A DNA stretch of 64,000 nucleotides from Clostridia bacterium. Lineage in GTDB: Bacteria > Bacillota > Clostridia > UBA1381 > UBA9506. The notes under the pieces are model-generated. The model saw only the letters and a program-made list of their open reading frames with translations, ran no database searches and had not been told where the DNA came from. The position numbers and the translations under genes were made by a program. Within the stretch, counting starts at the first letter, position 1; every line of letters begins with the position of its first letter. Positions 1 to 64,000 of the stretch are shown piece by piece. The DNA is taken from contig JAFQLU010000131.1 of assembly GCA_017396465.1 (NCBI GenBank), forward strand, positions 7,065-71,064. The letters run 5' to 3'.

Positions 1-3000
1 CTTAATGTATTCCCATTTTGCATCGGTAACCGTTTTGCCCCATTCCTGCTCTAAACGCTTAAATGCCGGCTCAGACAGATAATAGTAGTTGAAGGTTTCC
101 AGCGTTTTGTCTGCGCTGTAGTTTCCGCTTTCGTCGAAGAGCCATTCAGCATTTAAGGTAGTGTTCAGATCTAAGAAGGTAACGCCTAATGTGTCTGCTA
201 CCTGGCTCATGGCGATAGCACGGTTCTGCAGAGAAGTGTAATTTTCCTTACATTCCGGAATGGTGGAAACTAAAATCGGTGTTGCGCCTTTTTCCAGAAT
301 GGTTGTGCAGAACATGGTGAGGTTATCTTTATACTGCTCAATGGTAGTACCTTTTCCGGTTTCGGAAATGTTATAGAAATCGTTAAGACCGAAGTTGATG
401 ATAACATAATCGCCCGGCTCAATGGCTTTCTTCACATTATCCCAAAGTCCTAAGGTCTGATAGGTCTTGGTGGAAGCGCCGCCTCTTGCGTGGTTTGCAA
501 CATTGATGTTTTCATCAAAATGCTCACCGATATATACGCCCCAGCCCTGCTGCGGGAATGCGGTATCATTATAGCCAACACAAACAGAGTCGCCCATCAG
601 ATGCAGATTGATTTTTCTCTTTTCAATATCGGTCACAATTATCTCCGAAGCTACCGGCTTTAATGAAGCCAAAGATTCCCATGCAAGGACCTTGATACGG
701 TCGGGTGCTTCTGCGTTGGATACGGTCATAACAACATTGTTGATGCCGTCTGCAGCCTTTGTGCCGACGCCAACCAGCTTATTGCCCTTATATAATGCTG
801 CGTAAACGGTGCCGGTCACGGGAGCATCAAAGGATGCTTCGATGTTGGTCTGGATATCAGTTGCTAAAGCCGTGTTTGCGGCAGATTTGCGGAACGCAAA
901 GCCATATACACGGGCTGTTCCTGAGGTGTATGTTCTGGTTGTACGGGAAACGGTGATATTATGATATCCCTTTTTCAGGAACATCGGTTCTGTGGAAACC
1001 GCTTCGCCCATAGCGCTTGCGGGGGTGCCAACAGCGTAGCAGTTTGTCAGTCCGTCTACGGAGAATAAGAATTCTACGGTGTTGTTGGAGCTAGTGAAGA
1101 ATGCAGAGAAGTCATAATGACCGGTTTCTTCTGCGTATACGGTGTAGGTATATTTTGCACTCTGATGGATGATAATGTTTCTCAGGTTGGTGTATGCACC
1201 ACGGTCCAGCTTCTGGATTTTTTCGGAGTTGGACTGATAATACTGTGTGGGGAAATACCAGCCTGTGTTGATGTTTTGCATGTCACTGAAATCCCATGCA
1301 GGAATCACGGTTTCATCTGTGATGTCTGCGGAGATTGCACCATCGCTCACGCGAACGGATAAAGAGTTTACTTCGCAAAGCTCCGTAGCTTTGATGGTAA
1401 CGGTGTGAACACCGGGCTCTAAATACACCAGACCATTTGTCAGTTTACGGTCTAAATAGTTGGTGGAAGCGGCTGAATTGTTATGCGCGTAAGACATATC
1501 GTCGTACATCACATTGGAAATATCGGTTTCGCCGTCTAAATATACTTTGGTGGTGGTCTGCGCCGCTTTGATATTGCCATAGAAGGTGTAGTAGCCTGCT
1601 TCTTCGATGTCTACAAGGAGGGTCAGCTCGCCGCCGCCTAAGATGTGGTAACGGTTGTCTGCGAAGAGAATTTTACCGTAGGAAACAGAGGTTTTGTTTA
1701 AAGGAACATTGGTAATCAGGTTCTGTTTGCTTACGGGAATTGCTTCGTAAGCAGAAAGTGTGGTGTCCTCTTTTTCTGCATCAGCAATGGTGAAGGAAAC
1801 GGGGCATAAAACTGCGCTTTCCGATGTGTTGGTTAAGGTAACGGTGTGCGTGCCTTCGGAAACAGTCTGGTTTTCCAAAAGCTTGCAGAAACCGTTCAAC
1901 GTTCCGGAAACGGGTGCGTTTTCGTCTAACTGACAGGTGTAATTTACGGTATCCCCTGTGGATTTTAAACCGGACAGGAAAATATCCAAAGGACGGTCGC
2001 CTGCCGCTTTAAAGGAAAAGCTTACAGATTCGCCGTTTTCCAAGGTGAAATAATCGTTATTTAACGAAACACCTTCGCCTGCCGTGATGTTTGCTGTTTC
2101 AACGGAAGCGGGCAGCTTTGTTGCATCTGCGGTGATGGCTTCTGTTGTAGCTTCCACGCGAAGGTCATAGAGATAGCGGCCGCGCGTTGTGGTGATTTTT
2201 AAAGAAGTAATGCCTTCAGAGAGGGCAAACACGCCCAGCTCGTCCCAAGTATCTTTACCTGTGTTGCTCTGGGTGGTCAGCTCTAAAGCCTCTACGGGGG
2301 ATTCGTAAACCACTAAATCATTTAAAGAAGCTTTAAAGGAGAGGTTTGCGGTACCGGAGGGGTTGGAGGACCACACGTATCCTGCAGAACGCAGGCTGAT
2401 ACGATAGTTCTGCGCTTTTGTGATGTTTAAGTTGTAGGTTGCGGTTCTTCCGCTTTCCAAGTGGAATTGTCTGGTCTTGGTAAGACCGTTGGGGGCATTG
2501 AAGTAGGTAAAGCCCTCGGACAAGGTCACACCTTTGCTGATTTCGCCATTTACATGGTTCGGGGCGGTTACGGAGCTATATTCAAAATAGTCCGCAGGGA
2601 TAATACCGGTCTTGCCGTCGCCGATTGTGATGTCTGTTCCGCGCAGATCCACATATTTGATGGATGTGGCATTCAAAGCGGTAAGAGACAGAGTACATGC
2701 ACCCTTATACAGATAAACGGAACCGGATTTCTGCACCGGAGTTGCACCAACACGGGTGTAGTTATATTTGTGTCCTCTTGCGTCTTTGTCTGTTCCGCCT
2801 AAGGTCACAGAATAGTCAGAATCTGTTCCTGCCACAGAAGCTGTCTGCGTGAAAACGGCAGAATAGGCATTTTCTGCGGCATCTTCTTTGTTTACAAACA
2901 AAGCATAGTTTCCGGTTTTGGGAACGGTGAAGGTGATGTCTCTTGCCGTTTCTTTGGCAAAAGCCTTGTCTGTAAATGTGATACGGTGAAAGGTTTCGCC

Positions 3001-3102
3001 TAAAAGCTCCTCTGTGTATGCATTTTCCGCATATGCCACGGGGACAAAGCAGGAAAGAGCAATGAGAAGAAAGCTTAAGGTAAAAGATATGAATTTTTTC
3101 AT
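1..3102 (-). CDS. Large secreted multi-domain protein with a C-terminal-region SGNH rhamnogalacturonan acetylesterase-like (CE12) domain; 3' end runs off the window
   Basis: Absent from the ORF track (no stop in window). ATG at 3102 after GGAGGAG; signal peptide MKKFISFTLSFLLIALSCFVPVAYA; open for 1034 codons; motifs LMGDS (nt 586-600), QQGWG, NHARGGASTK, PGDYVIINFGLND. Confidence 0.85.
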   Translation of the reverse strand, partial: MKKFISFTLSFLLIALSCFVPVAYAENAYTEELLGETFHRITFTDKAFAKETARDITFTVPKTGNYALFVNKEDAAENAYSAVFTQTASVAGTDSDYSVTLGGTDKDARGHKYNYTRVGATPVQKSGSVYLYKGACTLSLTALNATSIKYVDLRGTDITIGDGKTGIIPADYFEYSSVTAPNHVNGEISKGVTLSEGFTYFNAPNGLTKTRQFHLESGRTATYNLNITKAQNYRISLRSAGYVWSSNPSGTANLSFKASLNDLVVYESPVEALELTTQSNTGKDTWDELGVFALSEGITSLKITTTRGRYLYDLRVEATTEAITADATKLPASVETANITAGEGVSLNNDYFTLENGESVSFSFKAAGDRPLDIFLSGLKSTGDTVNYTCQLDENAPVSGTLNGFCKLLENQTVSEGTHTVTLTNTSESAVLCPVSFTIADAEKEDTTLSAYEAIPVSKQNLITNVPLNKTSVSYGKILFADNRYHILGGGELTLLVDIEEAGYYTFYGNIKAAQTTTKVYLDGETDISNVMYDDMSYAHNNSAASTNYLDRKLTNGLVYLEPGVHTVTIKATELCEVNSLSVRVSDGAISADITDETVIPAWDFSDMQNINTGWYFPTQYYQSNSEKIQKLDRGAYTNLRNIIIHQSAKYTYTVYAEETGHYDFSAFFTSSNNTVEFLFSVDGLTNCYAVGTPASAMGEAVSTEPMFLKKGYHNITVSRTTRTYTSGTARVYGFAFRKSAANTALATDIQTNIEASFDAPVTGTVYAALYKGNKLVGVGTKAADGINNVVMTVSNAEAPDRIKVLAWESLASLKPVASEIIVTDIEKRKINLHLMGDSVCVGYNDTAFPQQGWGVYIGEHFDENINVANHARGGASTKTYQTLGLWDNVKKAIEPGDYVIINFGLNDFYNISETGKGTTIEQYKDNLTMFCTTILEKGATPILVSTIPECKENYTSLQNRAIAMSQVADTLGVTFLDLNTTLNAEWLFDESGNYSADKTLETFNYYYLSEPAFKRLEQEWGKTVTDAKWEYIK

Positions 3103-3202
3103 TTTCTCTCCTCCTCAGGATAAATTATTACAATTTTAGTATATCACACATTTGCTTTCTTGAAAAGGTTATTTTGATGTATTTTTATGTAAAATTTGTG
3201 CC

Positions 3203-3247
3203 AAAAAGAGCACCTCGCCGATTTGGCGAAGTGCCCTTGATTTTTTT
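3203..3247 (-). terminator. Rho-independent terminator after glgP
   Basis: gcacctcgcc-gattt-ggcgaagtgc hairpin flanked by A and T runs. Confidence 0.7.
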
Positions 3248-3255
3248 ATATGCGA

Positions 3256-5664
3256 TTATTTCACCGGTTTTGTATGCCAGATGTTTTCTGCATAGTCGGT
3301 TACGCTTCGGTCGGAAGCGAAGATACCGGCATTTGCAATGTTTCTAAGAGACATTCTGGTGAAACGGTCGGTGTCAGCATAGGTGGATTCTACGTGTCTG
3401 TGTGCGTCGCAGTAGGAATCAAAGTCAGCCATGGTCATGTAGGGGTCGGAGAACATCAGATAGTTATAGATGCTGTCGAAGTTCTTGCCGCCGATGCCGC
3501 CTGCTTTGATAAACTCTAATACATCACGCAGAGACTGGCTTGCGTTGTAGTAATCCTGTGGACGGTAGCCGCGGGCATAGAGCTCGTTTACCTGAGGCGT
3601 TGTAAGACCGAACAGGAAAATGTTATCGTCGCCAACTGCTTCGTGAATTTCCACGTTTGCACCGTCTAAAGTACCTAAGGTTACGGCACCGTTAATCATT
3701 AGCTTCATGTTACCGGTACCGGATGCTTCCTTACCTGCCTGGGAAATCTGTTCGCTGATATCGGCAGAGGGAATGATGATTTCCGCTAAAGATACCTTAT
3801 AGTCTGCGATGAATACAACTTTAATGTAATCACGCACCTCGGGGTCACGCTCAATCATATCGGAAACGGCACAAATCAGGCGGATGATTTCTTTTGCCAT
3901 AAAGTAGCCTGCAGAAGCCTTTGCCGCAAAGATATAGGTCTGGGGCTGTGCGCGGAAACCGTGGAACTTGATTTTGCGATACAGGTCGATAATCTGCAGA
4001 ACATTCAGAAGCTGACGCTTGTATTCATGCAGTCTCTTTACCTGAACGTCGAAAATGGAATCGCAGTTCACAATCATACCGTTTTTGTGCGCAATATATT
4101 TTGCCAGACGTTCTTTGTTTGCGCGCTTGATTTCGCGCAGACGTGCCAAAACTTCCTGATCATCGGCATATGCGTTAAACTGTTCGATGTTTGCCAGACT
4201 CTTTTTGAATCCGTCGCCGATTTTTTCGCTGAGCAGTTCGGAAAGCAGGGGATTGGACTGGCAGAGCCAACGTCTGTGAGTGATACCGTTTGTCACATTG
4301 GTGAACTTATCAGGGTACACAATGTTGAAATCGTGGAAGGTGTCTGCCTTTAAGATTTCGGAGTGCAACTTGGAAACACCGTTTACGCTGTAGCTACCTG
4401 CGATACACAGATTTGCCATCTTCACAAAGCCATCGGAAATGATTGCCATTTTGTCGATAGAACCTGCCAGCTCTGCGTGATTTGTGTAGATAAACTGGCA
4501 GAATCTGCGGTTGATTTCTTCGATGATGGTGAAGATTCTGGGCAGGTGAGAGCGCACCAGGTCAATGGGCCATTTTTCCAGCGCTTCGCTCATAACCGTG
4601 TGGTTGGTGTACGCCAATGTCTTCGATGTGATTTCCCATGCATCGTCCCAGAGGTATCCGTAGTCGTCCATTAAAATACGCATCAGTTCGGGTACGCAGA
4701 GGGAGGGATGGGTATCGTTGATATGAATCACGGCTTTATCGGCTAAATTGTCGAAGGTGCCGTATTTTTTATAATGCTGCTTGGTAATCTGCTGCAGGGA
4801 TGCACTGACGAAGAAATACTGCTGCTTCAGACGCAGAGATTTTCCTTCCATCTTGTCATCGGCAGGATATAATACCTTGGAGATGGAGCTTGCAATTGCT
4901 TCTTCCTTGGTGGACTCTAAATAATGTCCCTGGGAGAACTGCTCCATATCGAAGCCGGAGGTGCTCTTTGCGCACCACAGACGCAATTTATTTACTGCCT
5001 CTGTGTCGTAGCCGGAAATGAACAGGTCATAGGGAACTGCCAGCACACTGACATAGTCCTTGTGCTCTGTGGTTAAACCCTTATCCGTCCAATGCTCTTC
5101 TACGTTTCCGAAAAAGTGCACTTCGATTTCCTCGTCCTGACGGCGGTTCAGCCAGTAGCCTGCTTTGTCAATCCAGCTGTCGGGGAACTCGTTCTGCCAA
5201 CCGTCGATGATAACCTGCTTGAAGATACCAAACTCATAGCGGATGGAAAATCCGGTCATGGGATATCCCAAAGAGGTCATGGAATCCATGTAGCAGGATG
5301 CCAGTCTTCCCAGACCGCCGTTACCTAAACCTGCATCGGGTTCCATTTCGTAAAATTCTTCAATATCATAGCCGTTTTCAGCAAGATATGCTTTGATGTC
5401 TTCTTCCACACCTAAGTTCCACAGATTGTTTTTTAAGGATGTTCCAACCAAGAACTCCATGGACATATAATAAACCTGCTTTGCTTCTGTGTCTTTCACT
5501 TTTCTGGAAAAGGCAGAACGCTTTTCCTTTAAGATGCTGTTGGTAGCGAGCATGATAGCTTCGTACACCTGTTTTTTGGTGCCGGTAGCAAGGTCAGTAC
5601 CGAAGTTTACCTCCATGATGTTTTCAATGTTGCTTGTCAGCTTCTGTGTTACAGTGTTTTTCAA
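3256..5664 (-). CDS. glgP: Glycogen phosphorylase
   Basis: GLGNGGLGRLASC, INDTHP, VKRLHEYKRQLLN, EASGTGNMK; TTG start with GGAG RBS. Confidence 0.97.
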   Translation of the reverse strand: MKNTVTQKLTSNIENIMEVNFGTDLATGTKKQVYEAIMLATNSILKEKRSAFSRKVKDTEAKQVYYMSMEFLVGTSLKNNLWNLGVEEDIKAYLAENGYDIEEFYEMEPDAGLGNGGLGRLASCYMDSMTSLGYPMTGFSIRYEFGIFKQVIIDGWQNEFPDSWIDKAGYWLNRRQDEEIEVHFFGNVEEHWTDKGLTTEHKDYVSVLAVPYDLFISGYDTEAVNKLRLWCAKSTSGFDMEQFSQGHYLESTKEEAIASSISKVLYPADDKMEGKSLRLKQQYFFVSASLQQITKQHYKKYGTFDNLADKAVIHINDTHPSLCVPELMRILMDDYGYLWDDAWEITSKTLAYTNHTVMSEALEKWPIDLVRSHLPRIFTIIEEINRRFCQFIYTNHAELAGSIDKMAIISDGFVKMANLCIAGSYSVNGVSKLHSEILKADTFHDFNIVYPDKFTNVTNGITHRRWLCQSNPLLSELLSEKIGDGFKKSLANIEQFNAYADDQEVLARLREIKRANKERLAKYIAHKNGMIVNCDSIFDVQVKRLHEYKRQLLNVLQIIDLYRKIKFHGFRAQPQTYIFAAKASAGYFMAKEIIRLICAVSDMIERDPEVRDYIKVVFIADYKVSLAEIIIPSADISEQISQAGKEASGTGNMKLMINGAVTLGTLDGANVEIHEAVGDDNIFLFGLTTPQVNELYARGYRPQDYYNASQSLRDVLEFIKAGGIGGKNFDSIYNYLMFSDPYMTMADFDSYCDAHRHVESTYADTDRFTRMSLRNIANAGIFASDRSVTDYAENIWHTKPVK

Positions 5665-5676
5665 TTGGGTTGCTCC

Positions 5677-7104
5677 TTATTTTGATATGATTTCTTTATA
5701 AATTTCCAGATATTCTTTTGCCGGTTTTTCCCAGCTGTAGTCACCGCTCATAGCATTCTTGCGGATGTTACGCCAATGGGGCTTGTTGTGGAACAGGTCC
5801 ACAGCGCGGCGGATGGCATCCAGCATATCGTATGCATTGTAGCTCTGGAAGGTGATACCGGTACCGGTTTTGGTTTCGGGGTTATAAGCTTCTACGGTGT
5901 CATGCAGACCGCCGACGGAGTGCACAATCGGAATGGTGCCGTACCGCATAGCAATCAGCTGCGACAGACCGCAGGGCTCTGTTTTGGAGGGCATCAGGAA
6001 CAAATCTGCGCCGGCATAAATCTTCTGCGCCATCTGGGCAGAGAAGCCAATGTAGCCGCGGATTTTGTCGTGCCGTGCCTGCTCCCAGGAATAGAAAAAG
6101 CTTTCGAAGTGACTGTCGCCTGTTCCAAGTGCAATCAGCTGAATGGGAAGGTCAGAAATCTCGTTCATCACTTCGCACAGAAGGTCAATGCCCTTCTGGG
6201 AGGTGAGACGGGTTACCATACCGATAACCGGAACATCGTTGGTTTCGGGAAGTCCCATTTCCTTCTGCAGAGCTTTTTTGTTAAAGGACTTGAAGCGGAT
6301 AGAGCTATAATCATATTTTCTGTAAATTGCTTCGTCGGTTTCGGGGTTAAAGGTGTTGGTATCAATCCCGTTCACCACGCCGCGGAGCTTATAGCTTCTG
6401 GGTCCTAAAATGTTGTGAAGACCGAAAGAATAGTCCGGTCCTAAAATTTCCTGTGCGTAGGTGCGGCTCACGGTGGTTACCATGTCTGCTGCTTCAATAC
6501 CGCCCTTTAAGAGATTGATGTCGCCGTCATACAACAGCTGGGAGCGGCAGTTCACATCCAGACCAAAGATGCTTCCTAAGATAATAGGATTGTATTTTCC
6601 CTGGAACTCAATGTTGTGAATGGAAAGCACGGTTTTAATGTTTGCATAGCGTGCATCGCCGCGGTAAAATGCGTTAAGGTAAACGGGCAGAAGTGCTGTC
6701 TGCCAGTCGTTCACATGAATCACATCCGGGAAGAAGTTCACCAGATTAATCACATCCAATACCGCTTTGGAGAAAAATGCAAACCGTTCGGAATCATCGT
6801 ATTCCCCATAAGCTTTGGGACGGTCAAAGTATTGCTCATTATCTACGAAATAATATGTCACTTTGCCTACTGTTGCTGTAAACACGCCGCAATAGGTCTT
6901 TCGCCAACTGATGGAAACCTCAAAGTTTCCCAAGTATTTCATCTGACTTTTTAAATCGTGGCTGATGGAGGAATATAAAGGCATGATAACGCGTGCATCA
7001 ACGCCGGTTTCGGCCAAAGCCTTCGGCAGAGCACCGATTACATCGCCTAAACCGCCTGTTTTCATAAACGGAGCGGCTTCGGATGCTGCAAATAAAACCT
7101 TCAT
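5677..7104 (-). CDS. glgA: Glycogen synthase
   Basis: KTGGLGDV, HVNDWQ, EPCGLSQ; start moved to MKVLF at 7104 (AGAAAGGA RBS). Confidence 0.97.
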   Translation of the reverse strand: MKVLFAASEAAPFMKTGGLGDVIGALPKALAETGVDARVIMPLYSSISHDLKSQMKYLGNFEVSISWRKTYCGVFTATVGKVTYYFVDNEQYFDRPKAYGEYDDSERFAFFSKAVLDVINLVNFFPDVIHVNDWQTALLPVYLNAFYRGDARYANIKTVLSIHNIEFQGKYNPIILGSIFGLDVNCRSQLLYDGDINLLKGGIEAADMVTTVSRTYAQEILGPDYSFGLHNILGPRSYKLRGVVNGIDTNTFNPETDEAIYRKYDYSSIRFKSFNKKALQKEMGLPETNDVPVIGMVTRLTSQKGIDLLCEVMNEISDLPIQLIALGTGDSHFESFFYSWEQARHDKIRGYIGFSAQMAQKIYAGADLFLMPSKTEPCGLSQLIAMRYGTIPIVHSVGGLHDTVEAYNPETKTGTGITFQSYNAYDMLDAIRRAVDLFHNKPHWRNIRKNAMSGDYSWEKPAKEYLEIYKEIISK

Positions 7105-7177
7105 ATGGTTCATCCTTTCTATATAAAATCTATTCAAAAATCATAAGACAACTGCCCCATGATATTCTCCACTATAT

Positions 7178-7206
7178 ATTGTAGAGAAAATGAGGCAGTC
7201 TGTCAA
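7178..7206 (-). promoter_or_regulatory. Internal sigma-A promoter for glgA-glgP
   Basis: TTGACA-17bp-TACAAT on minus strand, overlapped by an imperfect inverted repeat at 7151-7199. Confidence 0.65.
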
Positions 7207-7247
7207 TTCTTAAATTGCACAAATCAAAAGGCAAAGATGTGCCTTTA

Positions 7248-8360
7248 TTAAACAATTTTACCCTTATTGATGATTAAAGGCAGGGTATCACAGCCGGAAA
7301 GGGTCTTATTTCCGCGGATTCTTGCATTTTTATCTGCAATCACGCAGTTTAAGGAAGCGTTTTCTTCCACGATGGTATTCTGCATCACGATGGAATTTTT
7401 GATGCAGGCACCCTTTTCTACCTTAACGTTACGGAAGATAATACTGTTTTCCACCTTGCCGTTGATGGTACAGCCGTCAGCAATGTAGCTGTTTGAAACT
7501 TCGGCGTCGTCACCGTATTTGGTGGGAACAGAGTCCTTGATACGGGTTAAGATGGGCTGGTCGGGCTTGAAGATTTCTGCGCGGGTCTCACGGTCCAACA
7601 TTTCCAGGTTGGACTTTAAGTAAATTTCTAAGCTGTCGATCAGCTCGCAGTAGCCGTCATGCTTGTAGCCGAAGATATTAAGCTCTGTGAATTTCTTGGA
7701 GATAACATCCTTGCCGAAATCCTTCCAACCGTAGGTCATACCCCAGTCAATCAGGTCGCACAGAAGTGATTTCTTTAAAAGGAACACATTAAGCGCCACG
7801 GTTTTTTCTGCGTCGGAGCCTCCGGTGTGCATCATAATGTCGTTCACTTTTCCGGTTTCATCCATTTTCAGCTCCATGTCACCGGGTTTTTCCAAAGCAT
7901 CGCGGCACAGAACGGTGAGGTCAGCGCCGTTTGCGATGTGCTTTGCAAACATATCTTTAAAGTCTAAATTCACAACCAGGTTGGCATCTGCGATGATGCA
8001 GTATTCTTCCAGCATGCTGTCGATATAGCCGTGCACACTGCGCAGAATATCAAACTGATTATCGTTTAAAGCGATGGTATCGTTAGCAAAAGGTGTTAAA
8101 ACCTTTAAACCTCCGTTTTTACGGTCTAAATCCCAGTTTTTACCGCTACCGATATGATCCATCAAGGAACCGTAATTACTCTTGGTGATGATACCGATAT
8201 CGGATACGGAAGCACCCACCAGAGCCGACAGCATAAAGTCGATCAGACGGTATCTTGCGCCGAAGGGGATGGAAGCCAGCGTTCTTCTGCCGGACAGCTC
8301 GCTGATTTTGCTGTCGCTGTTATTGTAAGTATCTGTGAATAAAATACAAAATGCATTCAT
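7248..8360 (-). CDS. glgD: Glucose-1-phosphate adenylyltransferase subunit GlgD
   Basis: ASIPFGARYRLIDF, WDLDRKNGG, hexapeptide repeats; follows glgC. Confidence 0.93.
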   Translation of the reverse strand: MNAFCILFTDTYNNSDSKISELSGRRTLASIPFGARYRLIDFMLSALVGASVSDIGIITKSNYGSLMDHIGSGKNWDLDRKNGGLKVLTPFANDTIALNDNQFDILRSVHGYIDSMLEEYCIIADANLVVNLDFKDMFAKHIANGADLTVLCRDALEKPGDMELKMDETGKVNDIMMHTGGSDAEKTVALNVFLLKKSLLCDLIDWGMTYGWKDFGKDVISKKFTELNIFGYKHDGYCELIDSLEIYLKSNLEMLDRETRAEIFKPDQPILTRIKDSVPTKYGDDAEVSNSYIADGCTINGKVENSIIFRNVKVEKGACIKNSIVMQNTIVEENASLNCVIADKNARIRGNKTLSGCDTLPLIINKGKIV

Positions 8361-8419
8361 ATCAAATTAAACTCCATTTCTGCCGCATGGCTTGCGGCGA
8401 TTTTTTTGCCTCAAATATA

Positions 8420-9634
8420 TCAGGATTCTTTTCCGTGTCCGGGAGCAAGCATCTGCTTGGGCAGAATCACTTCGCCGGACCGAACAACGGCACCCTGACC
8501 GACAACGGCAATACCCCAGTCGTCACGGTTGGGATAATCTTCGGGCGGTGCACCGACAATTGCGCCGTCTTCAATCACTGCATCGTCGGCAATGATGGCA
8601 TAGCGTACTTTGGCACCTTTTCCGATTTTCGCGTTCCGCATTACAACGGAATAGGAAATCTCGGCATCTTTTTCTGCTGTCACATCGGAGAACAGAATGG
8701 AGTTGTTCACAATAGATTCCACATCACAGCCCTCGGTAATCATAGAGTTGGTGATGGTGGCATTGTTGCCCACATACTGCGGTGTGGTTAAGGAGTGGCG
8801 GCAGTAAATACGCCACAGAGGATCGCTCAAGTTCAGGGAAATGGTGGGGTTTAAAAGGTCCATGTTTGCTTCCCACAAACTGTTGATGGTACCAACATCC
8901 TTCCAGTAGCCGTCGAAGGGATAAGCAAAAAGCTTTTCGCCTGTGTTCAGCATGTTGGGGATGATGTTTTTACCGAAGTCGTTGGAAGAGCCTTCTGTTT
9001 CTTCGTCTTCGATTAAGTATTTTCTCAGCTTTTCCCATGTGAAAATGTAAACACCCATGGAAGCCTTTGTGGATTTGGGATGCTTGGGTTTTTCTTCGAA
9101 TTCGTAAATAGATAAATCATCATTGGTGTTCATGATACCGAAAGACGACGCTTCATCAATGGGAACATCTAAAACTGCGATGGTGACATCTGCGCCCTTT
9201 TCCTTGTGGAAGTCCAGCATCTTTTTGTAGTCCATTTTGTAAACATGGTCACCGGACAGCACCAAAACGTATTTGGGGGAATACTGCTCGATGAACTGAA
9301 TGTTCTGATAGATGGCGTTTGCAGTACCTTTATACCACTGACCGTCATCGCCGGTTACATAAGGGGGCAGAACCTGAATCCCGCCGCTCATACGGTCTAA
9401 ATCCCAGGGCTGACCTGTTCCGATATATGCGTTTAATTCCATCGGCTTATACTGTGTTAAAACGCCCACTGTGTCTATGCCGGAGTTGGAGCAGTTTGAA
9501 AGTGTAAAGTCAATGATTCTGTATTTACCGCCAAAAGGCACAGCAGGCTTTGCCCGGCTGTTTGTCAATACATACAGTCTGCTTCCCTGCCCGCCGGCAA
9601 GGAGCATTGCAATCATTTCTTTCTTGATTCCCAT
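8420..9634 (-). CDS. glgC: Glucose-1-phosphate adenylyltransferase
   Basis: [38 protein letters not shown]. Confidence 0.97.
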
Positions 9635-9663
9635 AACGAGACCTCCTGTTAATATATTGTAGT

Positions 9664-11727
9664 TTATTTATTTACGGATTTGGTTTTGGTGCTTTTTGTA
9701 CTTTTTGCACTCTTTGCAGCTTTTTCGCTTTTCGCGGTTTTTGCAGTTTTTGCCGGTTTGACCTCTTTCACTGTTTTTGCGCTTTTCACGGTTTTTGCAG
9801 GCTTGGCTTCTTTTGCGGCTTTGACCTCTTTTGCCGGCTCTGCTTTCGGCGTAGCTGCACGCGGTTTCTTCTTATAATAATAGGTGGTGGAGAAGGGCGG
9901 CAGCTTTAAGGAAATATGATATTTCTGCCCGTGCATCTCGCCGGACTTTGCCGTTACCTTTCCGTTCACAATGCCGCTTCCGCCAAAGTCCTCACTGTCG
10001 CTGGAGAACACTTCGGTGTATACGCCGCGGTTGGGTACGCCGATTTTATAATCATCGTGATACACAGAGGAGAAGTTGGACACAGCCAGCACCATGTTGC
10101 CCTCTTTGTCTCTGCGGAAGAATGCTAAAACGTTATTGATGTTGTCATCCACGTCTGCCCATTCAAAGCCTTCCCAGGAAACGTCCAGCTCCCACATTGC
10201 GGGAGTGGCGGCGTAGAATTTGCAGAGTGCCTTGGTGAAATTCTGCTGTTTTTTGTGGTTATCGTAGGCAAGCAGGCTCCAATCTAGCTCCTGCTCCTCG
10301 TTCCACTCAATAAACTGCCCGAACTCTGCGCCCATAAAGAGCAGCTTTTTGCCCGGATGCGCATACATGTATCCCAGATATGCGCGCAAGTTTGCAAATT
10401 TTGCATCATATTCTCCCGGCATCTTGGACAGAAGAGAACGCTTGCCGTGCACCACCTCATCGTGAGACAGAGGGAGAATAAAGTTCTCGGAAAATGCGTA
10501 TGTCATGGAGAAGGTGAGATTGTTGTGCACACCTTTCCGGAAGAAAGGATCCTGCCTCATATAGAGGAGAGAATCGTTCATCCAGCCCATGTTCCATTTA
10601 AAGTTAAAGCCTAAGCCGCCCACATCAACGGGATAAGTGATGAGAGGCCACGCCGTGGATTCTTCGGCAATCATCATCACGTCGGGGAAGGCTTCAAATA
10701 CACGGGTGTTCAGTTTCTGGAGAAAATCCTTGGCTTCCATGTTACCGTTGCCGCCGTATTCGTTGGGTGTCCATTCGCCCTGCTTCTTTCCGTAGTCCAA
10801 ATAGAGCATGGAAGCAACGGCGTCCACACGCAAACCGTCGATATGATATTTTTCCAGCCAGTAGCAGGCGTTGGAAATGAGGAAGGAACGGACTTCGTTT
10901 TTACTGTAATCAAAAATCCGTGTGCCCCAATCGGGGTGCTCCCGCTTTTTGGGGTCGGAATACTCATAAAGGTAGGAACCGTCAAATTCCATCAATCCGT
11001 GTGCATCCTTGGGAAAATGCGCAGGCACCCAGTCCAATATCACGCCGATGCCGGCTCTGTGACATTTGTCCACAAACGCCATAAAATCTTTGGGAGTGCC
11101 ATATCTGGAGGTGGGAGCAAAATATCCCGTTACCTGATATCCCCAGGACTTATCGTAAGGATATTCGCTGATGGGCATCAGCTCAATATGGGTAAATCCC
11201 ATGTCTTTCACATAGGGAATGATTTCGTCCGCCATTTTTGCGTAGCTGAACATGTTGCCGTCTTCATACCGGCGCCAGGAGCCGAAATGAAGCTCGTATA
11301 TATTCATAGGCTTGTCGAAGGGATTTCCCTCACGGGCAGACATCCATTTCTGGTCTTTCCATACATAGCCCTCTAAGTTATACACCTTGGATGCGGTTCC
11401 GGGACGAAGCTCTGTGTGAACACCGTAAGGATCGGCTTTCATCAGAATGTCGCCACTTTGGGATTCAATCACGTATTTATATGCGTCAAACTCTTTCACG
11501 CCCTGAATGATGCATTCGTAAATACCGCCCTGGGTGATGCGAAAAGCCTCGTGTGCGCGCTCTTTCCAGTTGCAGAAATCGCCGGTAACATAAACGGCCT
11601 TGGCATTGGGCGCCCACACGCGGAAAGCGCAGGTATCTTCTTCTATAAAATGTGCACCTAAATAGTCGTGTGCACAGGAATTGGTTCCTTCGTGGAAATA
11701 ATATTCCGCTAAGCTGTTGTCGTGCAT
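9664..11727 (-). CDS. glgB: 1,4-alpha-glucan branching enzyme with Lys/Ala-rich C-terminal tail
   Basis: [46 protein letters not shown]. Confidence 0.97.
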
Positions 11728-11790
11728 AATGATTCCTCCGTTTGTAATGCAAAACAGGAAAAAGGTAAAATTTCCCTACTTATATCTTAT

Positions 11791-11819
11791 AGTATAGCAC
11801 ATTGAAAATGAAAATACAA
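11791..11819 (-). promoter_or_regulatory. Sigma-A promoter of the glg operon
   Basis: TTGTAT-17bp-TATACT with extended -10 TG, in an AT-rich divergent intergenic region. Confidence 0.55.
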
Positions 11820-11991
11820 GGGATTTTTGTTAAAAATTTATAATAAAAATGTAAAAAATGATAAATTTTTATCAAAAATGAACAGTTAAATAATTTTTCA
11901 AAGCAAATTCTATCGCATATAAGGTTGACAAAACGGCATAATATATAGTATTCTTTTACCATAGAAATTTTATCCCGGAGTTAGAAGAATA

Positions 11992-13830
11992 TTGGAAAGA
12001 ATACGATTTGACACAACAAATAAAATTTATAAGAATCCCTTTGGTGCATTGCCGACGGATTGCATATGCACCTTCACGGTTGATGTTTTAAAGGAAGAAG
12101 CGCCGGAAACGGTTCAGCTTTCCTACCGTGCAGACGGAACGAGTGATTCGGTTTATATCGATATGAATTATGTCGGCGAGCAGGAAGAATATCTGCGGTT
12201 TTCCTGCGATGTTTCTTTTGCCGAGAGCGGTCTCTATTTTTATCGGTTTCAGTTTTCCTGTCCCGATGGCATCCGGTTCGTAGGAAAAAAGGACGGAAAA
12301 GCTTATATCGAGGATTGGCTGGATGAATGGCAGCTCACGGTTTATGACAAAAACTTTCAAACGCCTGCCTGGGCAAAGGGTGCCACCATGTATCAGATTT
12401 TCCCCGACCGTTTTTGCCGTAGTAGCAGTTATATGCCGCAAAATGCAAAAAATGAGCGGAAAATACATGAAAACTGGTTCGACGTGCCGGACTTTATTTA
12501 TGATAACCCCGATTATAAAGGAAACGATTATTTCTGCGGCAACTTAAAGGGCATCTGCGAAAGACTTCCTTATATAAAAGAGCTTGGCGTGGATGTGATA
12601 TATTTAAATCCCGTGTTTGAAAGCCCGGAGAATCATCGGTACAGTACGGGAAACTATGAAAACATCGATCCCTATCTCGGTACGAATGAAGATTTTGAAG
12701 AGCTTTGCCAAAAGGCAAAGGACATGGGCATCCGCGTGATTTTAGACGGCGTGTTCAGCCACACCGGTGCCGACAGTATCTACTTTAATAAATACGGCCA
12801 TTACGACAGCATTGGCGCCTGTCAGGGGGAAGCATCTCCTTATTATCATTGGTATAGCTTCAACGATTCTGATGCAGGCTACGAGTGCTGGTGGGGATTT
12901 GAGAACCTGCCCAATGTAAACGAAGCCGCACCGGATTATCTGCAGTTTATCACCGGCGAAAAAGGCGTTTTAGAGCAGTGGCAAAACCGCGGTGCCTCCG
13001 GCTGGCGATTGGATGTGGCGGATGAATTGCCCGATGTATTTATCGATGCCCTTCGAAGCCGTGTGAAGCAGACGGACAGCGACGCCCTCATCATCGGCGA
13101 GGTGTGGGAGGATGCCACCAATAAGTTTGCTTACGGCGAGCGCAGACGGTATCTGCTTGGTCAGCAATTAGACAGCGTGATGAACTATCCGTGGAGAACT
13201 GCCATCATCGATTTTGTAAAATGGGGTCATGCGGAAGGTTTTAAAGAGCAGGTGCTCTCCATTATGGAAAACTATCCGACTCCCGTTTTAGATTGCCTGA
13301 TGAATATTTTATCCACCCATGACACGGAGCGAATCATCAATGTGCTGGGCGTAGACCATGAGGTGCCCCACAGTGAGGCGGCAGGGTATTGTCTGACGGA
13401 GGAGGAATATAAAAGAGGTGCAGAAGGACTCCGAAAAGCGGCATTTCTGCAGTTTGTTCTTCCCGGTGTTCCCAGTATCTATTACGGAGATGAGGTGGGT
13501 CTGACCGGTTTCCGTGATCCCTATTGCCGCATGGGGTACCCTTACGGAAAAGAAGATGAAGCGCTTCTTTCCTATTTTAAAGCGCTGGGTGATTTGCGGA
13601 AAACATACCGTCAGGATTTTGTATCCCCGGTGGAGGAGCTTACTGCAATTGGCGACACGGTTTCATTTGTCCGCGGAGACCTTTTCTTCGTGGCAAATAT
13701 GGGAAAATGTGACGAAAATGTGAAAATGAAATCGGATTTTGTAACAATTTTCGGATGCGAAAATGTGAAAATTCAAGGAGAAATGTTAACAATTCCCGCC
13801 GGAGTATTCGGCGTTTTACGCAAGAAATGA
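11992..13830 (+). CDS. GH13 neopullulanase/amylopullulanase-like glycoside hydrolase
   Basis: YQIFPDRF, IYLNPVF, NHRY, DGVFSHTG, GWRLDVADE, GEVWEDA, STHDTER. Confidence 0.92.
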   Translation: MERIRFDTTNKIYKNPFGALPTDCICTFTVDVLKEEAPETVQLSYRADGTSDSVYIDMNYVGEQEEYLRFSCDVSFAESGLYFYRFQFSCPDGIRFVGKKDGKAYIEDWLDEWQLTVYDKNFQTPAWAKGATMYQIFPDRFCRSSSYMPQNAKNERKIHENWFDVPDFIYDNPDYKGNDYFCGNLKGICERLPYIKELGVDVIYLNPVFESPENHRYSTGNYENIDPYLGTNEDFEELCQKAKDMGIRVILDGVFSHTGADSIYFNKYGHYDSIGACQGEASPYYHWYSFNDSDAGYECWWGFENLPNVNEAAPDYLQFITGEKGVLEQWQNRGASGWRLDVADELPDVFIDALRSRVKQTDSDALIIGEVWEDATNKFAYGERRRYLLGQQLDSVMNYPWRTAIIDFVKWGHAEGFKEQVLSIMENYPTPVLDCLMNILSTHDTERIINVLGVDHEVPHSEAAGYCLTEEEYKRGAEGLRKAAFLQFVLPGVPSIYYGDEVGLTGFRDPYCRMGYPYGKEDEALLSYFKALGDLRKTYRQDFVSPVEELTAIGDTVSFVRGDLFFVANMGKCDENVKMKSDFVTIFGCENVKIQGEMLTIPAGVFGVLRKK

Positions 13831-13833
13831 TAG

Positions 13834-13873
13834 AAAATATCCCATAAAACCACGTTTTGTGGGATATTTTTTT
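13834..13873 (+). terminator. Rho-independent terminator
   Basis: aaaatatcccataaaac-cac-gttttgtgggatatttt followed by T run. Confidence 0.75.
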
Positions 13874-13904
13874 GTGCGTTTACAATAAATTCATAAAAAA
13901 CACC

Positions 13905-13964
13905 TTGATTTTTAGTTAAAAATATTGTATGATATGTGTAACAACTTCGTAATAACTTTGTTAT
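13905..13964 (+). promoter_or_regulatory. Sigma-A promoter followed by three 11-bp-spaced TGTWAH-like direct repeats (WalR-box-like)
   Basis: TTGATT-17bp-TATGAT; tgtaac-aactt-cgtaat-aactt-tgttat at 13937-13964. Confidence 0.5.
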
Positions 13965-14011
13965 GAATTGCATATACTGATATTGAAAAACAAAAATAAA
14001 GGTGGTAAACA

Positions 14012-15451
14012 ATGTTTCAGAACATACGCAATGTAACCTCTGCGAAAACGGAAAAGATTCCTTCGCAGTTCTACAATGCAAATGAAAAAACAGAAAAAAA
14101 TCTTGTAAATGATAATACAAAGGAAAAGAAATCGGAAAGACGTCAGATGAAAATCATGGCGGCTATTTCGGCAGGACTGGTTTTAGCAACAACAACCTGC
14201 GGCGTTTTGGCGGGCGGATACTCTTTGGGTTATACCGTGAAAGTCGACAACACCGTTGTGGGAACCGTGGCTACGAAAAACGAATACTATGAAGTGTTGG
14301 ATGAAGTCAAAACGGAAGTCAAAGATATGGCAGACATGGAGTTTGAAACAGAAGGCGAAGAAAGCTTTCAGGTGGAAATTGTAAGAAGAAGCGAGCTGAC
14401 AGACAAAGAACAGCTGGCGGAAAATTTGAAATCCACACAGGAGGATATGGTAGAAGCAGTTTCTATTTCTGTAGGCGACATGTTTCTTGCGGCGGTTTCC
14501 GAAGAGCATGAGGCTTATAACCTGATTGAAAAGTATCTGACGGGCCTCACAGCAGGAAAAGAAAATGTGACTGCAGAATTTGCAGAGCCGGTTTCCGTTA
14601 CCAAAAGCTTTGTTCCGGCGGAAACGGTACAAACGCCTGCGGCAGTTTACGAAACTCTGCTGGTGGGTAAAACCGTGACACACACGGTAGGAAGCGGAGA
14701 AACTGCTGAAAGCATTGCTGCAGTGTATCTTACAACGGCAGAAAGCATATTGGCGGCAAATGATGTAGAGGAAGTAAAAGAAGGCATGAGCCTCACGGTA
14801 TACACCGGCGAACCGCTTTTTGATATCAAAACCGTAGAGCATATCGGCGGCGAAGAGGAAATCCCTTTTGAAACGGTTCAGAAAGAGGATGGCTCTTTAT
14901 ATGAAGGCAGAACTGTGGTAGAAAACGCAGGCGTTCCCGGTGCGCGGTTCCGTGATGCATATATCACAAAAATCAATGGCGAAATCGTAGAAGAAAATGT
15001 GATTACGGATGAAATCATTCGTGAACCTGTCAGTCAGGTGGAACGCATCGGTACCAAAGAAGCACCCCCTTCTGTTGGTACGGGAAGCTTTGCTATGCCT
15101 ACCAGCGGTAAACTGACCTCTCCTTACGGCGCAAGATGGGGCAGAACCCATGCCGGTATTGATATCGGCGCCAAGACGGGAACACCCATCTATGCGGCAG
15201 ACAACGGAATCGTTACCGTGTCCGAGCATAAAAATAACGGCTACGGTAAAATCGTAACCATTGACCATGGAAATGGCTTTGTGACCAATTATGCTCATTG
15301 CTCCGAGCTTTTGGTAAATGTTGGCGATGTGGTTGCAAAAGGCGACCTGATTGCCAAAGTGGGCAACACCGGCAGAAGCACCGGTCCGCACCTGCACTTT
15401 GAAATCCGATTGGAGGGCACGGCGCAGAACCCGATGAATTATGTGAAATAA
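14012..15451 (+). CDS. Membrane-anchored LysM/G5/M23 peptidoglycan endopeptidase
   Basis: N-terminal hydrophobic segment, LysM (HTVGSGETAESIA), G5-like segment, HAGID and STGPHLHFE. Confidence 0.92.
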   Translation: MFQNIRNVTSAKTEKIPSQFYNANEKTEKNLVNDNTKEKKSERRQMKIMAAISAGLVLATTTCGVLAGGYSLGYTVKVDNTVVGTVATKNEYYEVLDEVKTEVKDMADMEFETEGEESFQVEIVRRSELTDKEQLAENLKSTQEDMVEAVSISVGDMFLAAVSEEHEAYNLIEKYLTGLTAGKENVTAEFAEPVSVTKSFVPAETVQTPAAVYETLLVGKTVTHTVGSGETAESIAAVYLTTAESILAANDVEEVKEGMSLTVYTGEPLFDIKTVEHIGGEEEIPFETVQKEDGSLYEGRTVVENAGVPGARFRDAYITKINGEIVEENVITDEIIREPVSQVERIGTKEAPPSVGTGSFAMPTSGKLTSPYGARWGRTHAGIDIGAKTGTPIYAADNGIVTVSEHKNNGYGKIVTIDHGNGFVTNYAHCSELLVNVGDVVAKGDLIAKVGNTGRSTGPHLHFEIRLEGTAQNPMNYVK

Positions 15452-15459
15452 GAAACAAC

Positions 15460-15498
15460 AAAGCAGCGCAGACTCACAATTTGAGTCTGCGCTGCTTT
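15460..15498. terminator. Bidirectional terminator between the M23 gene and spoVM
   Basis: aaagcagcgcagactca-caatt-tgagtctgcgctgcttt perfect 17-bp stem. Confidence 0.85.
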
Positions 15499-15501
15499 AT
15501 T

Positions 15502-15576
15502 TTAGTCCTTTATCTTCAGAACCGCCTTTAAAATTCCTGTAATCACCTTTGGAAACTGCCACACAACAACTTTCAT
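15502..15576 (-). CDS. spoVM: Stage V sporulation protein SpoVM (24 aa)
   Basis: Not in ORF track. MKVVVWQFPKVITGILKAVLKIKD, Pro9-Lys10 then amphipathic helix; AGAAAGGAG RBS; near spoIIE. Confidence 0.8.
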   Translation of the reverse strand: MKVVVWQFPKVITGILKAVLKIKD

Positions 15577-15609
15577 AAAATATGTACTCCTTTCTGCGAT
15601 GAACCCGAA

Positions 15610-15762
15610 TCAGCCGCAAAGCCAGCAAAACAGCAGGAAGAGAAGCAGAACGGCTTCTGTTATCAGCAGGAAAACGGTGGGGAAAATCATACCCGCCAGA
15701 ATGCCGCAAAATAGGGCAGCGGCAATGGGAAACCATATTCTGCAGTAGCATCTGTGCCGCAT
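15610..15762 (-). CDS. Small hydrophobic Cys-containing protein (50 aa) upstream of spoVM
   Basis: Not in ORF track. GGGAGG RBS; MRHRCYCRIWFPIAAALFCGILAGMIFPTVFLLITEAVLLLFLLFCWLCG; two predicted TM helices. Confidence 0.7.
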   Translation of the reverse strand: MRHRCYCRIWFPIAAALFCGILAGMIFPTVFLLITEAVLLLFLLFCWLCG

Positions 15763-15792
15763 ACTGTTGCCTCCCTTACGTTCTTACACTAC

Positions 15793-15818
15793 AGTATATG
15801 ATTTTTTCTGTTTGCTGT
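15793..15818 (-). promoter_or_regulatory. Possible mother-cell (sigma-K/sigma-E-type) promoter for the two small genes
   Basis: AC-16bp-CATATACT on minus strand. Confidence 0.35.
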
Positions 15819-18157
15819 TACATATTTTCCGAAACGGCACAAACAAATACGGTCATATCATCATAAGCTGTTCCGCCTGCTGCATTGAGTGCTTCGGCTA
15901 AAATGCGGTCGGCAAGAGTTTGCGCTGAACCGGTAAATCCTTCTGCCAGAGAGAAAATCTCGTTTTTGTCTGCGGTGTCCAATATATCGGTGATACCGTC
16001 GGAGGCCATGATAAGATAGTCGCCGGACTGCATATACCGCATATCATAGTCGGGTTCTAAGCCATGCATCAACCCTGCAGGGAGAGAAGTGGCGTAAACG
16101 GTTTCTGTTCCGCTCTTCGTTTTAATATAGGAATTGGCAGAACCGCTTTTCACAAATTCCATGGTTCCTGTATATAGGTTAATGATAGCAAGGTCTATGG
16201 TGGCAAAGGTGTCACGGTCGGCGTTCATCATCAGGATATTGTTGATGAGGCGCACGCAGGTTTCTTTGTCAAAGCCGGCAGAAAGCAGGTTTTTGGCAAG
16301 ATTTGTGGTGATGCTGCTTAAAAAATGCGCCTGCTCGCCGCTTCCGCACCCATCGGAGAGTACTAATGCCACTTTTCCGTTTCCGCAGGGAAAGCATAGC
16401 GCGCTGTCTCCGGTGCCGGTGGAATGGGTCTGGGTGGCAGAAGCCGTTGCTATGTCTGTCAGAAATCGCGTTTGCTGGGAGAATTTCAGGTGGCAGATAT
16501 CTGTGCCGCATTCCCGGTTTTCCCGCAGCATGGGAACCTCCAAAACCTCGGAAAGTGCAGAGGCAACCTGCGTGGCGCACACGCGCTTTTCGCCGCAACT
16601 GACGGAATCCATGGTGACAGAAAAGCCGTCTCCTCCGCAAACGGTAATATGGCTTGCAGATATTCCGCGCCGCTCCAGAGCAGATGCAATTCTGCTTTCC
16701 AGCTCCGGCTCAAACTGCAATTCTTCTTTTAAATTGTCCTGCATATTCTGAAGAATCATGGAAACGTTTTTGAATTGCTCCGCAACCAGTCGTTTGCTTT
16801 CAGCCACGCGCCCTGCCCACATCCGGGTGATTTTAAAGGCTTCGTAGTTTTTGTTCAGCTCTGTGACGAAAGCATCCCTGCGGATGCACATATCGGTGAA
16901 CGCTTCGGGGATATCGGCTTTGGCAATGGTGTTTTTCCTCTCCATGATATGAAACATCTGTTCCATGATTTCCATGGTTTCCTTGCGCTCCTTCCGCCAG
17001 CAGAATTGATAGAGACTGCAATTTGCGCAAACAGCGCCGGCGGTGTTGTCAAACACGGCATTGTGGGAATTTATGCTATCCTCCGAAACATCCGCCAACA
17101 CATTTTTTAAAACGGAACCGACGGAATCCATAGCGGAAACTGTATCTGCAATCCGCGTCTCCACCGTTTGGCGAATCCGCTTCTTTGACAAATCTTCTTC
17201 CTTTATTTCAACAGTAAGAACACCGAATTTCCGCAGAAAGCTGTCGGGAATCATAAAAAGAATCAGCGATGCAATTGCCACATATGCCGCCGTGATAATG
17301 CCGTTGGTTTCAGGACACAAAAGAACCGTTGCGGCAAAGCCGGACAGAAGAAAGCTTATAGAAACACCGACTTTTCCGTATCGCTTTGCAAGACCGGAAA
17401 AGAACGAGGCTAGACAATACACGCAAACGGTTTGCGCCGAGTAGCCTCCCGCAAGTCCCAAACATAAACCGAACAAGGCGCCTGCCGGGCAGGATATAGA
17501 GTATCCGCAGGCGTAGCTTAAAGCTAAAATCACGGTGATGGCAGGAATGTGCGCCACCGGAAGCAGTGGCTCTGTTAAAGCAAGGCTCAACACAACGGTG
17601 CCGCAAACAAAAACAAAGCTTACAATTTCCGAGGCTTCCAGCCGGGTGCGTGTTTTCAGCGATGGAACGGAGTCCACGGTTTTCAGATAAGCGATGCCGG
17701 AAAGATATGTCACGCCGCATTCGGACATAAGCATCAGCATATCATAGGCAAAAAAGCCTTCGGCAATCACATAAACAGAACCGTTTAAAAACAGCGCACC
17801 TGCCGGAAGCAGACAGCAAAGCATCCGGCGGTCTGTCAGCTCCCGCTTGAAAATCAAAGCCACCGTCGAAATGATAGCAATGGCACCAATGTATTTTAAG
17901 GCAAAGGTGGGGTAGGCAACGGAGAGTATGCCTGCGAGTGCAAAAACAGGGTAGCTGATTCGCTTCCTTTTAAAAAATAGCGCCGCGTAAAAGGCAATAC
18001 CGAAAGGCGATACTAAATATCCGGCAAAACAGATACGGCACAAAAGAAAAAGACAAACGTTTTCGAAAAGCTCCTGTCGGTTGATTTTAGAAAGAAATGT
18101 TCCGCGGGAGAGCTTCGGCGGCAGCATTCCACCTGCGGTTTCTAATTGTTGTTTCAT
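15818..18157 (-). CDS. spoIIE: Stage II sporulation protein E (membrane PP2C phosphatase)
   Basis: About 10 TM segments (SPFGIAF), CANCSLYQFCW, PP2C motifs GDS, LSDGCGSG, FATID, SDG, DDMT; start moved to MKQQL (AGGAGG RBS). Confidence 0.93.
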   Translation of the reverse strand: MKQQLETAGGMLPPKLSRGTFLSKINRQELFENVCLFLLCRICFAGYLVSPFGIAFYAALFFKRKRISYPVFALAGILSVAYPTFALKYIGAIAIISTVALIFKRELTDRRMLCCLLPAGALFLNGSVYVIAEGFFAYDMLMLMSECGVTYLSGIAYLKTVDSVPSLKTRTRLEASEIVSFVFVCGTVVLSLALTEPLLPVAHIPAITVILALSYACGYSISCPAGALFGLCLGLAGGYSAQTVCVYCLASFFSGLAKRYGKVGVSISFLLSGFAATVLLCPETNGIITAAYVAIASLILFMIPDSFLRKFGVLTVEIKEEDLSKKRIRQTVETRIADTVSAMDSVGSVLKNVLADVSEDSINSHNAVFDNTAGAVCANCSLYQFCWRKERKETMEIMEQMFHIMERKNTIAKADIPEAFTDMCIRRDAFVTELNKNYEAFKITRMWAGRVAESKRLVAEQFKNVSMILQNMQDNLKEELQFEPELESRIASALERRGISASHITVCGGDGFSVTMDSVSCGEKRVCATQVASALSEVLEVPMLRENRECGTDICHLKFSQQTRFLTDIATASATQTHSTGTGDSALCFPCGNGKVALVLSDGCGSGEQAHFLSSITTNLAKNLLSAGFDKETCVRLINNILMMNADRDTFATIDLAIINLYTGTMEFVKSGSANSYIKTKSGTETVYATSLPAGLMHGLEPDYDMRYMQSGDYLIMASDGITDILDTADKNEIFSLAEGFTGSAQTLADRILAEALNAAGGTAYDDMTVFVCAVSENM

Positions 18158-18250
18158 CTTATGTATGTTCCTCCTTCGTAAATTTATTTCCATTATATAC
18201 CAATTTATGGAAGAAAAATGTAAAATATTGGAAATTAAATAAAAAAAGTT

Positions 18251-18349
18251 TTCGACATTTTTTGCGCCTGCCGTATATTTTAGGAGTACAAGATGTAAGG
18301 GCAAAGAAAAACATGCAACATTTCGACATGTTTTTTCAACATTTCGCCA
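18251..18349 (-). promoter_or_regulatory. Spo0A boxes upstream of spoIIE
   Basis: TGTCGAA on minus strand at 18251-18257 and 18322-18328, TGGCGAA at 18343-18349, near-match TGTTGAA at 18335-18341. Confidence 0.75.
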
Positions 18350-18422
18350 TGTTATAAGCCGAAAAAGTATGATATACTACAAATATCAAAAATTTTTGAA
18401 TCTAAACATAAGGAGAACAAAA

Positions 18423-19571
18423 ATGCTAGCTAAAACACCTCCCATGGGATGGAATTCCTGGAACACTTTTGCAAGAGACGTAAATGAAGAAATCGTTTTG
18501 GGCGCGGTTGACGCCTTAGTCGAAAAAGGCTATAAGGATGCAGGCTATGAATATATCGTGATTGACGATTGCTGGTCCTTGAAAGAAAGAGATAACGAAG
18601 GAAAACTGGTTGCAGACCCGGAAAAGTTCCCTCACGGCATGAAATATGTGGCGGATTATGTACATTCCAAGGGCTTGAAATTCGGTATGTATTCCTGCGC
18701 CGGTATTCGTACCTGTGCTGACTACCCCGGCAGCTTCGGTCACGAATACACCGATGCAAAAACCTTTGCAGAGTGGGGCGTAGACTTCTTAAAATATGAC
18801 TATTGTAACTTCCCCGAATTTGCAGATACCAAAAATGCATATCTCACCATGAGCATGGCGCTCAAGGCTTCCGGCAGAGAAATTCTGTTTTCTGCCTGCA
18901 ACTGGGGCGTGGAAGAACCCTGGAAATGGATGCGCTCTGTTGGTGTTCATATGTATCGCTCCACGGGTGATATATTTGATAACTATAAATCCTTTACCGA
19001 TATTATTCACAGCCAGGACGAAAACTTCTGCATGTCTGCTCCCGGTTGCTTCAATGATCCCGATATGCTGATTGTTGGTATGTACGGGAAAGGTCACGTG
19101 GGTGAAGGTCACGGCTATGAGGGCTGTACGGATACAGAGTATGAATCCCATTTTGTTCGTTGGTGCTTATTCAGCGCGCCTTTGATGATTGGCGGCGATA
19201 TCCGTAACATGAGCCCCTTCTGCGAAAAGCTGATGCAGAATAAGGCGCTGATTGCTATCAATCAGGACGAAGAAGCAAGACCGCCTTTTAAAGTGAAAGC
19301 AAATAATTTAGACCCGATGCGCGGCGAAATTTATGTGAAGCATATGTCAAATAACCGCTTTGCCATTGCGTTCTTTAATGACTATGATAAAGACGGTCAA
19401 ATGCTGCTGTTCTTAGAAGCGGCAGGTATTCCTTATCATACCGGCGTGACACTGGATATCACCGATGCGTTAACCGGCGAGCATATCGGCGTCATTAATC
19501 AGGACTTCTTCAAAGCAGAGGTTAAAACGCACGGCTGCAGAATCTTCACAGCGGAGTTGACAACAAGATGA
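18423..19571 (+). CDS. GH27 alpha-galactosidase-family glycoside hydrolase
   Basis: TPPMGWNSWN, IDDCW, GLKFGMYS, WGVDFLKYDYC, NDPDML; no signal peptide; AGGAG RBS. Confidence 0.93.
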   Translation: MLAKTPPMGWNSWNTFARDVNEEIVLGAVDALVEKGYKDAGYEYIVIDDCWSLKERDNEGKLVADPEKFPHGMKYVADYVHSKGLKFGMYSCAGIRTCADYPGSFGHEYTDAKTFAEWGVDFLKYDYCNFPEFADTKNAYLTMSMALKASGREILFSACNWGVEEPWKWMRSVGVHMYRSTGDIFDNYKSFTDIIHSQDENFCMSAPGCFNDPDMLIVGMYGKGHVGEGHGYEGCTDTEYESHFVRWCLFSAPLMIGGDIRNMSPFCEKLMQNKALIAINQDEEARPPFKVKANNLDPMRGEIYVKHMSNNRFAIAFFNDYDKDGQMLLFLEAAGIPYHTGVTLDITDALTGEHIGVINQDFFKAEVKTHGCRIFTAELTTR

Positions 19572-19765
19572 TGGCGGCAACCTGCAAAAAATGTGGCAAA
19601 GAGCTGACGCGGGACGAGATTGGTCTGCACAAAAAGCTGGTGAATCGCGGCTCAACGGAGTTCTGGTGCATCACCTGCCTGGGTGAATATTACCAAATCA
19701 GCGAAGAAGCCTTGCGGAAAAAGATAGAAATTTTTAAAGAACAGGGATGTACCTTGTTTCTGTAA
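19568..19765 (+). CDS. Small CxxC...CxxC zinc-ribbon-like protein
   Basis: CKKC ... CITC ... GCTLF; overlaps the GH27 stop (ATGA coupling). Confidence 0.75.
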   Translation: MMAATCKKCGKELTRDEIGLHKKLVNRGSTEFWCITCLGEYYQISEEALRKKIEIFKEQGCTLFL

Positions 19766-19777
19766 AATAGCATATAC

Positions 19778-19807
19778 AAAGGGGTGCCTTTTTGGGCGCC
19801 TCTTTTT
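19778..19807 (+). terminator. Rho-independent terminator
   Basis: aaaggggtgcct-ttt-gggcgcctcttttt. Confidence 0.6.
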
Positions 19808-19838
19808 ACATATAAAAAGAACAAATAAAGGAGAGAAC

Positions 19839-22313
19839 ATGATGACAAAAAAGAAATGTACGGCGCTTATTGCAGCGTTCTGTATGCTATTGGGAATGTT
19901 GCTTGTGCAGATAGCAACGCAGGAGGTATCTGCCGCAGGCTTTATTCAGCTGGAAAATGATGACTTTTCCAATATCGCAAACGGCACACAACTGACCGCA
20001 GGCGGCACAGCAAACCCTGGAAACTGGAAACTGCTTTACTATAGCGGAGCATCAGCTGTGAATGATCCTATCGTGTATTATGATGGCGGAATCAAATATA
20101 CCAAGTCCGCCAAGGGCGGTAATCTGATTCTGTATAAGGATATGTCGGAGACTGCGGTAACCACAGGAACCGTGGTATATTCCTTTGATGCAAAATTTAA
20201 AAACCCTGTCGGTTCCGACCAGATTTACTGGGAAGATTATTTTTTGCGGTTGGGTGCAAATATTCCCACGCCGGGAGACAGAACCAATAACCTGGGGCTT
20301 TGTTATTCCGGTATGATGGCAAAAGCCGGTATGGTTATTATGCCCAAAGGCGGAGCGGCAAATCAGGCGGTTATGCAGAACCTTTTAGGAACGGAGAATA
20401 AAAACCATCATTTTGAATATACCATTGATTATGATGCAGGTACCTATTCTGTGAAAGTGGATGATACCTTTATTGCATCCTCGGGAAAAACGGTTTTCCC
20501 CATACCGGACGATTTTCTTGCAAACGGGGGTGCAAAATATTTCATGATATCTATGCGATTGCAAAGTGTTTCCACCATTGCAGATTTTGAGCTGGAGCTT
20601 AAAAATTTTACTGTGACAACAGGCGGGACCATGTGGCCGAAACAGGATGCACTTACTGTGTCGGATATAACGGCAAGCAGCGCAAAGCTTACATGGCATC
20701 CGTTGGCGACAGACGGCGTGACAGGATATGAAATTTATCAGGGCGACACACTTGCAGCAACTGTAACCGATACCTCTTATGAGTTAACCGGTTTATCTGC
20801 AGGCACCAATTACACTATTTCCGTAAAACCGCTGTTTTCCGATAGCCGTGCGTATGACAGTGCGCCGGAGATTTCCTTTGTAACAGGTGGCTTTGCTGCA
20901 AGAGAAGGGAATCTGTTGCAGGTTTCGGCAGGCAGAACGCATCTTTTAGGCATCAATCAAAATGAAAGAACACACGGCTTTGGAGATAACAGCTTCGGTC
21001 AGCTTGCCGCTTTTCCCGGACAGACAAAAGCTGTGGCGGCAGGGTATGACAGCTCTTATGCCGTAGATGAAAACGGTAAGCTCTATGCCTGGGGCAATAA
21101 CTACTCCGGACAATTGGGAATTGGTAGTGAAGCGCTTATGGTGGAAAATCCCACGGTGGTTTCAAAGCTTGAAAACGTCCTTTCTGTTGCGGCAGGTGCA
21201 GAGCATGCGTTGGCGCTGACTGCAGACGGAAATGTTTATGCCTGGGGTGATAACAGATACGGTCAGCTGGGGTGTGGAAGTGCAGAAAATATGATTTCTG
21301 AACCGGTGCAGATTCCGGCGTTGTCCGGAAAAGGCGCAGTAAGCATTTGTGCAGGAAAATATACCTCCTATGCCGTATGTGCAAACGGTGACCTATATGC
21401 CTGGGGTATGAACTATGCAGGTCAGCTGGGCAACGGTGACGATGCGCTGGATAACCAAAGTGTACCCGTTCTTATTTCTGTATTAGGACAAAAGGTTCTT
21501 TCTGTTTCTGCGGGGGGCGGTCATGCCGTAGCGATTTGCTATAGCGATGCAAACGGAAACGGAACATATGATGAAGGCGAAGAAAAAAGTGTCTGGGGCT
21601 GGGGTAGTGACTCCAGAGCACAGCTTGGAACCGGTGCTCTCAGCACATGGTACAATGCACCTGTGCGCCTGACCTTCTTCGACGATATCGAAGTCGTTTC
21701 CTTAGCGGCAGGCGAAGGACATACACTGGCGCTAACCGCAGATGGCACCGTTTACGCATGGGGCTGGAACGAAAACGGACAGCTTGGTCTGGGACATACC
21801 AATTTCGGCTTAACACCAACTGTTGTAGCAAATCTTCCCGGTATCCGCAGTATTGCGGCAGGATACACATATTCTCTGGCGGTTGGAACAGACGGAAGCC
21901 TCTGGGGTTGGGGTGATAACGCAAGCGGACAGATTGACGATAGCGGTGCAGAAAGCATCATGACACCTGCAAAAATCAAATTACCGCTGGGCGATATTCT
22001 GTTCGGAACAACCATGATCGGTACATCGGAAACCGTGCCGGAGACCGGTGGAAGCTATGCTTATGCAGTATCTGTATATCATAACGGAAAACAGACCTTT
22101 GACGGAAAAATTTTAACCTGTGTATACCGGGAGAATGGCGAAAAACGCGAACTTCTCGGCGTATATCCCACAGAACTTGCCTTAGAGCCGGAACAGGAAG
22201 AAACCGTTTCGGGAACTGTTACACTTCCGCAAAACACAGAGAATGTACTGATTCAGATTTTTGCATGGGATGCAAACTTTGCTCCTTATGCGGAAAACTG
22301 CATTATTCGATAG
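19839..22313 (+). CDS. Secreted protein with lectin-like N-terminal domain, FN3 domain and RCC1/BLIP-II beta-propeller repeats
   Basis: Signal peptide; FN3 (SAKLTW..GYEIY..LTGLSAGTNY); about seven repeats of AAG..H.LAL...G.VYAWG.N..GQLG. Confidence 0.85.
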   Translation: MMTKKKCTALIAAFCMLLGMLLVQIATQEVSAAGFIQLENDDFSNIANGTQLTAGGTANPGNWKLLYYSGASAVNDPIVYYDGGIKYTKSAKGGNLILYKDMSETAVTTGTVVYSFDAKFKNPVGSDQIYWEDYFLRLGANIPTPGDRTNNLGLCYSGMMAKAGMVIMPKGGAANQAVMQNLLGTENKNHHFEYTIDYDAGTYSVKVDDTFIASSGKTVFPIPDDFLANGGAKYFMISMRLQSVSTIADFELELKNFTVTTGGTMWPKQDALTVSDITASSAKLTWHPLATDGVTGYEIYQGDTLAATVTDTSYELTGLSAGTNYTISVKPLFSDSRAYDSAPEISFVTGGFAAREGNLLQVSAGRTHLLGINQNERTHGFGDNSFGQLAAFPGQTKAVAAGYDSSYAVDENGKLYAWGNNYSGQLGIGSEALMVENPTVVSKLENVLSVAAGAEHALALTADGNVYAWGDNRYGQLGCGSAENMISEPVQIPALSGKGAVSICAGKYTSYAVCANGDLYAWGMNYAGQLGNGDDALDNQSVPVLISVLGQKVLSVSAGGGHAVAICYSDANGNGTYDEGEEKSVWGWGSDSRAQLGTGALSTWYNAPVRLTFFDDIEVVSLAAGEGHTLALTADGTVYAWGWNENGQLGLGHTNFGLTPTVVANLPGIRSIAAGYTYSLAVGTDGSLWGWGDNASGQIDDSGAESIMTPAKIKLPLGDILFGTTMIGTSETVPETGGSYAYAVSVYHNGKQTFDGKILTCVYRENGEKRELLGVYPTELALEPEQEETVSGTVTLPQNTENVLIQIFAWDANFAPYAENCIIR

Positions 22314-22325
22314 GAGGGACGCAAC

Positions 22326-24410
22326 ATGAAGAAAGCAGTTAGTATCATGTTAATCGGCGCAATGCTTCTGGGCAGCATTCCTGCGCTTGCGGCAGAAAAA
22401 ATCAACGAAACATACCCGGAAAAAATCATTATTGTCAATGAAGACTGCTCGGATTTTGCAGAATCCCGCTCGGCAGAAGGCGTCACCATGGCAAACCTCA
22501 CAAACTGGGCAGACCAATACGCCGAGACAAATGTGGGAGCAATCTTTTTAAACACCAATGCACAGAGAGTGAATTACGGCAGTAATGTAACGGAAAATTT
22601 CTGGGAAGGCGTAGATCAGACAGGCTCTTACTGGACAGGAAACCGCAAGGCGTATTACGATTTTTATGAAACGGGAAAAGATATGAACACCGTTCGGATT
22701 GACTTGTTAAGAGAGCGAAATATTTCTCCCTGGATATCCATTCGCATGAACGATATCCATAATGCGTCGGAAGCGGATAATCCTTTTAATTCCACTTTCC
22801 GATTAAAACACAATTATCAGATTGGCTCTAAATCTGTCACCACGGGACCGCATCTGTGCTTTGACTATTCCTTAGAAGCAGTTCGGGATTATTACTTTGC
22901 GTTAATACAGGAAAATGTGGAGCGTTATGATGCAGACGGTCTTGAATTAGACTGGATGAGAGAATCCTATCCCATAAAGGATGATGCATTAAGAGAAGAA
23001 ACCCGTCTTGCAATCAATCAGCTGGTACGTGATGTGAGAAAACTGTTGGATTTATGGGAAATTCGCCGTGGACACGAAATCAAGCTGGCTGTTCGCGTAC
23101 CTGCACAGATTCATGTAGCGGAAAACTATGGCTTGGACGCCGAAACATGGAGCCGTGAAAAGCTGGTGGATATGGTTACCGTAACAGCCCGTTGGGCATC
23201 TTCCGACACCAATATGGATTTAGAGGGCTGGCAGAAATTATTGAAAGAAACTGCTGGAAACCCTGATATTTTAGTGGGTGCAGGACAGGAAGTGCTGTAC
23301 CGCGCAAATCCCAACTACGCCGCACAGCACCAGAGTGCGGATACGGCAAGAGGTACGGCATATTCTTACCTCAGCCGAGGCTCGGACTTTATGTATCTGT
23401 TTAACCATATGGACAGACGAACCACCATCTCCTATGCAAGCACAGACTACATTCCTATGCTGAAACAGTTAAACAGCCTGGAGAATATGGACGGACATCT
23501 GCGCCGCCATGCCGTGACCTTCCGCGACCGTTTTGCACATGATGAAACGGCGATTTATGAACTTCCGGCAGTAATCAACGGCGAAACGGCGAAGGAATTT
23601 AACATTCATATTGGCGACCTTAATGAAAATAACGACACGGAATGCTTTGTGATTTTAGGTGTGAATCAAACCTACGCAAATGGCGCAGGCGCAGTTGACA
23701 GCGCAGAAGATGTGACTGTAACAGTAAACGGTGCGGCTTGCAGCTATGTCGGAAAAGTAACCGGAATGCGTATGCCTTATCCCGTAGGAGCAGACGGAAC
23801 CGTATATGATTTAATCAAATATGAGATTCCGGCAAGTGCCGTAAAGGACAATTGGAATCAGGTAGAAGTGATAAGCGCAGACGGCACAGAACGGGAACTC
23901 ACTTGGGCAGAAATCATGGTGGATTCCGTAGCTCCCGGTACAAGAAACCTGGCGTTTGGTAAAAATGTTTCAGCCTCATCCTACTATGGAAATCTTGCAA
24001 ACTACGCGCCCGGCAAAGCCAACGACGGAATCGTGGATAATTTAGGCTGGATTCCTGCCGATACGGAAACAACCCCCTCCTGGTGGAAGATTGACCTGAA
24101 TAAATCCTACGAAATCGGCAAAATTGAAATTGTGGCACGTCAGGAAGAGAGTCAGAACTGGGTGGGATATCGTTCCAACTTCAAGGTGGAAGGCTCCTCT
24201 ACTTCGGATTTTGCAGAAGGAACTGTGTATGAATTTGCAAAAACCGAGGCAATGGAACAAACAGTAGTGCCTGCCTGCGGCACATGGGAAATCTCTGTAC
24301 CGGAAAGCATCACCGAGCCAATGCAATATATCCGTGTGATTGAGCTGGATAATGACCAGACCGCGGCAACCATGCCATTTTTAACAGAAGTACGGATTTA
24401 TTCCAGATAA
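22326..24410 (+). CDS. Secreted GHL10-like TIM-barrel glycoside hydrolase with C-terminal F5/8 (CBM32/discoidin) domain
   Basis: Signal peptide; SIRMND, DGLELDWMR; NLAFGKNVSASS..ANDG..WWKIDL. Confidence 0.75.
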   Translation: MKKAVSIMLIGAMLLGSIPALAAEKINETYPEKIIIVNEDCSDFAESRSAEGVTMANLTNWADQYAETNVGAIFLNTNAQRVNYGSNVTENFWEGVDQTGSYWTGNRKAYYDFYETGKDMNTVRIDLLRERNISPWISIRMNDIHNASEADNPFNSTFRLKHNYQIGSKSVTTGPHLCFDYSLEAVRDYYFALIQENVERYDADGLELDWMRESYPIKDDALREETRLAINQLVRDVRKLLDLWEIRRGHEIKLAVRVPAQIHVAENYGLDAETWSREKLVDMVTVTARWASSDTNMDLEGWQKLLKETAGNPDILVGAGQEVLYRANPNYAAQHQSADTARGTAYSYLSRGSDFMYLFNHMDRRTTISYASTDYIPMLKQLNSLENMDGHLRRHAVTFRDRFAHDETAIYELPAVINGETAKEFNIHIGDLNENNDTECFVILGVNQTYANGAGAVDSAEDVTVTVNGAACSYVGKVTGMRMPYPVGADGTVYDLIKYEIPASAVKDNWNQVEVISADGTERELTWAEIMVDSVAPGTRNLAFGKNVSASSYYGNLANYAPGKANDGIVDNLGWIPADTETTPSWWKIDLNKSYEIGKIEIVARQEESQNWVGYRSNFKVEGSSTSDFAEGTVYEFAKTEAMEQTVVPACGTWEISVPESITEPMQYIRVIELDNDQTAATMPFLTEVRIYSR

Positions 24411-24418
24411 AGAAATCA

Positions 24419-24451
24419 AAAAAGAGTCTGCATAAATTGCAGACTCTTTTT
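24419..24451. terminator. Bidirectional terminator
   Basis: aaaaagagtctgca-taaat-tgcagactcttttt. Confidence 0.85.
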
Positions 24452-24636
24452 CAGCTGAACAAATCTTTTATGAGGCGAGAGAGGCTGAAACGCTCCGCAT
24501 TGGTTTTTACGCGGATGACGCAAGGCTTCCATTCTCCACAGCCTTCGCATAAATCTTCACTCATAATCACATCATCTTCGGTTAAACTTTTGTCGCCGTC
24601 GATTTTCTTGAAACATTCCAAACAAAATTCTGCCAT
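24451..24636 (-). CDS. Small Cys-rich hypothetical protein (61 aa)
   Basis: GGAGGTG RBS; MAEFCLEC...LCEGCGEWKPCV. Confidence 0.7.
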   Translation of the reverse strand: MAEFCLECFKKIDGDKSLTEDDVIMSEDLCEGCGEWKPCVIRVKTNAERFSLSRLIKDLFS

Positions 24637-24729
24637 AATTTCACCTCCCAACCCTACTTTATCCTACTTTAAGCGAAATGTCAATACATTTTCGCATTTT
24701 GTAGTATAATATTTTTAGAGGTGAGGAGC

Positions 24730-24906
24730 GTGCGTCCACTGAAAAATAAGATAAGCATTACAATTGACGGAGATATTTTAGAAAAAATCAGACAGTATGC
24801 GGAGGAAAACGACCGCTCTGTTTCTCAGTACATCAATATAGTTCTGAAAAAGCATATTGCAAAAAAAGAAAGCGTTGCGCAAGCAAAAGAAAATGACGCA
24901 AAATGA
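24730..24906 (+). CDS. Ribbon-helix-helix (CopG-like) DNA-binding protein
   Basis: KISITIDGDILEKIRQYAEENDRSVSQYINIVL; GAGGTG RBS. Confidence 0.8.
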   Translation: MRPLKNKISITIDGDILEKIRQYAEENDRSVSQYINIVLKKHIAKKESVAQAKENDAK

Positions 24907-24932
24907 GTTTATAGAATCGACTATAAAAAGCT

Positions 24933-24990
24933 AAAAAGGGCATTGTTTCAATCGTGAAAGTTTACGGATTGAGACATGCCCTTTATTTTT
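24933..24990. terminator. Bidirectional terminator
   Basis: aaagggcattgtttcaatc...gattgagacatgcccttt with A and T runs. Confidence 0.6.
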
Positions 24991-24993
24991 ATG

Positions 24994-25824
24994 TCATCCT
25001 TTGCGATACCGTGACGGAGCCGTTCCCGTCTGTTTTTTAAAGCAGGCGGAGAAGTGGGCGGCGTCGCAGAAGCCGGTCCGGTGGGCGATTTCCTCTAAAG
25101 GGAGATTGGTGTTTAAAAGAAATTTTGTGGCGGTCTGGATGCGGTGCCGTATCACATTTTTGTGCAGGGAATGTCCTGTGTAGTTTTTTATTAAGCGGTT
25201 CAAATAGCAGGGATCTAATCGCATCATTTCTCCTAACCGTTCGTTGGACAAATCCTCTGCAGTGTGCGCATCGATATAAGAAAGCACCGTGTCGCAGATA
25301 TCCGATTTTTTGCGGTCGCTCTGGGAAAAACGCACAATCTCCAGCAAAATATTTTTCAGCATGGCACCGGATTTTTCGTGGAAAAACAGCTTGCCGGAAC
25401 GAAATTCTTCCACAAGCTCCGTAAGCATTTGTCGCAGAGGAAAGGCGTGCTCCAAAACGAGGGGCGTGTCAAACAGCCCATAATCGGAAAAGGAAATGTG
25501 CGGGTGCATTTGTGTTTTATCGAAATCCTCCACCGGGATGGGATACTGCGGATGGCGGATGTGAGAAAATTCCTGCGTAAAATCAAAATCCAGCGCAATG
25601 CAATGAAAAATGGGCTCGGGCGTGAAGGCATATTCCGTACCCGGTTGGTAAAAAACCAGCATATCGGGCGCAAGGCGGTATGTTTTTCCATTGATGGTAT
25701 AGGTTCCCGTGCCGTCTAAAATATACTGTAGTCGGCAGTCATATGTAATAGAAGGAAAACGGGGAACCGATTGGTTATGCACCGAGGCATAGCGGATAAA
25801 AGGAGAAATTTCCGTGATACGCAT
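24994..25824 (-). CDS. AraC family transcriptional regulator
   Basis: Cupin N-terminus; LEEIAHRTGFCDAAHFSACFKKQTGTAPSRYR. Confidence 0.92.
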   Translation of the reverse strand: MRITEISPFIRYASVHNQSVPRFPSITYDCRLQYILDGTGTYTINGKTYRLAPDMLVFYQPGTEYAFTPEPIFHCIALDFDFTQEFSHIRHPQYPIPVEDFDKTQMHPHISFSDYGLFDTPLVLEHAFPLRQMLTELVEEFRSGKLFFHEKSGAMLKNILLEIVRFSQSDRKKSDICDTVLSYIDAHTAEDLSNERLGEMMRLDPCYLNRLIKNYTGHSLHKNVIRHRIQTATKFLLNTNLPLEEIAHRTGFCDAAHFSACFKKQTGTAPSRYRKG

Positions 25825-25946
25825 AAAAACCTCCGAAAAGTCTGTTTTTTAAAAGTATCTGTCTGTTTTATATATGGATTATACCATAGAAAACAGATAT
25901 AATCAAGATATCAAAAGTCTGAATTTTAAAAACAGGAGGAACAATT

Positions 25947-27158
25947 ATGCAGAAAAAATTAACGGTAGCGGTGATTGGTTGCGGCGGGTTTGCGGCAAGC
26001 TTTGTACCGCTGTTTCAGAAACATCCTTATGTGGAAAAGGTGTATGTGTGCGATATTGTCCGTGAACGCGCGGAAAGTTATCAGGAAAAATTCGGCGCGG
26101 AAATCGTGGAAAGCTTTGAGGCGGCTTTGAAAAATAAAGAAATCAACGCAGTGGCAATTTTCACCGAGCGTCATACCCACGGCCCCTTGGTGGTGCAGGC
26201 TCTGCGCGCCGGAAAGCATGTGTATTCTGCCGTTCCCATGGCAAGTGAAATCACCCATTGCAAAGAAATCATTGAGGCGGTAAAAGAAACGGGATTGACC
26301 TACATGATGGGCGAAACCTGCATTTATTATCCCAGCTCTATGTACTGCAAGGAGCAGTATGAAGCAGGCGAGTTTGGCAATTTTGTGTACGGCGAAGCGC
26401 AGTATCACCATGATATCACCCATTTTCCAGAGGTATTTAAAAATGATAAATCTTCTGCCGGTGTCCCTCCTTTTTATTATCCTACCCACTCCACGGCGAT
26501 GATTCTGCATGCGTTAAATACGCACGTTACCAAAGTTGCGGCGTTTGGATATGTGGATCAAGAAAACGACGGGTTCTTCGGAAAAGGCAACAATATGTGG
26601 GATAACCCGTACTCGAACTCCTATTCTTTGATGATGCTGGCAAACGGCGGTACGGCACGGATTAACGAATGCAGAAGAATCGCATTCAAAGCACCCAGCT
26701 CCCATGTTTCCGCATTTTACGGCACAAAGGGTTCCTATCAGTTCCAGGGCGCACAGCATGCAAAATACACGCTGACGAAAACGGGCGTTACTCACGAAGA
26801 TGTCAGCGATTATGTGAATCCCGAGGCGTTTGAAGAAATGAAAAAAGAGCCGGATTTCAAAAATCAGGTGGCAAACCATGTGGGACAATGGAACAGTTTT
26901 GCACCCATTCAGGCAAAGGAGCGTGCCCGTCTTCCCAAGGAATATGATGGTCTACCCAATGGTCACATGGCATCTCATCAGTTTCTGATTGACGATTTCT
27001 GTAAAGCGGCGTACCACGGCACACTTCCCACCGTGCACGCATGGCTGGCGGCAAGATACACCATACCCGGTCTTGTGGCACATGAGGCGGTGAAAGCCGG
27101 TGGCGCAGTTTTGGATGTTCCCGATTTTGGCGAGCCTCCCGAAAAATTCAGAAAATAA
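25947..27158 (+). CDS. Gfo/Idh/MocA family oxidoreductase
   Basis: VAVIGCGG Rossmann motif, ALRAGKHVYSAVP, YPTHS; AGGAGG RBS. Confidence 0.9.
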   Translation: MQKKLTVAVIGCGGFAASFVPLFQKHPYVEKVYVCDIVRERAESYQEKFGAEIVESFEAALKNKEINAVAIFTERHTHGPLVVQALRAGKHVYSAVPMASEITHCKEIIEAVKETGLTYMMGETCIYYPSSMYCKEQYEAGEFGNFVYGEAQYHHDITHFPEVFKNDKSSAGVPPFYYPTHSTAMILHALNTHVTKVAAFGYVDQENDGFFGKGNNMWDNPYSNSYSLMMLANGGTARINECRRIAFKAPSSHVSAFYGTKGSYQFQGAQHAKYTLTKTGVTHEDVSDYVNPEAFEEMKKEPDFKNQVANHVGQWNSFAPIQAKERARLPKEYDGLPNGHMASHQFLIDDFCKAAYHGTLPTVHAWLAARYTIPGLVAHEAVKAGGAVLDVPDFGEPPEKFRK

Positions 27159-27162
27159 TCGC

Positions 27163-27204
27163 AAAAGGCAATTCCCGTCAGGGGATTGCCTTTTAAATTT
27201 TTTT
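27163..27204 (+). terminator. Rho-independent terminator
   Basis: aaaaggcaattccc-gtca-ggggattgcctttt. Confidence 0.75.
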
Positions 27205-27280
27205 GTGTACAATAAAAATGCATAAAAAAGCAAAAGCTTGTGCATGGTAAGAGAAATCACAATAAAGGAGTTTTTAAAAT

Positions 27281-27814
27281 ATGTCTAATATCTGGCACGA
27301 TATTTCACCCAAACGCATTCATGCAGAGGATTTTATCTGCGTGGTGGAAATTTCAAAAGGCAGCAAAAAAAAATATGAACTGGATAAAGAATCGGGTTAT
27401 CTGATGCTGGACAGAATTCTGCACACATCCACCCATTATCCGGCAAACTACGGATTTATCCCCCGTACCTACGGTGACGATAACGATCCTTTGGATGTAC
27501 TTCTTCTTTGCTCGGAACAGATTGAGCCTATGACGTTGGTGCGCGCATATCCCATCGGCGTGATTTCCATGATTGATAATGGGCGCAACGACGAAAAAAT
27601 CATTGCCATTCCCTTCAGCGATCCTAACTACAATATGTATAAGGATATCAGCGAGCTTCCCGCGCACGTGTTCAACGAAATGAGCCATTTCTTCACGGTG
27701 TATAAAAACCTGGAGAACAAGGAAACGGCGGTAAATGAAGTGAGCGGCAGAGAAACCTCTGTTACCATTATCAATAAGGCAATAGACGATTATATTGAAA
27801 AGTTCTGCAAATAA
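27281..27814 (+). CDS. ppa: Family I inorganic pyrophosphatase
   Basis: [37 protein letters not shown]. Confidence 0.95.
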
Positions 27815-27822
27815 GCATAAAA

Positions 27823-28127
27823 AAACGCCTGCAACGCAGGCGTTTCAGCGTGTCGACGGTGTGCCCTGGGGGTAGAAACCTCGACACGCTGAGTAGACTT
27901 TGAAAAAGGTGGGTATATTTGGCGAGCACAAATTCGTCGGCGTACGATGGTACGGTAGAGTTTGTGGTCGCCCAAAGCAAGCAACTGCGCAGTTTCCTCG
28001 ACGGAAACCGCGCAGTTCATCGTTAGGAACATGATATTTACTTTTGCTCAAATTTATATTTAGAACATTTTGCTTGCGCTAGACCTGCCTTTTTCGACAG
28101 TCTGAAACGCCTGCAACGCAGGCGTTT
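27823..28127. mobile_element. 259-bp non-autonomous MITE-like element (27846-28104) flanked by a 23-bp direct repeat of the target terminator
   Basis: aaacgcctgcaacgcaggcgttt at 27823-27845 and 28105-28127; imperfect terminal inverted repeats cagcgtgtcga / tcgacagtctg; internal hairpins; no transposase. Confidence 0.75.
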
Positions 28128-28130
28128 TTC

Positions 28131-29402
28131 TTATTTAATCTTTCGTGCTTCCGTGTAGAACCGTTTGTCGCAGGCGTCGCCCATAGAAAAGGTTTTTCTT
28201 GGGAGTGCACCGTCTAAAATAACGGATTTATATAAATCGGATTTGTCCATGGCATCTAAAATGATACCAAAGTTTTTGCTGTCCTTGCATAGGTTTTTTA
28301 CCACATCTTCGCCGTGAATATAGTCGATTTCGCCGCCGTTTGCGGAAACGAAAGCATCCAGCGCCTTCTGCACCGTTGCAACGGTGAGATACTCGGTGGG
28401 GTTGGTGATTGTAACCTTTTGCTCTTTGCCATCGTGGATAAAGATAAAGGTCTGTCCTTTTGCGTTTTCATCGTAGCTTACGGTGTATTCCTGTTCGAGT
28501 GCCTTTAAGAATGCGGCGCCGTCGCTATCGAAAATCACTCTGTGAATTGCTTCAAATACCAAAGAGGTATCGTGCAGGTTCACCAGCTCGCAAAGTGCGT
28601 ATCTGGCAGAGCTGTTTTTCGCATGATCTTCGCCGATTTCCTTTTTCAGGTTTTCGTAATAGGTTTTCGCCGTGGCAAGAGAATGATTTCCGTCGCCCAT
28701 AGCATAAACCAAAGGTGCAGATTCCGAAACACCGTATTTCTGATTAAAAGCATCTAAATCGGAAAGTGCGGCAAGCTTTTTATCCAAAGCTTTAGCGGCG
28801 TCTTCCGAAAGCTTATAGCCTGTGATGTGTCCCGATTCCTGCATCAGGTCAAAATCATATACCTTTTGGAAAGTATCGGTAAGCTTTGCATTAGACTCAA
28901 TGATGTCACATGTCTCATCGTCAATAAGAAGCATAATATGAGGAAGCTCAATGGGAGCATCTTTTCTGACCTTCAGTCTGGGCGGAATTCTGGAAACCAC
29001 GGTTCCTTCCGTTGCTCTGATTTTGGTTTTGGAGCCTGCGGTGTAATCGTATTCCTCCAAATCCACCATGCCCACAATGCCCAATCTTTTTACGCCGTTT
29101 TTCAGCGTTCTTTCCACATAGATATAGGTATTTTTATGCTCGCAGAACACGCCTTCTTCCATGTATGCTTTCATGGAAGCATTGGTGTTTTCAATTCTGC
29201 CTTCAATGTCTTCATCGTTTAAGTAAATTTCGGGAACGGTTAAGTAAAGCGTGGATTTTTCGCCTTTTGTGATTTCGGAAACAGCGTTCCAGTATTCCGG
29301 CTCGGAGGTATATTGGTCGCAGGCGACAACGCTCCACTTGCTCATTTTATGTTCGTCTTCTGCAAATTTCGGCAGCAAGATATCTGCACGCATAAATGCC
29401 AT
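28131..29402 (-). CDS. DUF1015 family protein
   Basis: WSVVACDQYTSEP, IRATEGTV..RIPPR, AMGDGNHSLATAK, LPRKTFSMG. Confidence 0.88.
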   Translation of the reverse strand: MAFMRADILLPKFAEDEHKMSKWSVVACDQYTSEPEYWNAVSEITKGEKSTLYLTVPEIYLNDEDIEGRIENTNASMKAYMEEGVFCEHKNTYIYVERTLKNGVKRLGIVGMVDLEEYDYTAGSKTKIRATEGTVVSRIPPRLKVRKDAPIELPHIMLLIDDETCDIIESNAKLTDTFQKVYDFDLMQESGHITGYKLSEDAAKALDKKLAALSDLDAFNQKYGVSESAPLVYAMGDGNHSLATAKTYYENLKKEIGEDHAKNSSARYALCELVNLHDTSLVFEAIHRVIFDSDGAAFLKALEQEYTVSYDENAKGQTFIFIHDGKEQKVTITNPTEYLTVATVQKALDAFVSANGGEIDYIHGEDVVKNLCKDSKNFGIILDAMDKSDLYKSVILDGALPRKTFSMGDACDKRFYTEARKIK

Positions 29403-29590
29403 GATTCATCGATCCTTTCAACCTCAAATATTCATTTATTTTACCACGGAACACAAAAAAAGTCAACAAGTTTTCCGGAAATAAAGTGAAATATATAGGT
29501 TGCAAAAAACGGTGAAATTTGATAAAATAACTGTGCACAGATTTTTTGTTTGGAGAGACACGAAATGAAACAAAAGGAGCACGGTCGGCT

Positions 29591-30826
29591 ATGAAAAAAA
29601 TACGCAATATTTCAAAAGATCCGTACCGGAGTAATGAACTGAAAATATATACATCCGATGCGCTGTATCAGGCGGTGCTGTTGATTGCTGTCGGTCCTTT
29701 GCTGCAGACATTTATGCTGGAAATGGGAATAGCGGCAGATGTGGTTTCCCGGACGGTTTCGATATTTCAGGTGGTGCAGGGGAGTATCATGCTTCTTTGT
29801 GCATCGCTGGTGGAAAAAGTGAAACATGTACCCAAGGTGTGCGCAGTTTTAATTCTGAATCCGCTTTTTCTGCTTTTGGTGATGCTGTTTTTCAGTATAA
29901 CAGGAGACCGAAATGCTTTTCCCGGTGCGTATTATATCGTGCTTGCCGGCGGGTGTATCACCAATGTGCTGTTGGGACTTTATAATGTGTTGGTTTATAA
30001 AAGACCGTATCATATCATGGATATGCACGAGTATGGCAGAATTACGGCGAACGGCAGTGTCATTATCGGTATTTTTGGCATGGCGGTTTCTTTTCTTATA
30101 ACATTTAGTCTGGGGAAATTTTCGTTCTTTTCCGTTATCTGCGGATTTTCTGCCGTAGGAACGGTGCTTTTAATATCAGCTTCTGTTATCGCTTCTTCTT
30201 TCCATGAGGTCGGAAACGGCGAAAATATAACAAAACCGCAACAGGAAAAAATCAACCTGTTCCGATATAAGCCTTTTTATATCCTGTTCGTACCTAATCT
30301 GCTTCGCGGAATCAGCGCAGGTGTGTTTGGTGTTGCGGTAACCATCGGCTATTATTTTGGCGTGATGAACAGCATGACCAGCAGTTTTATCAACATTGCC
30401 GTGTATATCGGCACGATTATAAGCGGTGTGCTTTATGTGAGGATTGCAAAAAAATGGGATACTGCCAGAATTATATTGGTGTTTACCGTTTTATCTGCTA
30501 TCTCCCTTCCGATCATGTTGGTAGGAAAATCTGCGGCTGTGTTTGTTGCCGCATATATGGCATCGTACCTGTTTATCCAGACTTTCGGAACAGCAATTCC
30601 TGTCTGCGTGACAGAGTTTGTGGAATATCAGGTGATGGGACGCTACACGGCGTGGCGTATGATGCTTCAGACCGTGGGAATTGCAATCGGCGGTTTTTTG
30701 GTACCCGTCCTTTTAGAGCATATTGGCGGTATCCCGACACTGCTATTTGCCGGCGTGCTGAATGTGCTGACAGGTGTCTCATATTATTGCTATTTGAAAA
30801 GTATAAAAAGGGAAGAAAAGAATTGA
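29591..30826 (+). CDS. MFS-type transporter
   Basis: About 12 hydrophobic segments in two halves; AGGAG RBS before ATG 29591. Confidence 0.8.
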   Translation: MKKIRNISKDPYRSNELKIYTSDALYQAVLLIAVGPLLQTFMLEMGIAADVVSRTVSIFQVVQGSIMLLCASLVEKVKHVPKVCAVLILNPLFLLLVMLFFSITGDRNAFPGAYYIVLAGGCITNVLLGLYNVLVYKRPYHIMDMHEYGRITANGSVIIGIFGMAVSFLITFSLGKFSFFSVICGFSAVGTVLLISASVIASSFHEVGNGENITKPQQEKINLFRYKPFYILFVPNLLRGISAGVFGVAVTIGYYFGVMNSMTSSFINIAVYIGTIISGVLYVRIAKKWDTARIILVFTVLSAISLPIMLVGKSAAVFVAAYMASYLFIQTFGTAIPVCVTEFVEYQVMGRYTAWRMMLQTVGIAIGGFLVPVLLEHIGGIPTLLFAGVLNVLTGVSYYCYLKSIKREEKN

Positions 30827-30851
30827 TTTTTTGTGGGAAGGATGGTATAAT
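30823..30851 (+). promoter_or_regulatory. Sigma-A promoter of the NSS transporter, implying a leader of about 250 nt
   Basis: TTGATT-17bp-TATAAT with extended -10 TG. Confidence 0.65.
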
Positions 30852-30922
30852 TGACATATACGGCTTTTTGAAAAGCAAAAAGCCTGCGAGCAGAACCGCT
30901 CGCCGCAACCTAAAAGGTTGCG

Positions 30923-31066
30923 TATGTCAATTGACGGCGTCGGAAAAATCTCCTTGCAAGCAAAGATTTTTCCTCCTGGTAAAATTGACACAATTGACGG
31001 CGTCGGAAAAATCCCCATAGCTCACAAGGATTTCTGCTCCCGGTAAAATTGGCATAATTGACGGCA
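30923..31066. repeat. Tandem 63/64-bp repeat (two full units and one partial), each unit a long imperfect hairpin
   Basis: aattgacggc at 30929, 30992 and 31056; caattgacggcgtcggaaaaatc identical in the first two units. Confidence 0.85.
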
Positions 31067-31109
31067 TGGTGTCGTCTTATAAATAAAAAATGAAAAAGGT
31101 TGTGAAAAG

Positions 31110-32480
31110 ATGGATCAAAGAGAAAAATTTTCATCAAGACTGGGCTTCATCCTGATTTCTGCAGGATGTGCCATCGGTTTGGGTAACGTGTACCGTTTCC
31201 CGATTTTAACGGGTGCGTATGGCGGTGCGTTGTTTGTACTGATTTACATCGCGTTCCTGCTCCTTTTAGGTCTTCCCATTATGACCATGGAGCTTGCGGT
31301 TGGTCGTGCCAGCCAGAAGAGTATTGCATCGTCTTTTGATGCTCTGGAAAAGCCGGGGCAGAAATGGCATCTGCATAAATACACCGGCATGGCAGGTAAC
31401 TATCTTTTGATGATGTTCTACACTACGATTTCTGCGTGGATGGTCATTTATTTCTGGAAATATCTGTCCGGCTCTATTATGGAGTTTAAAACGGCAGAAG
31501 AGCTTGGCAATGTGTTTGGTGGCGTGGTATCGAGCACCGGTACGCTGACGGCGTTTACTGTTGGTGTTATCTTAGTTTGCTTCGGTGTTTGTTCCTTAGG
31601 TCTTCAGAAGGGCGTTGAAAAAATCACCAAGGTGATGATGATTGCGCTGTTTGTTCTGATGGTTGCGCTGGCAATATATTGCTGTACCTTGGATAAAGCG
31701 GCAGAAGGATTGAAGTTCTACCTGATTCCCTCGCTGGACGGCGTGAAGGAACACGGTCTTGCAACCGTTATCTCCGCGGCAATGGGTCAGTCCTTCTTCA
31801 CATTGAGTATCGGTATCGGTTCTATTGCTATTTTCGGCAGCTACATTTCCAAAGACAGAAGCTTAACAGGCGAAGCTGTTACCATTATGTCTTTAGACAC
31901 TTCTGTAGCATTGATTTCCGGTCTCATCATTTTCCCCGCTTGCTTTACCTATAACGGCGGACAGACGGCAGATGCTTCCACCGTTGGTGCAGGCTTCTTA
32001 TTCACAACGCTTTCCAGCATCTTCAATGCGATGCCGGGCGGCAGAGTGATTGGAACATTGTTCTTTGTATTCATGGTTTTTGCGGCACTTTCCACAGTAA
32101 TCGCCGTATTTGAAAATATCATGTCCTTCTGGCTGGAAAAAACAAAGCTGTCCAGACCGAAGGTTGCCATTATCAATATTTTACTGGTTACAGCGCTGTC
32201 TCTGCCCTGTATTTTAGGATTCACCTATTGGGAAAACATTCAGATTGCAGGCAAGGGCATTATGGACCTGGAAGACTTCACTGTTTCCAACATCTTGTTG
32301 CCTTTGGGTAGTCTTGTGTATGTTCTGTTCTGTACCTCCCGTTACGGTTGGGGCTGGAACAACTATTTTGAAGAGGTGAACACCGGTAAGGGAATCAAGC
32401 TTCCGAAATGGCTAAAGCCTTATTTCTCTTACGTATTACCTCTGATTATCATCGTTGTATTTATTATGTCTGTTTTATAA
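31110..32480 (+). CDS. Sodium-dependent transporter (NSS/SNF, LeuT-like)
   Basis: REKFSSRLGFILISAGCAIGLGNVYRFP, GGALF, GQSFFTLSIG. Confidence 0.95.
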   Translation: MDQREKFSSRLGFILISAGCAIGLGNVYRFPILTGAYGGALFVLIYIAFLLLLGLPIMTMELAVGRASQKSIASSFDALEKPGQKWHLHKYTGMAGNYLLMMFYTTISAWMVIYFWKYLSGSIMEFKTAEELGNVFGGVVSSTGTLTAFTVGVILVCFGVCSLGLQKGVEKITKVMMIALFVLMVALAIYCCTLDKAAEGLKFYLIPSLDGVKEHGLATVISAAMGQSFFTLSIGIGSIAIFGSYISKDRSLTGEAVTIMSLDTSVALISGLIIFPACFTYNGGQTADASTVGAGFLFTTLSSIFNAMPGGRVIGTLFFVFMVFAALSTVIAVFENIMSFWLEKTKLSRPKVAIINILLVTALSLPCILGFTYWENIQIAGKGIMDLEDFTVSNILLPLGSLVYVLFCTSRYGWGWNNYFEEVNTGKGIKLPKWLKPYFSYVLPLIIIVVFIMSVL

Positions 32481-32487
32481 GAATGAC

Positions 32488-32516
32488 GGAAAGCCGCTTT
32501 TTTGAGCGGCTTTCCT
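32488..32516 (+). terminator. Hairpin / probable terminator
   Basis: ggaaagccgct-ttttg-agcggctttcc. Confidence 0.55.
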
Positions 32517-32599
32517 TATCCTGTGAGCAGATATATCTTTCAGGAGTTTGAAAGCGGCGGCAAGGAGATTGAATCGGTGCTACGCAAGTGGAGGCGCAT

Positions 32600-33331
32600 A
32601 TGAAAATCCGGGAAAAACTGTTTATGAAACGGGAAGGGCTGGAACAGGAAGGTCCTATCAATATCGTTATATTCGGCGACAGCGTGAGCCACGGAGCTCT
32701 TGCAAACGGCGAGATGGGGTACGACACCGTGTATCACAACCGTTTGCGGGAAAAGCTGATGGCGGTGCGGAATTATGTGCCGGTTAACGTAATCAATGCG
32801 GCGATTGGCGGCACGAGTGCGAAAGAATCCGTGGAGCGACTCCCGAAGCAGGTGCTTACCCATTGTCCGGATTTGGTTATAGTATGTTTTGGATTAAATG
32901 ATGTGAATGGTACGAAAGAAGACTATCTTTCTTCTATGAGAACGATTTTTGAAGCCTGCCAAAACAGCGGTTCGGAAGTGATTTTCTTAACGCCAAATAT
33001 GCTCAACACCTATGTGGCAGAAGATGTTGCGGAAGTGCACAGATCGTATGCCGCCGTAACAGCAGAGTTTCAGAACAACGGCAGAATGGACGATTATATC
33101 GAAAGTGCTGTTGCTCTTGCCAAAAGTATGGGCGTGGCGGTTTGTGACTGCTACGGAGAATGGAAAAAATTAAGTGAAACACAGGATATCACAATGCTTT
33201 TAGCAAACCGTATCAATCACCCTACCAGAGAAATGCATGAACTGTTTGCGCAGAAATTGTTTGAGATGATTTTGCCGGAGGAAGCGGTAAAGAATATCCA
33301 AAACGACGATTCTATGTTCCGGAAAGAATAA
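32600..33331 (+). CDS. SGNH/GDSL hydrolase
   Basis: FGDSVSHG, INAAIGG, FGLND, NHP; GGAGG RBS. Confidence 0.9.
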   Translation: MKIREKLFMKREGLEQEGPINIVIFGDSVSHGALANGEMGYDTVYHNRLREKLMAVRNYVPVNVINAAIGGTSAKESVERLPKQVLTHCPDLVIVCFGLNDVNGTKEDYLSSMRTIFEACQNSGSEVIFLTPNMLNTYVAEDVAEVHRSYAAVTAEFQNNGRMDDYIESAVALAKSMGVAVCDCYGEWKKLSETQDITMLLANRINHPTREMHELFAQKLFEMILPEEAVKNIQNDDSMFRKE

Positions 33332-33357
33332 ACGGGCAAAACACATGGAGGCATGGT

Positions 33358-33945
33358 ATGAAATTATATGTGATTCGTCACGGCCAAAGTGAATATAACC
33401 TGAAACGGTGCCACACCGGTTGGGCGCAGGTTTCGCTGACGCCGAAGGGGTTTGAGGAAGCAAAAAGTATTTCCGGTTTTTTGTCAAAATATCAGTTTGA
33501 CAAAATATATACCAGCGATTTGCTTCGTGCCAAACAAACGGCGGAAACGGCGCTTCCCGGATGTGTGTATGAAGAAGACGCACGCCTCAGGGAAATTCAT
33601 ATGGGAGAAATTGCCGGTAAAACGGCAGAGGAGTGCCATGAGCTGTTTGGAGACCTTTATGTGGAAGAAAAAACGAAACTCAATTTTGTTCCTTTCGGTG
33701 GCGAAAATGCGGAAATGCTCCGCGCTCGTGCGCAGTCTTTTCTGGACATGCTGACCGAGCGAAAGGATGCATGTGTTGCGGCGTTTGCCCATGCAGGTAT
33801 TTTAAGAAGCATTTTAGAATGTGCGCTCGAAACAACGCTTTGGAGAAAAAACATCAAGTGTGATAACTGCACAATTGCAGTTTTTGAATATGAAGATAAC
33901 AAATGGTATTTCTACGGCTGGATTTCGCCGCAGGAGCTGAGCTGA
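33358..33945 (+). CDS. Histidine phosphatase family protein
   Basis: RHGQS, SDLLRAKQTA, LRE, AHAG. Confidence 0.92.
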   Translation: MKLYVIRHGQSEYNLKRCHTGWAQVSLTPKGFEEAKSISGFLSKYQFDKIYTSDLLRAKQTAETALPGCVYEEDARLREIHMGEIAGKTAEECHELFGDLYVEEKTKLNFVPFGGENAEMLRARAQSFLDMLTERKDACVAAFAHAGILRSILECALETTLWRKNIKCDNCTIAVFEYEDNKWYFYGWISPQELS

Positions 33946-33965
33946 CATGACTGGAGGATGTTAAC

Positions 33966-34907
33966 ATGAAAAAAGTAATGATTTTAAGTATGGTTTTTGC
34001 AATGGTTTTATCGTTGTTTGCGGCGGTGCCGACAAGCGCGGAGGAAAACGTGAAGGTATATTCCTATCGGGAATATATTGATGTTCCGGTCTATTATGAC
34101 CTGAACTGCGACGGTGAAACAGAATCTTTGCAGGTGGATTGCTATTCCAATTACTTCGGATGCTTTGCTCTGGTCATTAACGGTCATAGCTTTGTTACCG
34201 ATATTGTACGCCACGGCGGGTATTCTCACTTTTTCGTGACGGATATTGATGAAAACGATGGGTTTATGGACATATTATTGGTAGGCGAATATAAATCCGT
34301 GTGGCTGGAAGCGTTCCGTTATGATGGCACACAGCTTCTGAAGCGAAACGATATTCTGCTCCTTTCGGATACGATAGATGAGAACACGGAAACGAAGATT
34401 TCCGACATGCAGATTACTGCAGGTGGCGGCGTCTTAACCATTCAATATGGCGAAGAAGCTGTTTCCTATAACGACTTTTCCGTATATAACCCCGTTATAT
34501 ATACAGACGAAATGGTACGGGAAAAGTTCAATGAAAGCGAAATGGATATTTATTCCGTTACGATAGACGGCAAAAAACTGGAATTCGACCAGAAGCCTTT
34601 GAACAAAAATGACCGTATTTTAGTTCCCGTCCGCGCTATTTTCGAAGCTTTGGGCTATGTGATGGAATGGGACGGCGAAACACGGACGGCTCATGCCGTA
34701 AACCAAAAGAATGCCATCAGCATTCAGATTGGAAATAAAAACATTTATTATATGAGGGACGGCGTGCAGGGCGTGTATGAATTAGACGTTGCACCGATCC
34801 TGGTTGCAGGAAGAACCTTGATTCCGCTTCGCGGTGTGGCAGAATGTGCCGGTTGCTTGGTGGAATGGAATGAAGAAACGAATACAGCGGTTATCACAAG
34901 CCGATAA
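33966..34907 (+). CDS. Secreted protein with C-terminal copper amine oxidase-like N-terminal (stalk) domain
   Basis: Signal peptide; RILVPVRAIFEALG and GRTLIPLRGVAE repeats. Confidence 0.85.
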   Translation: MKKVMILSMVFAMVLSLFAAVPTSAEENVKVYSYREYIDVPVYYDLNCDGETESLQVDCYSNYFGCFALVINGHSFVTDIVRHGGYSHFFVTDIDENDGFMDILLVGEYKSVWLEAFRYDGTQLLKRNDILLLSDTIDENTETKISDMQITAGGGVLTIQYGEEAVSYNDFSVYNPVIYTDEMVREKFNESEMDIYSVTIDGKKLEFDQKPLNKNDRILVPVRAIFEALGYVMEWDGETRTAHAVNQKNAISIQIGNKNIYYMRDGVQGVYELDVAPILVAGRTLIPLRGVAECAGCLVEWNEETNTAVITSR

Positions 34908-34938
34908 AAATAGATAATCGAAGCATAGGAGGAAATCT

Positions 34939-36696
34939 ATGGACATTTTTATGATTTTAAGCCTAATTGGCGGTCTTGCCTTGTTCCTGTACGGCATGGA
35001 AATGATGGGCGACGGTCTTAAAAAGCTGGCAGGCGGCAAGCTGGAATCCATTTTGGCAAAGCTCACATCCAGCCGCTGGAAAGGGTTTTTACTGGGCTTG
35101 GTTGTTACTGCGGTGATTCAGTCTTCATCCGCAACCACGGTTATGCTGGTCGGTTTTGTAAACTCCGGTATCATGCAGCTGGGGCAGACCATCAGTATCA
35201 TCATGGGTGCAAACATCGGTACCACAGTAACGGCGTGGCTTTTGAGTACGGCAGATATTCAGGGTACGGCGCTCTTAATCCGTTTGTTCAAGCCGGAATC
35301 CTTCACGCCGATTCTGGCGCTGATTGGTCTTCTGATGACCATGACGGGAAAAACCGACAAAAAGAGAAACACCGGTACCATCTTAATCGGCTTTGCTGTT
35401 TTGATGTTCGGTATGGAAATGATGAGTGATGCCGTTTCCGGTCTGCGTGATAACGAAACCTTTATTAAGCTTTTAACCATGTTCTCAAACCCCGTTCTGG
35501 GTATCCTGGTCGGTACAGTATTTACGGCAGTTATTCAGTCCTCTTCGGCATCTGTGGGTGTTTTGCAGGCGCTGTCTCTTTCCTGTGCAATTCCCTATTC
35601 CACGGCGATTCCGGTTATTTTAGGTCAGAATATCGGTACAACCATTACCCCGATTATTTCCTCCATCAGCGGAAACACAGAATCCAAGCGTGTGGCAATG
35701 GCGTGCTTGTATATTAAACTGATCGGTGTTGTTGTCGTTGTAGGCCTTTTCTATTTGCTGAACAGTTTTATGGACTTTGCGTTTATGTCACAGAATGTGA
35801 GCGCGTTAAGCATTGCGGCAATTCATACATTGTTTAACATTTTATCCACCGTCATTTTAATTCCCTTCTGTTCTGCTATCGAAAAGCTGACGGTAAAAAC
35901 CATCAAAGGAAAAGCTGTGGTGGAAGAAGCGGACGATTTTGCTACATTGGACGACCGCTTCCTGGCAATGCCTTCCTTCGCGGTTGAAAAGTGTAAGGAC
36001 CTGGTGTGCAAAATGGCATCTATTTCCGGTGATGCTTTTGAGAAAGCGGCAAAGCTTTTAGACCATTTTGATGAAGCAGAATTTAATGCCGTAAAAGAGT
36101 TAGAATCCAAAATCGATAAATATGAAGATAAAACCAGCACATACCTGGTAAAAATCGCAGAACACAACATGTCTTCTAAAGACAGTAAAGTCGTAACAGA
36201 GCTTCTGCATTGTGTCGGCGATATCGAACGTATTTCCGACCATGCACTCAGCATTGCCGAAGCGGCAAAAGAAGTGTTCGACAAGGAAATTCAGTTCTCC
36301 GATAAGGCGAAGGCGGATATCCATATCATCAATGCGGCAGTTGCAGAAATTCTTGCGCTGACCGTGAAGGCGCTGGAAACCGAAGATATCTCCGTTGCAC
36401 AGCGCGTTGAGCCTTTGGAGCAGGTTATCGACCGCTTAAAGAGAAAAATCAAGAACGGTCATATCACAAGACTTCGCCAGGGCGACTGCACCATGGAGCT
36501 GGGCTTTATCCTGTCCGACCTTTTAAACAACTATGCGAGAATTTCAGACCATTGCTCCAATATCGCTGTATGCTATATTGAAATCGCAATCGACTCCTTC
36601 GAAACCCATGAATACTTAAACCAGGTAAAATATGGCGGCGAAGGCGGATTCGGCGATATGTATGAAGAGTTCAAAAAGAAATATTATATGGAATAA
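34939..36696 (+). CDS. Na+/Pi cotransporter with PhoU-like domain
   Basis: GGLALFLYGM, two QSSS motifs, GANIGTT/GQNIGTT, ERISDH. Confidence 0.93.
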   Translation: MDIFMILSLIGGLALFLYGMEMMGDGLKKLAGGKLESILAKLTSSRWKGFLLGLVVTAVIQSSSATTVMLVGFVNSGIMQLGQTISIIMGANIGTTVTAWLLSTADIQGTALLIRLFKPESFTPILALIGLLMTMTGKTDKKRNTGTILIGFAVLMFGMEMMSDAVSGLRDNETFIKLLTMFSNPVLGILVGTVFTAVIQSSSASVGVLQALSLSCAIPYSTAIPVILGQNIGTTITPIISSISGNTESKRVAMACLYIKLIGVVVVVGLFYLLNSFMDFAFMSQNVSALSIAAIHTLFNILSTVILIPFCSAIEKLTVKTIKGKAVVEEADDFATLDDRFLAMPSFAVEKCKDLVCKMASISGDAFEKAAKLLDHFDEAEFNAVKELESKIDKYEDKTSTYLVKIAEHNMSSKDSKVVTELLHCVGDIERISDHALSIAEAAKEVFDKEIQFSDKAKADIHIINAAVAEILALTVKALETEDISVAQRVEPLEQVIDRLKRKIKNGHITRLRQGDCTMELGFILSDLLNNYARISDHCSNIAVCYIEIAIDSFETHEYLNQVKYGGEGGFGDMYEEFKKKYYME

Positions 36697-36701
36697 AATA
36701 C

Positions 36702-36794
36702 AAAAAAAGCGGTTCATGGGAGCCGCTTTTTCTGAATATAAATAGGTCTGCCTTTTTCAATAGCCAAAAAAAGAGCTGCAATCGCAGCTCTTTT
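36702..36794. terminator. Two back-to-back terminators between convergent genes
   Basis: aaaaagcggttc-atgg-gagccgcttttt and aaaagagctgc-aatc-gcagctctttt. Confidence 0.75.
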
Positions 36795-36807
36795 CATGTA
36801 TGTTACC

Positions 36808-37734
36808 TTATTTTAAATATTTTGCAACCTCTGCTGCTACTATTTTTGTGATAGCTTCTACGGTTAAGCCTTCTGTGCCGGCTTTGCCGTTACTGGAGAA
36901 CAGTTCCATCTTCTTGGCCGTTTCCTGTTTTACAGCTTCCACAGCTGCAGGAATCAGGTCGATTAAGCCTTTGTTCATGCTGGAGAATCTCTGGAATTCA
37001 GCTTCTACAGCCGCAACGTTGATATCGGTGAAGATATTTACTTTGCTGATACCGTCCTGAATTGCCTGACGGAAATCGTTATCTGTCAGACCGGAGCCGC
37101 CGTGCAGAACCAGGGGAACGTCAACGGTTCTTGCAATGGTGCGGATTCTTTCAAAGTCCAGTTTGGGAGGAAGCTTATATGCACCATGAGCGTTACCAAC
37201 AGCGATAGCTAAAGCGTCCACGCCTGTTTTCTCTACGAAATCTTTTGCCATTTTGGGATCTGTGAAGAACTGGGAAGGATCAGCTAAATGGCTGCTGCCT
37301 TCTGCAGAACCTTCGTTGTCGCCAACGTGACCTAATTCACCCTCGATGGTTGCGCCATAAGAATGTGCAATGTCTGCCATTTCTTTTACTTTACGAACGT
37401 TTTCTTCGTAAGAATCTGTGGAGCAGTCGTACATGATAGAGCTAAAGCCCAGCTCCAGCGCCTTGATACAGGTATCATATGTAAGACCGTGATCCAGATG
37501 CACAACAACGGGCACGGATGCCTTCTTTGCCATGGGGATTAAGTAATAGGAAACTTCTTCTAAAGGACCATAGGGAAGCAGAACTTCCGCAGTACCCATA
37601 ATAACCGGAGATCTTGTGCTTTCAGCTGCTGCGATGATACCGCGAGCCAACTCTAAGTTTACTGCATTGAAAAGACCAACAGCGTAATGCTCTTTTTTTG
37701 CCGGTCTTAATACTTCATTCATATTGACTAACAT
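36808..37734 (-). CDS. Class II fructose/tagatose-bisphosphate aldolase with short C-terminal extension
   Basis: VHLDHG, GFSSIMYD, EGELGHVG, GNAHG, LVLHGGSG, KVNIFT; GGAGG RBS. Confidence 0.93.
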   Translation of the reverse strand: MLVNMNEVLRPAKKEHYAVGLFNAVNLELARGIIAAAESTRSPVIMGTAEVLLPYGPLEEVSYYLIPMAKKASVPVVVHLDHGLTYDTCIKALELGFSSIMYDCSTDSYEENVRKVKEMADIAHSYGATIEGELGHVGDNEGSAEGSSHLADPSQFFTDPKMAKDFVEKTGVDALAIAVGNAHGAYKLPPKLDFERIRTIARTVDVPLVLHGGSGLTDNDFRQAIQDGISKVNIFTDINVAAVEAEFQRFSSMNKGLIDLIPAAVEAVKQETAKKMELFSSNGKAGTEGLTVEAITKIVAAEVAKYLK

Positions 37735-37790
37735 ATGGATTTCCTCCCTCATATTCAAAAGATTTTTGTAATCATATTGTAACATTATCT

Positions 37791-37819
37791 ATTATATATT
37801 AGGATTTGGGAAAAGTCAA
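37791..37819 (-). promoter_or_regulatory. Sigma-A promoter of the aldolase gene
   Basis: TTGACT-17bp-TATAAT with A-rich upstream tract. Confidence 0.65.
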
Positions 37820-37889
37820 GATATTTTTGTGTTTTTTTTGTTTTTTCTTTGTTTTTTTGTGATTTTGACGGAAAGGTACTTAAAAAGCA

Positions 37890-38825
37890 TTATTTAGCGG
37901 TTTTTTGTTTTAAAGCGAGAAGCGCTTTTTCGGCATCTTCCATATGCAGTACCGTTTCCTCCATAGGGCACATGCCGTCGCCCTTTCGGTTCACGATATA
38001 TTCCGAGCAATTGGTGTAGGTAAAAGGAATGCCATGCGCCTTCAGCCATTTCACGGCGCTTTCGCTGACGTTTTCGCCGTAACAGCCTTTCACGCCGCCA
38101 AGTGAAAAAATCATAGCGGCGGCTTTGCCGACGATTTTATCGGCAACGAAAGCATTTTTCAGCTTTCCGCTTTCATGTAAGGCGATCACATGGGCAATCC
38201 CACGGGGTGAATCGGAGGAGATGATCCGGTTGTGCTTTACCACAACGCAGGAAGCGGTTCCGTTTTGAATTCGGGTAATGGCAATTTGCGCGGCGTCGCA
38301 GGCTGGAAAAGTCGGACGGATGCGGCGAACAAGAGTTGGAATCAGAATCAGCTGAATCACAATGCCGGGAAGACCGGTGGCAACTGCACCGACAACGGAA
38401 ATGCTTCCAAGCTGTGTGCCCGAAAGCAGAAGAATGCAGCAGGCGATGCCGTAAGCTACACGCCCCAGAATCATAGATGAAAGCAGAACGATATATAAAG
38501 AAGCATAGCTTTGGTTGCATCGGGACATGCGGTAGAATAATCCGCTTGTAAGACCATAAACCGAAAGCTCACAAGTCATAATCAGCGCCATGGGAAAAAG
38601 GGAGGGCATTCCTGTGAGTATGCTGTTTAAAATGGGGAGCAGCAAACCGCAAAGAAACCCCATCACATGGCCGCAGAAGAATCCGCATAACAGCACGGGA
38701 ATATGCATGGGGAGCAAGATGTTACCCGACATGCCGAAGCCGTGCGCCGTCACAAGGGGAAGGATGATACCCAAAGCGAGAAAAAAGCCTGCCAGTGTTA
38801 TTTTTTTGGAATATGCAGTATTCAA
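37890..38825 (-). CDS. ECF transporter S component fused to a DUF1893 (TM1506-like) domain
   Basis: LLPMHIPVLLCG...GLPGIVIQLILIP, then ADKIVGKAAA...IVNRKGDGMCPME; TTG start with GGAGG RBS. Confidence 0.82.
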   Translation of the reverse strand: MNTAYSKKITLAGFFLALGIILPLVTAHGFGMSGNILLPMHIPVLLCGFFCGHVMGFLCGLLLPILNSILTGMPSLFPMALIMTCELSVYGLTSGLFYRMSRCNQSYASLYIVLLSSMILGRVAYGIACCILLLSGTQLGSISVVGAVATGLPGIVIQLILIPTLVRRIRPTFPACDAAQIAITRIQNGTASCVVVKHNRIISSDSPRGIAHVIALHESGKLKNAFVADKIVGKAAAMIFSLGGVKGCYGENVSESAVKWLKAHGIPFTYTNCSEYIVNRKGDGMCPMEETVLHMEDAEKALLALKQKTAK

Positions 38826-38972
38826 AGAGAAAAACCTCCTGTTTTTTCGGTTGCTCTTTCATTATAACACATGAATCGGAAGAAGCAAAGAAAATTGCTG
38901 TAAAAACAAAAAATTCTTGCTGATTTTTTTAATATATGCTACAATAAAAGAAAAAAGAAAGGATATCCGGCT

Positions 38973-39452
38973 ATGATTACACATCCCTTTCCGCCGCTTT
39001 ATGATGCGGAATCCAAGGTTTTAATATTGGGAAGTTTTCCTTCTGTGAAATCCCGGGAACAGATGTTTTTCTACGGGCATCCGCAAAATCGGTTCTGGAA
39101 AGTGGTGGCAGGTGTGTTTGAAGACGCGGTGCCGCAGACCATAGAAGAAAAGCAGGCTTTTCTGCACAGACATCATATCGCACTTTGGGATGTGATTGCC
39201 TCCTGCGATATCAAGGGAAGCGCCGACAGCACCATACAGAATGTGACGGCGAATGATCTGAACGTCATTTTAGAGAATGCCGATATCCGTCAGGTTTTCG
39301 TCAACGGAAAAACCGCAGAGAAATACTATATCAAATACACGGAAAAGCAAACGGACAGAAAAGCAATCTGCCTTCCCTCCACATCTCCTGCCAACGCGGC
39401 ATGGTCAATGGAAAAGCTGGTGGATGCGTGGCGCGTGATAAAAGAATTATGA
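38973..39452 (+). CDS. DNA-deoxyinosine (hypoxanthine) glycosylase, UDG superfamily
   Basis: LILGSFPSVKS, YGHPQNRFW, LWDV, LPSTSPANA. Confidence 0.9.
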   Translation: MITHPFPPLYDAESKVLILGSFPSVKSREQMFFYGHPQNRFWKVVAGVFEDAVPQTIEEKQAFLHRHHIALWDVIASCDIKGSADSTIQNVTANDLNVILENADIRQVFVNGKTAEKYYIKYTEKQTDRKAICLPSTSPANAAWSMEKLVDAWRVIKEL

Positions 39453-39461
39453 AATTCATAG

Positions 39462-39496
39462 AAAAAATCCCTCGGGCATCCGAGGGATTTTTGTTT
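39462..39496. terminator. Bidirectional terminator
   Basis: aaaaatccctcgg-gcat-ccgagggattttt. Confidence 0.8.
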
Positions 39497-39537
39497 GTCA
39501 TCGGTCTGCAAAGTTGGCAGAAGAATAATCCTTATGT

Positions 39538-40098
39538 TTAGATCAGCTTTTCCGCTTCTTTTATGGCATCAACCACCTGTTTTGCGCAGGCATCGATTCC
39601 GGCATCGGTCAGGTGAATTTTATCGTCCTTGCGGATAAAGGAATCAATATCGGAAGAAACAAGACTGAATAAATCGTTTATCAGAATGCCCATATCCTGC
39701 AGGATGGGGACTAAAATATCGTTATAATGCTTGATTCTTTCATTTTTGAGGTCTGCATTATCCGAGGTAACGGGCGTTGTTGTAGCAAAAATCACAACTT
39801 TTGCCTGCTGTGTTAAGAGCTTGGCGATTCGCACCATAGTGGAAACATATTCTTCTTCAGAGCTGAAAGCGCCGTCACCCAAATCGCAGACATCCCAAAG
39901 ACCGTTGTTCCAGTGAATGATATCGCTTCCGGCCATCTTTTCTTTCCATTCGTGCAGAACGCCGCGCAGAGTGTATTTTGCAAAGCGGCAGTTATCCTCG
40001 GGTTGAAATATGGTGTAATCTTCGCCTAAAAGCGCCGGCACCTTTGTGCCGTATCCTATTTGGCGGATGGAATCACCTAATAATGTTACTTTTGTCAT
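39538..40098 (-). CDS. SGNH/GDSL hydrolase
   Basis: LLGDSI, HWNNGLWD, DKIH. Confidence 0.88.
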   Translation of the reverse strand: MTKVTLLGDSIRQIGYGTKVPALLGEDYTIFQPEDNCRFAKYTLRGVLHEWKEKMAGSDIIHWNNGLWDVCDLGDGAFSSEEEYVSTMVRIAKLLTQQAKVVIFATTTPVTSDNADLKNERIKHYNDILVPILQDMGILINDLFSLVSSDIDSFIRKDDKIHLTDAGIDACAKQVVDAIKEAEKLI

Positions 40099-40110
40099 AA
40101 AAAACTCTCC

Positions 40111-40914
40111 TTATTTCTGGTGTTGCCGGAAATCCTTCGGCAGAACATGATATATTTTTTTAAAGCTTTTGATAAAATTGCTGTGGTCGGGAAATCCGAC
40201 GCTATCTGCAATTTCCGAAACGGTCATGTCGGTATTTAAAAGAAGCACCGAGGCGTTTTTGAGCCGCACCGACATCAGGTACTGTTTAGGACTTAAACCC
40301 GTCAGCTCCTTGAATTTGTGAGAAAGATAGCAGCTGCTGATATAAAACTGCTTTGCCAATTCGGCCATTTTCAGTGGCTCTTGAAAATGCTTGTCGATAT
40401 AGCGCTGAACCTTTAAGATTTTGTCCTCCGTGGCAGAATGTGCCATGGAAAAATGGTCAGGATAATGCTTGCACAAAAGTGCCAAAAGCTCTGTGATGCA
40501 GGCAACAATCAAATCGTCGGCAAATTCCTCGTTGGTGTTGTAGCGGACGATATTCTGAAAAATCCGTCTCGCCGCGTCGCAAAAAGGCGTAGTGTCCAAA
40601 ACGTGGGAAAAGCCTTGTGGATGGTTCTTAAGAAGCGACAAAAGGCGCGAGTGCCCCAGGTGCCTGTCCGCCGTTGAGACATCTAAGGTAACGCAATATC
40701 GTTTGTAGGTGCCGCCCGGATTCGTTACGGAGTGGTGCTCTAAGTTACTGATTAAAATCAGGTGGTTTCGGGAGGCGGTATAGTGCGCATCTCCTGCTGT
40801 GACCTGCACCTGCCCTTCTGTAACGAAAATCAGCTCATACTCGTTATGAAAATGGATTTCCTTCTGCAAAATCTCCGTTTCGCTGAAATATGCCGCAGTT
40901 GCAAGATTGGACAT
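40111..40914 (-). CDS. AraC family transcriptional regulator, divergent from the redox operon
   Basis: HFHNEYE cupin; EIADSVGFPDHSNFIKSFKK; start at MSNLA after AAAGGTGGT. Confidence 0.92.
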   Translation of the reverse strand: MSNLATAAYFSETEILQKEIHFHNEYELIFVTEGQVQVTAGDAHYTASRNHLILISNLEHHSVTNPGGTYKRYCVTLDVSTADRHLGHSRLLSLLKNHPQGFSHVLDTTPFCDAARRIFQNIVRYNTNEEFADDLIVACITELLALLCKHYPDHFSMAHSATEDKILKVQRYIDKHFQEPLKMAELAKQFYISSCYLSHKFKELTGLSPKQYLMSVRLKNASVLLLNTDMTVSEIADSVGFPDHSNFIKSFKKIYHVLPKDFRQHQK

Positions 40915-41053
40915 AGGCACACCACCTTTCACAAAAAGCAAATTTCACCGATTTTTCAGCAAGTTATATTCTTGTCATCTTTTTGTGGCTATGGTATGAT
41001 TATAGCATCAGGAACATTTATTGTCAATCCTATTTTATCGTGGAGGGAAACCA

Positions 41054-42397
41054 TTGAAGCACGAAACATTCCATTACGAAAATATAGAAGCCATAAAAGC
41101 AAAATTTAACGAAATCGGAGCATGTCCTCCCGTGGCAGAGAACATTGGCACGCTGTGGGATGAAGTATCCTTGGGCGCACATAGCCTGAAAAACCGTTTT
41201 GTGATTCAGCCCATGGAGGGATGCGACGGCACAAAAGCCGGTGCCCCGGACGAACTGACAAAACGGCGGTATCTGCGGTTTGCGGAAAGCGGCGCAGGCG
41301 TTATCTGGTTTGAAGCGGTTGCTATTGTGCACGAGGGCAGAGCCAATCCGAGACAGCTTTATTTATCATCGGAAACGGCGGAGGAATTTAAAAAGCTGAT
41401 TGCCGAAATCAAGGAAACCGCCATCCAAAAACACGGCTTTGCACCGAAAATCATCATGCAGGCAACCCATTCGGGCAGACAGTCCAGACCGGACGATGCA
41501 CCGAAGCCTGTGATTGCCTATCGGCATGCGCTATACGAGAAAACCCGACCGATTCCCGGGGACGAATGCATCGCTTCAGACGATGCGCTGAAAGCTTTGG
41601 AGGAAAAGTTTGCAGAAGCAACGGTTTTGGCGCAGGAGGTCGGCTTTGACGGCATCGATGTAAAGTGCTGCCACGGATATCTCTTAAACGAACTGCTTTC
41701 GGCATACACACGACCGGGGCTGTATGGCGGTTCCTTTGAAAACCGCACAAGACTATTCCGAAACGGCGTAGACGCCGCATTTTCTGCGGCGAAAGGCGAT
41801 TTTATTGTTACTTCCAGGCTAAATATATATGACGGTTTTCCCTATCCCTTCGGCTTCGGCGTGAAAGAGGGCGAGGGTAACACGCCGGACTTAACGGAAG
41901 GCATGAAACTGGTGGGTGAGCTTTATCAAAAGGGTATGCGGCTTTTAAACATCACCGCAGGAAACCCTTATGTGAACCCCCATGTGAACCGCCCTTACGA
42001 TAGCGGGGGTTACATGCCGGAGGAGCATCCTTTAGAGGGAATTCTTCGCATGAGCAATTGCACAGAAACCGTGCAGAAGGCATATCCCGATATGGTGATT
42101 GTGGGCTCGGCATTTTCCTATCTTCGCCAGTTTGCACCGCACTTTGCGGCAGGCGCAATCGAAAACGGCAATTGCACGCTGGCAGGCTTCGGACGACAAA
42201 GCTTTGCCTATCCGCAGTTTATTGAGGATTTAAAGAAAAACGGAGAAATGAACCCGAAAAAATGCTGTGTTTCCTGCAGCAGCTGTTCCAAAATGATGCG
42301 GATGGGAACGGTGGCTGGATGCATGGTGAAGGATCAGGAAGTATATCTGCCTCTGTATCGTGAGGCGGTGGCAAAGCAGGAAAGGGGGAATGTATGA
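41054..42397 (+). CDS. NADH:flavin oxidoreductase (Old Yellow Enzyme fold) with C-terminal CxxCxxC...C motif
   Basis: NRFVIQPMEG, HSGR, GFDGIDVKCCHGYLLNELLS, YGGSFENR, CVSCSSC...GC; TTG start after GGAGG. Confidence 0.87.
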   Translation: MKHETFHYENIEAIKAKFNEIGACPPVAENIGTLWDEVSLGAHSLKNRFVIQPMEGCDGTKAGAPDELTKRRYLRFAESGAGVIWFEAVAIVHEGRANPRQLYLSSETAEEFKKLIAEIKETAIQKHGFAPKIIMQATHSGRQSRPDDAPKPVIAYRHALYEKTRPIPGDECIASDDALKALEEKFAEATVLAQEVGFDGIDVKCCHGYLLNELLSAYTRPGLYGGSFENRTRLFRNGVDAAFSAAKGDFIVTSRLNIYDGFPYPFGFGVKEGEGNTPDLTEGMKLVGELYQKGMRLLNITAGNPYVNPHVNRPYDSGGYMPEEHPLEGILRMSNCTETVQKAYPDMVIVGSAFSYLRQFAPHFAAGAIENGNCTLAGFGRQSFAYPQFIEDLKKNGEMNPKKCCVSCSSCSKMMRMGTVAGCMVKDQEVYLPLYREAVAKQERGNV

Positions 42398-43152
42398 TGC
42401 AAACGGCAATTGTAACGGGCGTAACCGGCGGCATCGGCAATGAAACGGCAAAACTGTTTTTAGAAAAAGGCTGGCGCGTTGTGGGCGTGGGCAGGTCGGA
42501 CATCTCCAAAGCAGAAAACCTGACGGCGTTCGGTGAAAGATTTCTCTATGTGCAGGGCGATGTTTCGGTAAGCGACACGAAGGACAGAGCCATACAGGCG
42601 GCGCTTGATGGCGGTAACACCATTTCGGCTCTTATAAATGTTGCAGGCGTGGCACCCAAGGTGCGTGCAGACCTTTTGGAGATGACAGAGGAAAGCTACG
42701 ACTATGTGATGGACATCAACGCCAAAGGCACCTTCTTTTTCACCCAGACGGTGGCAAAGGAAATGATAAAAGCGGCGGACAAAGAAAAAAGCTTTAACGG
42801 CGCTATTGTGAATATAGCATCTATATCTTCTTATACCAGCTCCGTAAACCGCGGCGAATACTGCATCTCCAAAGCAGGCATCTCCATGATGACACAACTT
42901 TTTGCAGACCGCTTGGCAGAATATCATATCACCGTAAACGAAATCCGTCCCGGCGTGATTCAAACCAATATGACGGCAGGCGTGACGGAAAAATACGATA
43001 AACTGATAGAAGAGGGAACATTTCCCATTGCCCGTTGGGGCACGCCTTCGGACGTGGCAAAGGCAGTGTTCCTCTTTGCAGACGGAACTTTATCCTACAC
43101 CACGGGCGAAGCGCTTTCCGTAGACGGAGGCTTCTGCATCCGTCGCCTGTAA
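42394..43152 (+). CDS. Short-chain dehydrogenase/reductase
   Basis: TGVTGGIG, NVAG, YCISK, PGVIQT, VDGG. Confidence 0.93.
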   Translation: MMQTAIVTGVTGGIGNETAKLFLEKGWRVVGVGRSDISKAENLTAFGERFLYVQGDVSVSDTKDRAIQAALDGGNTISALINVAGVAPKVRADLLEMTEESYDYVMDINAKGTFFFTQTVAKEMIKAADKEKSFNGAIVNIASISSYTSSVNRGEYCISKAGISMMTQLFADRLAEYHITVNEIRPGVIQTNMTAGVTEKYDKLIEEGTFPIARWGTPSDVAKAVFLFADGTLSYTTGEALSVDGGFCIRRL

Positions 43153-43164
43153 AGGAGGTGTGAT

Positions 43165-45033
43165 ATGGAAATATTCAGCACAGAGGTTTTGATTGTGGGA
43201 AGCGGATGTGCAGGCTTAAACGCCGCAGACACCCTGTTTGATTTGGGGAAAACCGATATTCTTCTGGTAACGGAAGGCATGAACATGGGAACCTCGCGGA
43301 ATACGGGGAGCGACAAGCAGACCTATTATAAGCTTTCTTTAGCTTCGGGGGAGCCGGACTCGGTTTCGGAACTGGCAAAAACCTTCTTTTCCGGCGGCGG
43401 TGTAAACGGCGATACGGCGCTGGTTGATGCGGCGTGCTCTGTGCGCGCATTTATGAAGCTGGTGAATCTGGGTGTTCCCTTTCCCACCAACCGATACGGC
43501 GAGTTTGTGGGATATCAGACGGATCATGACACGAAAAAGCGCGCCACCTCGGCAGGACCGCTGACTTCCGGATATATGACCGAGGCACTGGAAAAATCGG
43601 TGAAACGGAAAAACATCCCCATCAAAGATGAAACAGTTATTTTTAAGATTTTAACGCAAAACGGCGCCGTCATCGGGGCTTTGGGCTATGATAAAAAAGA
43701 GCAGAAAATCGTGCTCTTCCGTTGCCCGAACATCATTCTTGCCACGGGCGGTCATGCCATGATATATGAAAACAGCGTGTACCCCGAAAGCCAGACCGGT
43801 ATGACCGGAATGGCGCTGGAGGCAGGCGCGGAAGGTGCAAATCTTTCTGAGTGGCAGTATGGTATTGCTTCCGTTGACTTTCGGTGGAACCTGTCCGGCA
43901 CCTATCAGCAGGTGATGCCGCGGTACATTTCCGTGGACGAAAAGGGAAAAGAGCATGAGTTTCTGTCGGACTATTTTGAAAAACCCGAGGACGCAGTAAA
44001 CTTCGTGTTCATGAAGGGCTATCAATGGCCTTTTGATTTTGAGAAGGTGAACGGCTCTTCTGTAATAGACCTGATTGTGTATCACGAAACCATGCACAAA
44101 GGGCGAACGGTTTATATGGATTTTACCAAGGAACCGTCGGCGTTAGAGCATGGCTTTGATACTTTGAGTGAGGAAGCATATACTTACCTTAAATCTTCCG
44201 ATGCGCTTCTTAAAACGCCTATTGCGCGGCTTGAGAAAATGAACCCTAAAGCGATAGAATTATATCAAAGTCACGGCATTGATTTAAAAAAGGATTTGCT
44301 GAAAATTTCCGTGTGCGCCCAGCACACCAACGGCGGTCTTGCGGTGGACGAAAACTATGAAACCACGGTATCCGGACTATATGCTGCAGGGGAAGTGGCA
44401 GGAACCTTTGGCGTGTATCGCCCTGGGGGCACAGCGCTGAACGCCACGCAAACGGGAAGCCTTCGGGCAGCAGAGCATATCGCGTTTTCGGTTTCTAAAA
44501 AAACGGTTTCGGACGATGTAATTTTGGATTGTGCGAACAAAGAAGTCGGTAAACTGTTCGGGGAAGCAGAATGGAATGTGGGCGAAGCAATGAAAAAATT
44601 TGCATCCGAAATGAGCCGTGTGGGCGCATTTTTAAGAGATGTTCCCGGCATGAAAAGGCTGAAAGAAATGAGCGAAAGCATGCTGAAAAGCTTTCCGCCG
44701 ATTCCCGCGGGCAAGAAAGCTGTGGCAGGCATCAAGCTGCGGGATATGCTGATAACGCAGATTGCGGTATTAGACGCGATGGTAGCGGCGGCAGAGCATT
44801 TCGGCAGCCGCGGAGGTTCTTTGGTAACGGTTGGAAATCCCCCCATGGACAGCGCAAAACAGATTTTTGCGATGACAGAAAGTCAAAAATCCGCCTGCGA
44901 AAATCAGGTGATATACACGGCGTACCAAAACGGGACGGCAAACAGCAGATTTTGCGACGTTCGCCCCATTCCCGAGGAAAACAACTGGTTTGAAACCGTG
45001 TGGAACGCATATATGAAAAAACGGAATGTATAA
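43165..45033 (+). CDS. FAD-binding protein of SdhA/FrdA/NadB superfamily
   Basis: IVGSGCAGL, LATGG, QHTNGG, GLYAAGE, RPGGTAL, SRG. Confidence 0.85.
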   Translation: MEIFSTEVLIVGSGCAGLNAADTLFDLGKTDILLVTEGMNMGTSRNTGSDKQTYYKLSLASGEPDSVSELAKTFFSGGGVNGDTALVDAACSVRAFMKLVNLGVPFPTNRYGEFVGYQTDHDTKKRATSAGPLTSGYMTEALEKSVKRKNIPIKDETVIFKILTQNGAVIGALGYDKKEQKIVLFRCPNIILATGGHAMIYENSVYPESQTGMTGMALEAGAEGANLSEWQYGIASVDFRWNLSGTYQQVMPRYISVDEKGKEHEFLSDYFEKPEDAVNFVFMKGYQWPFDFEKVNGSSVIDLIVYHETMHKGRTVYMDFTKEPSALEHGFDTLSEEAYTYLKSSDALLKTPIARLEKMNPKAIELYQSHGIDLKKDLLKISVCAQHTNGGLAVDENYETTVSGLYAAGEVAGTFGVYRPGGTALNATQTGSLRAAEHIAFSVSKKTVSDDVILDCANKEVGKLFGEAEWNVGEAMKKFASEMSRVGAFLRDVPGMKRLKEMSESMLKSFPPIPAGKKAVAGIKLRDMLITQIAVLDAMVAAAEHFGSRGGSLVTVGNPPMDSAKQIFAMTESQKSACENQVIYTAYQNGTANSRFCDVRPIPEENNWFETVWNAYMKKRNV

Positions 45034-45047
45034 AACAAAAGGAGAAG

Positions 45048-46070
45048 ATGATTATGGCAAAGAAAATGAAATTAGGTGTGATCGGTTGTGGCGGTATGGC
45101 AACCAATATCCATGTTCCCAGCATTATGGAAATTGAAAACTGCAAGATTGTTGCAGTTTGTGACCTGTACGAAGAAAAGGCAAAGGCGTTGGCGTCCAAA
45201 TATAATATCCCTAAAACGTACGCCTTGCATCACGAAATGATTGAAAAAGAAGAAATGGACGGCGTAGTGATTTTAGTAAACCCCGAACGTACCTACTGGG
45301 TGGCGGATATGTGCCTTAAGGCAGGGCTTCATGTTATGATGGAAAAGCCTGCCGGCATCAACTCCTATCAGGCGCACTCTCTGGAAAGAACGGCAAAGGA
45401 AATGGGCAAAATCGCCGCTGTTGCCATGAACAGAAGACATATCCCGTTGGTAAGAGAAGTGTTAAAGCGCGTAAAAGCGGCAACGGAAATCACGCAGATC
45501 GACAGCCGTTTCATGAAATTTTCCAATATCCACAAGGATTGGCACTACACCAGCGCATATAACTGCGACATCATCCACGCGCTGGATTTGCTCCGTTATG
45601 CGGCAGGCTCCGAGCCGAAAGACGCGGCAACAGTTGTGCAACAGTTCGATTCTCCCGTTGACAACGCATGGACCAGTGTTATCCGCTTTGAAAACGGCAT
45701 CACAGGCACACTTCGTGCAAACTACCGTTGCGCAGGCAGATTCCATGATTTAGAAATTCAGGGTCCCCGTGCAAGTGCGTTTATCAATTTAGGTCTGGGG
45801 GATATTACCTGCAATGCAAAAATTTATTACGGGGATGGAAACTCCATGTACTCTGCGGCTTCTACCGGTGTGGAAGAAACCAGAGTGGAATTCCTGGATG
45901 GTATAGAACTCGCCGGAGGAAGAACGGAATATTCTCACTACTATGGATATAAAGCGGAAAATGTTGACTTTGTCAACTGTGTACTGGAAGGCAAAACTCC
46001 GATTTGCACCATTGAAGATGCGGCAAAATCCATGGATATGGCAGAGCTTCTGCTGGAAAAGAGAATTTAA
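45048..46070 (+). CDS. Gfo/Idh/MocA family oxidoreductase
   Basis: GVIGCGG, HVMMEKP, NRR, DIIHALD; AGGAG RBS. Confidence 0.92.
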   Translation: MIMAKKMKLGVIGCGGMATNIHVPSIMEIENCKIVAVCDLYEEKAKALASKYNIPKTYALHHEMIEKEEMDGVVILVNPERTYWVADMCLKAGLHVMMEKPAGINSYQAHSLERTAKEMGKIAAVAMNRRHIPLVREVLKRVKAATEITQIDSRFMKFSNIHKDWHYTSAYNCDIIHALDLLRYAAGSEPKDAATVVQQFDSPVDNAWTSVIRFENGITGTLRANYRCAGRFHDLEIQGPRASAFINLGLGDITCNAKIYYGDGNSMYSAASTGVEETRVEFLDGIELAGGRTEYSHYYGYKAENVDFVNCVLEGKTPICTIEDAAKSMDMAELLLEKRI

Positions 46071-46105
46071 ACAGCAAAAAATCTGTATAGGAAAAGGGGA
46101 GACGC

Positions 46106-46864
46106 GTGGTGATACAAAAAGGCTTGGTATCTGTAACCTTTCGGAATCTTTCGCCGGAGGAAGTTATAGCGGTAGCAAAAAAAGCAGAGTTTTCCGCCAT
46201 CGAATGGGGCGGAGATGTGCATGTGCCGGCAGGAGATATTGAAAAAGCAAAAGAAGTGCGGAAGCTGACAGAGAGTGCCGGTCTTTCTGTTTCATCATAT
46301 GGCTCTTATTTCCGTGCAGGCGATAACGAAAATGCGAAAGAAGCCTTTGCGCCAATTTTACAAACGGCGGTGGCGTTGGGTGCACCGGTCATTCGCATAT
46401 GGGCAGGCAGTAAATGGTCTTGGAAAGCGGATGAAGCATATAAAAAAAAGGTGGTTTCCGATACGCAGATTGCGTGCGATATAGCAAAGGAATACGGCAT
46501 AGATATTGCCTATGAATATCACGGCTGGTCGCTGACGGACAACCGTTTCTCTGCGCTAGATACGGTGAACAACGTAGACCGAGAAAACATGTATCTGTAC
46601 TGGCAACCGAATTTTACCTTAAGCGAAGAGGAAAACGTGCTTGCCCTTCGGGCGGTTCTGTCATATCTTAAGCATGTGCATTGCTTTTACTGGGACGCCG
46701 ATGAAGCAAAATTTCCGCTGGAAGAGGGCAGAGGCATCTGGACGCGGTTTGCTGAAGTTTTAAAAGCGGACGAAAAGGACCGTGCCGTGATGCTGGAATT
46801 TGTAAAAGATGGAAAAGAAGAGCAGTGCATAGAGGATGCAAAGGTTCTGCTTGATTTATTTTAA
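46106..46864 (+). CDS. Sugar phosphate isomerase/epimerase (AP endonuclease 2 TIM barrel)
   Basis: SVTFR, IEWGGDVH, SSYGSY, IRIWAG, EYH, YWQP, LEF. Confidence 0.85.
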   Translation: MVIQKGLVSVTFRNLSPEEVIAVAKKAEFSAIEWGGDVHVPAGDIEKAKEVRKLTESAGLSVSSYGSYFRAGDNENAKEAFAPILQTAVALGAPVIRIWAGSKWSWKADEAYKKKVVSDTQIACDIAKEYGIDIAYEYHGWSLTDNRFSALDTVNNVDRENMYLYWQPNFTLSEEENVLALRAVLSYLKHVHCFYWDADEAKFPLEEGRGIWTRFAEVLKADEKDRAVMLEFVKDGKEEQCIEDAKVLLDLF

Positions 46865-46886
46865 AATGATTTGAGGCGGTATTCAT

Positions 46887-47696
46887 ATGAAATTTGTGGG
46901 ACATACAATGGCAACGCCAAATCTTCCGGTTTCGGAGGCAATTGCGCTTTTTCGCTCCATCGGGCTGGACGGAATCGAAATCGTGGCGCAGGAGGGTGGC
47001 GCCTTTTCGATCAACGACCCCGAGGAAAAGGTCAAAGCCGTGGTAAAACAGGCAAAGGCTCTGCCTTGCGGCGTGGTTACCTTAACGCCTTATTACTGGG
47101 ATATCAATAACATAGACCCCAAAATCGCGGAAGCAGAAATTGCAGGAATGAAAAAGTCTATTGATTTAGCGGCTTTTATGGGTGCGCAGTTTGTCCGTGC
47201 CTACGGTGGCAAGGAAGAAGCGGGCGGCACACGGGTGGAAAATTATAAAAATGCGGTGGAGGCTTTAAAAGAAATCGGCGCATATGCATCCAAAGCCAAG
47301 GTGACCGTTTTGGTGGAAAACCATCCCGGCACCGTGACCCGAACCGGCGAGGATACCTATCGGCTGATAAACGCCGTTGGTTCGGACAGCGTAAAAGCGC
47401 TGTATGACCCGGCAAACGTGCTGCACGATACCACCGAGGATTGGGAAAAAACCTACGAGGTGCAAAAGGATATCATCGGCTACGTGCATGTCAAGGACTT
47501 TTTTATGGTTGACAACGAGCGAAAAGCCTGCGTGGTGGGCAATGGTATTGTGCCCTGGGATAAGATTATGAAAAAGCTGTCGGGCTACGACGGATTTTTG
47601 TCCTTTGAATATGAAAAACGGTGGTATCCGGACCAGCTTCCCGATGCGGAAGTGGGCGTGAAAATGTGCGCGGATTATATCCGGTCTCTGATATAG
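46887..47696 (+). CDS. Sugar phosphate isomerase/epimerase (AP endonuclease 2 TIM barrel)
   Basis: GLDGIE, ENH, DPAN, HVKD, SFE metal-binding motifs. Confidence 0.88.
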   Translation: MKFVGHTMATPNLPVSEAIALFRSIGLDGIEIVAQEGGAFSINDPEEKVKAVVKQAKALPCGVVTLTPYYWDINNIDPKIAEAEIAGMKKSIDLAAFMGAQFVRAYGGKEEAGGTRVENYKNAVEALKEIGAYASKAKVTVLVENHPGTVTRTGEDTYRLINAVGSDSVKALYDPANVLHDTTEDWEKTYEVQKDIIGYVHVKDFFMVDNERKACVVGNGIVPWDKIMKKLSGYDGFLSFEYEKRWYPDQLPDAEVGVKMCADYIRSLI

Positions 47697-47804
47697 GAGA
47701 CGTTTTTAAAAATGGAAAAAATCATGCATAATATCTATCAGATTTCATAAAATATCGTTGGCAGGAAAAAGAAAGATTTATCCAAACTGACCTGAAAAAA
47801 CCTG

Positions 47805-47833
47805 TTGACAAAATGCGGTTTTTTTGCTATAAT
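47805..47833 (+). promoter_or_regulatory. Consensus sigma-A promoter of the aspS-gat operon
   Basis: TTGACA-17bp-TATAAT with extended -10 TG. Confidence 0.85.
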
Positions 47834-47839
47834 AATTTG

Positions 47840-48072
47840 CGGAGACTCGGCTTTTGTGGAAAGTCTGTCAGGGAGAATGCGTCACCGACTGAAAGCGCGT
47901 TTGAGATGAGTAGTAAGCTTGGGAACACTCCGATTGCTTTTTAAAACAAAATAAAAAAGAGGATGCGCGCTTTTTGCGTATCAATGCGGGTGGCACCGCG
48001 GGTAATGTTTATTTTAAGTTTACTCGTCCCGGGAATATTATGTTTCGTAATATTCTTGGGACTTATTTTTTT
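47840..48072 (+). ncRNA. T-box riboswitch leader, probable Asn (AAC) specifier
   Basis: Stem I base cggag/ctccg, AGGGAG and GACTGAAAG boxes, gggAACa at 47921-47927, T-box AATGCGGGTGGCACCGCG at 47983-48000, terminator 48026-48072. Confidence 0.88.
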
Positions 48073-48097
48073 GGGATATTTATAGGAGGGATACAAT

Positions 48098-50176
48098 ATG
48101 TACAGAACACATTTTTGTAACGACATCCGTGACGCACATATCGGGCAGACCGTTCAGCTTGCCGGCTGGGTGGATGTTATCCGTGACCACGGTGGCGTTA
48201 TCTTTGTGGACATCCGCGACTATACGGGTGTGACACAGGTGGTTATCCACAATGAGGCACTTTTGGAAAATGTGAACCGTGAAACCGTTATTTCCGTCAG
48301 CGGTATTGTGGAAAAGAGAGACCCGGAAACCGTAAACGAAAAAATTGAAACAGGTAATGTTGAGCTGGTTGCAGATTCTTTGGACGTATTAGGCAAAAGC
48401 AAGAATATGCTCCCCTTTGAAGTGAGAGCATCCAGAACCAGTAAAGACGAGGTTCGTTTGAAATACCGTTATCTGGACCTTCGTAATCCCAAAAATCACG
48501 ATAATCTGGTGATGCGTTCCAAAATCATCCGTCACCTGAGAAATAAAATGGAAGAAAAGAACTTCCTGGATATGCAGACACCGATTTTGACCGCATCTTC
48601 TCCCGAAGGCGCAAGAGACTTTCTGGTGCCCAGCCGTAAGCATCCCGGTAAGTTCTATGCGCTGCCTCAGGCACCCCAGCAGTTCAAACAGCTTCTGATG
48701 GTGTCGGGGTTTGACAGATACTTCCAGGTAGCACCTTGCTTCCGTGACGAGGATGCCCGTGCAGACCGTTCTCCCGGCGAATTCTATCAGCTGGACTTTG
48801 AAATGGCGTTTGCAACCCAGGAAGAAGTATTAGAGGTTTGTGAAGACGTAATCTACGATACTTTTAAAACCTTCTCCGATAAAAAAGTAACAGAAAAACC
48901 TTTCCGCCGTATCACATACGCGGAATCTATGATGAAATACGGTTCCGATAAGCCGGACCTTCGAAACCCCCTTATCATCTGTGACTTAACCGACTTTTTC
49001 GCAGGGGTGGACTTCCCGGCGTTTAAGGGCAGACCGGTTCGCGGTATCGTGGCAGACTGTCAGGGCAAATCCAAGAAATTCTTTGAGGATTCCTTAAAGT
49101 TTGCAACCTCTGCCGAGGTTGGTCTGGGCGGCTTAGGCTATATCACCTTAAAAGAGGGTGTGTTCGCAGGTCCTATTGCGAAATTCCTGTCCGACGCACA
49201 GAAAGAAGAAATCACGGCGTTAACCGGTGTGAAAGAGGGCGAAACCCTGTTCTTCATCTGTGACGATAAAAAGAACGACACCGAGAAAAAAGCAGGTCAT
49301 ATCCGTACCTGGCTGGCAAAACCCGAACAGTTGGATTTAATCCGCGATGATGCCTTTGAATTCTGCTTTGTTGTGGACTTCCCCATGTTTGAGGACGATG
49401 AAGAAACCGGTGAAACCATCTTCACCCACAACCCCTTCTCCATGCCGCAGGGCGGAATGGAAGCGCTTCTTACCAAGAACCCCAACGATGTGCTGGCTTA
49501 TCAGTACGACCTGGTATGTAACGGTATTGAGCTTGCATCCGGTGCGGTTCGTAACCACGATATCGACATCATGAAAAAAGCATTTGAAATCGCAGGCTAT
49601 GATGAAGAAGAATTAAAGAGCCGTTTCAATGCGTTATATACCGCATTCCAGTACGGTGCACCTCCCCATGCCGGCATGGCACCGGGTATTGACCGTATGG
49701 TAATGCTTTTGACCGACGAAGAAAAAATCTTGGATGTTATCGCATTCCCCTTAAACGGTAACGCACAGGATCTGCTCCTTGGTGCACCCAGTGAGGTTAC
49801 CAATCAGCAGCTGGAGGATGTTCACCTGTTAGGCAGCGGCAGTGCATTGGCACAGCGCGCGCAGGCAACCGGCGGTGCATCCAAAGCGGCAAAGGGCAAG
49901 CGTTCCACCTTCTCTAACGCACAGCAGCTGAACCAGATTTCTTTAACCGATGAGGAAGAAGCTGTGGTAGAGGGTATCTTCAAGGCAATGAGCGAAAGCG
50001 AAGAAAAGCTCAAAGCAGTAGATACAGAGAATGTGGAAGAAATGGTACACGTTATGCCGATGACCAACGTTCTGCGTGAAGACGTGCGCAAGCAGCCGTT
50101 TACCAGAGATAGCCTTTTGGAAGGCGCTCCTGAACGCAGTGAGGACAGCTGGCAGGTACCCAGACTTGTAAAGTGA
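48098..50176 (+). CDS. aspS: Aspartyl-tRNA synthetase (probably non-discriminating) fused in frame to a C-terminal GatC domain
   Basis: YRTH.C, RDHGG, RYLDLR, PEGARDF, LPQAPQQFKQ, CFRDED, GAPPHAG, VIAFP; Gly/Ala/Lys linker; then LNQISL...VDTENVE...NVLREDV...LLEGAPE....WQVPRLV. Confidence 0.92.
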   Translation: MYRTHFCNDIRDAHIGQTVQLAGWVDVIRDHGGVIFVDIRDYTGVTQVVIHNEALLENVNRETVISVSGIVEKRDPETVNEKIETGNVELVADSLDVLGKSKNMLPFEVRASRTSKDEVRLKYRYLDLRNPKNHDNLVMRSKIIRHLRNKMEEKNFLDMQTPILTASSPEGARDFLVPSRKHPGKFYALPQAPQQFKQLLMVSGFDRYFQVAPCFRDEDARADRSPGEFYQLDFEMAFATQEEVLEVCEDVIYDTFKTFSDKKVTEKPFRRITYAESMMKYGSDKPDLRNPLIICDLTDFFAGVDFPAFKGRPVRGIVADCQGKSKKFFEDSLKFATSAEVGLGGLGYITLKEGVFAGPIAKFLSDAQKEEITALTGVKEGETLFFICDDKKNDTEKKAGHIRTWLAKPEQLDLIRDDAFEFCFVVDFPMFEDDEETGETIFTHNPFSMPQGGMEALLTKNPNDVLAYQYDLVCNGIELASGAVRNHDIDIMKKAFEIAGYDEEELKSRFNALYTAFQYGAPPHAGMAPGIDRMVMLLTDEEKILDVIAFPLNGNAQDLLLGAPSEVTNQQLEDVHLLGSGSALAQRAQATGGASKAAKGKRSTFSNAQQLNQISLTDEEEAVVEGIFKAMSESEEKLKAVDTENVEEMVHVMPMTNVLREDVRKQPFTRDSLLEGAPERSEDSWQVPRLVK

Positions 50177-50186
50177 GGTGTGTGAA

Positions 50187-51371
50187 ATGAAATATTATGC
50201 TGAAAAGCTGAGTGATAAAGGAACTATCGCGGTGGAAGATACCATTCTGATGAAGGATGTTGCATCTTGCGCAGGTTCCCGTATTCTGGAAGGGTTCAAG
50301 TCTCTCTTCAGCGCAGAAGCGGTTGTCCGCCTGCAGGAAAAGGGCTATGAAATCGCAGGGAAAACCCCCGTAGGCGAATTCGGTTTAGACTTAGTCGGCG
50401 AATTTTCCTACGGCGCTGAGCAGGAAGGTACCCTTTCCGGCGCGGCGGCATCTTTGGTAGCGCAGGGTGAAGCAGAAGCGGCTCTGGGCGTTGACATGAA
50501 CGGTGCAACCAGAAGAGCGGCGGCACTTGCCGGCGTGGACTTCTTAAAACCCACCTACGGAACTGTTTCCCGTTACGGCATCATTTCCTGTGCCGCATCC
50601 GGCGAGCAGGTAGGTGTATACAGTAAAGACGCAGCAGGCGTTGCTAAAATCATGGGTGTGATTGCAGGCCACGATGATAAAGACGGCACAAGCCTGCCGG
50701 AAGCATCTTATGACTATGTAACCGATAAAGCTATCTCCGGCAAAAAGGTTGCCATCATCAGCGATTTGCTTAAAAAAGCAGACGATGATGTGAAAGAAAA
50801 GGTAAATGCCTATGCTGATGCACTTCGCGCAAACGGTGCTAAAGTGGAAGAAATCTCCTGCGACCTGTTTGAAGTGGCAAACACCGCTTGGCAGATTTTA
50901 ATGTGTGCGGAAACCTGCAACAACGTTTCCCGTTACGACGGCGTGAAATACGGTCACCGCGCAGCTTCTTATAAAAATATTGACGAGCTGTATGTAAATT
51001 CCAGAACAGAGGGCTTTAACTTCTTAACAAAAGCCGTGATTCTGTACGGTTCGGATGTGTTATCCAAAAACAGATATAAAGATTGCTACGATAAGTCTTT
51101 GCGCGTTCGCCGCGTGGTGGCAGAGGGCATGAAAAAGCTTTTTGAAAGCTATGATGCCGTGCTGACTCCCGCCTGCGCAAAATCGGCTTACGAAGCATAC
51201 GATATTCATGATGCATTCGGCAAAGTGTTCTCCGAGAGCGTGTTCACCGCAGCTGCAAACTTAATCGGTACACCGGCGCTCGTTTCCGGCGGCGTTCAGC
51301 TTCTGGGTAAGCACTTTGATGAAAGCACACTTTTAAGCCTTGCATATCGTGTGGAAAGGAAGGGTGAATGA
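50187..51371 (+). CDS. gatA: GatA-like amidase-signature subunit, N-terminally truncated and lacking the catalytic triad
   Basis: Position between gatC domain and gatB; GSRILEGF, KPTYGTVSRYG, SRYDGVKYGHR, SRTEGF retained; KDN->EDT, GGSSGG->GTLSGA, GSDTGGSIR->GVDMNGATR. Confidence 0.85.
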   Translation: MKYYAEKLSDKGTIAVEDTILMKDVASCAGSRILEGFKSLFSAEAVVRLQEKGYEIAGKTPVGEFGLDLVGEFSYGAEQEGTLSGAAASLVAQGEAEAALGVDMNGATRRAAALAGVDFLKPTYGTVSRYGIISCAASGEQVGVYSKDAAGVAKIMGVIAGHDDKDGTSLPEASYDYVTDKAISGKKVAIISDLLKKADDDVKEKVNAYADALRANGAKVEEISCDLFEVANTAWQILMCAETCNNVSRYDGVKYGHRAASYKNIDELYVNSRTEGFNFLTKAVILYGSDVLSKNRYKDCYDKSLRVRRVVAEGMKKLFESYDAVLTPACAKSAYEAYDIHDAFGKVFSESVFTAAANLIGTPALVSGGVQLLGKHFDESTLLSLAYRVERKGE

Positions 51372-51373
51372 TT

Positions 51374-52792
51374 ATGAAATACGAACTCGTCATCGGTCTG
51401 GAAACCCATGTGGAACTGGAAACCAACTCCAAGATTTTCTGTTCCTGCGGCGGTCACTCTGCCGCAAAAGAACCCAATGACTGCGTATGCCCTGCCTGCA
51501 GCGGTATGCCGGGGATGCTTCCCGTTATGAACAAGCATGTGGTGGAGCTTGCCGTAACAGCAGGCCTGATGCTGAACTGTAACATCAATCGCTACACCAC
51601 CTTTGATAAGAAAAACTATTATTATCCCGATCTGCCCTGTGCATATCAGATTACCCAGCTGAACCACCCCATCTGTACCGACGGTGTGGTTACCATTAAA
51701 ACATCCGAGGGTGCAAGAGATATCCGCATCAAGCAGATTCATATGGAAGAGGATGCAGGTAAGCTGGTGCACGGCGGAAGCTTCTCTTTTGTGGACTTTA
51801 ACCGTACCAGCGTCCCGCTGATTGAAATCGTAACACAGCCCGACTTCCGCAGTGCAGAAGAGGTTGTAACGTATCTGAATAAATTAAAATCCATGTTCCG
51901 CTCCGGCGGCATTTCGGAATGTGAAGAAGGCGCAATGCGTTGCGACGTAAACATTTCCGTTCGTCCCGAGGGAAGTGAAGAATTCGGCGTTCGTACCGAA
52001 ATCAAGAACATGAGCTCCTTTGACGCTATTGACCGCGCGATTCGCTACGAGGCACAGCGCCATATGGATGCGTTAGAATACGAAATCGAAGAACTGGTGC
52101 AGGAAACCAGAAGATTCGACGATGTCAGCGGTAAAACCTTTGCAATGCGTAACAAGGAAACCGAAGCGGACTACCGTTATTTCCCCGATGCAAACCTGAT
52201 GCCTATCGTAATTGACGATGCTTGGCTGGAAAAAATCAAAGCAAACAAGCCCGTTGCAGTAGACGAAAAGGCGGAAGAATACAGAGAAGCAGGCATTTCC
52301 GAAAAAGAAATCGACATGCTTCTGGCAAGCCACAAAATCAGCAAGCTTTTAGACGATGTGGTAGCAAAAGGCTGCAACGCAAAAGACACCGCAACCTGGA
52401 TATTAACCGACTGTGCAGGTATCCTGCGTAAAGAAGGTAAAACCCTGGGTGAGCTGGAGGTTACGGCGGACAGCTTAGCGGCTTTGATACAGATGGTAGA
52501 CGGCGGCAAAATCAACCGCAGTGCGGCAAGAAAAGTGCTGATTGCCATGATTATTGACGGCGCAGATCCCGTGGCATACTGTAAGGAAAACGGTCTGGAC
52601 AGACAGGTGGATTCTTCCATGATTGAAGGCATCATTGATGCGGTTATCGCCGGAAATCCCCAGGCTGTGGAAGACTATAAAAACGGTAAAACCAAGGCTG
52701 TTCAGGCTCTGTTCGGTGCTTGTATGAAACAGCTTAAAGGTGCAGGTGACCCTGCGGTTATCAAAGAAATTTTAGAACAGAAATTAAAGTAA
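51374..52792 (+). CDS. gatB: Asp-tRNA(Asn)/Glu-tRNA(Gln) amidotransferase subunit B
   Basis: IGLETHVEL, KNYYYPDLP, HMEEDAGK, PLIEIVT, MRCDVNIS, EIKN, QETR, DYRYFP, YqeY-like tail. Confidence 0.96.
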   Translation: MKYELVIGLETHVELETNSKIFCSCGGHSAAKEPNDCVCPACSGMPGMLPVMNKHVVELAVTAGLMLNCNINRYTTFDKKNYYYPDLPCAYQITQLNHPICTDGVVTIKTSEGARDIRIKQIHMEEDAGKLVHGGSFSFVDFNRTSVPLIEIVTQPDFRSAEEVVTYLNKLKSMFRSGGISECEEGAMRCDVNISVRPEGSEEFGVRTEIKNMSSFDAIDRAIRYEAQRHMDALEYEIEELVQETRRFDDVSGKTFAMRNKETEADYRYFPDANLMPIVIDDAWLEKIKANKPVAVDEKAEEYREAGISEKEIDMLLASHKISKLLDDVVAKGCNAKDTATWILTDCAGILRKEGKTLGELEVTADSLAALIQMVDGGKINRSAARKVLIAMIIDGADPVAYCKENGLDRQVDSSMIEGIIDAVIAGNPQAVEDYKNGKTKAVQALFGACMKQLKGAGDPAVIKEILEQKLK

Positions 52793-52801
52793 GAAAAAAC
52801 A

Positions 52802-52835
52802 AAACAGCGAAGGTATAGCGTTACCTTCGCTGTTT
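52802..52835. terminator. Hairpin after gatB with weak U-tail on the plus strand
   Basis: aaacagcgaaggta-tagcgt-taccttcgctgttt; followed by gatta, preceded by an A-rich run. Confidence 0.6.
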
Positions 52836-52853
52836 GATTATGGATGAGGTAAC

Positions 52854-53918
52854 ATGAAAAAAATTCTGCTGATTATGGTGGGCGGCACTATCTGTACCGC
52901 CCTGAACGAAAAAGGAACGCTTTCGGTTTCTGCGGATGCCGGCGCGCTGATAACAGAAAATTTCTATGCGTCCGATTCCCCTTATGCCGGAAGTGTTACA
53001 TTTGATATAACAGAAAACCTCGGCATCTTAAGCGAAAATATGACGGTGGACAACTGGAACCGTATGATAGCTTTGTACCGGGATTCCATCGGAAAAGACA
53101 GCTATAACGGCGTGATTTTTGCCCACGGAACAGATACGCTTGCTTATTCTGCCGCTTTGTTTGCACAGCTTTTGAGTGACACCGATATTCCTGTGTTCTT
53201 CGTGTCCAGCAACGCGCGGCTCACATCGCCCCGTGCCAACGGAAATGAGAACTTCCGTGCGGCGGTGGAATGTATCGCAAGAGGGATTGTGCCGAATGTA
53301 TATGCGGTATACCGGAATATTTCGGACGTAAGAATGTATTTGCATCCGGCATCGAGACTGATGCAGTGCGGAAATTATTCGGAGGATTTTTATAGTTTTG
53401 GCGCGATGGATATAACAAATATTAATGATGAAAATAGCGCGGAATATTTTGAAATGCTTCGGAAAAGCTATCCGCCTGAAAAACGCAAACCGGGCTTTGA
53501 TTTCAGCAAACTGCCGCCACTTTGCGACCATGTTCTGATGCTGATGCCCTATGTGGGACTGCGGTATGATGTGATAGACTACAGCAAGTTTTCTGCGGTA
53601 CTTCACGGCACCTACCATTCCGGAACGGCTTGTGCCGAGGCGGAAAATGAAAGACATATGCTTTTGTCCATGCTGGATGCCTGCGGAAAAGAGAAGGCAG
53701 ATGTGTATTTTGCTCCGTCGAAGCCGGAGGGGGAAATTTATGATACGGTACGGGTGATTGCATCCCACGGTGAGGGAAACGAAAAAATTCGGTTTCTTTA
53801 CGGTTATACCAATGAAACGGCGTATGCAAAGCTTCTTCTGGCGTATTCTGTGATGAGTGAGGAAGAAAGAGAAGAATTTATCCGTACAGAACGGAATTTT
53901 GAAAAAATTGATGCGTAA
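52854..53918 (+). CDS. Asparaginase/glutaminase-family protein (AnsA/GatD-like fold), atypical
   Basis: MVGGTIC, LSENMT, HGTDTLAYSA, TYHSGT; GAGGT RBS. Confidence 0.85.
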   Translation: MKKILLIMVGGTICTALNEKGTLSVSADAGALITENFYASDSPYAGSVTFDITENLGILSENMTVDNWNRMIALYRDSIGKDSYNGVIFAHGTDTLAYSAALFAQLLSDTDIPVFFVSSNARLTSPRANGNENFRAAVECIARGIVPNVYAVYRNISDVRMYLHPASRLMQCGNYSEDFYSFGAMDITNINDENSAEYFEMLRKSYPPEKRKPGFDFSKLPPLCDHVLMLMPYVGLRYDVIDYSKFSAVLHGTYHSGTACAEAENERHMLLSMLDACGKEKADVYFAPSKPEGEIYDTVRVIASHGEGNEKIRFLYGYTNETAYAKLLLAYSVMSEEEREEFIRTERNFEKIDA

Positions 53919-53932
53919 AAAGGATGATAATA

Positions 53933-55090
53933 ATGACAGTAAAACTGTATGACAAAGATGCATATATCAAAGAATTTACCGCCACAGTTCTGTCCTGCGA
54001 GGAGACTGATGGCGCATATCAGGTCGTGTTGGACGAAACGGCGTTTTTCCCCGAAGGAGGCGGTCAGCCGGCAGATACCGGAACGCTGGGTGAGGTAAAT
54101 GTTAAAGATGTGCAGGAGGAAAAGGGCATCATCGTTCATATAACCGACGGCGCTTTGCCTGTGGGGGAAAAGGTTTCAGGAAAGCTCAATTGGGACATAC
54201 GTTATTCACGCATGCAGAGTCACGCCGGAGAGCATATCGTTGCAGGAACGGTGCATACCATGTTTGGCTACGATAATGTGGGCTTTCATTTGAACGACAG
54301 CTTTATGACCGTGGATGTGAGCGGTCCTTTAACCAAAGAGGATATCGGCAGAATCGAGCTTGCGGCAAACAAAGCCATTTATCAGAACAACGCCATCACC
54401 GTAACATTCCCCTCAACGGAGGAAGTGGCGGCGTTAGAGTATCGCAGTAAGCTGGACATCACCGAGGGGCTGCGCATTGTGACCATCGAAAATGTGGATT
54501 GCTGTGCTTGTTGCGCACCGCATCCCAAAAGCACGGGAGAAATTGGCGCGATAAAAATTTTAGACTTCTATCCCAACAAAGGCGGAACCCGAATGGAAAT
54601 GGTGGCAGGTTTGAATGCATATCTGGACTATAAAAAACTGCACGAAGCCAATAAAACATTGATGAAGCTGCTCTCTGCCGCAAGAGATGAAGTGGCGGAA
54701 ACCGTAGAAAAGTTAAACGAGCAACTGCAACAACTCAGAGGCGAAAATCAAAGACTTTCCAAGGAACTGGCACTTTCCGCCATGGCACCGGTTGCGGTAG
54801 GTGATTCTGCCTATGTGATTTCGGAAGGCTTATCTTATGACGAGTTGCGCCATTGCTCCAATAGCTTAACGGAGCAGGGCTTCAAAAACTGCATTCTTTT
54901 GTCTCGCTCGGAGGAATCAAGCTATATCTATGTGGTAAGCAGTAGTGAAAACGAGGCAAAGGAAAAGGTTTCCGCGCTGAACGAAGCATTTTCCGGCAAA
55001 GGCGGCGGAAAACCCAATTACGCCCAGGGGAAAATCACGGTAGAAGATGTGGATGCCGCGAAAAGCTTATTGGAAAAATTGTTGCAATAA
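53933..55090 (+). CDS. AlaX-type alanyl-tRNA editing protein with C-terminal DHHA1/C-Ala domain
   Basis: FFPEGGGQPADTG, HAGEH (HxxxH), CCAPH (CxxxH), GKGGGKPNYAQG; no aminoacylation domain. Confidence 0.9.
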   Translation: MTVKLYDKDAYIKEFTATVLSCEETDGAYQVVLDETAFFPEGGGQPADTGTLGEVNVKDVQEEKGIIVHITDGALPVGEKVSGKLNWDIRYSRMQSHAGEHIVAGTVHTMFGYDNVGFHLNDSFMTVDVSGPLTKEDIGRIELAANKAIYQNNAITVTFPSTEEVAALEYRSKLDITEGLRIVTIENVDCCACCAPHPKSTGEIGAIKILDFYPNKGGTRMEMVAGLNAYLDYKKLHEANKTLMKLLSAARDEVAETVEKLNEQLQQLRGENQRLSKELALSAMAPVAVGDSAYVISEGLSYDELRHCSNSLTEQGFKNCILLSRSEESSYIYVVSSSENEAKEKVSALNEAFSGKGGGKPNYAQGKITVEDVDAAKSLLEKLLQ

Positions 55091-55104
55091 AGGATGTAAT
55101 CACA

Positions 55105-55143
55105 AAAGCTCGTAGGGAAGATATTTTCTCCCTACGAGCTTTC
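55105..55143. terminator. Hairpin between convergent alaX and araC, overlapping the araC stop
   Basis: aaagctcgtaggga...tccctacgagcttt. Confidence 0.6.
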
Positions 55144-55899
55144 TTTATTCATTTTCATGGGCGAGATGCCGTACTTTTTTCGGAAAGCACGGCTGAAATA
55201 TAAGGGATCTGTATATCCCACCGATGCGGCAACCTCGGTGATGGTTTCAAAATCACCGTTATCAATCAGCGCCTTGGCATGGGAAATTCGCTTGCTGATG
55301 ATATATTTCTGCGGCGTTTGTGCAAACTTTGCCACAAAGATTTTGCGGAAATATGTGTCGGAAATGCCGCACAAAAGGTGAAGATGGTCTGTTTTTAAAT
55401 GACTGTCGAATATATGATCCCGCAAATATTGCACCGCAGGCGCAATCAGCTGAAATTTCTGCTTTGCGGCGTAGTCTGTGTTTTCCAGGTTGGAAATGTG
55501 GGAAATTAAGCTATAAAACATGGCATAGCATTTGTATTTATCCGATGGATGCTCCAGCTTCCACAGGTCTGCAAAATGAGAAAAAAAGTCTCTTGCCTCG
55601 GGAAAATTTTCCATAGAATAAACTGTCGGCTCGGGGTGATGGATATCTGCTTCAAACATGATGGCGCAAAAACGGCAATCTGATTCCGGGACGGATATAA
55701 AGTCATAGGAGGAACCGCAGGGAAGAAAAATCATTTCATTTTCCCGCACGGTGAGGTGCTTGTTCTGAAAATAAAAGGTACCGGCACCCATGGGGCGATA
55801 AACGAAACTGTGATTTTTTTTGAACTCCACATGGGACTGTTTTTTAGAAGCACCGGTGGAGGTGGAAAGCAGTTTTAAATTTTCCATATTTTCAAACAT
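55132..55899 (-). CDS. AraC family transcriptional regulator
   Basis: ITEVAASVGYTDPLYFSRAFRKKYGISP; start at MFEN after GAGG. Confidence 0.9.
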   Translation of the reverse strand: MFENMENLKLLSTSTGASKKQSHVEFKKNHSFVYRPMGAGTFYFQNKHLTVRENEMIFLPCGSSYDFISVPESDCRFCAIMFEADIHHPEPTVYSMENFPEARDFFSHFADLWKLEHPSDKYKCYAMFYSLISHISNLENTDYAAKQKFQLIAPAVQYLRDHIFDSHLKTDHLHLLCGISDTYFRKIFVAKFAQTPQKYIISKRISHAKALIDNGDFETITEVAASVGYTDPLYFSRAFRKKYGISPMKMNKESS

Positions 55900-56065
55900 G
55901 GTATCTTCCTCGTTTTTCTGTGATGTCAAGTTGATTCTATCACATCCTGATAGGAAAATCAATACAGTTTCACATATTTGTTCTGAAAAATCCATGTTGT
56001 TCGGTTTATTCTATTTACTCTTTCCGGATTTTTGTTATAATGAATGAGAAACGGGAGGCGACGGT

Positions 56066-57433
56066 ATGAGGATGAAAATGAAAAACGTGGATATGGTAAA
56101 CGGGCCGCTTTTTGTAAGCATCTGGCGGTTCACGGTTCCCTTTATGCTGACGGGGCTACTGCAGATTTTTTATAACGCGGCAGATGTTATGGTTGTTGGC
56201 AGATACGCAGGGCAGGAGGCGCTTGCTGGCGTAGGAACAACGGGCTCTTTATCCACGCTGATTTTAAATTTTATCATCGGTTTGTCGGTGGGTGTCAGTG
56301 TAACGCTGGGACAGGCGTTGGGAGCAAAAGATTATGACGGCGCAGAAAAAATTGTGCACACGGCGATGGTGCTGTGCTTTTTAGGCGGTGCTGTGGTGTC
56401 GGCAGTCGGTATTATATTTGCAAGACCGCTGCTTTCCCTGATTGATGTGCCGGAGGACGTGATGCCTCAGGCAAAAATATATATGCAGATTATCTTTGCA
56501 GGTAAAATCCCGGCACTTGTGTATAATTTTGGTTCTGCCGTTCTGCGTGCCAAGGGAGACACGAAACGCCCGCTTTATATTGTTACTATATCCGGCATCA
56601 TCAATGTGGTCCTGAATATGTTCTTTGTTATCAAGCTGGGCATGAAGGCAGACGGCGTGGGGCTTGCAACGGTGATTTCCCAGGTGTTCACGGCAGTTGC
56701 CATTTTGTACTGCCTGCGCACGGAGGAAGGCCATACACGGCTGTACTTCAAGAAAATCCGTTTATATAAAAAAGAAGCACTGCGCATTGTGAAAATCGGC
56801 TTGCCCTCCGGCGTACAGAGCATGGTTTTTTCATTGGCGAACGTTATCATTCAGTCCGGTGTGAACTCCTTCGGCTCTTCCGCCACCATTGCAGGCAACT
56901 CTGCGGCAACCAGCGTGGGCGGCTTCTACTATGTGGCGCTGAACAGTCTTTCCCAGACGACGGTGGCGTTTGTCAGCAGTAATACGGGGGCAAAACGGTT
57001 TGACAGAGTGCGCAAAATTGTGCGGTACAGCATGATTGACGTAGCAATCGTGTGGGCGGCGGAGGTTTTGGTTACCTTGCTTTTTGCAAAACACCTTGTG
57101 GGGCTTTATGTTCCCGGAAACGAAGCGGCGCTTCAGATCGGCGTGAGCCGTCATATGATTATCGGCTGCAGCTACGGGCTTTGCGGTATCATGGAGGTGG
57201 CGAGCGGTGCCATCCGCGGCATGGGAAAATCGTTTTTGACGATGATGGTGGCAATCGCCGGCGTTTGCGGTATCCGTATTGTTTGGGTGCTGTTCATCTT
57301 CCCCTTAATCGGTACTTATCCGTCTTTAGTTATATCTATGCCTCTTTCCTGGATTGTAACTTCGCTTTTGCAGTATGCGATGTATCTGTATGTGTTTCAA
57401 AAAGAGAAAAAGGCAGAAATGGTATCTGTGTAA
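56066..57433 (+). CDS. MATE family transporter
   Basis: QIFYNAADVMVVG, LRAKGDTKRPL, NVVLN, GVGLATVISQ; 12 TM pattern. Confidence 0.93.
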   Translation: MRMKMKNVDMVNGPLFVSIWRFTVPFMLTGLLQIFYNAADVMVVGRYAGQEALAGVGTTGSLSTLILNFIIGLSVGVSVTLGQALGAKDYDGAEKIVHTAMVLCFLGGAVVSAVGIIFARPLLSLIDVPEDVMPQAKIYMQIIFAGKIPALVYNFGSAVLRAKGDTKRPLYIVTISGIINVVLNMFFVIKLGMKADGVGLATVISQVFTAVAILYCLRTEEGHTRLYFKKIRLYKKEALRIVKIGLPSGVQSMVFSLANVIIQSGVNSFGSSATIAGNSAATSVGGFYYVALNSLSQTTVAFVSSNTGAKRFDRVRKIVRYSMIDVAIVWAAEVLVTLLFAKHLVGLYVPGNEAALQIGVSRHMIIGCSYGLCGIMEVASGAIRGMGKSFLTMMVAIAGVCGIRIVWVLFIFPLIGTYPSLVISMPLSWIVTSLLQYAMYLYVFQKEKKAEMVSV

Positions 57434-57439
57434 CAATAC

Positions 57440-57477
57440 AGCGGAGTTGTTTTTTTTAGAAAAACACTCCGCTTTTT
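57440..57477 (+). terminator. Rho-independent terminator
   Basis: agcggagttgttttt...aaaaacactccgct followed by T run. Confidence 0.65.
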
Positions 57478-57544
57478 CTTGTGTTTTAACGAAAAATCAT
57501 GTATAATTAAAATGGAAAATTACGTTAAGAAGAGAGTGTTTACA

Positions 57545-59482
57545 ATGCAAAAAGCACATGATTATACCATTATGCCTTTGGATGAACGGTATTTAGAAGA
57601 AATATGCCAGGACATCAAAGAGCAGTATGAAAAAGGGATTGCAAATCTTGCCCTTTTTAAAATGACATTGGTTCCGGAAGGTATGCCGCCGAAACCGAAA
57701 GCGGAAGAATTTTGCGGCATTTATGATTTGTTCCGTGATCGCCTTGCAGAAATGGGATTAGAGTGCGGTATCCTTGTGCAGGAAACCATCGGACACGGGT
57801 ATGCGCTCAACGAGCCGTCGTCTTTTCAGAAATATGTTGGAAGAACCGATGGAGAAGAAAAAACGAAATGTTGTCCCTATGACGAAAATCTCAGACAACA
57901 TTTTCACGATGTGATGAAAACCATTGCGTCTCATAAGCCGAAAGCCATTATGGTGGACGATGATTTTCGTTTGTTGTTCTTCTATGGCAGAGGTTGCACG
58001 TGTCCCCTTCATATGAAACGGCTTTCGGAGCTTTGCGGAAGAGAAGTGACAAGAGAAGAACTCAATGAACGTATCGAAAAATACGGGGAAAGTGATCCTG
58101 TTGTGCAAACATATCTGGAAACACAGAAAGAAGCATTAATCGGTGCGGCAAAAGCAATGAGAGCCGGTATAGACAGCGTGGATGCAACCATCCCTGTATC
58201 TTATTGCACCACCGGAAGCGCCTGTGAGTTTGCGCCGGACATCGCAAGAGAGCTGGCGGGAAAAGGAAATCCCACTACCGTAAGATCCTTTGTGGGAATA
58301 TACAGCCCGAAAGGCGCGAAGGAATTTACTTCTCCCATGTACTGTATTGCACAGCAGATGGCACTTATGAAAGATAAGGTAGATCAGATTATTGCCGAAG
58401 GAGATACGTGTCCGCATAACAGATATGGCCTGAGTGCAAGACATATGCACTCGTTCCGTGTGGGAGCAATTTTAGAGGGAACCTCCGGCTCCAAGCAATG
58501 GATTACAAAGCTGGACAATGTGGAAATGAAAACGGGAAAAGCATACAGAAAAATTCTGTCGGAATATAATGGCTTCTATCAAACACTTTCTGAAATTGTA
58601 TCAGAAATGACACCGATCGGCTGCTGTATTCCTGTTCTGGAAAAACCCTATTACGGATTGGACGTTGAGGAATGGGACAAGCGCTATGATGGTTGGGCAC
58701 GCTGCGTCTTGGAAAGACTGGGACTGCCTTTGTATTTTTCTAAAAATCCCGGAAATGCTGTTTTTCTGGAGGGAGATATCGATAAGCACTTTAGCGATGA
58801 ACAGATAAAAGACATATTGTCCGGAACGGTCCTGATGGCATCCGATACGGCAGAACGCCTCTGTAGCCGCGGATTTTCAGAATATATCGGTGTTTCTGTG
58901 TCGGAATATACGGGAAGCACTATCAAAGGGGAAGAAATCGTTAAGACAGGAAATGTTTGTCCAAAGCAAAAAAACATAAAAAAGCTAACTCCGCTGGATG
59001 AAAAGGGGGTTATCGGATCCTGGGCGTATCACAGTTGTGACGGAAGAAACCGTGAAAAGCTGTTTCCCGGAACTGTGACATATCAGAACAGCGCAGGCGG
59101 TACTGTGACCACGTTTGCAGGTACGCCCGTTGCAGAATATTATTATACGGAAGGATTCTCTTTCCTGAATGCAACGAGAAAACAACAACTGATTGACCTG
59201 CTGAAATCGACGGATCATTTACCGGTATTTTATCCCGGTGATATGGAAATATATCTTCGGGCAGGGAAGCTTTCGGACGGTACGCTGGCAACGGTATGGT
59301 TTAACTTGTCCTTTGACCCGATGGAGGAAGCAGAACTGGTTCTGGAAAAAGATGCAAAAGAGATTTTAAGATTGATGCCGAACGGAACATTTGAGCCTTG
59401 CGCTTTCCGTAAAGAAGGGGACACGACGGTTGTGGATATTTGCATTGAACCGATGTTACCGGTGGTATTGATTGTGAAATAA
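57545..59482 (+). CDS. Hypothetical glycoside-hydrolase-like TIM-barrel protein (GH42-like architecture)
   Basis: TIGHG, CCP, MVDDDFR, GCTCPLH, AEGDTCPH; no signal peptide. Confidence 0.55.
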   Translation: MQKAHDYTIMPLDERYLEEICQDIKEQYEKGIANLALFKMTLVPEGMPPKPKAEEFCGIYDLFRDRLAEMGLECGILVQETIGHGYALNEPSSFQKYVGRTDGEEKTKCCPYDENLRQHFHDVMKTIASHKPKAIMVDDDFRLLFFYGRGCTCPLHMKRLSELCGREVTREELNERIEKYGESDPVVQTYLETQKEALIGAAKAMRAGIDSVDATIPVSYCTTGSACEFAPDIARELAGKGNPTTVRSFVGIYSPKGAKEFTSPMYCIAQQMALMKDKVDQIIAEGDTCPHNRYGLSARHMHSFRVGAILEGTSGSKQWITKLDNVEMKTGKAYRKILSEYNGFYQTLSEIVSEMTPIGCCIPVLEKPYYGLDVEEWDKRYDGWARCVLERLGLPLYFSKNPGNAVFLEGDIDKHFSDEQIKDILSGTVLMASDTAERLCSRGFSEYIGVSVSEYTGSTIKGEEIVKTGNVCPKQKNIKKLTPLDEKGVIGSWAYHSCDGRNREKLFPGTVTYQNSAGGTVTTFAGTPVAEYYYTEGFSFLNATRKQQLIDLLKSTDHLPVFYPGDMEIYLRAGKLSDGTLATVWFNLSFDPMEEAELVLEKDAKEILRLMPNGTFEPCAFRKEGDTTVVDICIEPMLPVVLIVK

Positions 59483-59551
59483 TTATAACATGAAAGAAGA
59501 AACACAGCGTTTTATATAATGTGTTTGATAGGTATGGTGTTTTGATAAAAA

Positions 59552-59580
59552 AGGGCGTATCGCAAAATTGCGATACGCCC
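59552..59580. terminator. Terminator for the minus-strand gene 59586-60920
   Basis: gggcgtatcgcaa-aa-ttgcgatacgccc preceded by an A run. Confidence 0.75.
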
Positions 59581-59585
59581 ATATG

Positions 59586-60920
59586 TTATGCAAAGATTTT
59601 TCTGCTTGTGCCTTTTGGCAAGCGAATGGTCCAGGCTTGCAGGCGGGAACGGTCAGAAATGTATTGATCTTTAAAATCTTCTGCGTGTACCCAGGAGCCC
59701 ACTAAATTCTGGTCGCGGAGTCTGGGGAATTGGTTCAAATCTATCTGCCATTTATCCGGGACAACGGTGGCAGATTCTTTGCCGCATACAATTTGCATTG
59801 CTGCACGAAGCCAATCAGCAGGACCAAGTTTTTTGTCACCTACGGTGATTCCTGCAGGCAGGAATGCACCGTCTTTTATTTGGTTTGCGCTTTCTTTCAT
59901 TTCTTCTGCCGTAACGGTTACGGGTTGGGAAATCGCAAAAGGCGTATCCAAAAAGCCGTACACTTTTTCGCATGTGTGCGCTTCTTTTCCCATCAGAAAA
60001 TCACGGCATGCCAGCATCATATCGGAAAGCGAGAAAGAATCCGGCACGGTCACCGGGAAGAACTCCTCGGCAAGTGCTTTTTGCAGCATCGGCATATCCG
60101 AAGGACGAATCACACGGTTTTCTCCTGCGTATTCTTTTGCGATATCTTCATAAGTTACAATTTCAAAACGGGGATCTTCTATCAATTTTTCAATGAAGAA
60201 ACGGAAATTATCCATAAATTCTTCTGTGGTTTCGGCAGGAAGGGGTGTGCTTAAAATCCATTCACCCTCGATGTTTTTACGGTAAAAATTCAATAGATCG
60301 CAAAATTCTACCACAGCATTTTTCTGGGGATGATGGTAGGCAATGTAGGTATCAAAATTTGCCATTTCTTCGATTTTTTCTAAAATCTGTTCTTTGTCCC
60401 AGTTCAAGAAGCAGTCCATGCTGAAATTATATTCCATACAGAGAATGTTGGAGCAGGAAACCGGTCTGCCGTGTTCTGCATCATACAGAAAATCGCCGTC
60501 GTAAATGGGAATTCCCATATCGGCATACCCGTATCTTGCCACGTAGGAAACAGAATCTCCGGGGGGACAAGCAGCATAGAATGCATCGTTTCCGAGAATG
60601 TCTTGTATGATGGTAAGTGCCTCATCCTCGTTTTGACGGAATTGGCGCAATGCTTCGTCAAAATCCTCGATATCCGTGTATTCGCAGATGGTGGGGTGGT
60701 AAGAATGTCTTAAAGAGTGGGTTTCGGTTTCGTGATATTTGAGTGCTTCCAAAACATCGGTTCTTTCCCATTTTACCAAAGCTTGTGCCAACCATGCCAC
60801 AATGTTATAGCATCCGCGGACACCCAGGCTCTGTAAAACCTGTGCGGTTCTTAATATTCCGTCTGCACCTAACGGATTTACATAATCCTCTGTGTCAAAA
60901 CTGATAACGACTTTTGTCAT
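59586..60920 (-). CDS. Polysaccharide deacetylase-like (NodB/GH57-type barrel) protein
   Basis: ISFDTED, HSLRHSYHP, PPG, YHHP; AGGAGG RBS. Confidence 0.65.
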   Translation of the reverse strand: MTKVVISFDTEDYVNPLGADGILRTAQVLQSLGVRGCYNIVAWLAQALVKWERTDVLEALKYHETETHSLRHSYHPTICEYTDIEDFDEALRQFRQNEDEALTIIQDILGNDAFYAACPPGDSVSYVARYGYADMGIPIYDGDFLYDAEHGRPVSCSNILCMEYNFSMDCFLNWDKEQILEKIEEMANFDTYIAYHHPQKNAVVEFCDLLNFYRKNIEGEWILSTPLPAETTEEFMDNFRFFIEKLIEDPRFEIVTYEDIAKEYAGENRVIRPSDMPMLQKALAEEFFPVTVPDSFSLSDMMLACRDFLMGKEAHTCEKVYGFLDTPFAISQPVTVTAEEMKESANQIKDGAFLPAGITVGDKKLGPADWLRAAMQIVCGKESATVVPDKWQIDLNQFPRLRDQNLVGSWVHAEDFKDQYISDRSRLQAWTIRLPKGTSRKIFA

Positions 60921-61264
60921 ACTGTCTCCTCCTGACGTGTGGTGATACCTTCATTATATCAGCGCAAAAATTAGAAAACAATTGAAAAAAAGATACATTT
61001 TTTTATGTTTTAGACACTTTTTTGTCAGGCGAAACAGCATACAGTAGGCAAAACACCTCGTTTGCAACAAAGCTGATGATACGGGAATGTTTTCAGCCAA
61101 CGGCGGTGTCAGAGAGGATGGAGGAAAAGGGATGATTGGGAAAAACAGGTTTTTGAGAACCGATATGTTCCGGTGAAATTTTTATGGGATTTGTTGCCTT
61201 TTTTGCTTTACATGGTTTTAAAATTCTGCTATAATTTTCTTATCAACATGTATGTAGGTGAGAG

Positions 61265-62185
61265 ATGATGCAGACAGTTTTTGAAAAAGCGAAAGCATTT
61301 ATATATCGAAACGCACGACCTTTGGATTTGGCGCGGTTTCAGTATCATTTCGAAAACGGAAGTAAGGAAAGTGTGTTACAGGCATTGTCCTTTTATCAGA
61401 ACGAAGACGGCGGTTGCGGTCATGCGGTGGAGGCGGATTGCTGGAATCCAAACTCTATTCCGCTTCATTCCAATACGGCGAGCGATATTCTTCGGGAAAT
61501 CGGTTGGGAGGATAAATCCCATCCATTTGTGCAGGGCTTATTAAAATACTATGAAAGCGGCAAAGACTTTAACGGTCACACCTGGGCGATTACGGTGGAA
61601 AGCAACAACGATTATCCCCATGCACCCTGGTGGCACACGGAAAGTGAAAGCTCCTGCCACACCGACTATAACGGCACGGCGCAAATCGCCGGATTTCTGG
61701 TGCGGTACGCAGACGAGAATAGCGATGCGTTCCGGCTCGGCATCCGCGTTGCGAAAGAAGCTATTGCGGCTCTGTCTCCTGATGAGATTATGGATATGCA
61801 CACCTGCACCTGCTACATCCGTATGCTGGAGCTGGTGGAGCAGGGGAAAGCAGAACATCTGATTCCGCATCAGGAATTGAAAGAGAAGCTCCTCGCATCC
61901 GTAAACAAGCTGATAGAACGGGATAAAACCAAGTGGAGTGCATATATGTGCAAGCCATCCCAGTTTATGATGTCAAGAGAAAGTATGTTCTATCCGGATA
62001 ATCGGGAAATAGCGGAATATGAATGTGAATTTATCAAAAATACCCAGCTTCCCGACGGTTCCTGGGACATCCCCTGGAGCTGGAACAATTTTCCCGAGGA
62101 ATGGGCGATTAGCAAAAACTGGTGGAAAGGAACCAATATTGTGCTGAATCTTTTATACTTAAAAGGGTTCGGGGCACTGGAATAA
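61265..62185 (+). CDS. Hypothetical alpha/alpha-toroid protein with prenyltransferase-like QW repeats
   Basis: NARPLD, YQNEDGGCGH, PHAPWW, TQLPDGSW. Confidence 0.65.
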   Translation: MMQTVFEKAKAFIYRNARPLDLARFQYHFENGSKESVLQALSFYQNEDGGCGHAVEADCWNPNSIPLHSNTASDILREIGWEDKSHPFVQGLLKYYESGKDFNGHTWAITVESNNDYPHAPWWHTESESSCHTDYNGTAQIAGFLVRYADENSDAFRLGIRVAKEAIAALSPDEIMDMHTCTCYIRMLELVEQGKAEHLIPHQELKEKLLASVNKLIERDKTKWSAYMCKPSQFMMSRESMFYPDNREIAEYECEFIKNTQLPDGSWDIPWSWNNFPEEWAISKNWWKGTNIVLNLLYLKGFGALE

Positions 62186-62197
62186 AGGAGAAAAATT

Positions 62198-63496
62198 ATG
62201 CGAAATGAAAACAGATTTTTTACCGTATTTCCCTCGGTGGTAAAAGCGGGGGAAACTACGGAAATTACCATATCATCCATTCATGAAAAAGTGCAGCTGA
62301 AGGATGGAACATATAGCCTTAAGGTTGTACCCAAGGAAAAACGGGACTTGCCGAGAAATGCGGCGTTGAAGATTTTAGATAATACATTCCATATGCTGTC
62401 GGTTACGGCAAAGGATAACACCATCACCTTTTCCTATCCTTTTATGGACGAGCAGGAATACCGCCTGATTCTGATGGCGGAGGACGGCGCAAGGCTTTAT
62501 GATTTTTCTGTTTACGCCTTAAAAGGGGATTTGTACGGCACCATGCCCTACCGTGGTGACTTACATATGCACACTGTTTGCTCCGATGGAAAAGGTACCA
62601 TCGCACAGCTTATGACGGCATACAGAGAAATGGGGCTGGATTTTGTTTGCCTTACGGACCATCATAAGTATGCACCCTCGTTGGAAGCTATTAAAATGTT
62701 TCAGGATGTGGACTCGGGACTTACCATTTTCCCGGGGGAAGAGGTGCATAACGAGCACATGGGCTATGTGCATATTGTGAATTTCGGCGGAAGCTACAGC
62801 GTAAACGAAAAGCTGGAAGCAGATTATGAAGGTCTGTGCAAAAAACTCAAAAAAGAAGCGGAAGAGCTAAAGCTTCCCGAAGGTATCAACGCCTTTGATT
62901 ATGCGCTTCGGAAATGGATTTGCGAGGAAATCCGCAAAAGCGGCGGAAAGGCGATTTACCCTCATCCTTACTGGACCGTGTGTGATGAATACCATGTGGA
63001 AACCGATTTTTCCATGTATACCTTAAAACAAGGGATGTACGACATTTTTGAATTGATCGGCGGATGCTCTGTGAACGAAAATCAGCTGCAGGAGGCAATG
63101 TGGCAGGAGCTTCGTCTGCAGGGGGTGGATATGCCCATTGTTGGCTCAACGGACACCCATGATTATCTGCCCGGAACATCTTTATTCGGTTTATACGGCA
63201 CCCTGGTTTTCGCGAGAGATAATGAAATGATTCCTGACGCCATTCTGGACAGGCGTTCGGTTGCAATAGAAACCATCGCAGGGGAAACGCCGAGGGTTGC
63301 GGGCAGTTTCCGTCTGCTGAAATACGCGATTTACCTGATGGAGCATTTCTATCCGGTTTATGAAACATATACCCGTGATATCGGCGCGTTGATGCGTGCT
63401 TATGCGGAAAACGGTGGTTGCAAGGAAGCCATTGCTTTGCAGAATCAAAAAGCACAGATGTATAAAAAACAATTTTTCGGTATGATTCAGAAATAA
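62198..63496 (+). CDS. PHP-domain metallohydrolase
   Basis: DLHMHTVCSDG, LTDHH, PGEEVH, HPYW, GSTDTH. Confidence 0.85.
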   Translation: MRNENRFFTVFPSVVKAGETTEITISSIHEKVQLKDGTYSLKVVPKEKRDLPRNAALKILDNTFHMLSVTAKDNTITFSYPFMDEQEYRLILMAEDGARLYDFSVYALKGDLYGTMPYRGDLHMHTVCSDGKGTIAQLMTAYREMGLDFVCLTDHHKYAPSLEAIKMFQDVDSGLTIFPGEEVHNEHMGYVHIVNFGGSYSVNEKLEADYEGLCKKLKKEAEELKLPEGINAFDYALRKWICEEIRKSGGKAIYPHPYWTVCDEYHVETDFSMYTLKQGMYDIFELIGGCSVNENQLQEAMWQELRLQGVDMPIVGSTDTHDYLPGTSLFGLYGTLVFARDNEMIPDAILDRRSVAIETIAGETPRVAGSFRLLKYAIYLMEHFYPVYETYTRDIGALMRAYAENGGCKEAIALQNQKAQMYKKQFFGMIQK

Positions 63497-63510
63497 GGGA
63501 GGAAAACAGA

Positions 63511-64000
63511 ATGAGATATTTCTTTTTAAGATTTCCCGGTGGAAAAACAAAAGCAGTTACCTTAAGCTATGACGACGGTTGCAGGGATGACATCCGCATG
63601 GCGGACACAATCAGCAAATACGGCTTGAAGTGCACCTTCAATTTAACGGCAAATCCTGCCATGACCAAAGAGGAAATTCAGGAGCATATACTGGATAAAG
63701 GGCATGAAATCGCAGTACACGGTGCACAGCACCGTGCGGAAGGTCTGCAAAGACCTGCCGCAGGGATTAAGGACGTTTTGGATTGCCGTTTGTATCTGGA
63801 AAAAACCTTTGACCGCATTATTCGTGGTATGGCATACCCCGACAGCGGTATCACAAGGTTCGGAAACGGCACGTCTTATGAAACGGTAAAACAGTATTTA
63901 TCGGATTTGGGTATAGTATATTCCCGTACACTGGCAGGGGACAATAACAAGTTTGAACTTCCCACCGACTGGCATGCGTGGATGCCAACGGCACATCATA
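63511..64000 (+). CDS. Polysaccharide deacetylase (CE4), truncated by the right edge
   Basis: Not in ORF track. GGGAGG RBS; MRYFFLRFPGGKTKAVTLSYDDG...TFNL...GHEIAVHGAQH...GMAYP. Confidence 0.88.
   Translation, partial: MRYFFLRFPGGKTKAVTLSYDDGCRDDIRMADTISKYGLKCTFNLTANPAMTKEEIQEHILDKGHEIAVHGAQHRAEGLQRPAAGIKDVLDCRLYLEKTFDRIIRGMAYPDSGITRFGNGTSYETVKQYLSDLGIVYSRTLAGDNNKFELPTDWHAWMPTAHH

What the first reader, a model, noticed from the sequence alone, without database searches (positions are those of the whole stretch)
47840..55090. Candidate rewired transamidosome: AspRS-GatC fusion, catalytically dead GatA and intact GatB under an Asn T-box, followed by an asparaginase-like gene
Seen: T-box leader, then aspS::gatC in one ORF, a short gatA lacking its triad, a complete gatB, an asparaginase-fold gene and an AlaX. 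Established: in the indirect pathway ND-AspRS makes Asp-tRNA(Asn); GatA hydrolyses Gln/Asn and passes NH3 to GatB; ND-AspRS and GatCAB normally associate non-covalently; archaeal GatDE uses an asparaginase-like GatD as ammonia source. Inference: here the synthetase is covalently tied to the amidotransferase, GatA is only a scaffold, and nitrogen comes from free ammonium (plausible in a gut or rumen anaerobe) or from the neighbouring asparaginase. I do not know of a description of this combination, but I could not search for one.
Basis: partly seen in the sequence, partly recalled or inferred. Interest (0 to 1): 0.9.

Follow-up and report, generated by a model that had tools for sequence, protein, structure and literature searches.

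The report
Asn-tRNA enzyme without its glutaminase
Many gut Clostridia carry a conserved operon for making asparagine on its tRNA in which the synthetase is fused to GatC and the glutamine-splitting subunit has lost its active site, so the machine likely runs on free ammonia, and it likely no longer checks the tRNA base pair that other bacteria check.

Summary
Observation confirmed: Asn T-box, aspS::gatC in one frame, a 394-aa GatA without triad or Gln-binding residues, intact GatB, then asparaginase-like and AlaX-like genes. The core recurs in 80 of 80 related loci under purifying selection. In 37 of 70 carrier genomes I found neither AsnRS nor a normal GatA, so it is the only detectable route to Asn-tRNA(Asn). 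Added here: its GatB lacks two residues at the turn that reads tRNA pair U1-A72 (83 of 83), and 13 such genomes have a G1-C72 tRNA(Asn), against 284 of 284 U1-A72 in a published survey of AsnRS-less bacteria. Corrections: the fusion layout is already in NCBIfam; fusion and dead GatA also occur apart; the asparaginase-like gene is adjacent in only 25 of 80 loci and lacks the catalytic Lys, but an asparaginase gene is present somewhere in 16 of 16 unselected genomes that depend on the operon. Best reading: an ammonia-fed, Asn-specific transamidosome with a scaffold GatA; not assayed. This scan noted the dead GatA, the fusion and the asparaginase idea before on other DNA. I found no paper on it.

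The parts
47805..47833 (+). sigma70/sigmaA-type promoter, TTGACA-17-TG-TATAAT
   Evidence: 12 of 12 consensus match, the best of 11 sites in the region
47840..48072 (+). T-box leader (stem I, antiterminator, terminator)
   Evidence: RF00230 E 2.8e-6, below gathering score; conserved in related leaders
47924..47926 (+). Specifier codon AAC (Asn)
   Evidence: AAC in 58 of 58 located stem I regions while the base before it varies (G, C, A)
47988..47996 (+). T-box antiterminator motif, UGGC bulge (pairs with G73-CCA)
   Evidence: 60 of 65 leaders; all tRNA-Asn printed have G73
48026..48072 (+). Intrinsic terminator of the T-box
   Evidence: 17-bp stem plus U-tail
48098..50176 (+). aspS::gatC, 692 aa: bacterial-type AspRS (about 1-578, GAD domain, RDHGG motif), Gly/Ala/Ser/Lys linker, GatC
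   Evidence: both domains in one frame in 79 of 80 loci, the other cut by a contig end; RDHGG in 62 of 62 N-termini with the motif
49907..50173 (+). GatC domain of the fusion (residues 604-692)
   Evidence: TIGR00135 above cut-off, 58 against 47.1 bits; dN/dS about 0.07
50187..51371 (+). gatA*, 394-aa pseudo-glutaminase: triad E17/L83/A107, Gln-binding Arg and Asp replaced by V284 and S351; R129, E140, R249 kept
   Evidence: model pLDDT 89.5, TM 0.90 to S. aureus GatA 2df4_A; dN/dS about 0.11
51368..52792 (+). gatB, 474 aa: H14, E127, E153 kept; C91 in place of the conserved Lys of PDxPKAYQ; two residues shorter at the 3-10 turn (residues 182-190)
52802..52835 (.). 14-bp hairpin after gatB; terminator-like, stronger on the minus strand
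52854..53918 (+). Type I asparaginase-fold protein of an unusual subfamily: T12, S60-E61, T93-D94, Y296 kept; catalytic Lys replaced by Q171
53924..55090 (+). AlaX-like editing protein with tRNA_SAD and DHHA1 domains; HxxxH and CxxxH present
   Evidence: next to the operon in 18 of 80 loci

Best explanation
The operon encodes a fused AspRS-GatC, a GatA that has lost its glutaminase and Gln-binding residues, and an intact GatB, which likely assemble into an Asn-specific transamidosome that likely takes free ammonia instead of glutamine. Steps: uncharged tRNA(Asn) would switch the operon on through the AAC T-box (inferred from sequence and the known T-box mechanism); the AspRS would form Asp-tRNA(Asn) (inferred); GatC, tied to the AspRS, would clamp GatA* to GatB and keep the mischarged tRNA near GatB (inferred from known GatC function); GatB would phosphorylate and amidate it with NH3 (known GatB chemistry; GatFAB accepts NH4Cl in vitro). 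GatA* is kept as a scaffold and possibly as a remodelled ammonia entrance (conservation shown, role inferred). The asparaginase-like enzyme likely helps by turning Asn or Gln into Asp or Glu plus NH3 in the cytoplasm, not as a fixed subunit. GatB has likely given up the U1-A72 check, which would explain why tRNA(Asn) has drifted to G1-C72 in some genomes that rely on this operon alone.
For: GatA* dead in all homologues aligned: Lys to D/E in 201 of 201 rows; cis-Ser to L/I/V, Gln-binding Arg and Asp replaced, in 121 of 121. Kept under selection: dN/dS about 0.11, model matches GatA at TM 0.90. Needed: no AsnRS and no normal gatA in 34 of 50 locus-derived genomes and 3 of 20 carriers of at least 90% completeness (G081, G082, G107); GlnRS was recovered in 47 of the same 50, so incompleteness does not explain it; 5 of 5 such genomes checked have a single gatB. 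Asn-specific: among the 20 near-complete carriers, 15 of 16 with a normal gatA lack GlnRS and 4 of 4 without one have it. Ammonia link: among genomes with AsnRS, the ammonia-dependent AsnA is in 1 of 11 carriers and 8 of 11 non-carriers. GatB changed with GatA: conserved Lys replaced in 85 of 85 GatB rows beside a dead GatA, kept in 4 of 4 beside a live one. tRNA: 3-10-turn region two residues short in 83 of 83 fused-clade GatB; G1-C72 tRNA(Asn) in 14 of 23 genomes without a normal gatA and 0 of 15 with one. NH4Cl supports transamidation by yeast GatFAB (PMC4027206).
Against: No activity was measured. No Amt transporter in 5 of 5 genomes checked that lack another route, so ammonia supply would rest on diffusion or internal deamination. 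An asparaginase-family gene is present in 16 of 16 unselected genomes that depend on the operon, which may mean free ammonia alone is not enough. The genomes are related MAGs, so counts overstate independence, and completeness of the 50 locus-derived genomes is not given. 9 of 23 genomes without a normal gatA keep U1-A72, one (G120) has both types, tRNA(Asn) was found in only 38 of 80 genomes and not in this genome. The tunnel role of the GatB lysine is recalled, not confirmed in a paper here.
Confidence: 0.6

Rival explanations
1. The asparaginase-like protein is a dedicated, docked ammonia donor, a bacterial counterpart of GatD that binds GatA* or GatB and channels NH3 from Gln or Asn.
For: Asparaginase-family gene in 16 of 16 unselected genomes with neither AsnRS nor normal gatA, 11 of 19 carriers with normal gatA, 1 of 10 carriers with AsnRS, 2 of 22 non-carriers. 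Linked to the operon in 25 of 80 loci in four arrangements and also in the unfused locus L083. Best phmmer hit in the PDB is GatD and it shares the LSENM motif. New invariant residues (H164, Y254, H255).
Against: Absent from the neighbourhood in 55 of 80 loci; 10 of the 25 are convergent and so outside T-box control. No GatD N-terminal extension (354 against 435-438 aa); Foldseek ranks ordinary type I asparaginases above GatD. Catalytic Lys absent in 55 of 55 subfamily rows; Lys162 is one of five crucial residues (PMC8256714). One dependent genome (G143) has only an ordinary asparaginase. The pattern also follows from simple Asn salvage: without AsnRS free Asn is unusable until hydrolysed.
Confidence: 0.17
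2. GatA* is not inert: it has a new chemistry or a new amide donor using its new invariant residues (D17/D18, E64, D68, E72, R109-R110).
For: These positions are invariant or nearly so in 201 rows; the nucleophile position is Ser in 66 of 201.
Against: The nucleophile position is Ala in 129 of 201 and so is free to vary; Lys and cis-Ser are always lost; Gln-binding residues are replaced by V, S and W. No known amidase-signature enzyme works without them (recalled).
Confidence: 0.08
3. The complex borrows a live glutaminase in trans: a normal GatA swaps in, or another glutamine amidotransferase (such as AsnB) supplies NH3.
For: 16 of 20 near-complete carriers in this order also have a full-length gatA; full-length AsnB-family genes in 2 of 5 genomes checked (G107, G149).
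Against: No second gatA in 40 of 50 locus-derived genomes or in G081 (96%) and G107 (98%); it does not explain why gatA* is conserved; no full-length AsnB in G081 or G118.
Confidence: 0.1
4. The operon is a decaying or non-functional copy, or an assembly artefact.
For: Patchy distribution (20 of 114 genomes of the order); one locus has a split gatB (L051).
Against: Open frames of constant length in 120 of 120 listed GatA* clusters (393-394 aa), 120 listed fusion homologues with AspRS and GatC domains, dN/dS 0.05-0.11, conserved T-box, sole detectable Asn-tRNA route in 37 genomes.
Confidence: 0.03

Closest known systems
Bacterial GatCAB and the Asn-transamidosome (P. aeruginosa 4WJ3, T. thermophilus 3KFU, S. 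aureus 2DF4)
   Same: Same subunits and folds; GatB catalytic residues kept; GatA* superposes on 2df4_A at TM 0.90.
   Different: GatA has no Ser-cisSer-Lys triad or Gln-binding residues and lacks about 60 N-terminal residues; GatC is fused to AspRS; GatB lacks the conserved PDxPK lysine and two residues of the U1-A72-reading turn.
NCBIfam NF009460 (PRK12820), bifunctional AspRS/GatC
   Same: Same domain order, match over residues 5-665.
   Different: Score 456 against a cut-off of 1379, so not a member; a separate AspRS-GatC fusion with a live GatA, another linker and 40% AspRS identity was seen in L091 and L092.
Clostridium acetobutylicum T-box-controlled extra aspS-gatCAB operon (Saad et al. 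2012)
   Same: An additional AspRS plus GatCAB for tRNA-dependent Asn synthesis under a T-box (title and summary sentences seen in PMC4206432).
   Different: Paper not held; from recall its genes are unfused and its GatA is catalytically normal.
Archaeal GatCAB
   Same: GatB 1-3 residues shorter at the 3-10 turn, accepts G1-C72 tRNA(Asn), serves Asn only (PMC2811023; PMC2330236).
   Different: Archaeal GatA is an active amidase; here the GatB is of bacterial type and the unfused sister loci keep the full turn, so the loss looks convergent (inferred).
Archaeal GatDE (GatD)
   Same: Asparaginase-fold protein linked to a GatB-family kinase; shared LSENM and HGTDT motifs.
   Different: No N-terminal extension, no catalytic Lys, not a constant neighbour; GatA* still occupies the GatB partner role.
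AsnA and ammonia-only NAD synthetases (amidotransferases that run without a glutaminase)
   Same: Use of free ammonia; AsnA and this operon nearly exclude each other among genomes with AsnRS.
   Different: Here the glutaminase subunit is kept as a conserved pseudoenzyme and the product is made on tRNA. The NAD synthetase parallel is recalled.

Membership tests
GatA (TIGR00132) | Score above the equivalog cut-off | tested here: not met
   266 against 481 bits
GatA (TIGR00132) | Ser-cisSer-Lys triad | tested here: not met
   E17, L83, A107
GatA (TIGR00132) | Gln-binding Arg and Asp | tested here: not met
   V284 and S351; replaced in 121 of 121 rows
GatA (TIGR00132) | Amidase-signature fold closest to GatA, gene between gatC and gatB | tested here: met
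GatB | Cut-off scores and His/Glu/Glu metal ligands | tested here: met
   TIGR00133 500 against 315 bits; H14, E127, E153
Bacterial GatB | Full-length 3-10 turn (S. aureus 183-186) that reads U1-A72 | tested here: not met
   two residues short in 83 of 83 fused-clade rows
Glutamine-dependent GatCAB | Gln- or Asn-dependent transamidation | not testable with these tools
   needs an assay
NF009460 AspRS-GatC | Equivalog cut-off | tested here: not met
   456 against 1379 bits; same architecture
Non-discriminating bacterial AspRS | His in the RDHGG anticodon-binding motif (marker recalled) and context | tested here: met
   62 of 62; charging of tRNA(Asn) itself not testable
T-box riboswitch (RF00230) | Rfam gathering score | tested here: not met
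   35.3 against 93 bits, E 2.8e-6
T-box riboswitch (RF00230) | Stem I with specifier, UGGN antiterminator, terminator | tested here: met
GatD | Cut-off score and N-terminal extension | tested here: not met
   69 against 324 bits; 354 aa, match starts after GatD residue 92
GatD | Binding to the GatB/GatE kinase complex | not tested
Class 1 L-asparaginase | Fold, nucleophilic Thr, Thr-Asp pair | tested here: met
   T12 and D94 in 55 of 55, T/S93; fold
Class 1 L-asparaginase | Catalytic Lys (EcAII Lys162) | tested here: not met
   Q171 aligns with the invariant Lys of ordinary asparaginases and of GatD

The most novel reading that the evidence does not exclude
A self-contained, covalently tethered Asn-transamidosome in gut Clostridia that has rewired both inputs: it takes ammonia through a pseudo-GatA (with a lysine-free asparaginase subfamily as a convergent GatD-like feeder) and has dropped the bacterial U1-A72 identity rule, letting tRNA(Asn) become G1-C72. 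It would be the first natural tRNA-dependent amidotransferase without a working glutaminase subunit that I could find described.
Probability: 0.45. Interest if true: 0.85.

Novelty: new variant of a known kind. Interest (0 to 1): 0.74.

Why it matters
GatCAB is taught as an obligate glutaminase-kinase pair joined by a tunnel, and U1-A72 as the bacterial identity element for amidation (284 of 284 AsnRS-less genera in PMC4206432 Table 2). A widespread natural version without the glutaminase, apparently sufficient for an essential step of translation, lets one test directly whether free ammonia can feed a tRNA amidotransferase in vivo, what GatA does besides catalysis, how the tunnel handles NH3 from solvent, and whether tethering the synthetase replaces a proofreading element. 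It also corrects annotation: these genomes would be called Gln-dependent Asn prototrophs, or their gatA a generic amidase.

Tried and rejected
Complex prediction of GatA* with the asparaginase-like protein: not available, so binding is untested. Search of the 50%-identity representative library: not available, so the full range of GatA* and any independent losses are unknown. Reciprocal neighbourhood test from the asparaginase side in metagenome contigs gave only 4 loci, none close, and was uninformative. My first idea that the adjacent asparaginase strictly replaces a normal gatA was weakened: normal gatA in 3 of 25 genomes with the adjacent gene and 7 of 25 without; counting AsnRS too gives 4 of 25 against 12 of 25 (p 0.03, kin not independent). 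The raw AsnA exclusion (0 of 20 against 8 of 22) was discounted because AsnA occurs only with AsnRS (PMC4206432); only the test among AsnRS-bearing genomes is used. Own-genome absences (asnS, asnA, asnB, second gatA/gatB, tRNA-Asn) carry little weight at 54.6% completeness. The GatB tree is the quick version, midpoint-rooted, with long branches: used only to say that dead-GatA GatBs group together. ESM Atlas returned only generic asparaginase clusters. Papers not held: Saad 2012, Wu 2009. No held paper confirmed the tunnel role of GatB Lys88.
Full report
Observation. The region holds, on the + strand, a perfect promoter (47805-47833), a T-box leader, aspS::gatC (48098-50176, 692 aa), gatA* (50187-51371, 394 aa), gatB (51368-52792), an asparaginase-fold gene (52854-53918) and an AlaX-like gene (53924-55090). 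The T-box scores below Rfam's gathering level (35 against 93 bits, E 2.8e-6). Of 65 leaders from the window and related loci, stem I was located in 58 and all 58 have AAC followed by a purine while the base before it varies; 60 of 65 have the UGGC antiterminator. It is an Asn T-box by sequence.

The fusion. Pfam finds the OB, catalytic, GAD and GatC domains in one frame. In 80 GTDB loci (the best 80 of 424 matching stretches) both domains are in one frame in 79; the other is cut by a contig end; gatA* and gatB follow in all 80. The layout is already named in NCBIfam (NF009460, score 456 against cut-off 1379). Fusion and dead GatA are separable: L091 and L092 have an AspRS-GatC fusion (40% identity, other linker) with an intact 488-aa GatA, and L083 and L085 have a dead GatA with a free gatC. 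A quick, midpoint-rooted GatB tree of 28 rows groups all dead-GatA loci (SH-aLRT 100) with the unfused pair as sister to the fused clade; this suggests that GatA died first and the fusion came later, but the order is not tested.

GatA*. Against solved GatA the triad positions are E17, L83 and A107. In 201 rows the Lys position is D (198) or E (3) and the nucleophile position is A 129, S 66, T 4, G 2. In 121 rows the cis-Ser is L, I or V, the Gln-binding Arg and Asp are always replaced, and the Thr before the nucleophile is mostly Met, while R129, E140 and R249 are invariant. About 60 N-terminal residues are gone. The model (pLDDT 89.5) matches S. aureus GatA at TM 0.90. Median dN/dS is 0.11 (77 of 80 pairs not saturated; rough), against 0.045 for aspS and 0.06 for gatB. 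It is a conserved pseudoenzyme.

Is the operon needed? This genome is 54.6% complete; it has one amidase, one gatB, GlnRS, and a second, archaeal-type AspRS, and no asnS, asnA or asnB was found. Among 114 other genomes of the order at 90% completeness or more, 20 carry gatA*; 16 of these also have a full-length gatA (two such proteins were read and have the triad). 15 of the 16 lack GlnRS and 4 of 4 without a normal gatA have it, which suggests the normal enzyme is kept for Gln-tRNA and this operon serves Asn only. G081 (96%), G107 (98%) and G082 (92%, 7% contamination) have neither AsnRS nor a normal gatA. I then took 50 of the 79 genomes behind the loci (all 25 with an adjacent asparaginase-like gene and 25 of the others with long flanks; completeness not given): 34 of 50 have neither AsnRS nor a second gatA, while GlnRS is found in 47 of 50. 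Five such genomes each have one gatB and a second AspRS. So in 37 of 70 carriers this operon is the only detectable route to Asn-tRNA(Asn). Among genomes with AsnRS, AsnA is in 1 of 11 carriers and 8 of 11 non-carriers, as expected if the operon stands in for the ammonia-dependent synthetase. All such counts are over related MAGs and overstate independence.

GatB has changed too. The metal ligands are kept. The lysine of the PDxPKAYQ motif (S. aureus K88; its place in the ammonia tunnel is recalled, not found in a held paper) is Cys in 83 of 83 fused-clade rows, Asn and Ala in the 2 unfused loci, and Lys in 4 of 4 rows beside a live GatA and in the three solved structures shown. The fused clade is also two residues short at the 3-10 turn (83 of 83; the other 6 rows are full length). 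PMC2811023 (passages) shows that this turn reads U1-A72, is 1-3 residues shorter in archaeal GatB, and that deleting it removes the preference. I therefore looked at tRNA(Asn). A full-length pattern matched in 38 of 80 genomes: G1-C72 in 14 of 23 without a normal gatA and 0 of 15 with one. Thirteen of the 14 also lack AsnRS; G142 has it; G120 has one gene of each type; four sequence types occur. An earlier, overlapping search of 40 genomes gave U1-A72 in the non-carriers whose gene was complete, apart from one copy cut at a locus end. A normal bacterial GatCAB handles G1-C72 tRNA(Asn) 100-fold worse (PMC1635274, passages), and a survey found U1-A72 in 186 of 186 and 98 of 98 genera that have GatCAB and no AsnRS (PMC4206432, section 16). 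This is independent, indirect evidence that the complex works and that its tRNA check is relaxed. Limits: tRNA genes are often missing or misbinned in MAGs, the 13 genomes are partly close kin, and this genome's own tRNA(Asn) is not assembled.

The asparaginase-like gene. It lies near the operon in 25 of 80 loci: 13 downstream on the same strand, 10 convergent, 2 upstream, and upstream in L083. A hairpin separates it from gatB here. It belongs to a subfamily that keeps T12, S60-E61, T/S93, D94 and Y296 and has new invariant residues (H164, Y254, H255), but in 55 of 55 rows lacks the catalytic Lys; Q171 aligns with it. Lys162 is listed as crucial in class 1 asparaginases (PMC8256714, passages), so its activity is uncertain. 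It lacks GatD's N-terminal extension and folds closest to type I asparaginases. Genome-wide, an asparaginase-family gene is in 16 of 16 unselected carriers with no other route, 11 of 19 with a normal gatA, 1 of 10 with AsnRS, and 2 of 22 non-carriers; protein and Pfam searches agree. It is thus tied to the pathway, but salvage of unusable free Asn explains the pattern as well as a docked donor does. No Amt was found in 5 of 5 genomes checked.

Mechanism. Shown: anatomy, loss of catalytic residues, conservation, co-occurrence patterns, tRNA sequences. Inferred: T-box induction by uncharged tRNA(Asn); Asp-tRNA(Asn) formation; assembly through the tethered GatC; amidation by GatB with NH3 from the cytoplasm, for which yeast GatFAB gives an in vitro precedent with 20 mM NH4Cl (PMC4027206, passages); discrimination against tRNA(Asp) through the D-loop U20A (present by length in this genome's 77-nt tRNA(Asp)). 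I put this at 0.6, a docked GatD-like donor at 0.17, a borrowed glutaminase at 0.1, new GatA chemistry at 0.08, decay at 0.03.

Novelty. Nine searches of the held library (listings seen) returned no paper on a natural triad-less GatA, on this fusion with it, or on G1-C72 tRNA(Asn) in AsnRS-less bacteria; subscription papers, including Saad 2012, were not searchable, and I read no supplements (Table S1 of PMC4206432 may bear on the U1-A72 count). Also seen as passages only: PMC2330236, PMC8406222, PMC3831235, PMC6170436, PMC9026213. Earlier AI notes of this scan reported the dead GatA, the fusion and the asparaginase idea in other genomes; two word searches for the first-base-pair point found none. 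I class it as a new variant of GatCAB and the Asn-transamidosome, interest 0.74.

Noticed in passing
G000:C8:9725-11047 (outside the window): A second, archaeal-type AspRS (NCBIfam aspartate--tRNA(Asn) ligase, above cut-off). G081 has the same type; other carriers checked have a 593-604-aa bacterial AspRS as the second copy.
   Followed up: partly
window 53924-55090: AlaX-like editing protein recurs beside the operon in 18 of 80 loci, mostly where the asparaginase-like gene is absent, and with it in L002, L052, L082, L084; whether it edits a mischarged product of this pathway is unknown.
   Followed up: partly
L091:938-5929 and L092:1875-6866: A second AspRS-GatC fusion with an intact GatA, nearly identical in genomes of two families (G078, G004; GatA and GatB also in G053); in L092 the gene upstream looks like an ammonium transporter by eye.
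   Followed up: partly
L083 and L085: More divergent dead-GatA operons (about 49% identity) with unfused gatC and full-length 3-10 turn: natural intermediates for experiments.
   Followed up: partly
L098-L113, L122-L146: The lysine-free asparaginase subfamily also occurs away from the operon and in two non-carriers (G105, G108); its substrate is unknown.
   Followed up: partly
G104:C10:49822-51198: asnS match with one internal TGA on the same contig as the operon: a possible AsnRS in decay.
   Followed up: no
L051:2744-4201: gatB split into two frames; assembly error or pseudogene.
   Followed up: no
window 41021-47696: Upstream cluster on the same strand (flavin oxidoreductase-like, short-chain dehydrogenase-like, FAD-dependent, Gfo/Idh/MocA-like by eye; the last gene is a xylose-isomerase-like TIM barrel by Pfam): looks like sugar-acid catabolism, unrelated to the operon.
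   Followed up: no

Follow-up and report, generated by a model that had tools for sequence, protein, structure and literature searches.

The 64 000-nucleotide stretch of DNA from a Clostridia bacterium that was analysed here (the window) contains an operon in which an aspartyl-tRNA synthetase (AspRS) is joined in frame to GatC, the fusion being real and forming one polypeptide, and in which the GatA encoded between the GatC domain and gatB is short. As judged from alignments, the glutaminase site of this GatA is lost and its gene is nonetheless under purifying selection. We regard it as fairly probable, on the sequence evidence given below, that AspRS–GatC, GatA and GatB form a tethered, asparagine-inducible complex which makes Asn-tRNA(Asn) from outside ammonia. 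The sequence-only reading of the window had pointed to the fusion and overlooked the catalytically dead GatA, which changes the mechanism. The promoter, the leader and the four genes from the fusion gene to the asparaginase-like one lie on the plus strand.

The fusion gene (48098–50176) is a single open frame of 692 aa. Residues 1–577 (48098–49828) make up a bacterial-type AspRS with OB fold, catalytic domain and GAD domain, which matches TIGR00459 with 614 bits (cut-off 374) and PRK00476 with 749 bits (cut-off 443). They are followed by an Ala/Gly/Ser-rich linker of 26 aa that also contains Lys (49829–49906, 65% GC), the length of which lies within three residues of that in relatives, and by the GatC domain (residues 604–692, 49907–50176). 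The latter matches TIGR00135 over the model length at residues 604–691 with 58–62 bits (cut-off 47.1) and Pfam PF02686 with 45.8–51 bits (cut-off 23), and its top PDB matches are the GatC chains 2df4_C and 3h0l_C. The in-frame fusion proposed by the sequence-only reading is thus borne out and the C-terminal part scores as GatC in a domain scan; the proposed end of GatC at 50176 holds, and its start at 49829 has to be moved to ∼49907 since the span included the linker. A free gatC, correctly said to be missing from the window, was found neither there nor in the remainder of the source assembly, which is 54.6% complete and in which no further amidase gene was found.

Relatives of the junction were taken as the best 80 of at least 584 confirmed GTDB loci; these 80 belong to Lachnospiraceae, Acutalibacteraceae, Oscillospiraceae and other Clostridia, mostly from animal-gut assemblies. 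The frame is continuous at the junction in 78 of the 80 and the remaining two are cut at a contig edge; one of the 78 (L036) has a stop within AspRS. Contigs from four runs in four studies (one of the runs may be the source sample) span the junction with 0–2 differing letters, no indel and no stop, the only listed change inside the linker being 49876 T>A, a synonymous third-position change. No in-frame start codon is conserved among residues 575–623 (best position 14 of 79 rows), and the earlier claim that the junction contains neither a stop nor an internal start is upheld by this and by the spanning contigs. The junction region is matched by 1224 proteins, with Pfam tRNA-synt_2 and GatC both present in 120 of the 120 matches listed. 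The RNA runs yielded contigs that are mostly 80–90% alike and derive from relatives; among the matches listed, none crosses the junction, and they were set aside as a gauge of expression. Mean identity among relatives amounts to 91% for AspRS, 80% for GatC and 60% for the linker, the core of which is highly variable, and a rough dN/dS (first 40 rows, saturated dS) to 0.03, 0.05 and 0.18, respectively.

A quick unrooted tree of 19 AspRS cores places the fused proteins together in a single clade with a support of 100. This clade sits inside a DHGG/RSPGEF group that includes unfused sisters, namely those of two genomes with free gatC and short GatA (G014 and G107), one stand-alone enzyme and one from a locus with free gatC and intact GatA (L161). 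A second type of fusion with intact GatA (genomes G078 and G004) groups with the housekeeping AspRS. The fusion types thus fall in separate tree positions, which implies at least two origins of the fusion and makes it separable from GatA loss; the tree being unrooted, it leaves the order of fusion and GatA loss unfixed. The second fusion protein (L090:959–3049 and L091) comprises 697 aa, is 38% identical to that of the window and is followed by an intact GatA. Its copies in G078 and G004 are nearly identical though the genomes belong to different families, which suggests a recent transfer or a binning mix-up.

The fused AspRS carries an RDHGG motif, which we take to be a mark of non-discriminating enzymes. 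Together with an asparagine T-box, the gene context and the existence of carrier genomes without AsnRS, the motif points indirectly to a fused enzyme that would charge tRNA(Asn). Several genomes without AsnRS have a housekeeping AspRS of the NLGG type as their sole AspRS, so that the His motif predicts specificity poorly here. The source genome also encodes GlnRS and GluRS as well as a second, free AspRS of archaeal type (L003:1132–2472, G000 C8). At the Lys/Pro site it has Lys, in contrast to the Pro of the non-discriminating Thermus enzyme. The archaeal-type AspRS may be the one that discriminates and serves tRNA(Asp), which would reverse the division of labour of Thermus/Deinococcus.

The short GatA (50187–51371, 394 aa) has lost the catalytic triad, defined as Ser-cisSer-Lys in PMC2330236. 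When aligned to 3h0l_A and 3al0_A it corresponds to GatA from about residue 60 onwards, the N-terminal ∼55 residues being missing, and it scores 266 bits against TIGR00132 (cut-off 481) without covering the full length. In the window protein the catalytic Lys is replaced by Glu17 and the nucleophilic Ser by Ala107; a deletion has removed the GGSSGG loop that would contain the cis-Ser, and other residues stand in place of the Arg and Asp that bind Gln. All 78 relatives are likewise without the Gln-binding residues and the N-terminal ∼55 residues. Among 78 relatives the Lys position is occupied by Asp in 77, by Glu in one and by Lys in none, and the nucleophile position by Ala in 51, Ser in 19, Thr in three, Phe in two and Gly in one, with a gap in two. 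The protein is conserved, with 66–80% identity across loci and a dN/dS of ∼0.11 (first 40 rows, saturated dS), and its predicted model has the amidase-signature fold and matches GatA chains best. In a wider alignment of 139 rows (127 representatives of 330–520 aa from 150 listed, plus 12 rows of our own) the triad is lost in 44 of the 45 proteins shorter than 430 aa and in 28 longer ones; degenerate GatA is therefore widespread.

GatB with its YqeY domain (51368–52792) scores 500 bits against TIGR00133 (cut-off 315) and its metal/ATP residues are intact; the GLExHxE motif is present in 74 of 74 relatives and EED in 72 of 74. A deletion of two residues lies ahead of the G-x-[ML]-R-C-D motif, and zinc-site-like N-terminal cysteines are retained. 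Lys88 (S. aureus numbering), which we assume to be the ammonia gate residue, is replaced by Cys in the window protein and in all 74 relatives; a literature search for this gate role returned no text. An opened ammonia gate was considered as the meaning of this replacement and rejected: L161, with an active GatA, is also without Lys88, and the replacement is therefore not counted as support.

Expression would be governed by a σA-type promoter (47805–47833; TTGACA-17-TATAAT with TG extension, 12 of 12 consensus positions), also present upstream of most related leaders, and by a T-box riboswitch leader (47841–48062). The leader matches Rfam RF00230 with E = 3.4e-6 and 34.6 bits, below the gathering threshold of 93, and a search at the gathering score gave no match. 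Its Stem I (47841–47931) presents the specifier codon AAC (Asn) at 47924–47926 and is followed by the T-box sequence (47983–48000) and by a terminator (48026–48062) that precedes the operon. The T-box motif occurs in 61 of 69 leaders and the specifier codon is AAC in 60 of 68, seven being without the element and one unplaced. Among 57 leaders the basal Stem I helix shows covariation (GGAG/CTCC 20, GAAG/CTTC 14, AGAG/CTCT 10, GGAG/CTCT 9). Behind gatB a strong 14 bp hairpin (52802–52835) is a possible terminator. Upstream of the operon lies a catabolic cluster (41021–47696), named by eye and apparently not conserved with it, of genes for a flavin oxidoreductase, a short-chain dehydrogenase, an FAD-binding protein, a Gfo/Idh/MocA oxidoreductase and two sugar-phosphate-isomerase-like proteins. 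An AlaX-like editing protein with a DHHA1 domain is encoded at 53924–55090; it lies within the flanks of just ten of the 80 best loci and was therefore excluded from the parts of the system.

A census of the same order covered 115 genomes, of which 39 besides the source genome matched the junction query and were examined further. Eighteen genomes of the order carry the fusion with a short GatA, and two carry the dead-GatA operon with free gatC (L088 in G014, L089/L143 in G107) and retain the T-box motif, so that the fusion is dispensable for the system. Triad loss was read directly in four of these 20 carriers; for the others it was deduced, with length, score and position as the basis. A normal gatCAB is additionally present in 15 of the 18 fusion carriers, which makes the operon redundant there. 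Among 20 carriers that are at least 90% complete, GlnRS is missing from 15, each of which retains a normal gatA; four of the five near-complete carriers with GlnRS have no normal gatA (Fisher p = 0.001, which overstates the significance because the carriers are kin and not independent). The retention of a normal gatCAB by the GlnRS-less carriers fits a use of the operon for Asn only. The absence of AsnRS and normal gatA from the source assembly proves nothing at its level of completeness. One fusion carrier has an AsnRS match with one internal TGA (G104 C10:49822–51198), and another genome has a second operon with gatC, an intact gatA and gatB followed by an archaeal-type AspRS-like gene (L142, G144 C47).

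Neither AsnRS nor a normal GatA was found in G081 (96% complete), G082 (92% complete, 7% contaminated) and G107 (98% complete), the sole GatB copies of which sit in the dead-GatA operon; asnA and asnB are absent from G081 and G082. To judge by gene content, the operon is apparently the only visible route to Asn-tRNA(Asn) in these three genomes. A second census comprised 50 of the 80 best GTDB carriers (21 selected because an asparaginase-like gene is linked to the operon, and 29 unlinked ones in list order), the completeness of the assemblies not being given. It showed a normal gatA in 16, AsnRS in 12 and GlnRS in 42, with 23 having neither gatA nor AsnRS. Four of the 50 (G115, G127, G128 and G154) have neither GlnRS nor a normal gatA: either these assemblies are incomplete or the operon GatB would also amidate Glu-tRNA(Gln), which counts against a strict Asn-only use. 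The tethering and restriction to tRNA(Asn) put forward by the sequence-only reading thus receive indirect support from the AAC specifiers, and the restriction also from the gatA of all 15 near-complete GlnRS-less carriers; the four genomes, unless incomplete, speak against the restriction.

A protein with the type I asparaginase/GatD fold is encoded at 52854–53918; Thr12 and Thr93-Asp94 are kept and the position of the triad Lys is Gln171. It remains below the NCBIfam cut-offs (85 versus 260 and 69 versus 324 bits). With L108–L131 and L149–L228 it belongs to a broad asparaginase-fold family, assessed with a quick tree, which is marked by a SEN[ML] motif and by the absence of Lys from the triad position; in one locus (L039:11771–13822) such a protein is fused to a C-terminal sequence that by eye resembles a PfkB-like sugar kinase. 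The protein may simply turn Asn back into Asp in cells without AsnRS, and this too would release ammonia. A complex prediction for the dead GatA with this protein gave a score of 0.00, which is evidence neither for nor against an interaction. An asparaginase-like match was found in three of 20 junction-negative genomes; five of the 20 were checked and all five have gatB and a normal gatA, so that this figure gives a background rate only. A free glutaminase (PF04960) was found in two of five genomes tested and is absent from the three sole-route genomes. Gut habitats are ammonia-rich. According to PMC4027206, NH4Cl can substitute for Gln in a GatAB-type enzyme in vitro, and in yeast GatFAB a weakened glutaminase site leads to higher NH4Cl-driven activity.

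The favoured mechanism would run as follows. At Asn shortage the operon would be switched on by uncharged tRNA(Asn) via the T-box, and the AspRS part would load Asp onto tRNA(Asn). The GatC tail would clamp the dead GatA onto GatB, so that every AspRS subunit would carry its own amidotransferase and mischarged tRNA would be handed over at high local concentration. In the sequence-only reading this would amount to two GatAB units per AspRS dimer and to a forced channelling. GatB would then phosphorylate Asp-tRNA(Asn) and amidate it with free NH3/NH4+, GatA acting as scaffold and entry, and Gln-tRNA would be made elsewhere, by GlnRS or by a normal GatCAB of separate origin in the genome. PMC3367201 describes the bacterial-type transamidosome as dynamic and as letting go of AspRS (PMC8406222 also describes it as dynamic), which gives a tether a purpose. 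With slightly better than an even chance, the transamidosome of a widespread group of gut Clostridia has become a one-piece, glutaminase-free Asn-tRNA synthetase, in which GatC is joined to AspRS, GatA serves as a scaffold pseudo-enzyme and the nitrogen is drawn either from free ammonia or from a GatD-like hydrolase without the Lys (Asn to Asp plus NH3), and which would allow asparagine use without AsnRS.

As to this nitrogen source, we find it doubtful that the linked asparaginase/GatD-fold protein is the actual amide hydrolase, a bacterial counterpart of archaeal GatD that would break down Asn or Gln and supply the complex with ammonia (and Asp). Its gene lies within the fetched flanks of 21 of the 80 best loci, whether upstream, downstream or convergent; 16 of 21 linked genomes and seven of 29 unlinked ones have neither AsnRS nor normal gatA (p = 0.0005, kin not independent), and AsnRS is present in one of 21 and 11 of 29, respectively. 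All three near-complete sole-route genomes have the gene beside the operon (directly upstream in G107), seven of seven unlinked sole-route genomes encode a member of the wider family elsewhere, and ten of 11 unlinked AsnRS-positive carriers gave no family match. The protein shares the SENM motif with GatD, its best PDB sequence match by a small margin (47 versus 44.6 bits); a fold search, however, places plain asparaginases above GatD, and all 22 sequences have Gln where the Thr-Lys-Asp triad has its catalytic Lys, as read from sequence alignment only. The gene is moreover absent from the flanks of 59 of the 80 best loci (some flanks being short) and separated from gatB by the strong hairpin, no operon gene lies close by in 75 of 80 metagenome loci of the wider family, the family is found in genomes with normal gatA, and in L161 the gene lies upstream of an aspS-gatCAB operon whose GatA is intact.

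The remaining alternatives concern the fusion and GatA themselves. An assembly error that deleted a stop codon between aspS and gatC might be suspected as the source is a metagenome-assembled genome; the identical open junction in 78 of 80 best loci and in contigs of four studies refutes this, and its probability is practically nil. That the fusion merely couples the synthesis or stoichiometry of the subunits (or reflects neutral loss of a stop codon) and entails no tRNA channelling would suit the dead-GatA operons with free gatC in G014 and G107, the variable linker core and the repeated origin of AspRS–GatC fusions in the order, as expected of adjacent genes. We consider it unlikely in view of the constant spacer (20–23 aa in 79 of 79 rows) and of 78 loci that have acquired neither stop nor restart at the junction despite saturated synonymous divergence; a covalent link also necessarily keeps GatAB near the synthetase if GatC binds. 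A rebuilt active site in the short GatA, releasing ammonia from some amide by different chemistry, could account for the numerous polar residues that are invariant around the former site (D18, E64, D68, E72, D103, C244 and N245) and for the Ser retained by 19 of 78 relatives, but is very unlikely: the nucleophile position varies freely among Ala, Ser, Thr, Phe and Gly, the region of the deleted cis-Ser loop is hypervariable, the Gln-binding residues are gone and among 44 short GatA representatives no residue pattern substitutes for the triad. Finally, the fused GatC and operon GatB might borrow an active housekeeping GatA, the dead one being a regulator or relic. Normal gatA is at hand in 15 of 18 fusion carriers of the order and in 16 of 50 other carriers, but it is missing from 34 of those 50 (one with a partial copy) and from four of 20 near-complete ones, and the purifying selection on the dead gatA likewise makes such borrowing highly improbable.

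If the favoured ammonia-driven, tethered complex is confirmed, ammonia-dependent Asn-tRNA synthesis would run in vivo through a natural, conserved version with a dead GatA. This version would apparently be indispensable in some genomes and would offer a natural model of the ancestral state that has been proposed, as well as a ready-made covalent transamidosome for structural and channelling tests. The automated labels ‘aspartate--tRNA ligase’ and ‘gatA’ would then misstate nitrogen use in abundant animal-gut bacteria.

A full-text literature search, with subscription papers and supplements mostly outside its scope, returned no study of a natural AspRS–GatC fusion or of a triad-less GatA. Saad et al. 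2012 reportedly described a T-box-controlled operon for tRNA-dependent amidation (the AspRS–GatCAB pathway) in Clostridium acetobutylicum, which is not known to include a fusion or a dead GatA. The bacterial Asn transamidosome of nondiscriminating AspRS, GatCAB and tRNA(Asn) (PDB entries 4WJ3 and 3KFU; H. pylori and M. tuberculosis complexes, PMC3367201 and PMC8406222) has the same four domains and presumably the same two-step reaction; the window differs from it in having synthetase and GatC as one chain and a GatA without glutaminase site. Canonical GatCAB (S. aureus 2DF4, A. aeolicus 3H0L) shares the GatA fold, the GatB catalytic core with YqeY, and GatC, whereas the window GatA is without the triad, the Gln pocket and the N-terminal ∼55 residues, and Lys88 of GatB is Cys. 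According to PMC2330236, every characterised tRNA-dependent amidotransferase combines a kinase subunit with an active glutaminase. Archaeal GatDE is similar in that an asparaginase-fold protein could feed ammonia to a GatB/E-type subunit (PMC2330236), but the neighbour in the window, an optional one, has neither the N-terminal domain of GatD nor the Lys of the triad. A synthetase is likewise covalently tied to GatC in the engineered GatC-linker-GluRS of the Thermotoga glutamine transamidosome (PDB entry 3AL0, chain C, 592 aa), which in contrast is laboratory-made, has the opposite order, contains GluRS rather than AspRS and works with an active GatA. The layout of AspRS followed in frame by GatC is shared with NCBIfam NF009460/PRK12820 (bifunctional aspartyl-tRNA synthetase/amidotransferase subunit C), against which the window protein scores 456.5 bits with a cut-off of 1379, compared with 637–641 for the unfused housekeeping AspRS of relatives. 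This low score and the position in the DHGG/RSPGEF clade with unfused sisters indicate that the window fusion is probably independent of the PRK12820 family, as compared by model score and with an AspRS tree without PRK12820 members. Since NCBIfam already has a model of this layout, a point missed by the sequence-only reading, the fusion in itself is of modest novelty; the interest lies more in the dead GatA, and the new part is a variant of the Asn transamidosome that contains it.

What the first reader, a model, noticed from the sequence alone, without database searches (positions are those of the whole stretch)
50187..51371. GatA pseudo-enzyme: all three amidase catalytic residues replaced while the ORF and interface motifs are preserved
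Seen, by manual alignment to canonical GatA: the Lys of IKDNI is Glu (AVEDTI, codon 50235-50237); GGSSGG is GTLSGA, putting Leu at the cis-Ser position (50433-50435); the nucleophile motif GSDTGGSIR is GVDMNGATR, Ser to Ala (50505-50507). The N-terminal ~65 residues and the NP..RVPG loop are missing, and the substrate-binding Arg (VKRRI) and Asp (MY..D) appear lost (LTKAVI, VFSES). KPTYG.VSRYG, SRYDGVKYG.R and SRTEGF are kept and the frame is clean with an RBS. Inference: selection has kept a structural subunit, and the deletions may open the ammonia tunnel to solvent.
Basis: partly seen in the sequence, partly recalled or inferred. Interest (0 to 1): 0.8.

Follow-up and report, generated by a model that had tools for sequence, protein, structure and literature searches.

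The report
Dead GatA in ammonia-fed tRNA amidotransferase
In many gut Clostridia the enzyme that builds asparagine on its tRNA carries a strongly conserved GatA subunit that has lost all its glutamine-splitting residues, and it is often the cell's only copy, so this essential step likely runs on ammonia supplied from outside the enzyme, possibly by an unusual asparaginase-like protein found in the same genomes.

Summary
Confirmed. ORF 50187-51371 is a 394-aa GatA homologue with Lys79→Glu, cis-Ser154→Leu, Ser178→Ala, both glutamine-binding residues gone and about 60 N-terminal residues deleted. It is no decaying pseudogene: 80 of 80 relatives keep an intact frame, dN/dS is about 0.14, and GatB-facing motifs are invariant while pocket residues drift. 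It lies in an Asn-T-box operon aspS::gatC–gatA*–gatB. In 10 genomes 93-98% complete it is the only GatA found and no AsnRS is found, so it probably serves the sole route to Asn-tRNA. Best reading: a scaffold subunit of an ammonia-fed Asp-tRNA amidotransferase. The neighbouring asparaginase-fold gene was found in 48 of 48 dead-GatA-only, AsnRS-less genomes, but it lacks the catalytic Lys and also occurs with intact GatA, so it may recycle Asn rather than dock like archaeal GatD. Tunnel opening is untested. Ten paper searches found no description; this scan noted the dead GatA (8 notes) and the asparaginase idea (1 note) before on other DNA.

The parts
47805..47833 (+). Promoter-like site TTGACA-17-TATAAT with TG extension
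   Evidence: 12 of 12 consensus match, best of 11 sites in 47650-55200; consensus match only
47840..48062 (+). T-box leader: stem I with specifier codon AAC (Asn) at 47924-47926, antiterminator GGGTGGCACCGCG at 47988-48000, terminator 48026-48062
   Evidence: Rfam RF00230 35.3 bits, E 1.1e-4, below the gathering score of 93; antiterminator in 58 of 61 upstream regions; AAC at the specifier position in 53 of 60 loci by pattern; terminator. The specifier register is placed by analogy to known T-boxes (recalled).
48098..50176 (+). aspS::gatC fusion, 692 aa (AspRS 1-577, GatC domain 604-691)
   Evidence: TIGR00459 614 bits over cut-off 374; TIGR00135 58 over 47.1; Pfam
50187..51371 (+). gatA*: 394-aa GatA without catalytic triad, glutamine-binding residues or N-terminal helices
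   Evidence: TIGR00132 266 bits against cut-off 481; alignment to 2df4_A/3h0l_A; Foldseek top hits are GatA, TM 0.73
50235..50237 (+). Glu17 in place of catalytic Lys79
50433..50435 (+). Leu83 in place of cis-Ser154
50505..50507 (+). Ala107 in place of nucleophile Ser178
51368..52792 (+). gatB, 474 aa; metal/ATP-site residues kept, with clade-wide changes Lys88→Cys91 and Asp274→Asn276 (S. aureus numbering first)
   Evidence: TIGR00133 500 bits over 314.8; column counts in 83 partner and 33 other GatBs; alignment
52802..52835 (.). Terminator-like hairpin between gatB and the asparaginase-like gene
   Evidence: 14-pair stem
52854..53918 (+). Asparaginase-fold protein (called AnsX here), 354 aa: keeps Thr12, Thr93, Asp94; Gln171 (53364-53366) at the catalytic Lys position; invariant His255 (53616-53618)
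   Evidence: PF00710; best PDB sequence match GatD 2d6f, E 1.6e-11; AF2 pLDDT 96, type I asparaginase fold; columns
53924..55090 (+). AlaX-like tRNA-editing protein, 388 aa; near the operon in 18 of 80 loci
   Evidence: NCBIfam NF040865 155 bits, below cut-off; Pfam tRNA_SAD and DHHA1

Best explanation
The gene encodes a GatA that has lost its glutaminase residues and is likely kept as a scaffold subunit of an Asp-tRNA(Asn) amidotransferase that would take its amide nitrogen from free ammonia instead of from glutamine. Steps: (1) shown: an AAC-specifier T-box precedes aspS::gatC-gatA*-gatB; inferred: uncharged tRNA(Asn) switches it on. (2) Inferred: the AspRS half loads Asp on tRNA(Asn) and its GatC tail tethers it to GatA*/GatB. 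(3) Shown: GatB keeps its metal and ATP-site residues; inferred: it phosphorylates Asp-tRNA(Asn). (4) Shown: GatA* has no triad and no glutamine-binding Arg/Asp but invariant GatB-facing motifs; inferred: it folds, caps the GatB cradle and lines the tunnel mouth. (5) Inferred: NH3/NH4+ from the cell pool completes the reaction; the Lys88→Cys change in GatB may remove a gate no longer needed (role of Lys88 recalled). (6) Inferred, weakest: AnsX splits free Asn, which a cell without AsnRS cannot load, into Asp and ammonia, the two inputs of this pathway, without having to bind the complex.
For: Loss of the triad is clade-wide. dN/dS median 0.14, maximum 0.24, over 2265 of 3741 pairs; 80 of 80 loci have intact 385-400 aa frames. 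Across 28 triad-less proteins from different 50%-identity clusters, D103, P122, G125, S128, G131, S138, E242, D251, G256, R273, K282 and G288 are 28 of 28, R129 and R249 27 of 28, while positions 104, 107, 135, 235, 236, 284 and 351 vary freely. Gene order conserved: GatC domain and gatB in 80 of 80 loci, aspS in 79 of 80. Necessity: GatA* is the only GatA found and AsnRS is not found in G017, G042, G177, G377, G204, G136, G146, G230, G382, G327 (93-98% complete). In a class-wide sample, 0 of 9 GatA* genomes have AsnRS against 250 of the other 290. GlnRS is present in 52 of 55 dead-GatA-only genomes, so the job left is Asn-tRNA. AdTs can use NH4Cl in vitro, and destabilising the glutaminase site favoured this in yeast GatFAB (PMC4027206, section 20 read). 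AnsX tracks absence of AsnRS: 16 of 30 against 0 of 31 relatives; 41 of 41 against 2 of 9 among 50 GatA* genomes.
Against: No activity, expression or complex was measured. All genomes examined are draft assemblies, and absence means not found; G000 itself is 55% complete and its tRNA-Asn was not assembled. 12 of 50 and 10 of 19 GatA* genomes also hold an intact GatA, and 9 of 50 hold AsnRS, so the operon is not essential everywhere. G377, G061 and G056 show neither GlnRS nor intact GatA, which is either an assembly gap or a wider role. AnsX was found in 48 of 48 dead-GatA-only AsnRS-less genomes against 2 of 13 and 7 of 40 AsnRS-less genomes without GatA*; that dependence fits a dedicated donor better than a free pool. 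AnsX lacks the Lys whose mutation inactivates class 1 asparaginases (PMC10949315, passages read), so step 6 may be wrong. Kin are not independent, so the Fisher values overstate.
Confidence: 0.6

Rival explanations
1. AnsX is a dedicated replacement amidase that docks on GatA*/GatB and hands ammonia from Asn or Gln into the tunnel, a bacterial counterpart of archaeal GatD; GatA* is its adaptor.
For: In 299 class-wide genomes the nine best AnsX hits are exactly the nine GatA* genomes, in five families. Found in 8 of 8, 32 of 32 and 8 of 8 dead-GatA-only AsnRS-less genomes in three samples. Lies next to the operon in 25 of 80 loci, downstream, convergent or upstream, and is the only PF00710 gene in 5 of 5 genomes checked. 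Best PDB sequence match is GatD. His255 is present in all 32 Lys-less rows that cover the segment and absent from all 11 Lys-bearing rows, which may be a substitute base (one evolutionary event, inferred).
Against: Lys-less AnsX also occurs in AsnRS-less genomes with only intact GatA (G052, G058, G133, G195, G221, G360, G366, G224, G244). In 23 of 43 GatA* genomes the homologue found is unlinked and only 27-36% identical while GatA* is 70-79% identical, so the two do not diverge in step. It has no GatD N-terminal domain and scores 69 against cut-off 324; Foldseek ranks free type I asparaginases above GatD (rank 43). A terminator separates it from gatB here. The seven GatA* genomes without it all have AsnRS, as expected if it is simply harmful when Asn can be used directly.
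Confidence: 0.22
2. GatA* has gained a new catalytic or ligand-binding site in the remodelled pocket, or borrows ammonia from another glutaminase not identified here.
For: Within the close family new residues are fixed in the old pocket (D68, N105, R110, E140, W235, Q236, E350).
Against: Across 28 distant triad-less proteins only the Lys→Asp/Glu (26 of 28) and Gln→Arg110 (23 of 28) swap is widely kept, which looks like a structural ion pair (inference); the rest vary. Ser84 is kept in 14 of 88. A classical glutaminase PF04960 was found in only 1 of 5 genomes tested.
Confidence: 0.1
3. The operon is not the working route to Asn-tRNA: gatA* is decaying, or AsnRS / intact gatA are simply missing from incomplete assemblies.
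For: All genomes are drafts; dN/dS of GatA* (0.14) is about twice that of intact GatA (0.07, only 19 pairs) and of its partner GatB (0.08).
Against: Intact frames in 80 of 80 loci; dN/dS never above 0.24; the same pattern in 10 genomes 93-98% complete and 0 of 9 against 250 of 290 for AsnRS; conserved Asn T-box.
Confidence: 0.05

Closest known systems
Bacterial GatA of GatCAB (S. aureus 2df4, A. aeolicus 3h0l, P. aeruginosa 4wj3; TIGR00132)
   Same: Amidase-signature fold (Foldseek TM 0.73), 30-32% identity, GatB-facing motifs, operon with gatB and gatC.
   Different: No Ser-cisSer-Lys triad, no glutamine-binding Arg/Asp, about 90 residues shorter, below the family cut-off (266 vs 481).
Asn-transamidosome; AspRS-GatC fusion NF009460 (PRK12820)
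   Same: AspRS, GatC, GatA, GatB encoded together under an Asn T-box; fusion architecture already named in NCBIfam.
   Different: Scores 456 against cut-off 1379 for that model; described transamidosomes have an active GatA.
Archaeal GatDE (GatD 2d6f, 1zq1)
   Same: A GatB-type kinase served by an asparaginase-fold ammonia donor, if rival 1 holds (PMC2330236, passages read).
   Different: AnsX lacks the GatD N-terminal domain and the triad Lys; a GatA-fold subunit is still present; binding is untested.
Single-domain, ammonia-dependent NAD synthetase (PMC3376133, abstract read)
   Same: An amidotransferase family in which some members use free ammonia in vivo and others a separate glutaminase subunit; the same open question.
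   Different: There the glutaminase domain is absent; here the glutaminase subunit is kept as a conserved pseudo-enzyme.
Type I L-asparaginase (TIGR00519; 5ot0, 2him) for the neighbour AnsX
   Same: Fold, Thr12, Thr93, Asp94.
   Different: Catalytic Lys replaced (Gln, Ser, Ala, Glu and others), invariant His in the C-terminal loop; own clade with 100/100 support; 85 bits against cut-off 260.

Membership tests
GatA (glutaminase subunit of GatCAB) | Ser-cisSer-Lys catalytic triad | tested here: not met
   Glu17, Leu83, Ala107; 0 of 88 relatives keep Lys or cis-Ser
GatA (glutaminase subunit of GatCAB) | Glutamine-binding Arg and Asp | tested here: not met
   Arg358→Val284, Asp425→Ser351; role of the pair from PMC4027206 section 16
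GatA (glutaminase subunit of GatCAB) | TIGR00132 curated cut-off | tested here: not met
   266.4 vs 481.1 bits
GatA (glutaminase subunit of GatCAB) | Amidase-signature fold closest to GatA | tested here: met
   Top 10 Foldseek hits are all GatA chains, TM 0.68-0.74, on a model of mean pLDDT 67.5
GatA (glutaminase subunit of GatCAB) | Encoded with gatB and gatC; interface motifs kept | tested here: met
   80 of 80 loci; invariant columns
GatA (glutaminase subunit of GatCAB) | Glutaminase activity; binding to GatB | not testable with these tools
Asp-tRNA(Asn) amidotransferase (GatCAB type) | GatB with metal ligands and ATP-site residues | tested here: met
   E12, H14, E127, E128, E153, E211, K213, N214 in 83 of 83 partner GatBs; TIGR00133 passed
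Asp-tRNA(Asn) amidotransferase (GatCAB type) | GatC | tested here: met
   C-terminal domain of AspRS, TIGR00135 58 vs 47.1
Asp-tRNA(Asn) amidotransferase (GatCAB type) | Non-discriminating AspRS | tested here: inconclusive
   RDHGG motif present; its meaning as a non-discriminating mark is recalled; Asn T-box supports it
Asp-tRNA(Asn) amidotransferase (GatCAB type) | tRNA(Asn) with U1-A72 | tested here: inconclusive
   No tRNA-Asn among 25 tRNAs in the 55%-complete genome
GatD (for the neighbour AnsX) | Thr nucleophile plus Thr-Lys-Asp triad | tested here: not met
   Thr12, Thr93, Asp94 kept; Lys position is Gln171
GatD (for the neighbour AnsX) | N-terminal GatD domain and family cut-off | tested here: not met
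   Match starts at profile position 63 of 405; 69 vs 324 bits
GatD (for the neighbour AnsX) | Stable complex with the GatB/GatE-type subunit | not testable with these tools
T-box riboswitch (RF00230) | Stem I specifier, antiterminator UGGN-ACC, competing terminator | tested here: met
   (35 bits, below gathering score 93)

The most novel reading that the evidence does not exclude
These Clostridia have rebuilt their Asn-tRNA amidotransferase into a third architecture: a dead GatA acts as adaptor for a lysine-less, histidine-bearing asparaginase-fold donor (AnsX) that strips the amide from free asparagine and feeds it into an ungated GatB tunnel, so that cells without AsnRS load asparagine by breaking it and remaking it on the tRNA - a bacterial convergence on archaeal GatDE.
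Probability: 0.2. Interest if true: 0.85.

Novelty: new variant of a known kind. Interest (0 to 1): 0.66.

Why it matters
Textbook tRNA-dependent amidation couples a glutaminase (GatA or GatD) to a kinase (PMC2330236). Here an apparently essential amidotransferase is kept without a working GatA in hundreds of gut Clostridia species (424 GTDB stretches matched the close family alone). It offers a natural system to test whether free ammonia can be the physiological donor for GatCAB, what the non-catalytic job of GatA is, and how tunnel gating co-evolves with the glutaminase. It also flags an undescribed Lys-less asparaginase subfamily tied to loss of AsnRS, and means that metabolic reconstructions which score 'GatABC present' as glutamine-dependent Asn synthesis (as in PMC9026213) may misstate nitrogen needs of these bacteria.

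Tried and rejected
Alternative catalytic Ser84: kept in 14 of 88 relatives, rejected. Missed start or frameshift explaining the short N-terminus: no room upstream, family start conserved, rejected. Second gatA/gatB in the own genome: one match each, but the genome is 55% complete. Complex prediction of GatA* with AnsX: tool not available, nothing folded; no verdict. RNA expression: no RNA holder listed; no evidence either way. Folding of T-box stem I alone gave no better energy than shuffles (z +1.19), so support for the T-box rests on conservation, not on energy. Free-Asn synthesis: asnA 0 of 5, asnB over cut-off in 2 of 10 genomes tested; does not change the argument because AsnRS is missing. 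Classical glutaminase as donor: 1 of 5. Long AspS frames (about 700 aa) followed by intact gatA-gatB in G018, G093, G095, G103 as direct ancestors: only 41-44% identical in AspS and GatB and placed among ordinary GatAs; not supported. Single origin of all triad-less GatAs: a quick tree puts 39 of 51 on one side of a branch with SH-aLRT 100 and 12 among intact ones, but trait columns were left in, branches are long and no clade test was run; open. Five papers sought for tunnel residues, ammonia use and the C. acetobutylicum operon were not held, so the role of GatB Lys88 and GatA Thr175 is recalled, not checked.

Full report
Observation. The ORF 50187-51371 translates to 394 residues without a stop. 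It matches GatA best but well below the family cut-off (TIGR00132, 266 vs 481 bits). Aligned to solved GatAs, Glu17 takes the place of Lys79, Leu83 of cis-Ser154, Ala107 of Ser178, Val284 of Arg358, Ser351 of Asp425, Met104-Asn105 of Thr175-Gly176 (S. aureus numbers counted by me on that alignment; codon coordinates). About 62 N-terminal residues, a 9-residue loop before the cis-Ser and a 9-10 residue loop near the C-terminus are missing. An AlphaFold model (mean pLDDT 67.5) has GatA chains as its ten best structural matches (TM 0.68-0.74).

It is a family under selection. The 120 best homologues listed are 393-394 aa and 76-100% identical; 424 GTDB stretches encode relatives, 80 were fetched. 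All 80 loci have frames of 385-400 aa; pairwise dN/dS has median 0.14 and maximum 0.24 over 2265 of 3741 pairs (the others lay outside 0.1<dS<1.5); partner GatB gives 0.08, intact GatA 0.07 on only 19 of 595 pairs (pairs are not independent). Triad-less GatAs are much wider than this family: of 134 cluster representatives of suitable length, 60 have all three motifs. In 28 hand-picked triad-less representatives, 12 core and interface positions are invariant while the pocket positions vary; the one widely shared novelty is Lys→Asp/Glu with Gln→Arg110, probably an ion pair (inference). That is the signature of a scaffold rather than a new catalyst.

Context. The gene lies between an aspS::gatC fusion (48098-50176) and gatB (51368-52792); this order holds in 79-80 of 80 loci. 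Upstream are a perfect promoter consensus, a T-box leader and a terminator. The Rfam score is weak (35 vs 93), but the antiterminator occurs in 58 of 61 leaders and AAC (Asn) in the specifier position in 53 of 60 (register placed by recalled analogy). GatB keeps its metal and ATP-site residues in 83 of 83 partner sequences but has Cys at Lys88 (82 Cys, 1 Ala) and Asn at Asp274 (83 of 83), where 33 of 33 other GatBs keep Lys and Asp. I recall Lys88 as a tunnel or gate residue; I could not open a paper to confirm it.

Is it the working enzyme? Among 61 relatives, 19 carry gatA*: 9 alone and 10 with an intact gatA. AsnRS is found in 2 of these 19 and in 29 of the other 42. Among 50 genomes behind the GTDB loci (of 80; completeness not given), 38 have no intact gatA and 9 have AsnRS. 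In an even class-wide sample of 299 other genomes at least 92% complete (G202 not scored), this family occurs in 9, in five families; 8 have it as only GatA and none of the 9 has AsnRS, against 250 of the other 290. GlnRS is present in 52 of 55 dead-GatA-only genomes. Ten genomes 93-98% complete thus show no AsnRS and no other GatA. Since Asn codons must be read, the simplest inference is that AspRS::GatC-GatA*-GatB makes Asn-tRNA without its own glutaminase. AdTs can use NH4Cl in vitro, and in yeast GatFAB a destabilised glutaminase site favoured it (PMC4027206, sections 16 and 20 read).

The neighbour. Downstream, behind a hairpin, lies a 354-aa asparaginase-fold gene (AnsX). It is near the operon in 25 of 80 loci in several arrangements. 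PF00710 is found in 16 of 61 relatives: 14 of 17 AsnRS-less GatA* genomes (8 of 8 dead-only), 2 of 13 AsnRS-less genomes with intact GatA only, 0 of 31 with AsnRS. Among the 50 GatA* genomes a homologue is found in 41 of 41 without and 2 of 9 with AsnRS (the three weakest hits were not checked for subfamily). Class-wide, the nine best hits are exactly the nine GatA* genomes; a second tier of eight includes seven AsnRS-less genomes, whose GatA keeps the serine motifs where checked. AnsX keeps Thr12, Thr93 and Asp94 but not the triad Lys: in a tree of 44 rows (top 30 class hits plus relatives' loci), a 33-row clade (100/100) has no Lys there and carries a His in the C-terminal loop, while the 11 ordinary AnsA rows have Lys and Gly. 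Mutating that Lys inactivates class 1 asparaginases (PMC10949315, passages; PMC8256714, passages), so AnsX activity is uncertain. In 23 of 43 genomes the homologue is unlinked and 27-36% identical while GatA* is 70-79% identical. I read this as metabolic coupling to life without AsnRS, near-obligate when GatA is dead, rather than a fixed subunit; a docked GatD-like role remains the main rival.

Mechanism and odds. Shown: loss of glutaminase residues, selection, operon, T-box, co-occurrence. Inferred: scaffold role, ammonia as donor (0.6 together), AnsX as Asn recycler (weakest step). Rivals: docked AnsX donor 0.22; new site or unknown donor 0.1; artefact or decay 0.05.

Known and new. It works like the GatA position of GatCAB but fails the defining catalytic tests, so it is not a member in the functional sense; AnsX is not GatD. 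The AspRS-GatC fusion has an NCBIfam name. Ten full-text searches (open-access PMC and bioRxiv only, listings read) showed no description of a natural triad-less GatA; most subscription papers are outside the library and five I sought were not held, among them one on the duplicated gatCAB of C. acetobutylicum that could bear on priority. Papers seen: PMC2330236 (passages, section 7), PMC4027206 (passages, sections 16 and 20), PMC1635274, PMC3831235, PMC9026213, PMC11615228, PMC10949315, PMC8256714 (passages), PMC3376133 (abstract); no supplements. Earlier notes of this scan reached the dead-GatA reading on eight other genomes and the asparaginase-donor idea on one; these are not independent support. 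Verdict: real, a new variant of a known kind, interest 0.66.

Noticed in passing
window 52854-53918 (+): Lys-less, His-bearing asparaginase-fold subfamily tied to absence of AsnRS; merits its own study as a possible case of catalytic residue migration or a second pseudo-enzyme.
   Followed up: partly
window 51638-51640 and 52193-52195 (gatB codons 91 and 276): Partner GatBs share Lys88→Cys and Asp274→Asn, absent from 33 of 33 other GatBs; possibly tunnel co-evolution.
   Followed up: partly
G010:C3, G015:C21, G016:C133 versus G001, G006, G007, G009, G011, G012: In the own genus a gene scoring weakly on the AsnRS profile (about 450 aa, probably an archaeal-type AspRS) is followed either by asnS or by the aspS::gatC operon, suggesting one route replaced the other at the same locus. 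The own genome has such a gene at C8:9725-11047.
   Followed up: no
L155-L158 (G018:C49, G095:C6, G093:C14, G103:C143): A second kind of operon: about 700-aa AspS frame followed by an intact gatA and gatB, only 41-44% identical to the window's; GatC domain not confirmed.
   Followed up: partly
window 53924-55090 (+): AlaX-like editing protein (tRNA_SAD, DHHA1) next to the operon in 18 of 80 loci; link to mischarged tRNA not examined.
   Followed up: no
P0143, P0162, P0166, P0177, P0185, P0197, P0200, P0214, P0217, P0218, P0259, P0263: Full-length or near full-length GatA-like proteins with degenerate triads placed among intact GatAs; independent losses or poor sequences.
   Followed up: no
G377 (97% complete), G061, G056: Neither GlnRS nor intact GatA found; assembly gap, or the dead-GatA enzyme also makes Gln-tRNA.
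   Followed up: no
G044:C10:49822-51198 and G056:C40:43078-44454: asnS matches with one TGA inside the match in two GatA* carriers; position of the stop not examined.
   Followed up: no
window 41021-47696 (+): Cluster of oxidoreductases (NADH:flavin, SDR, FAD-binding, Gfo/Idh/MocA) and two xylose-isomerase-like TIM barrels, probably sugar catabolism.
   Followed up: no
window 57479-59482 (+), 59586-60920 (-), 61265-62185 (+): Three long ORFs (667, 444, 306 aa) without a Pfam match at E 1e-5.
   Followed up: no
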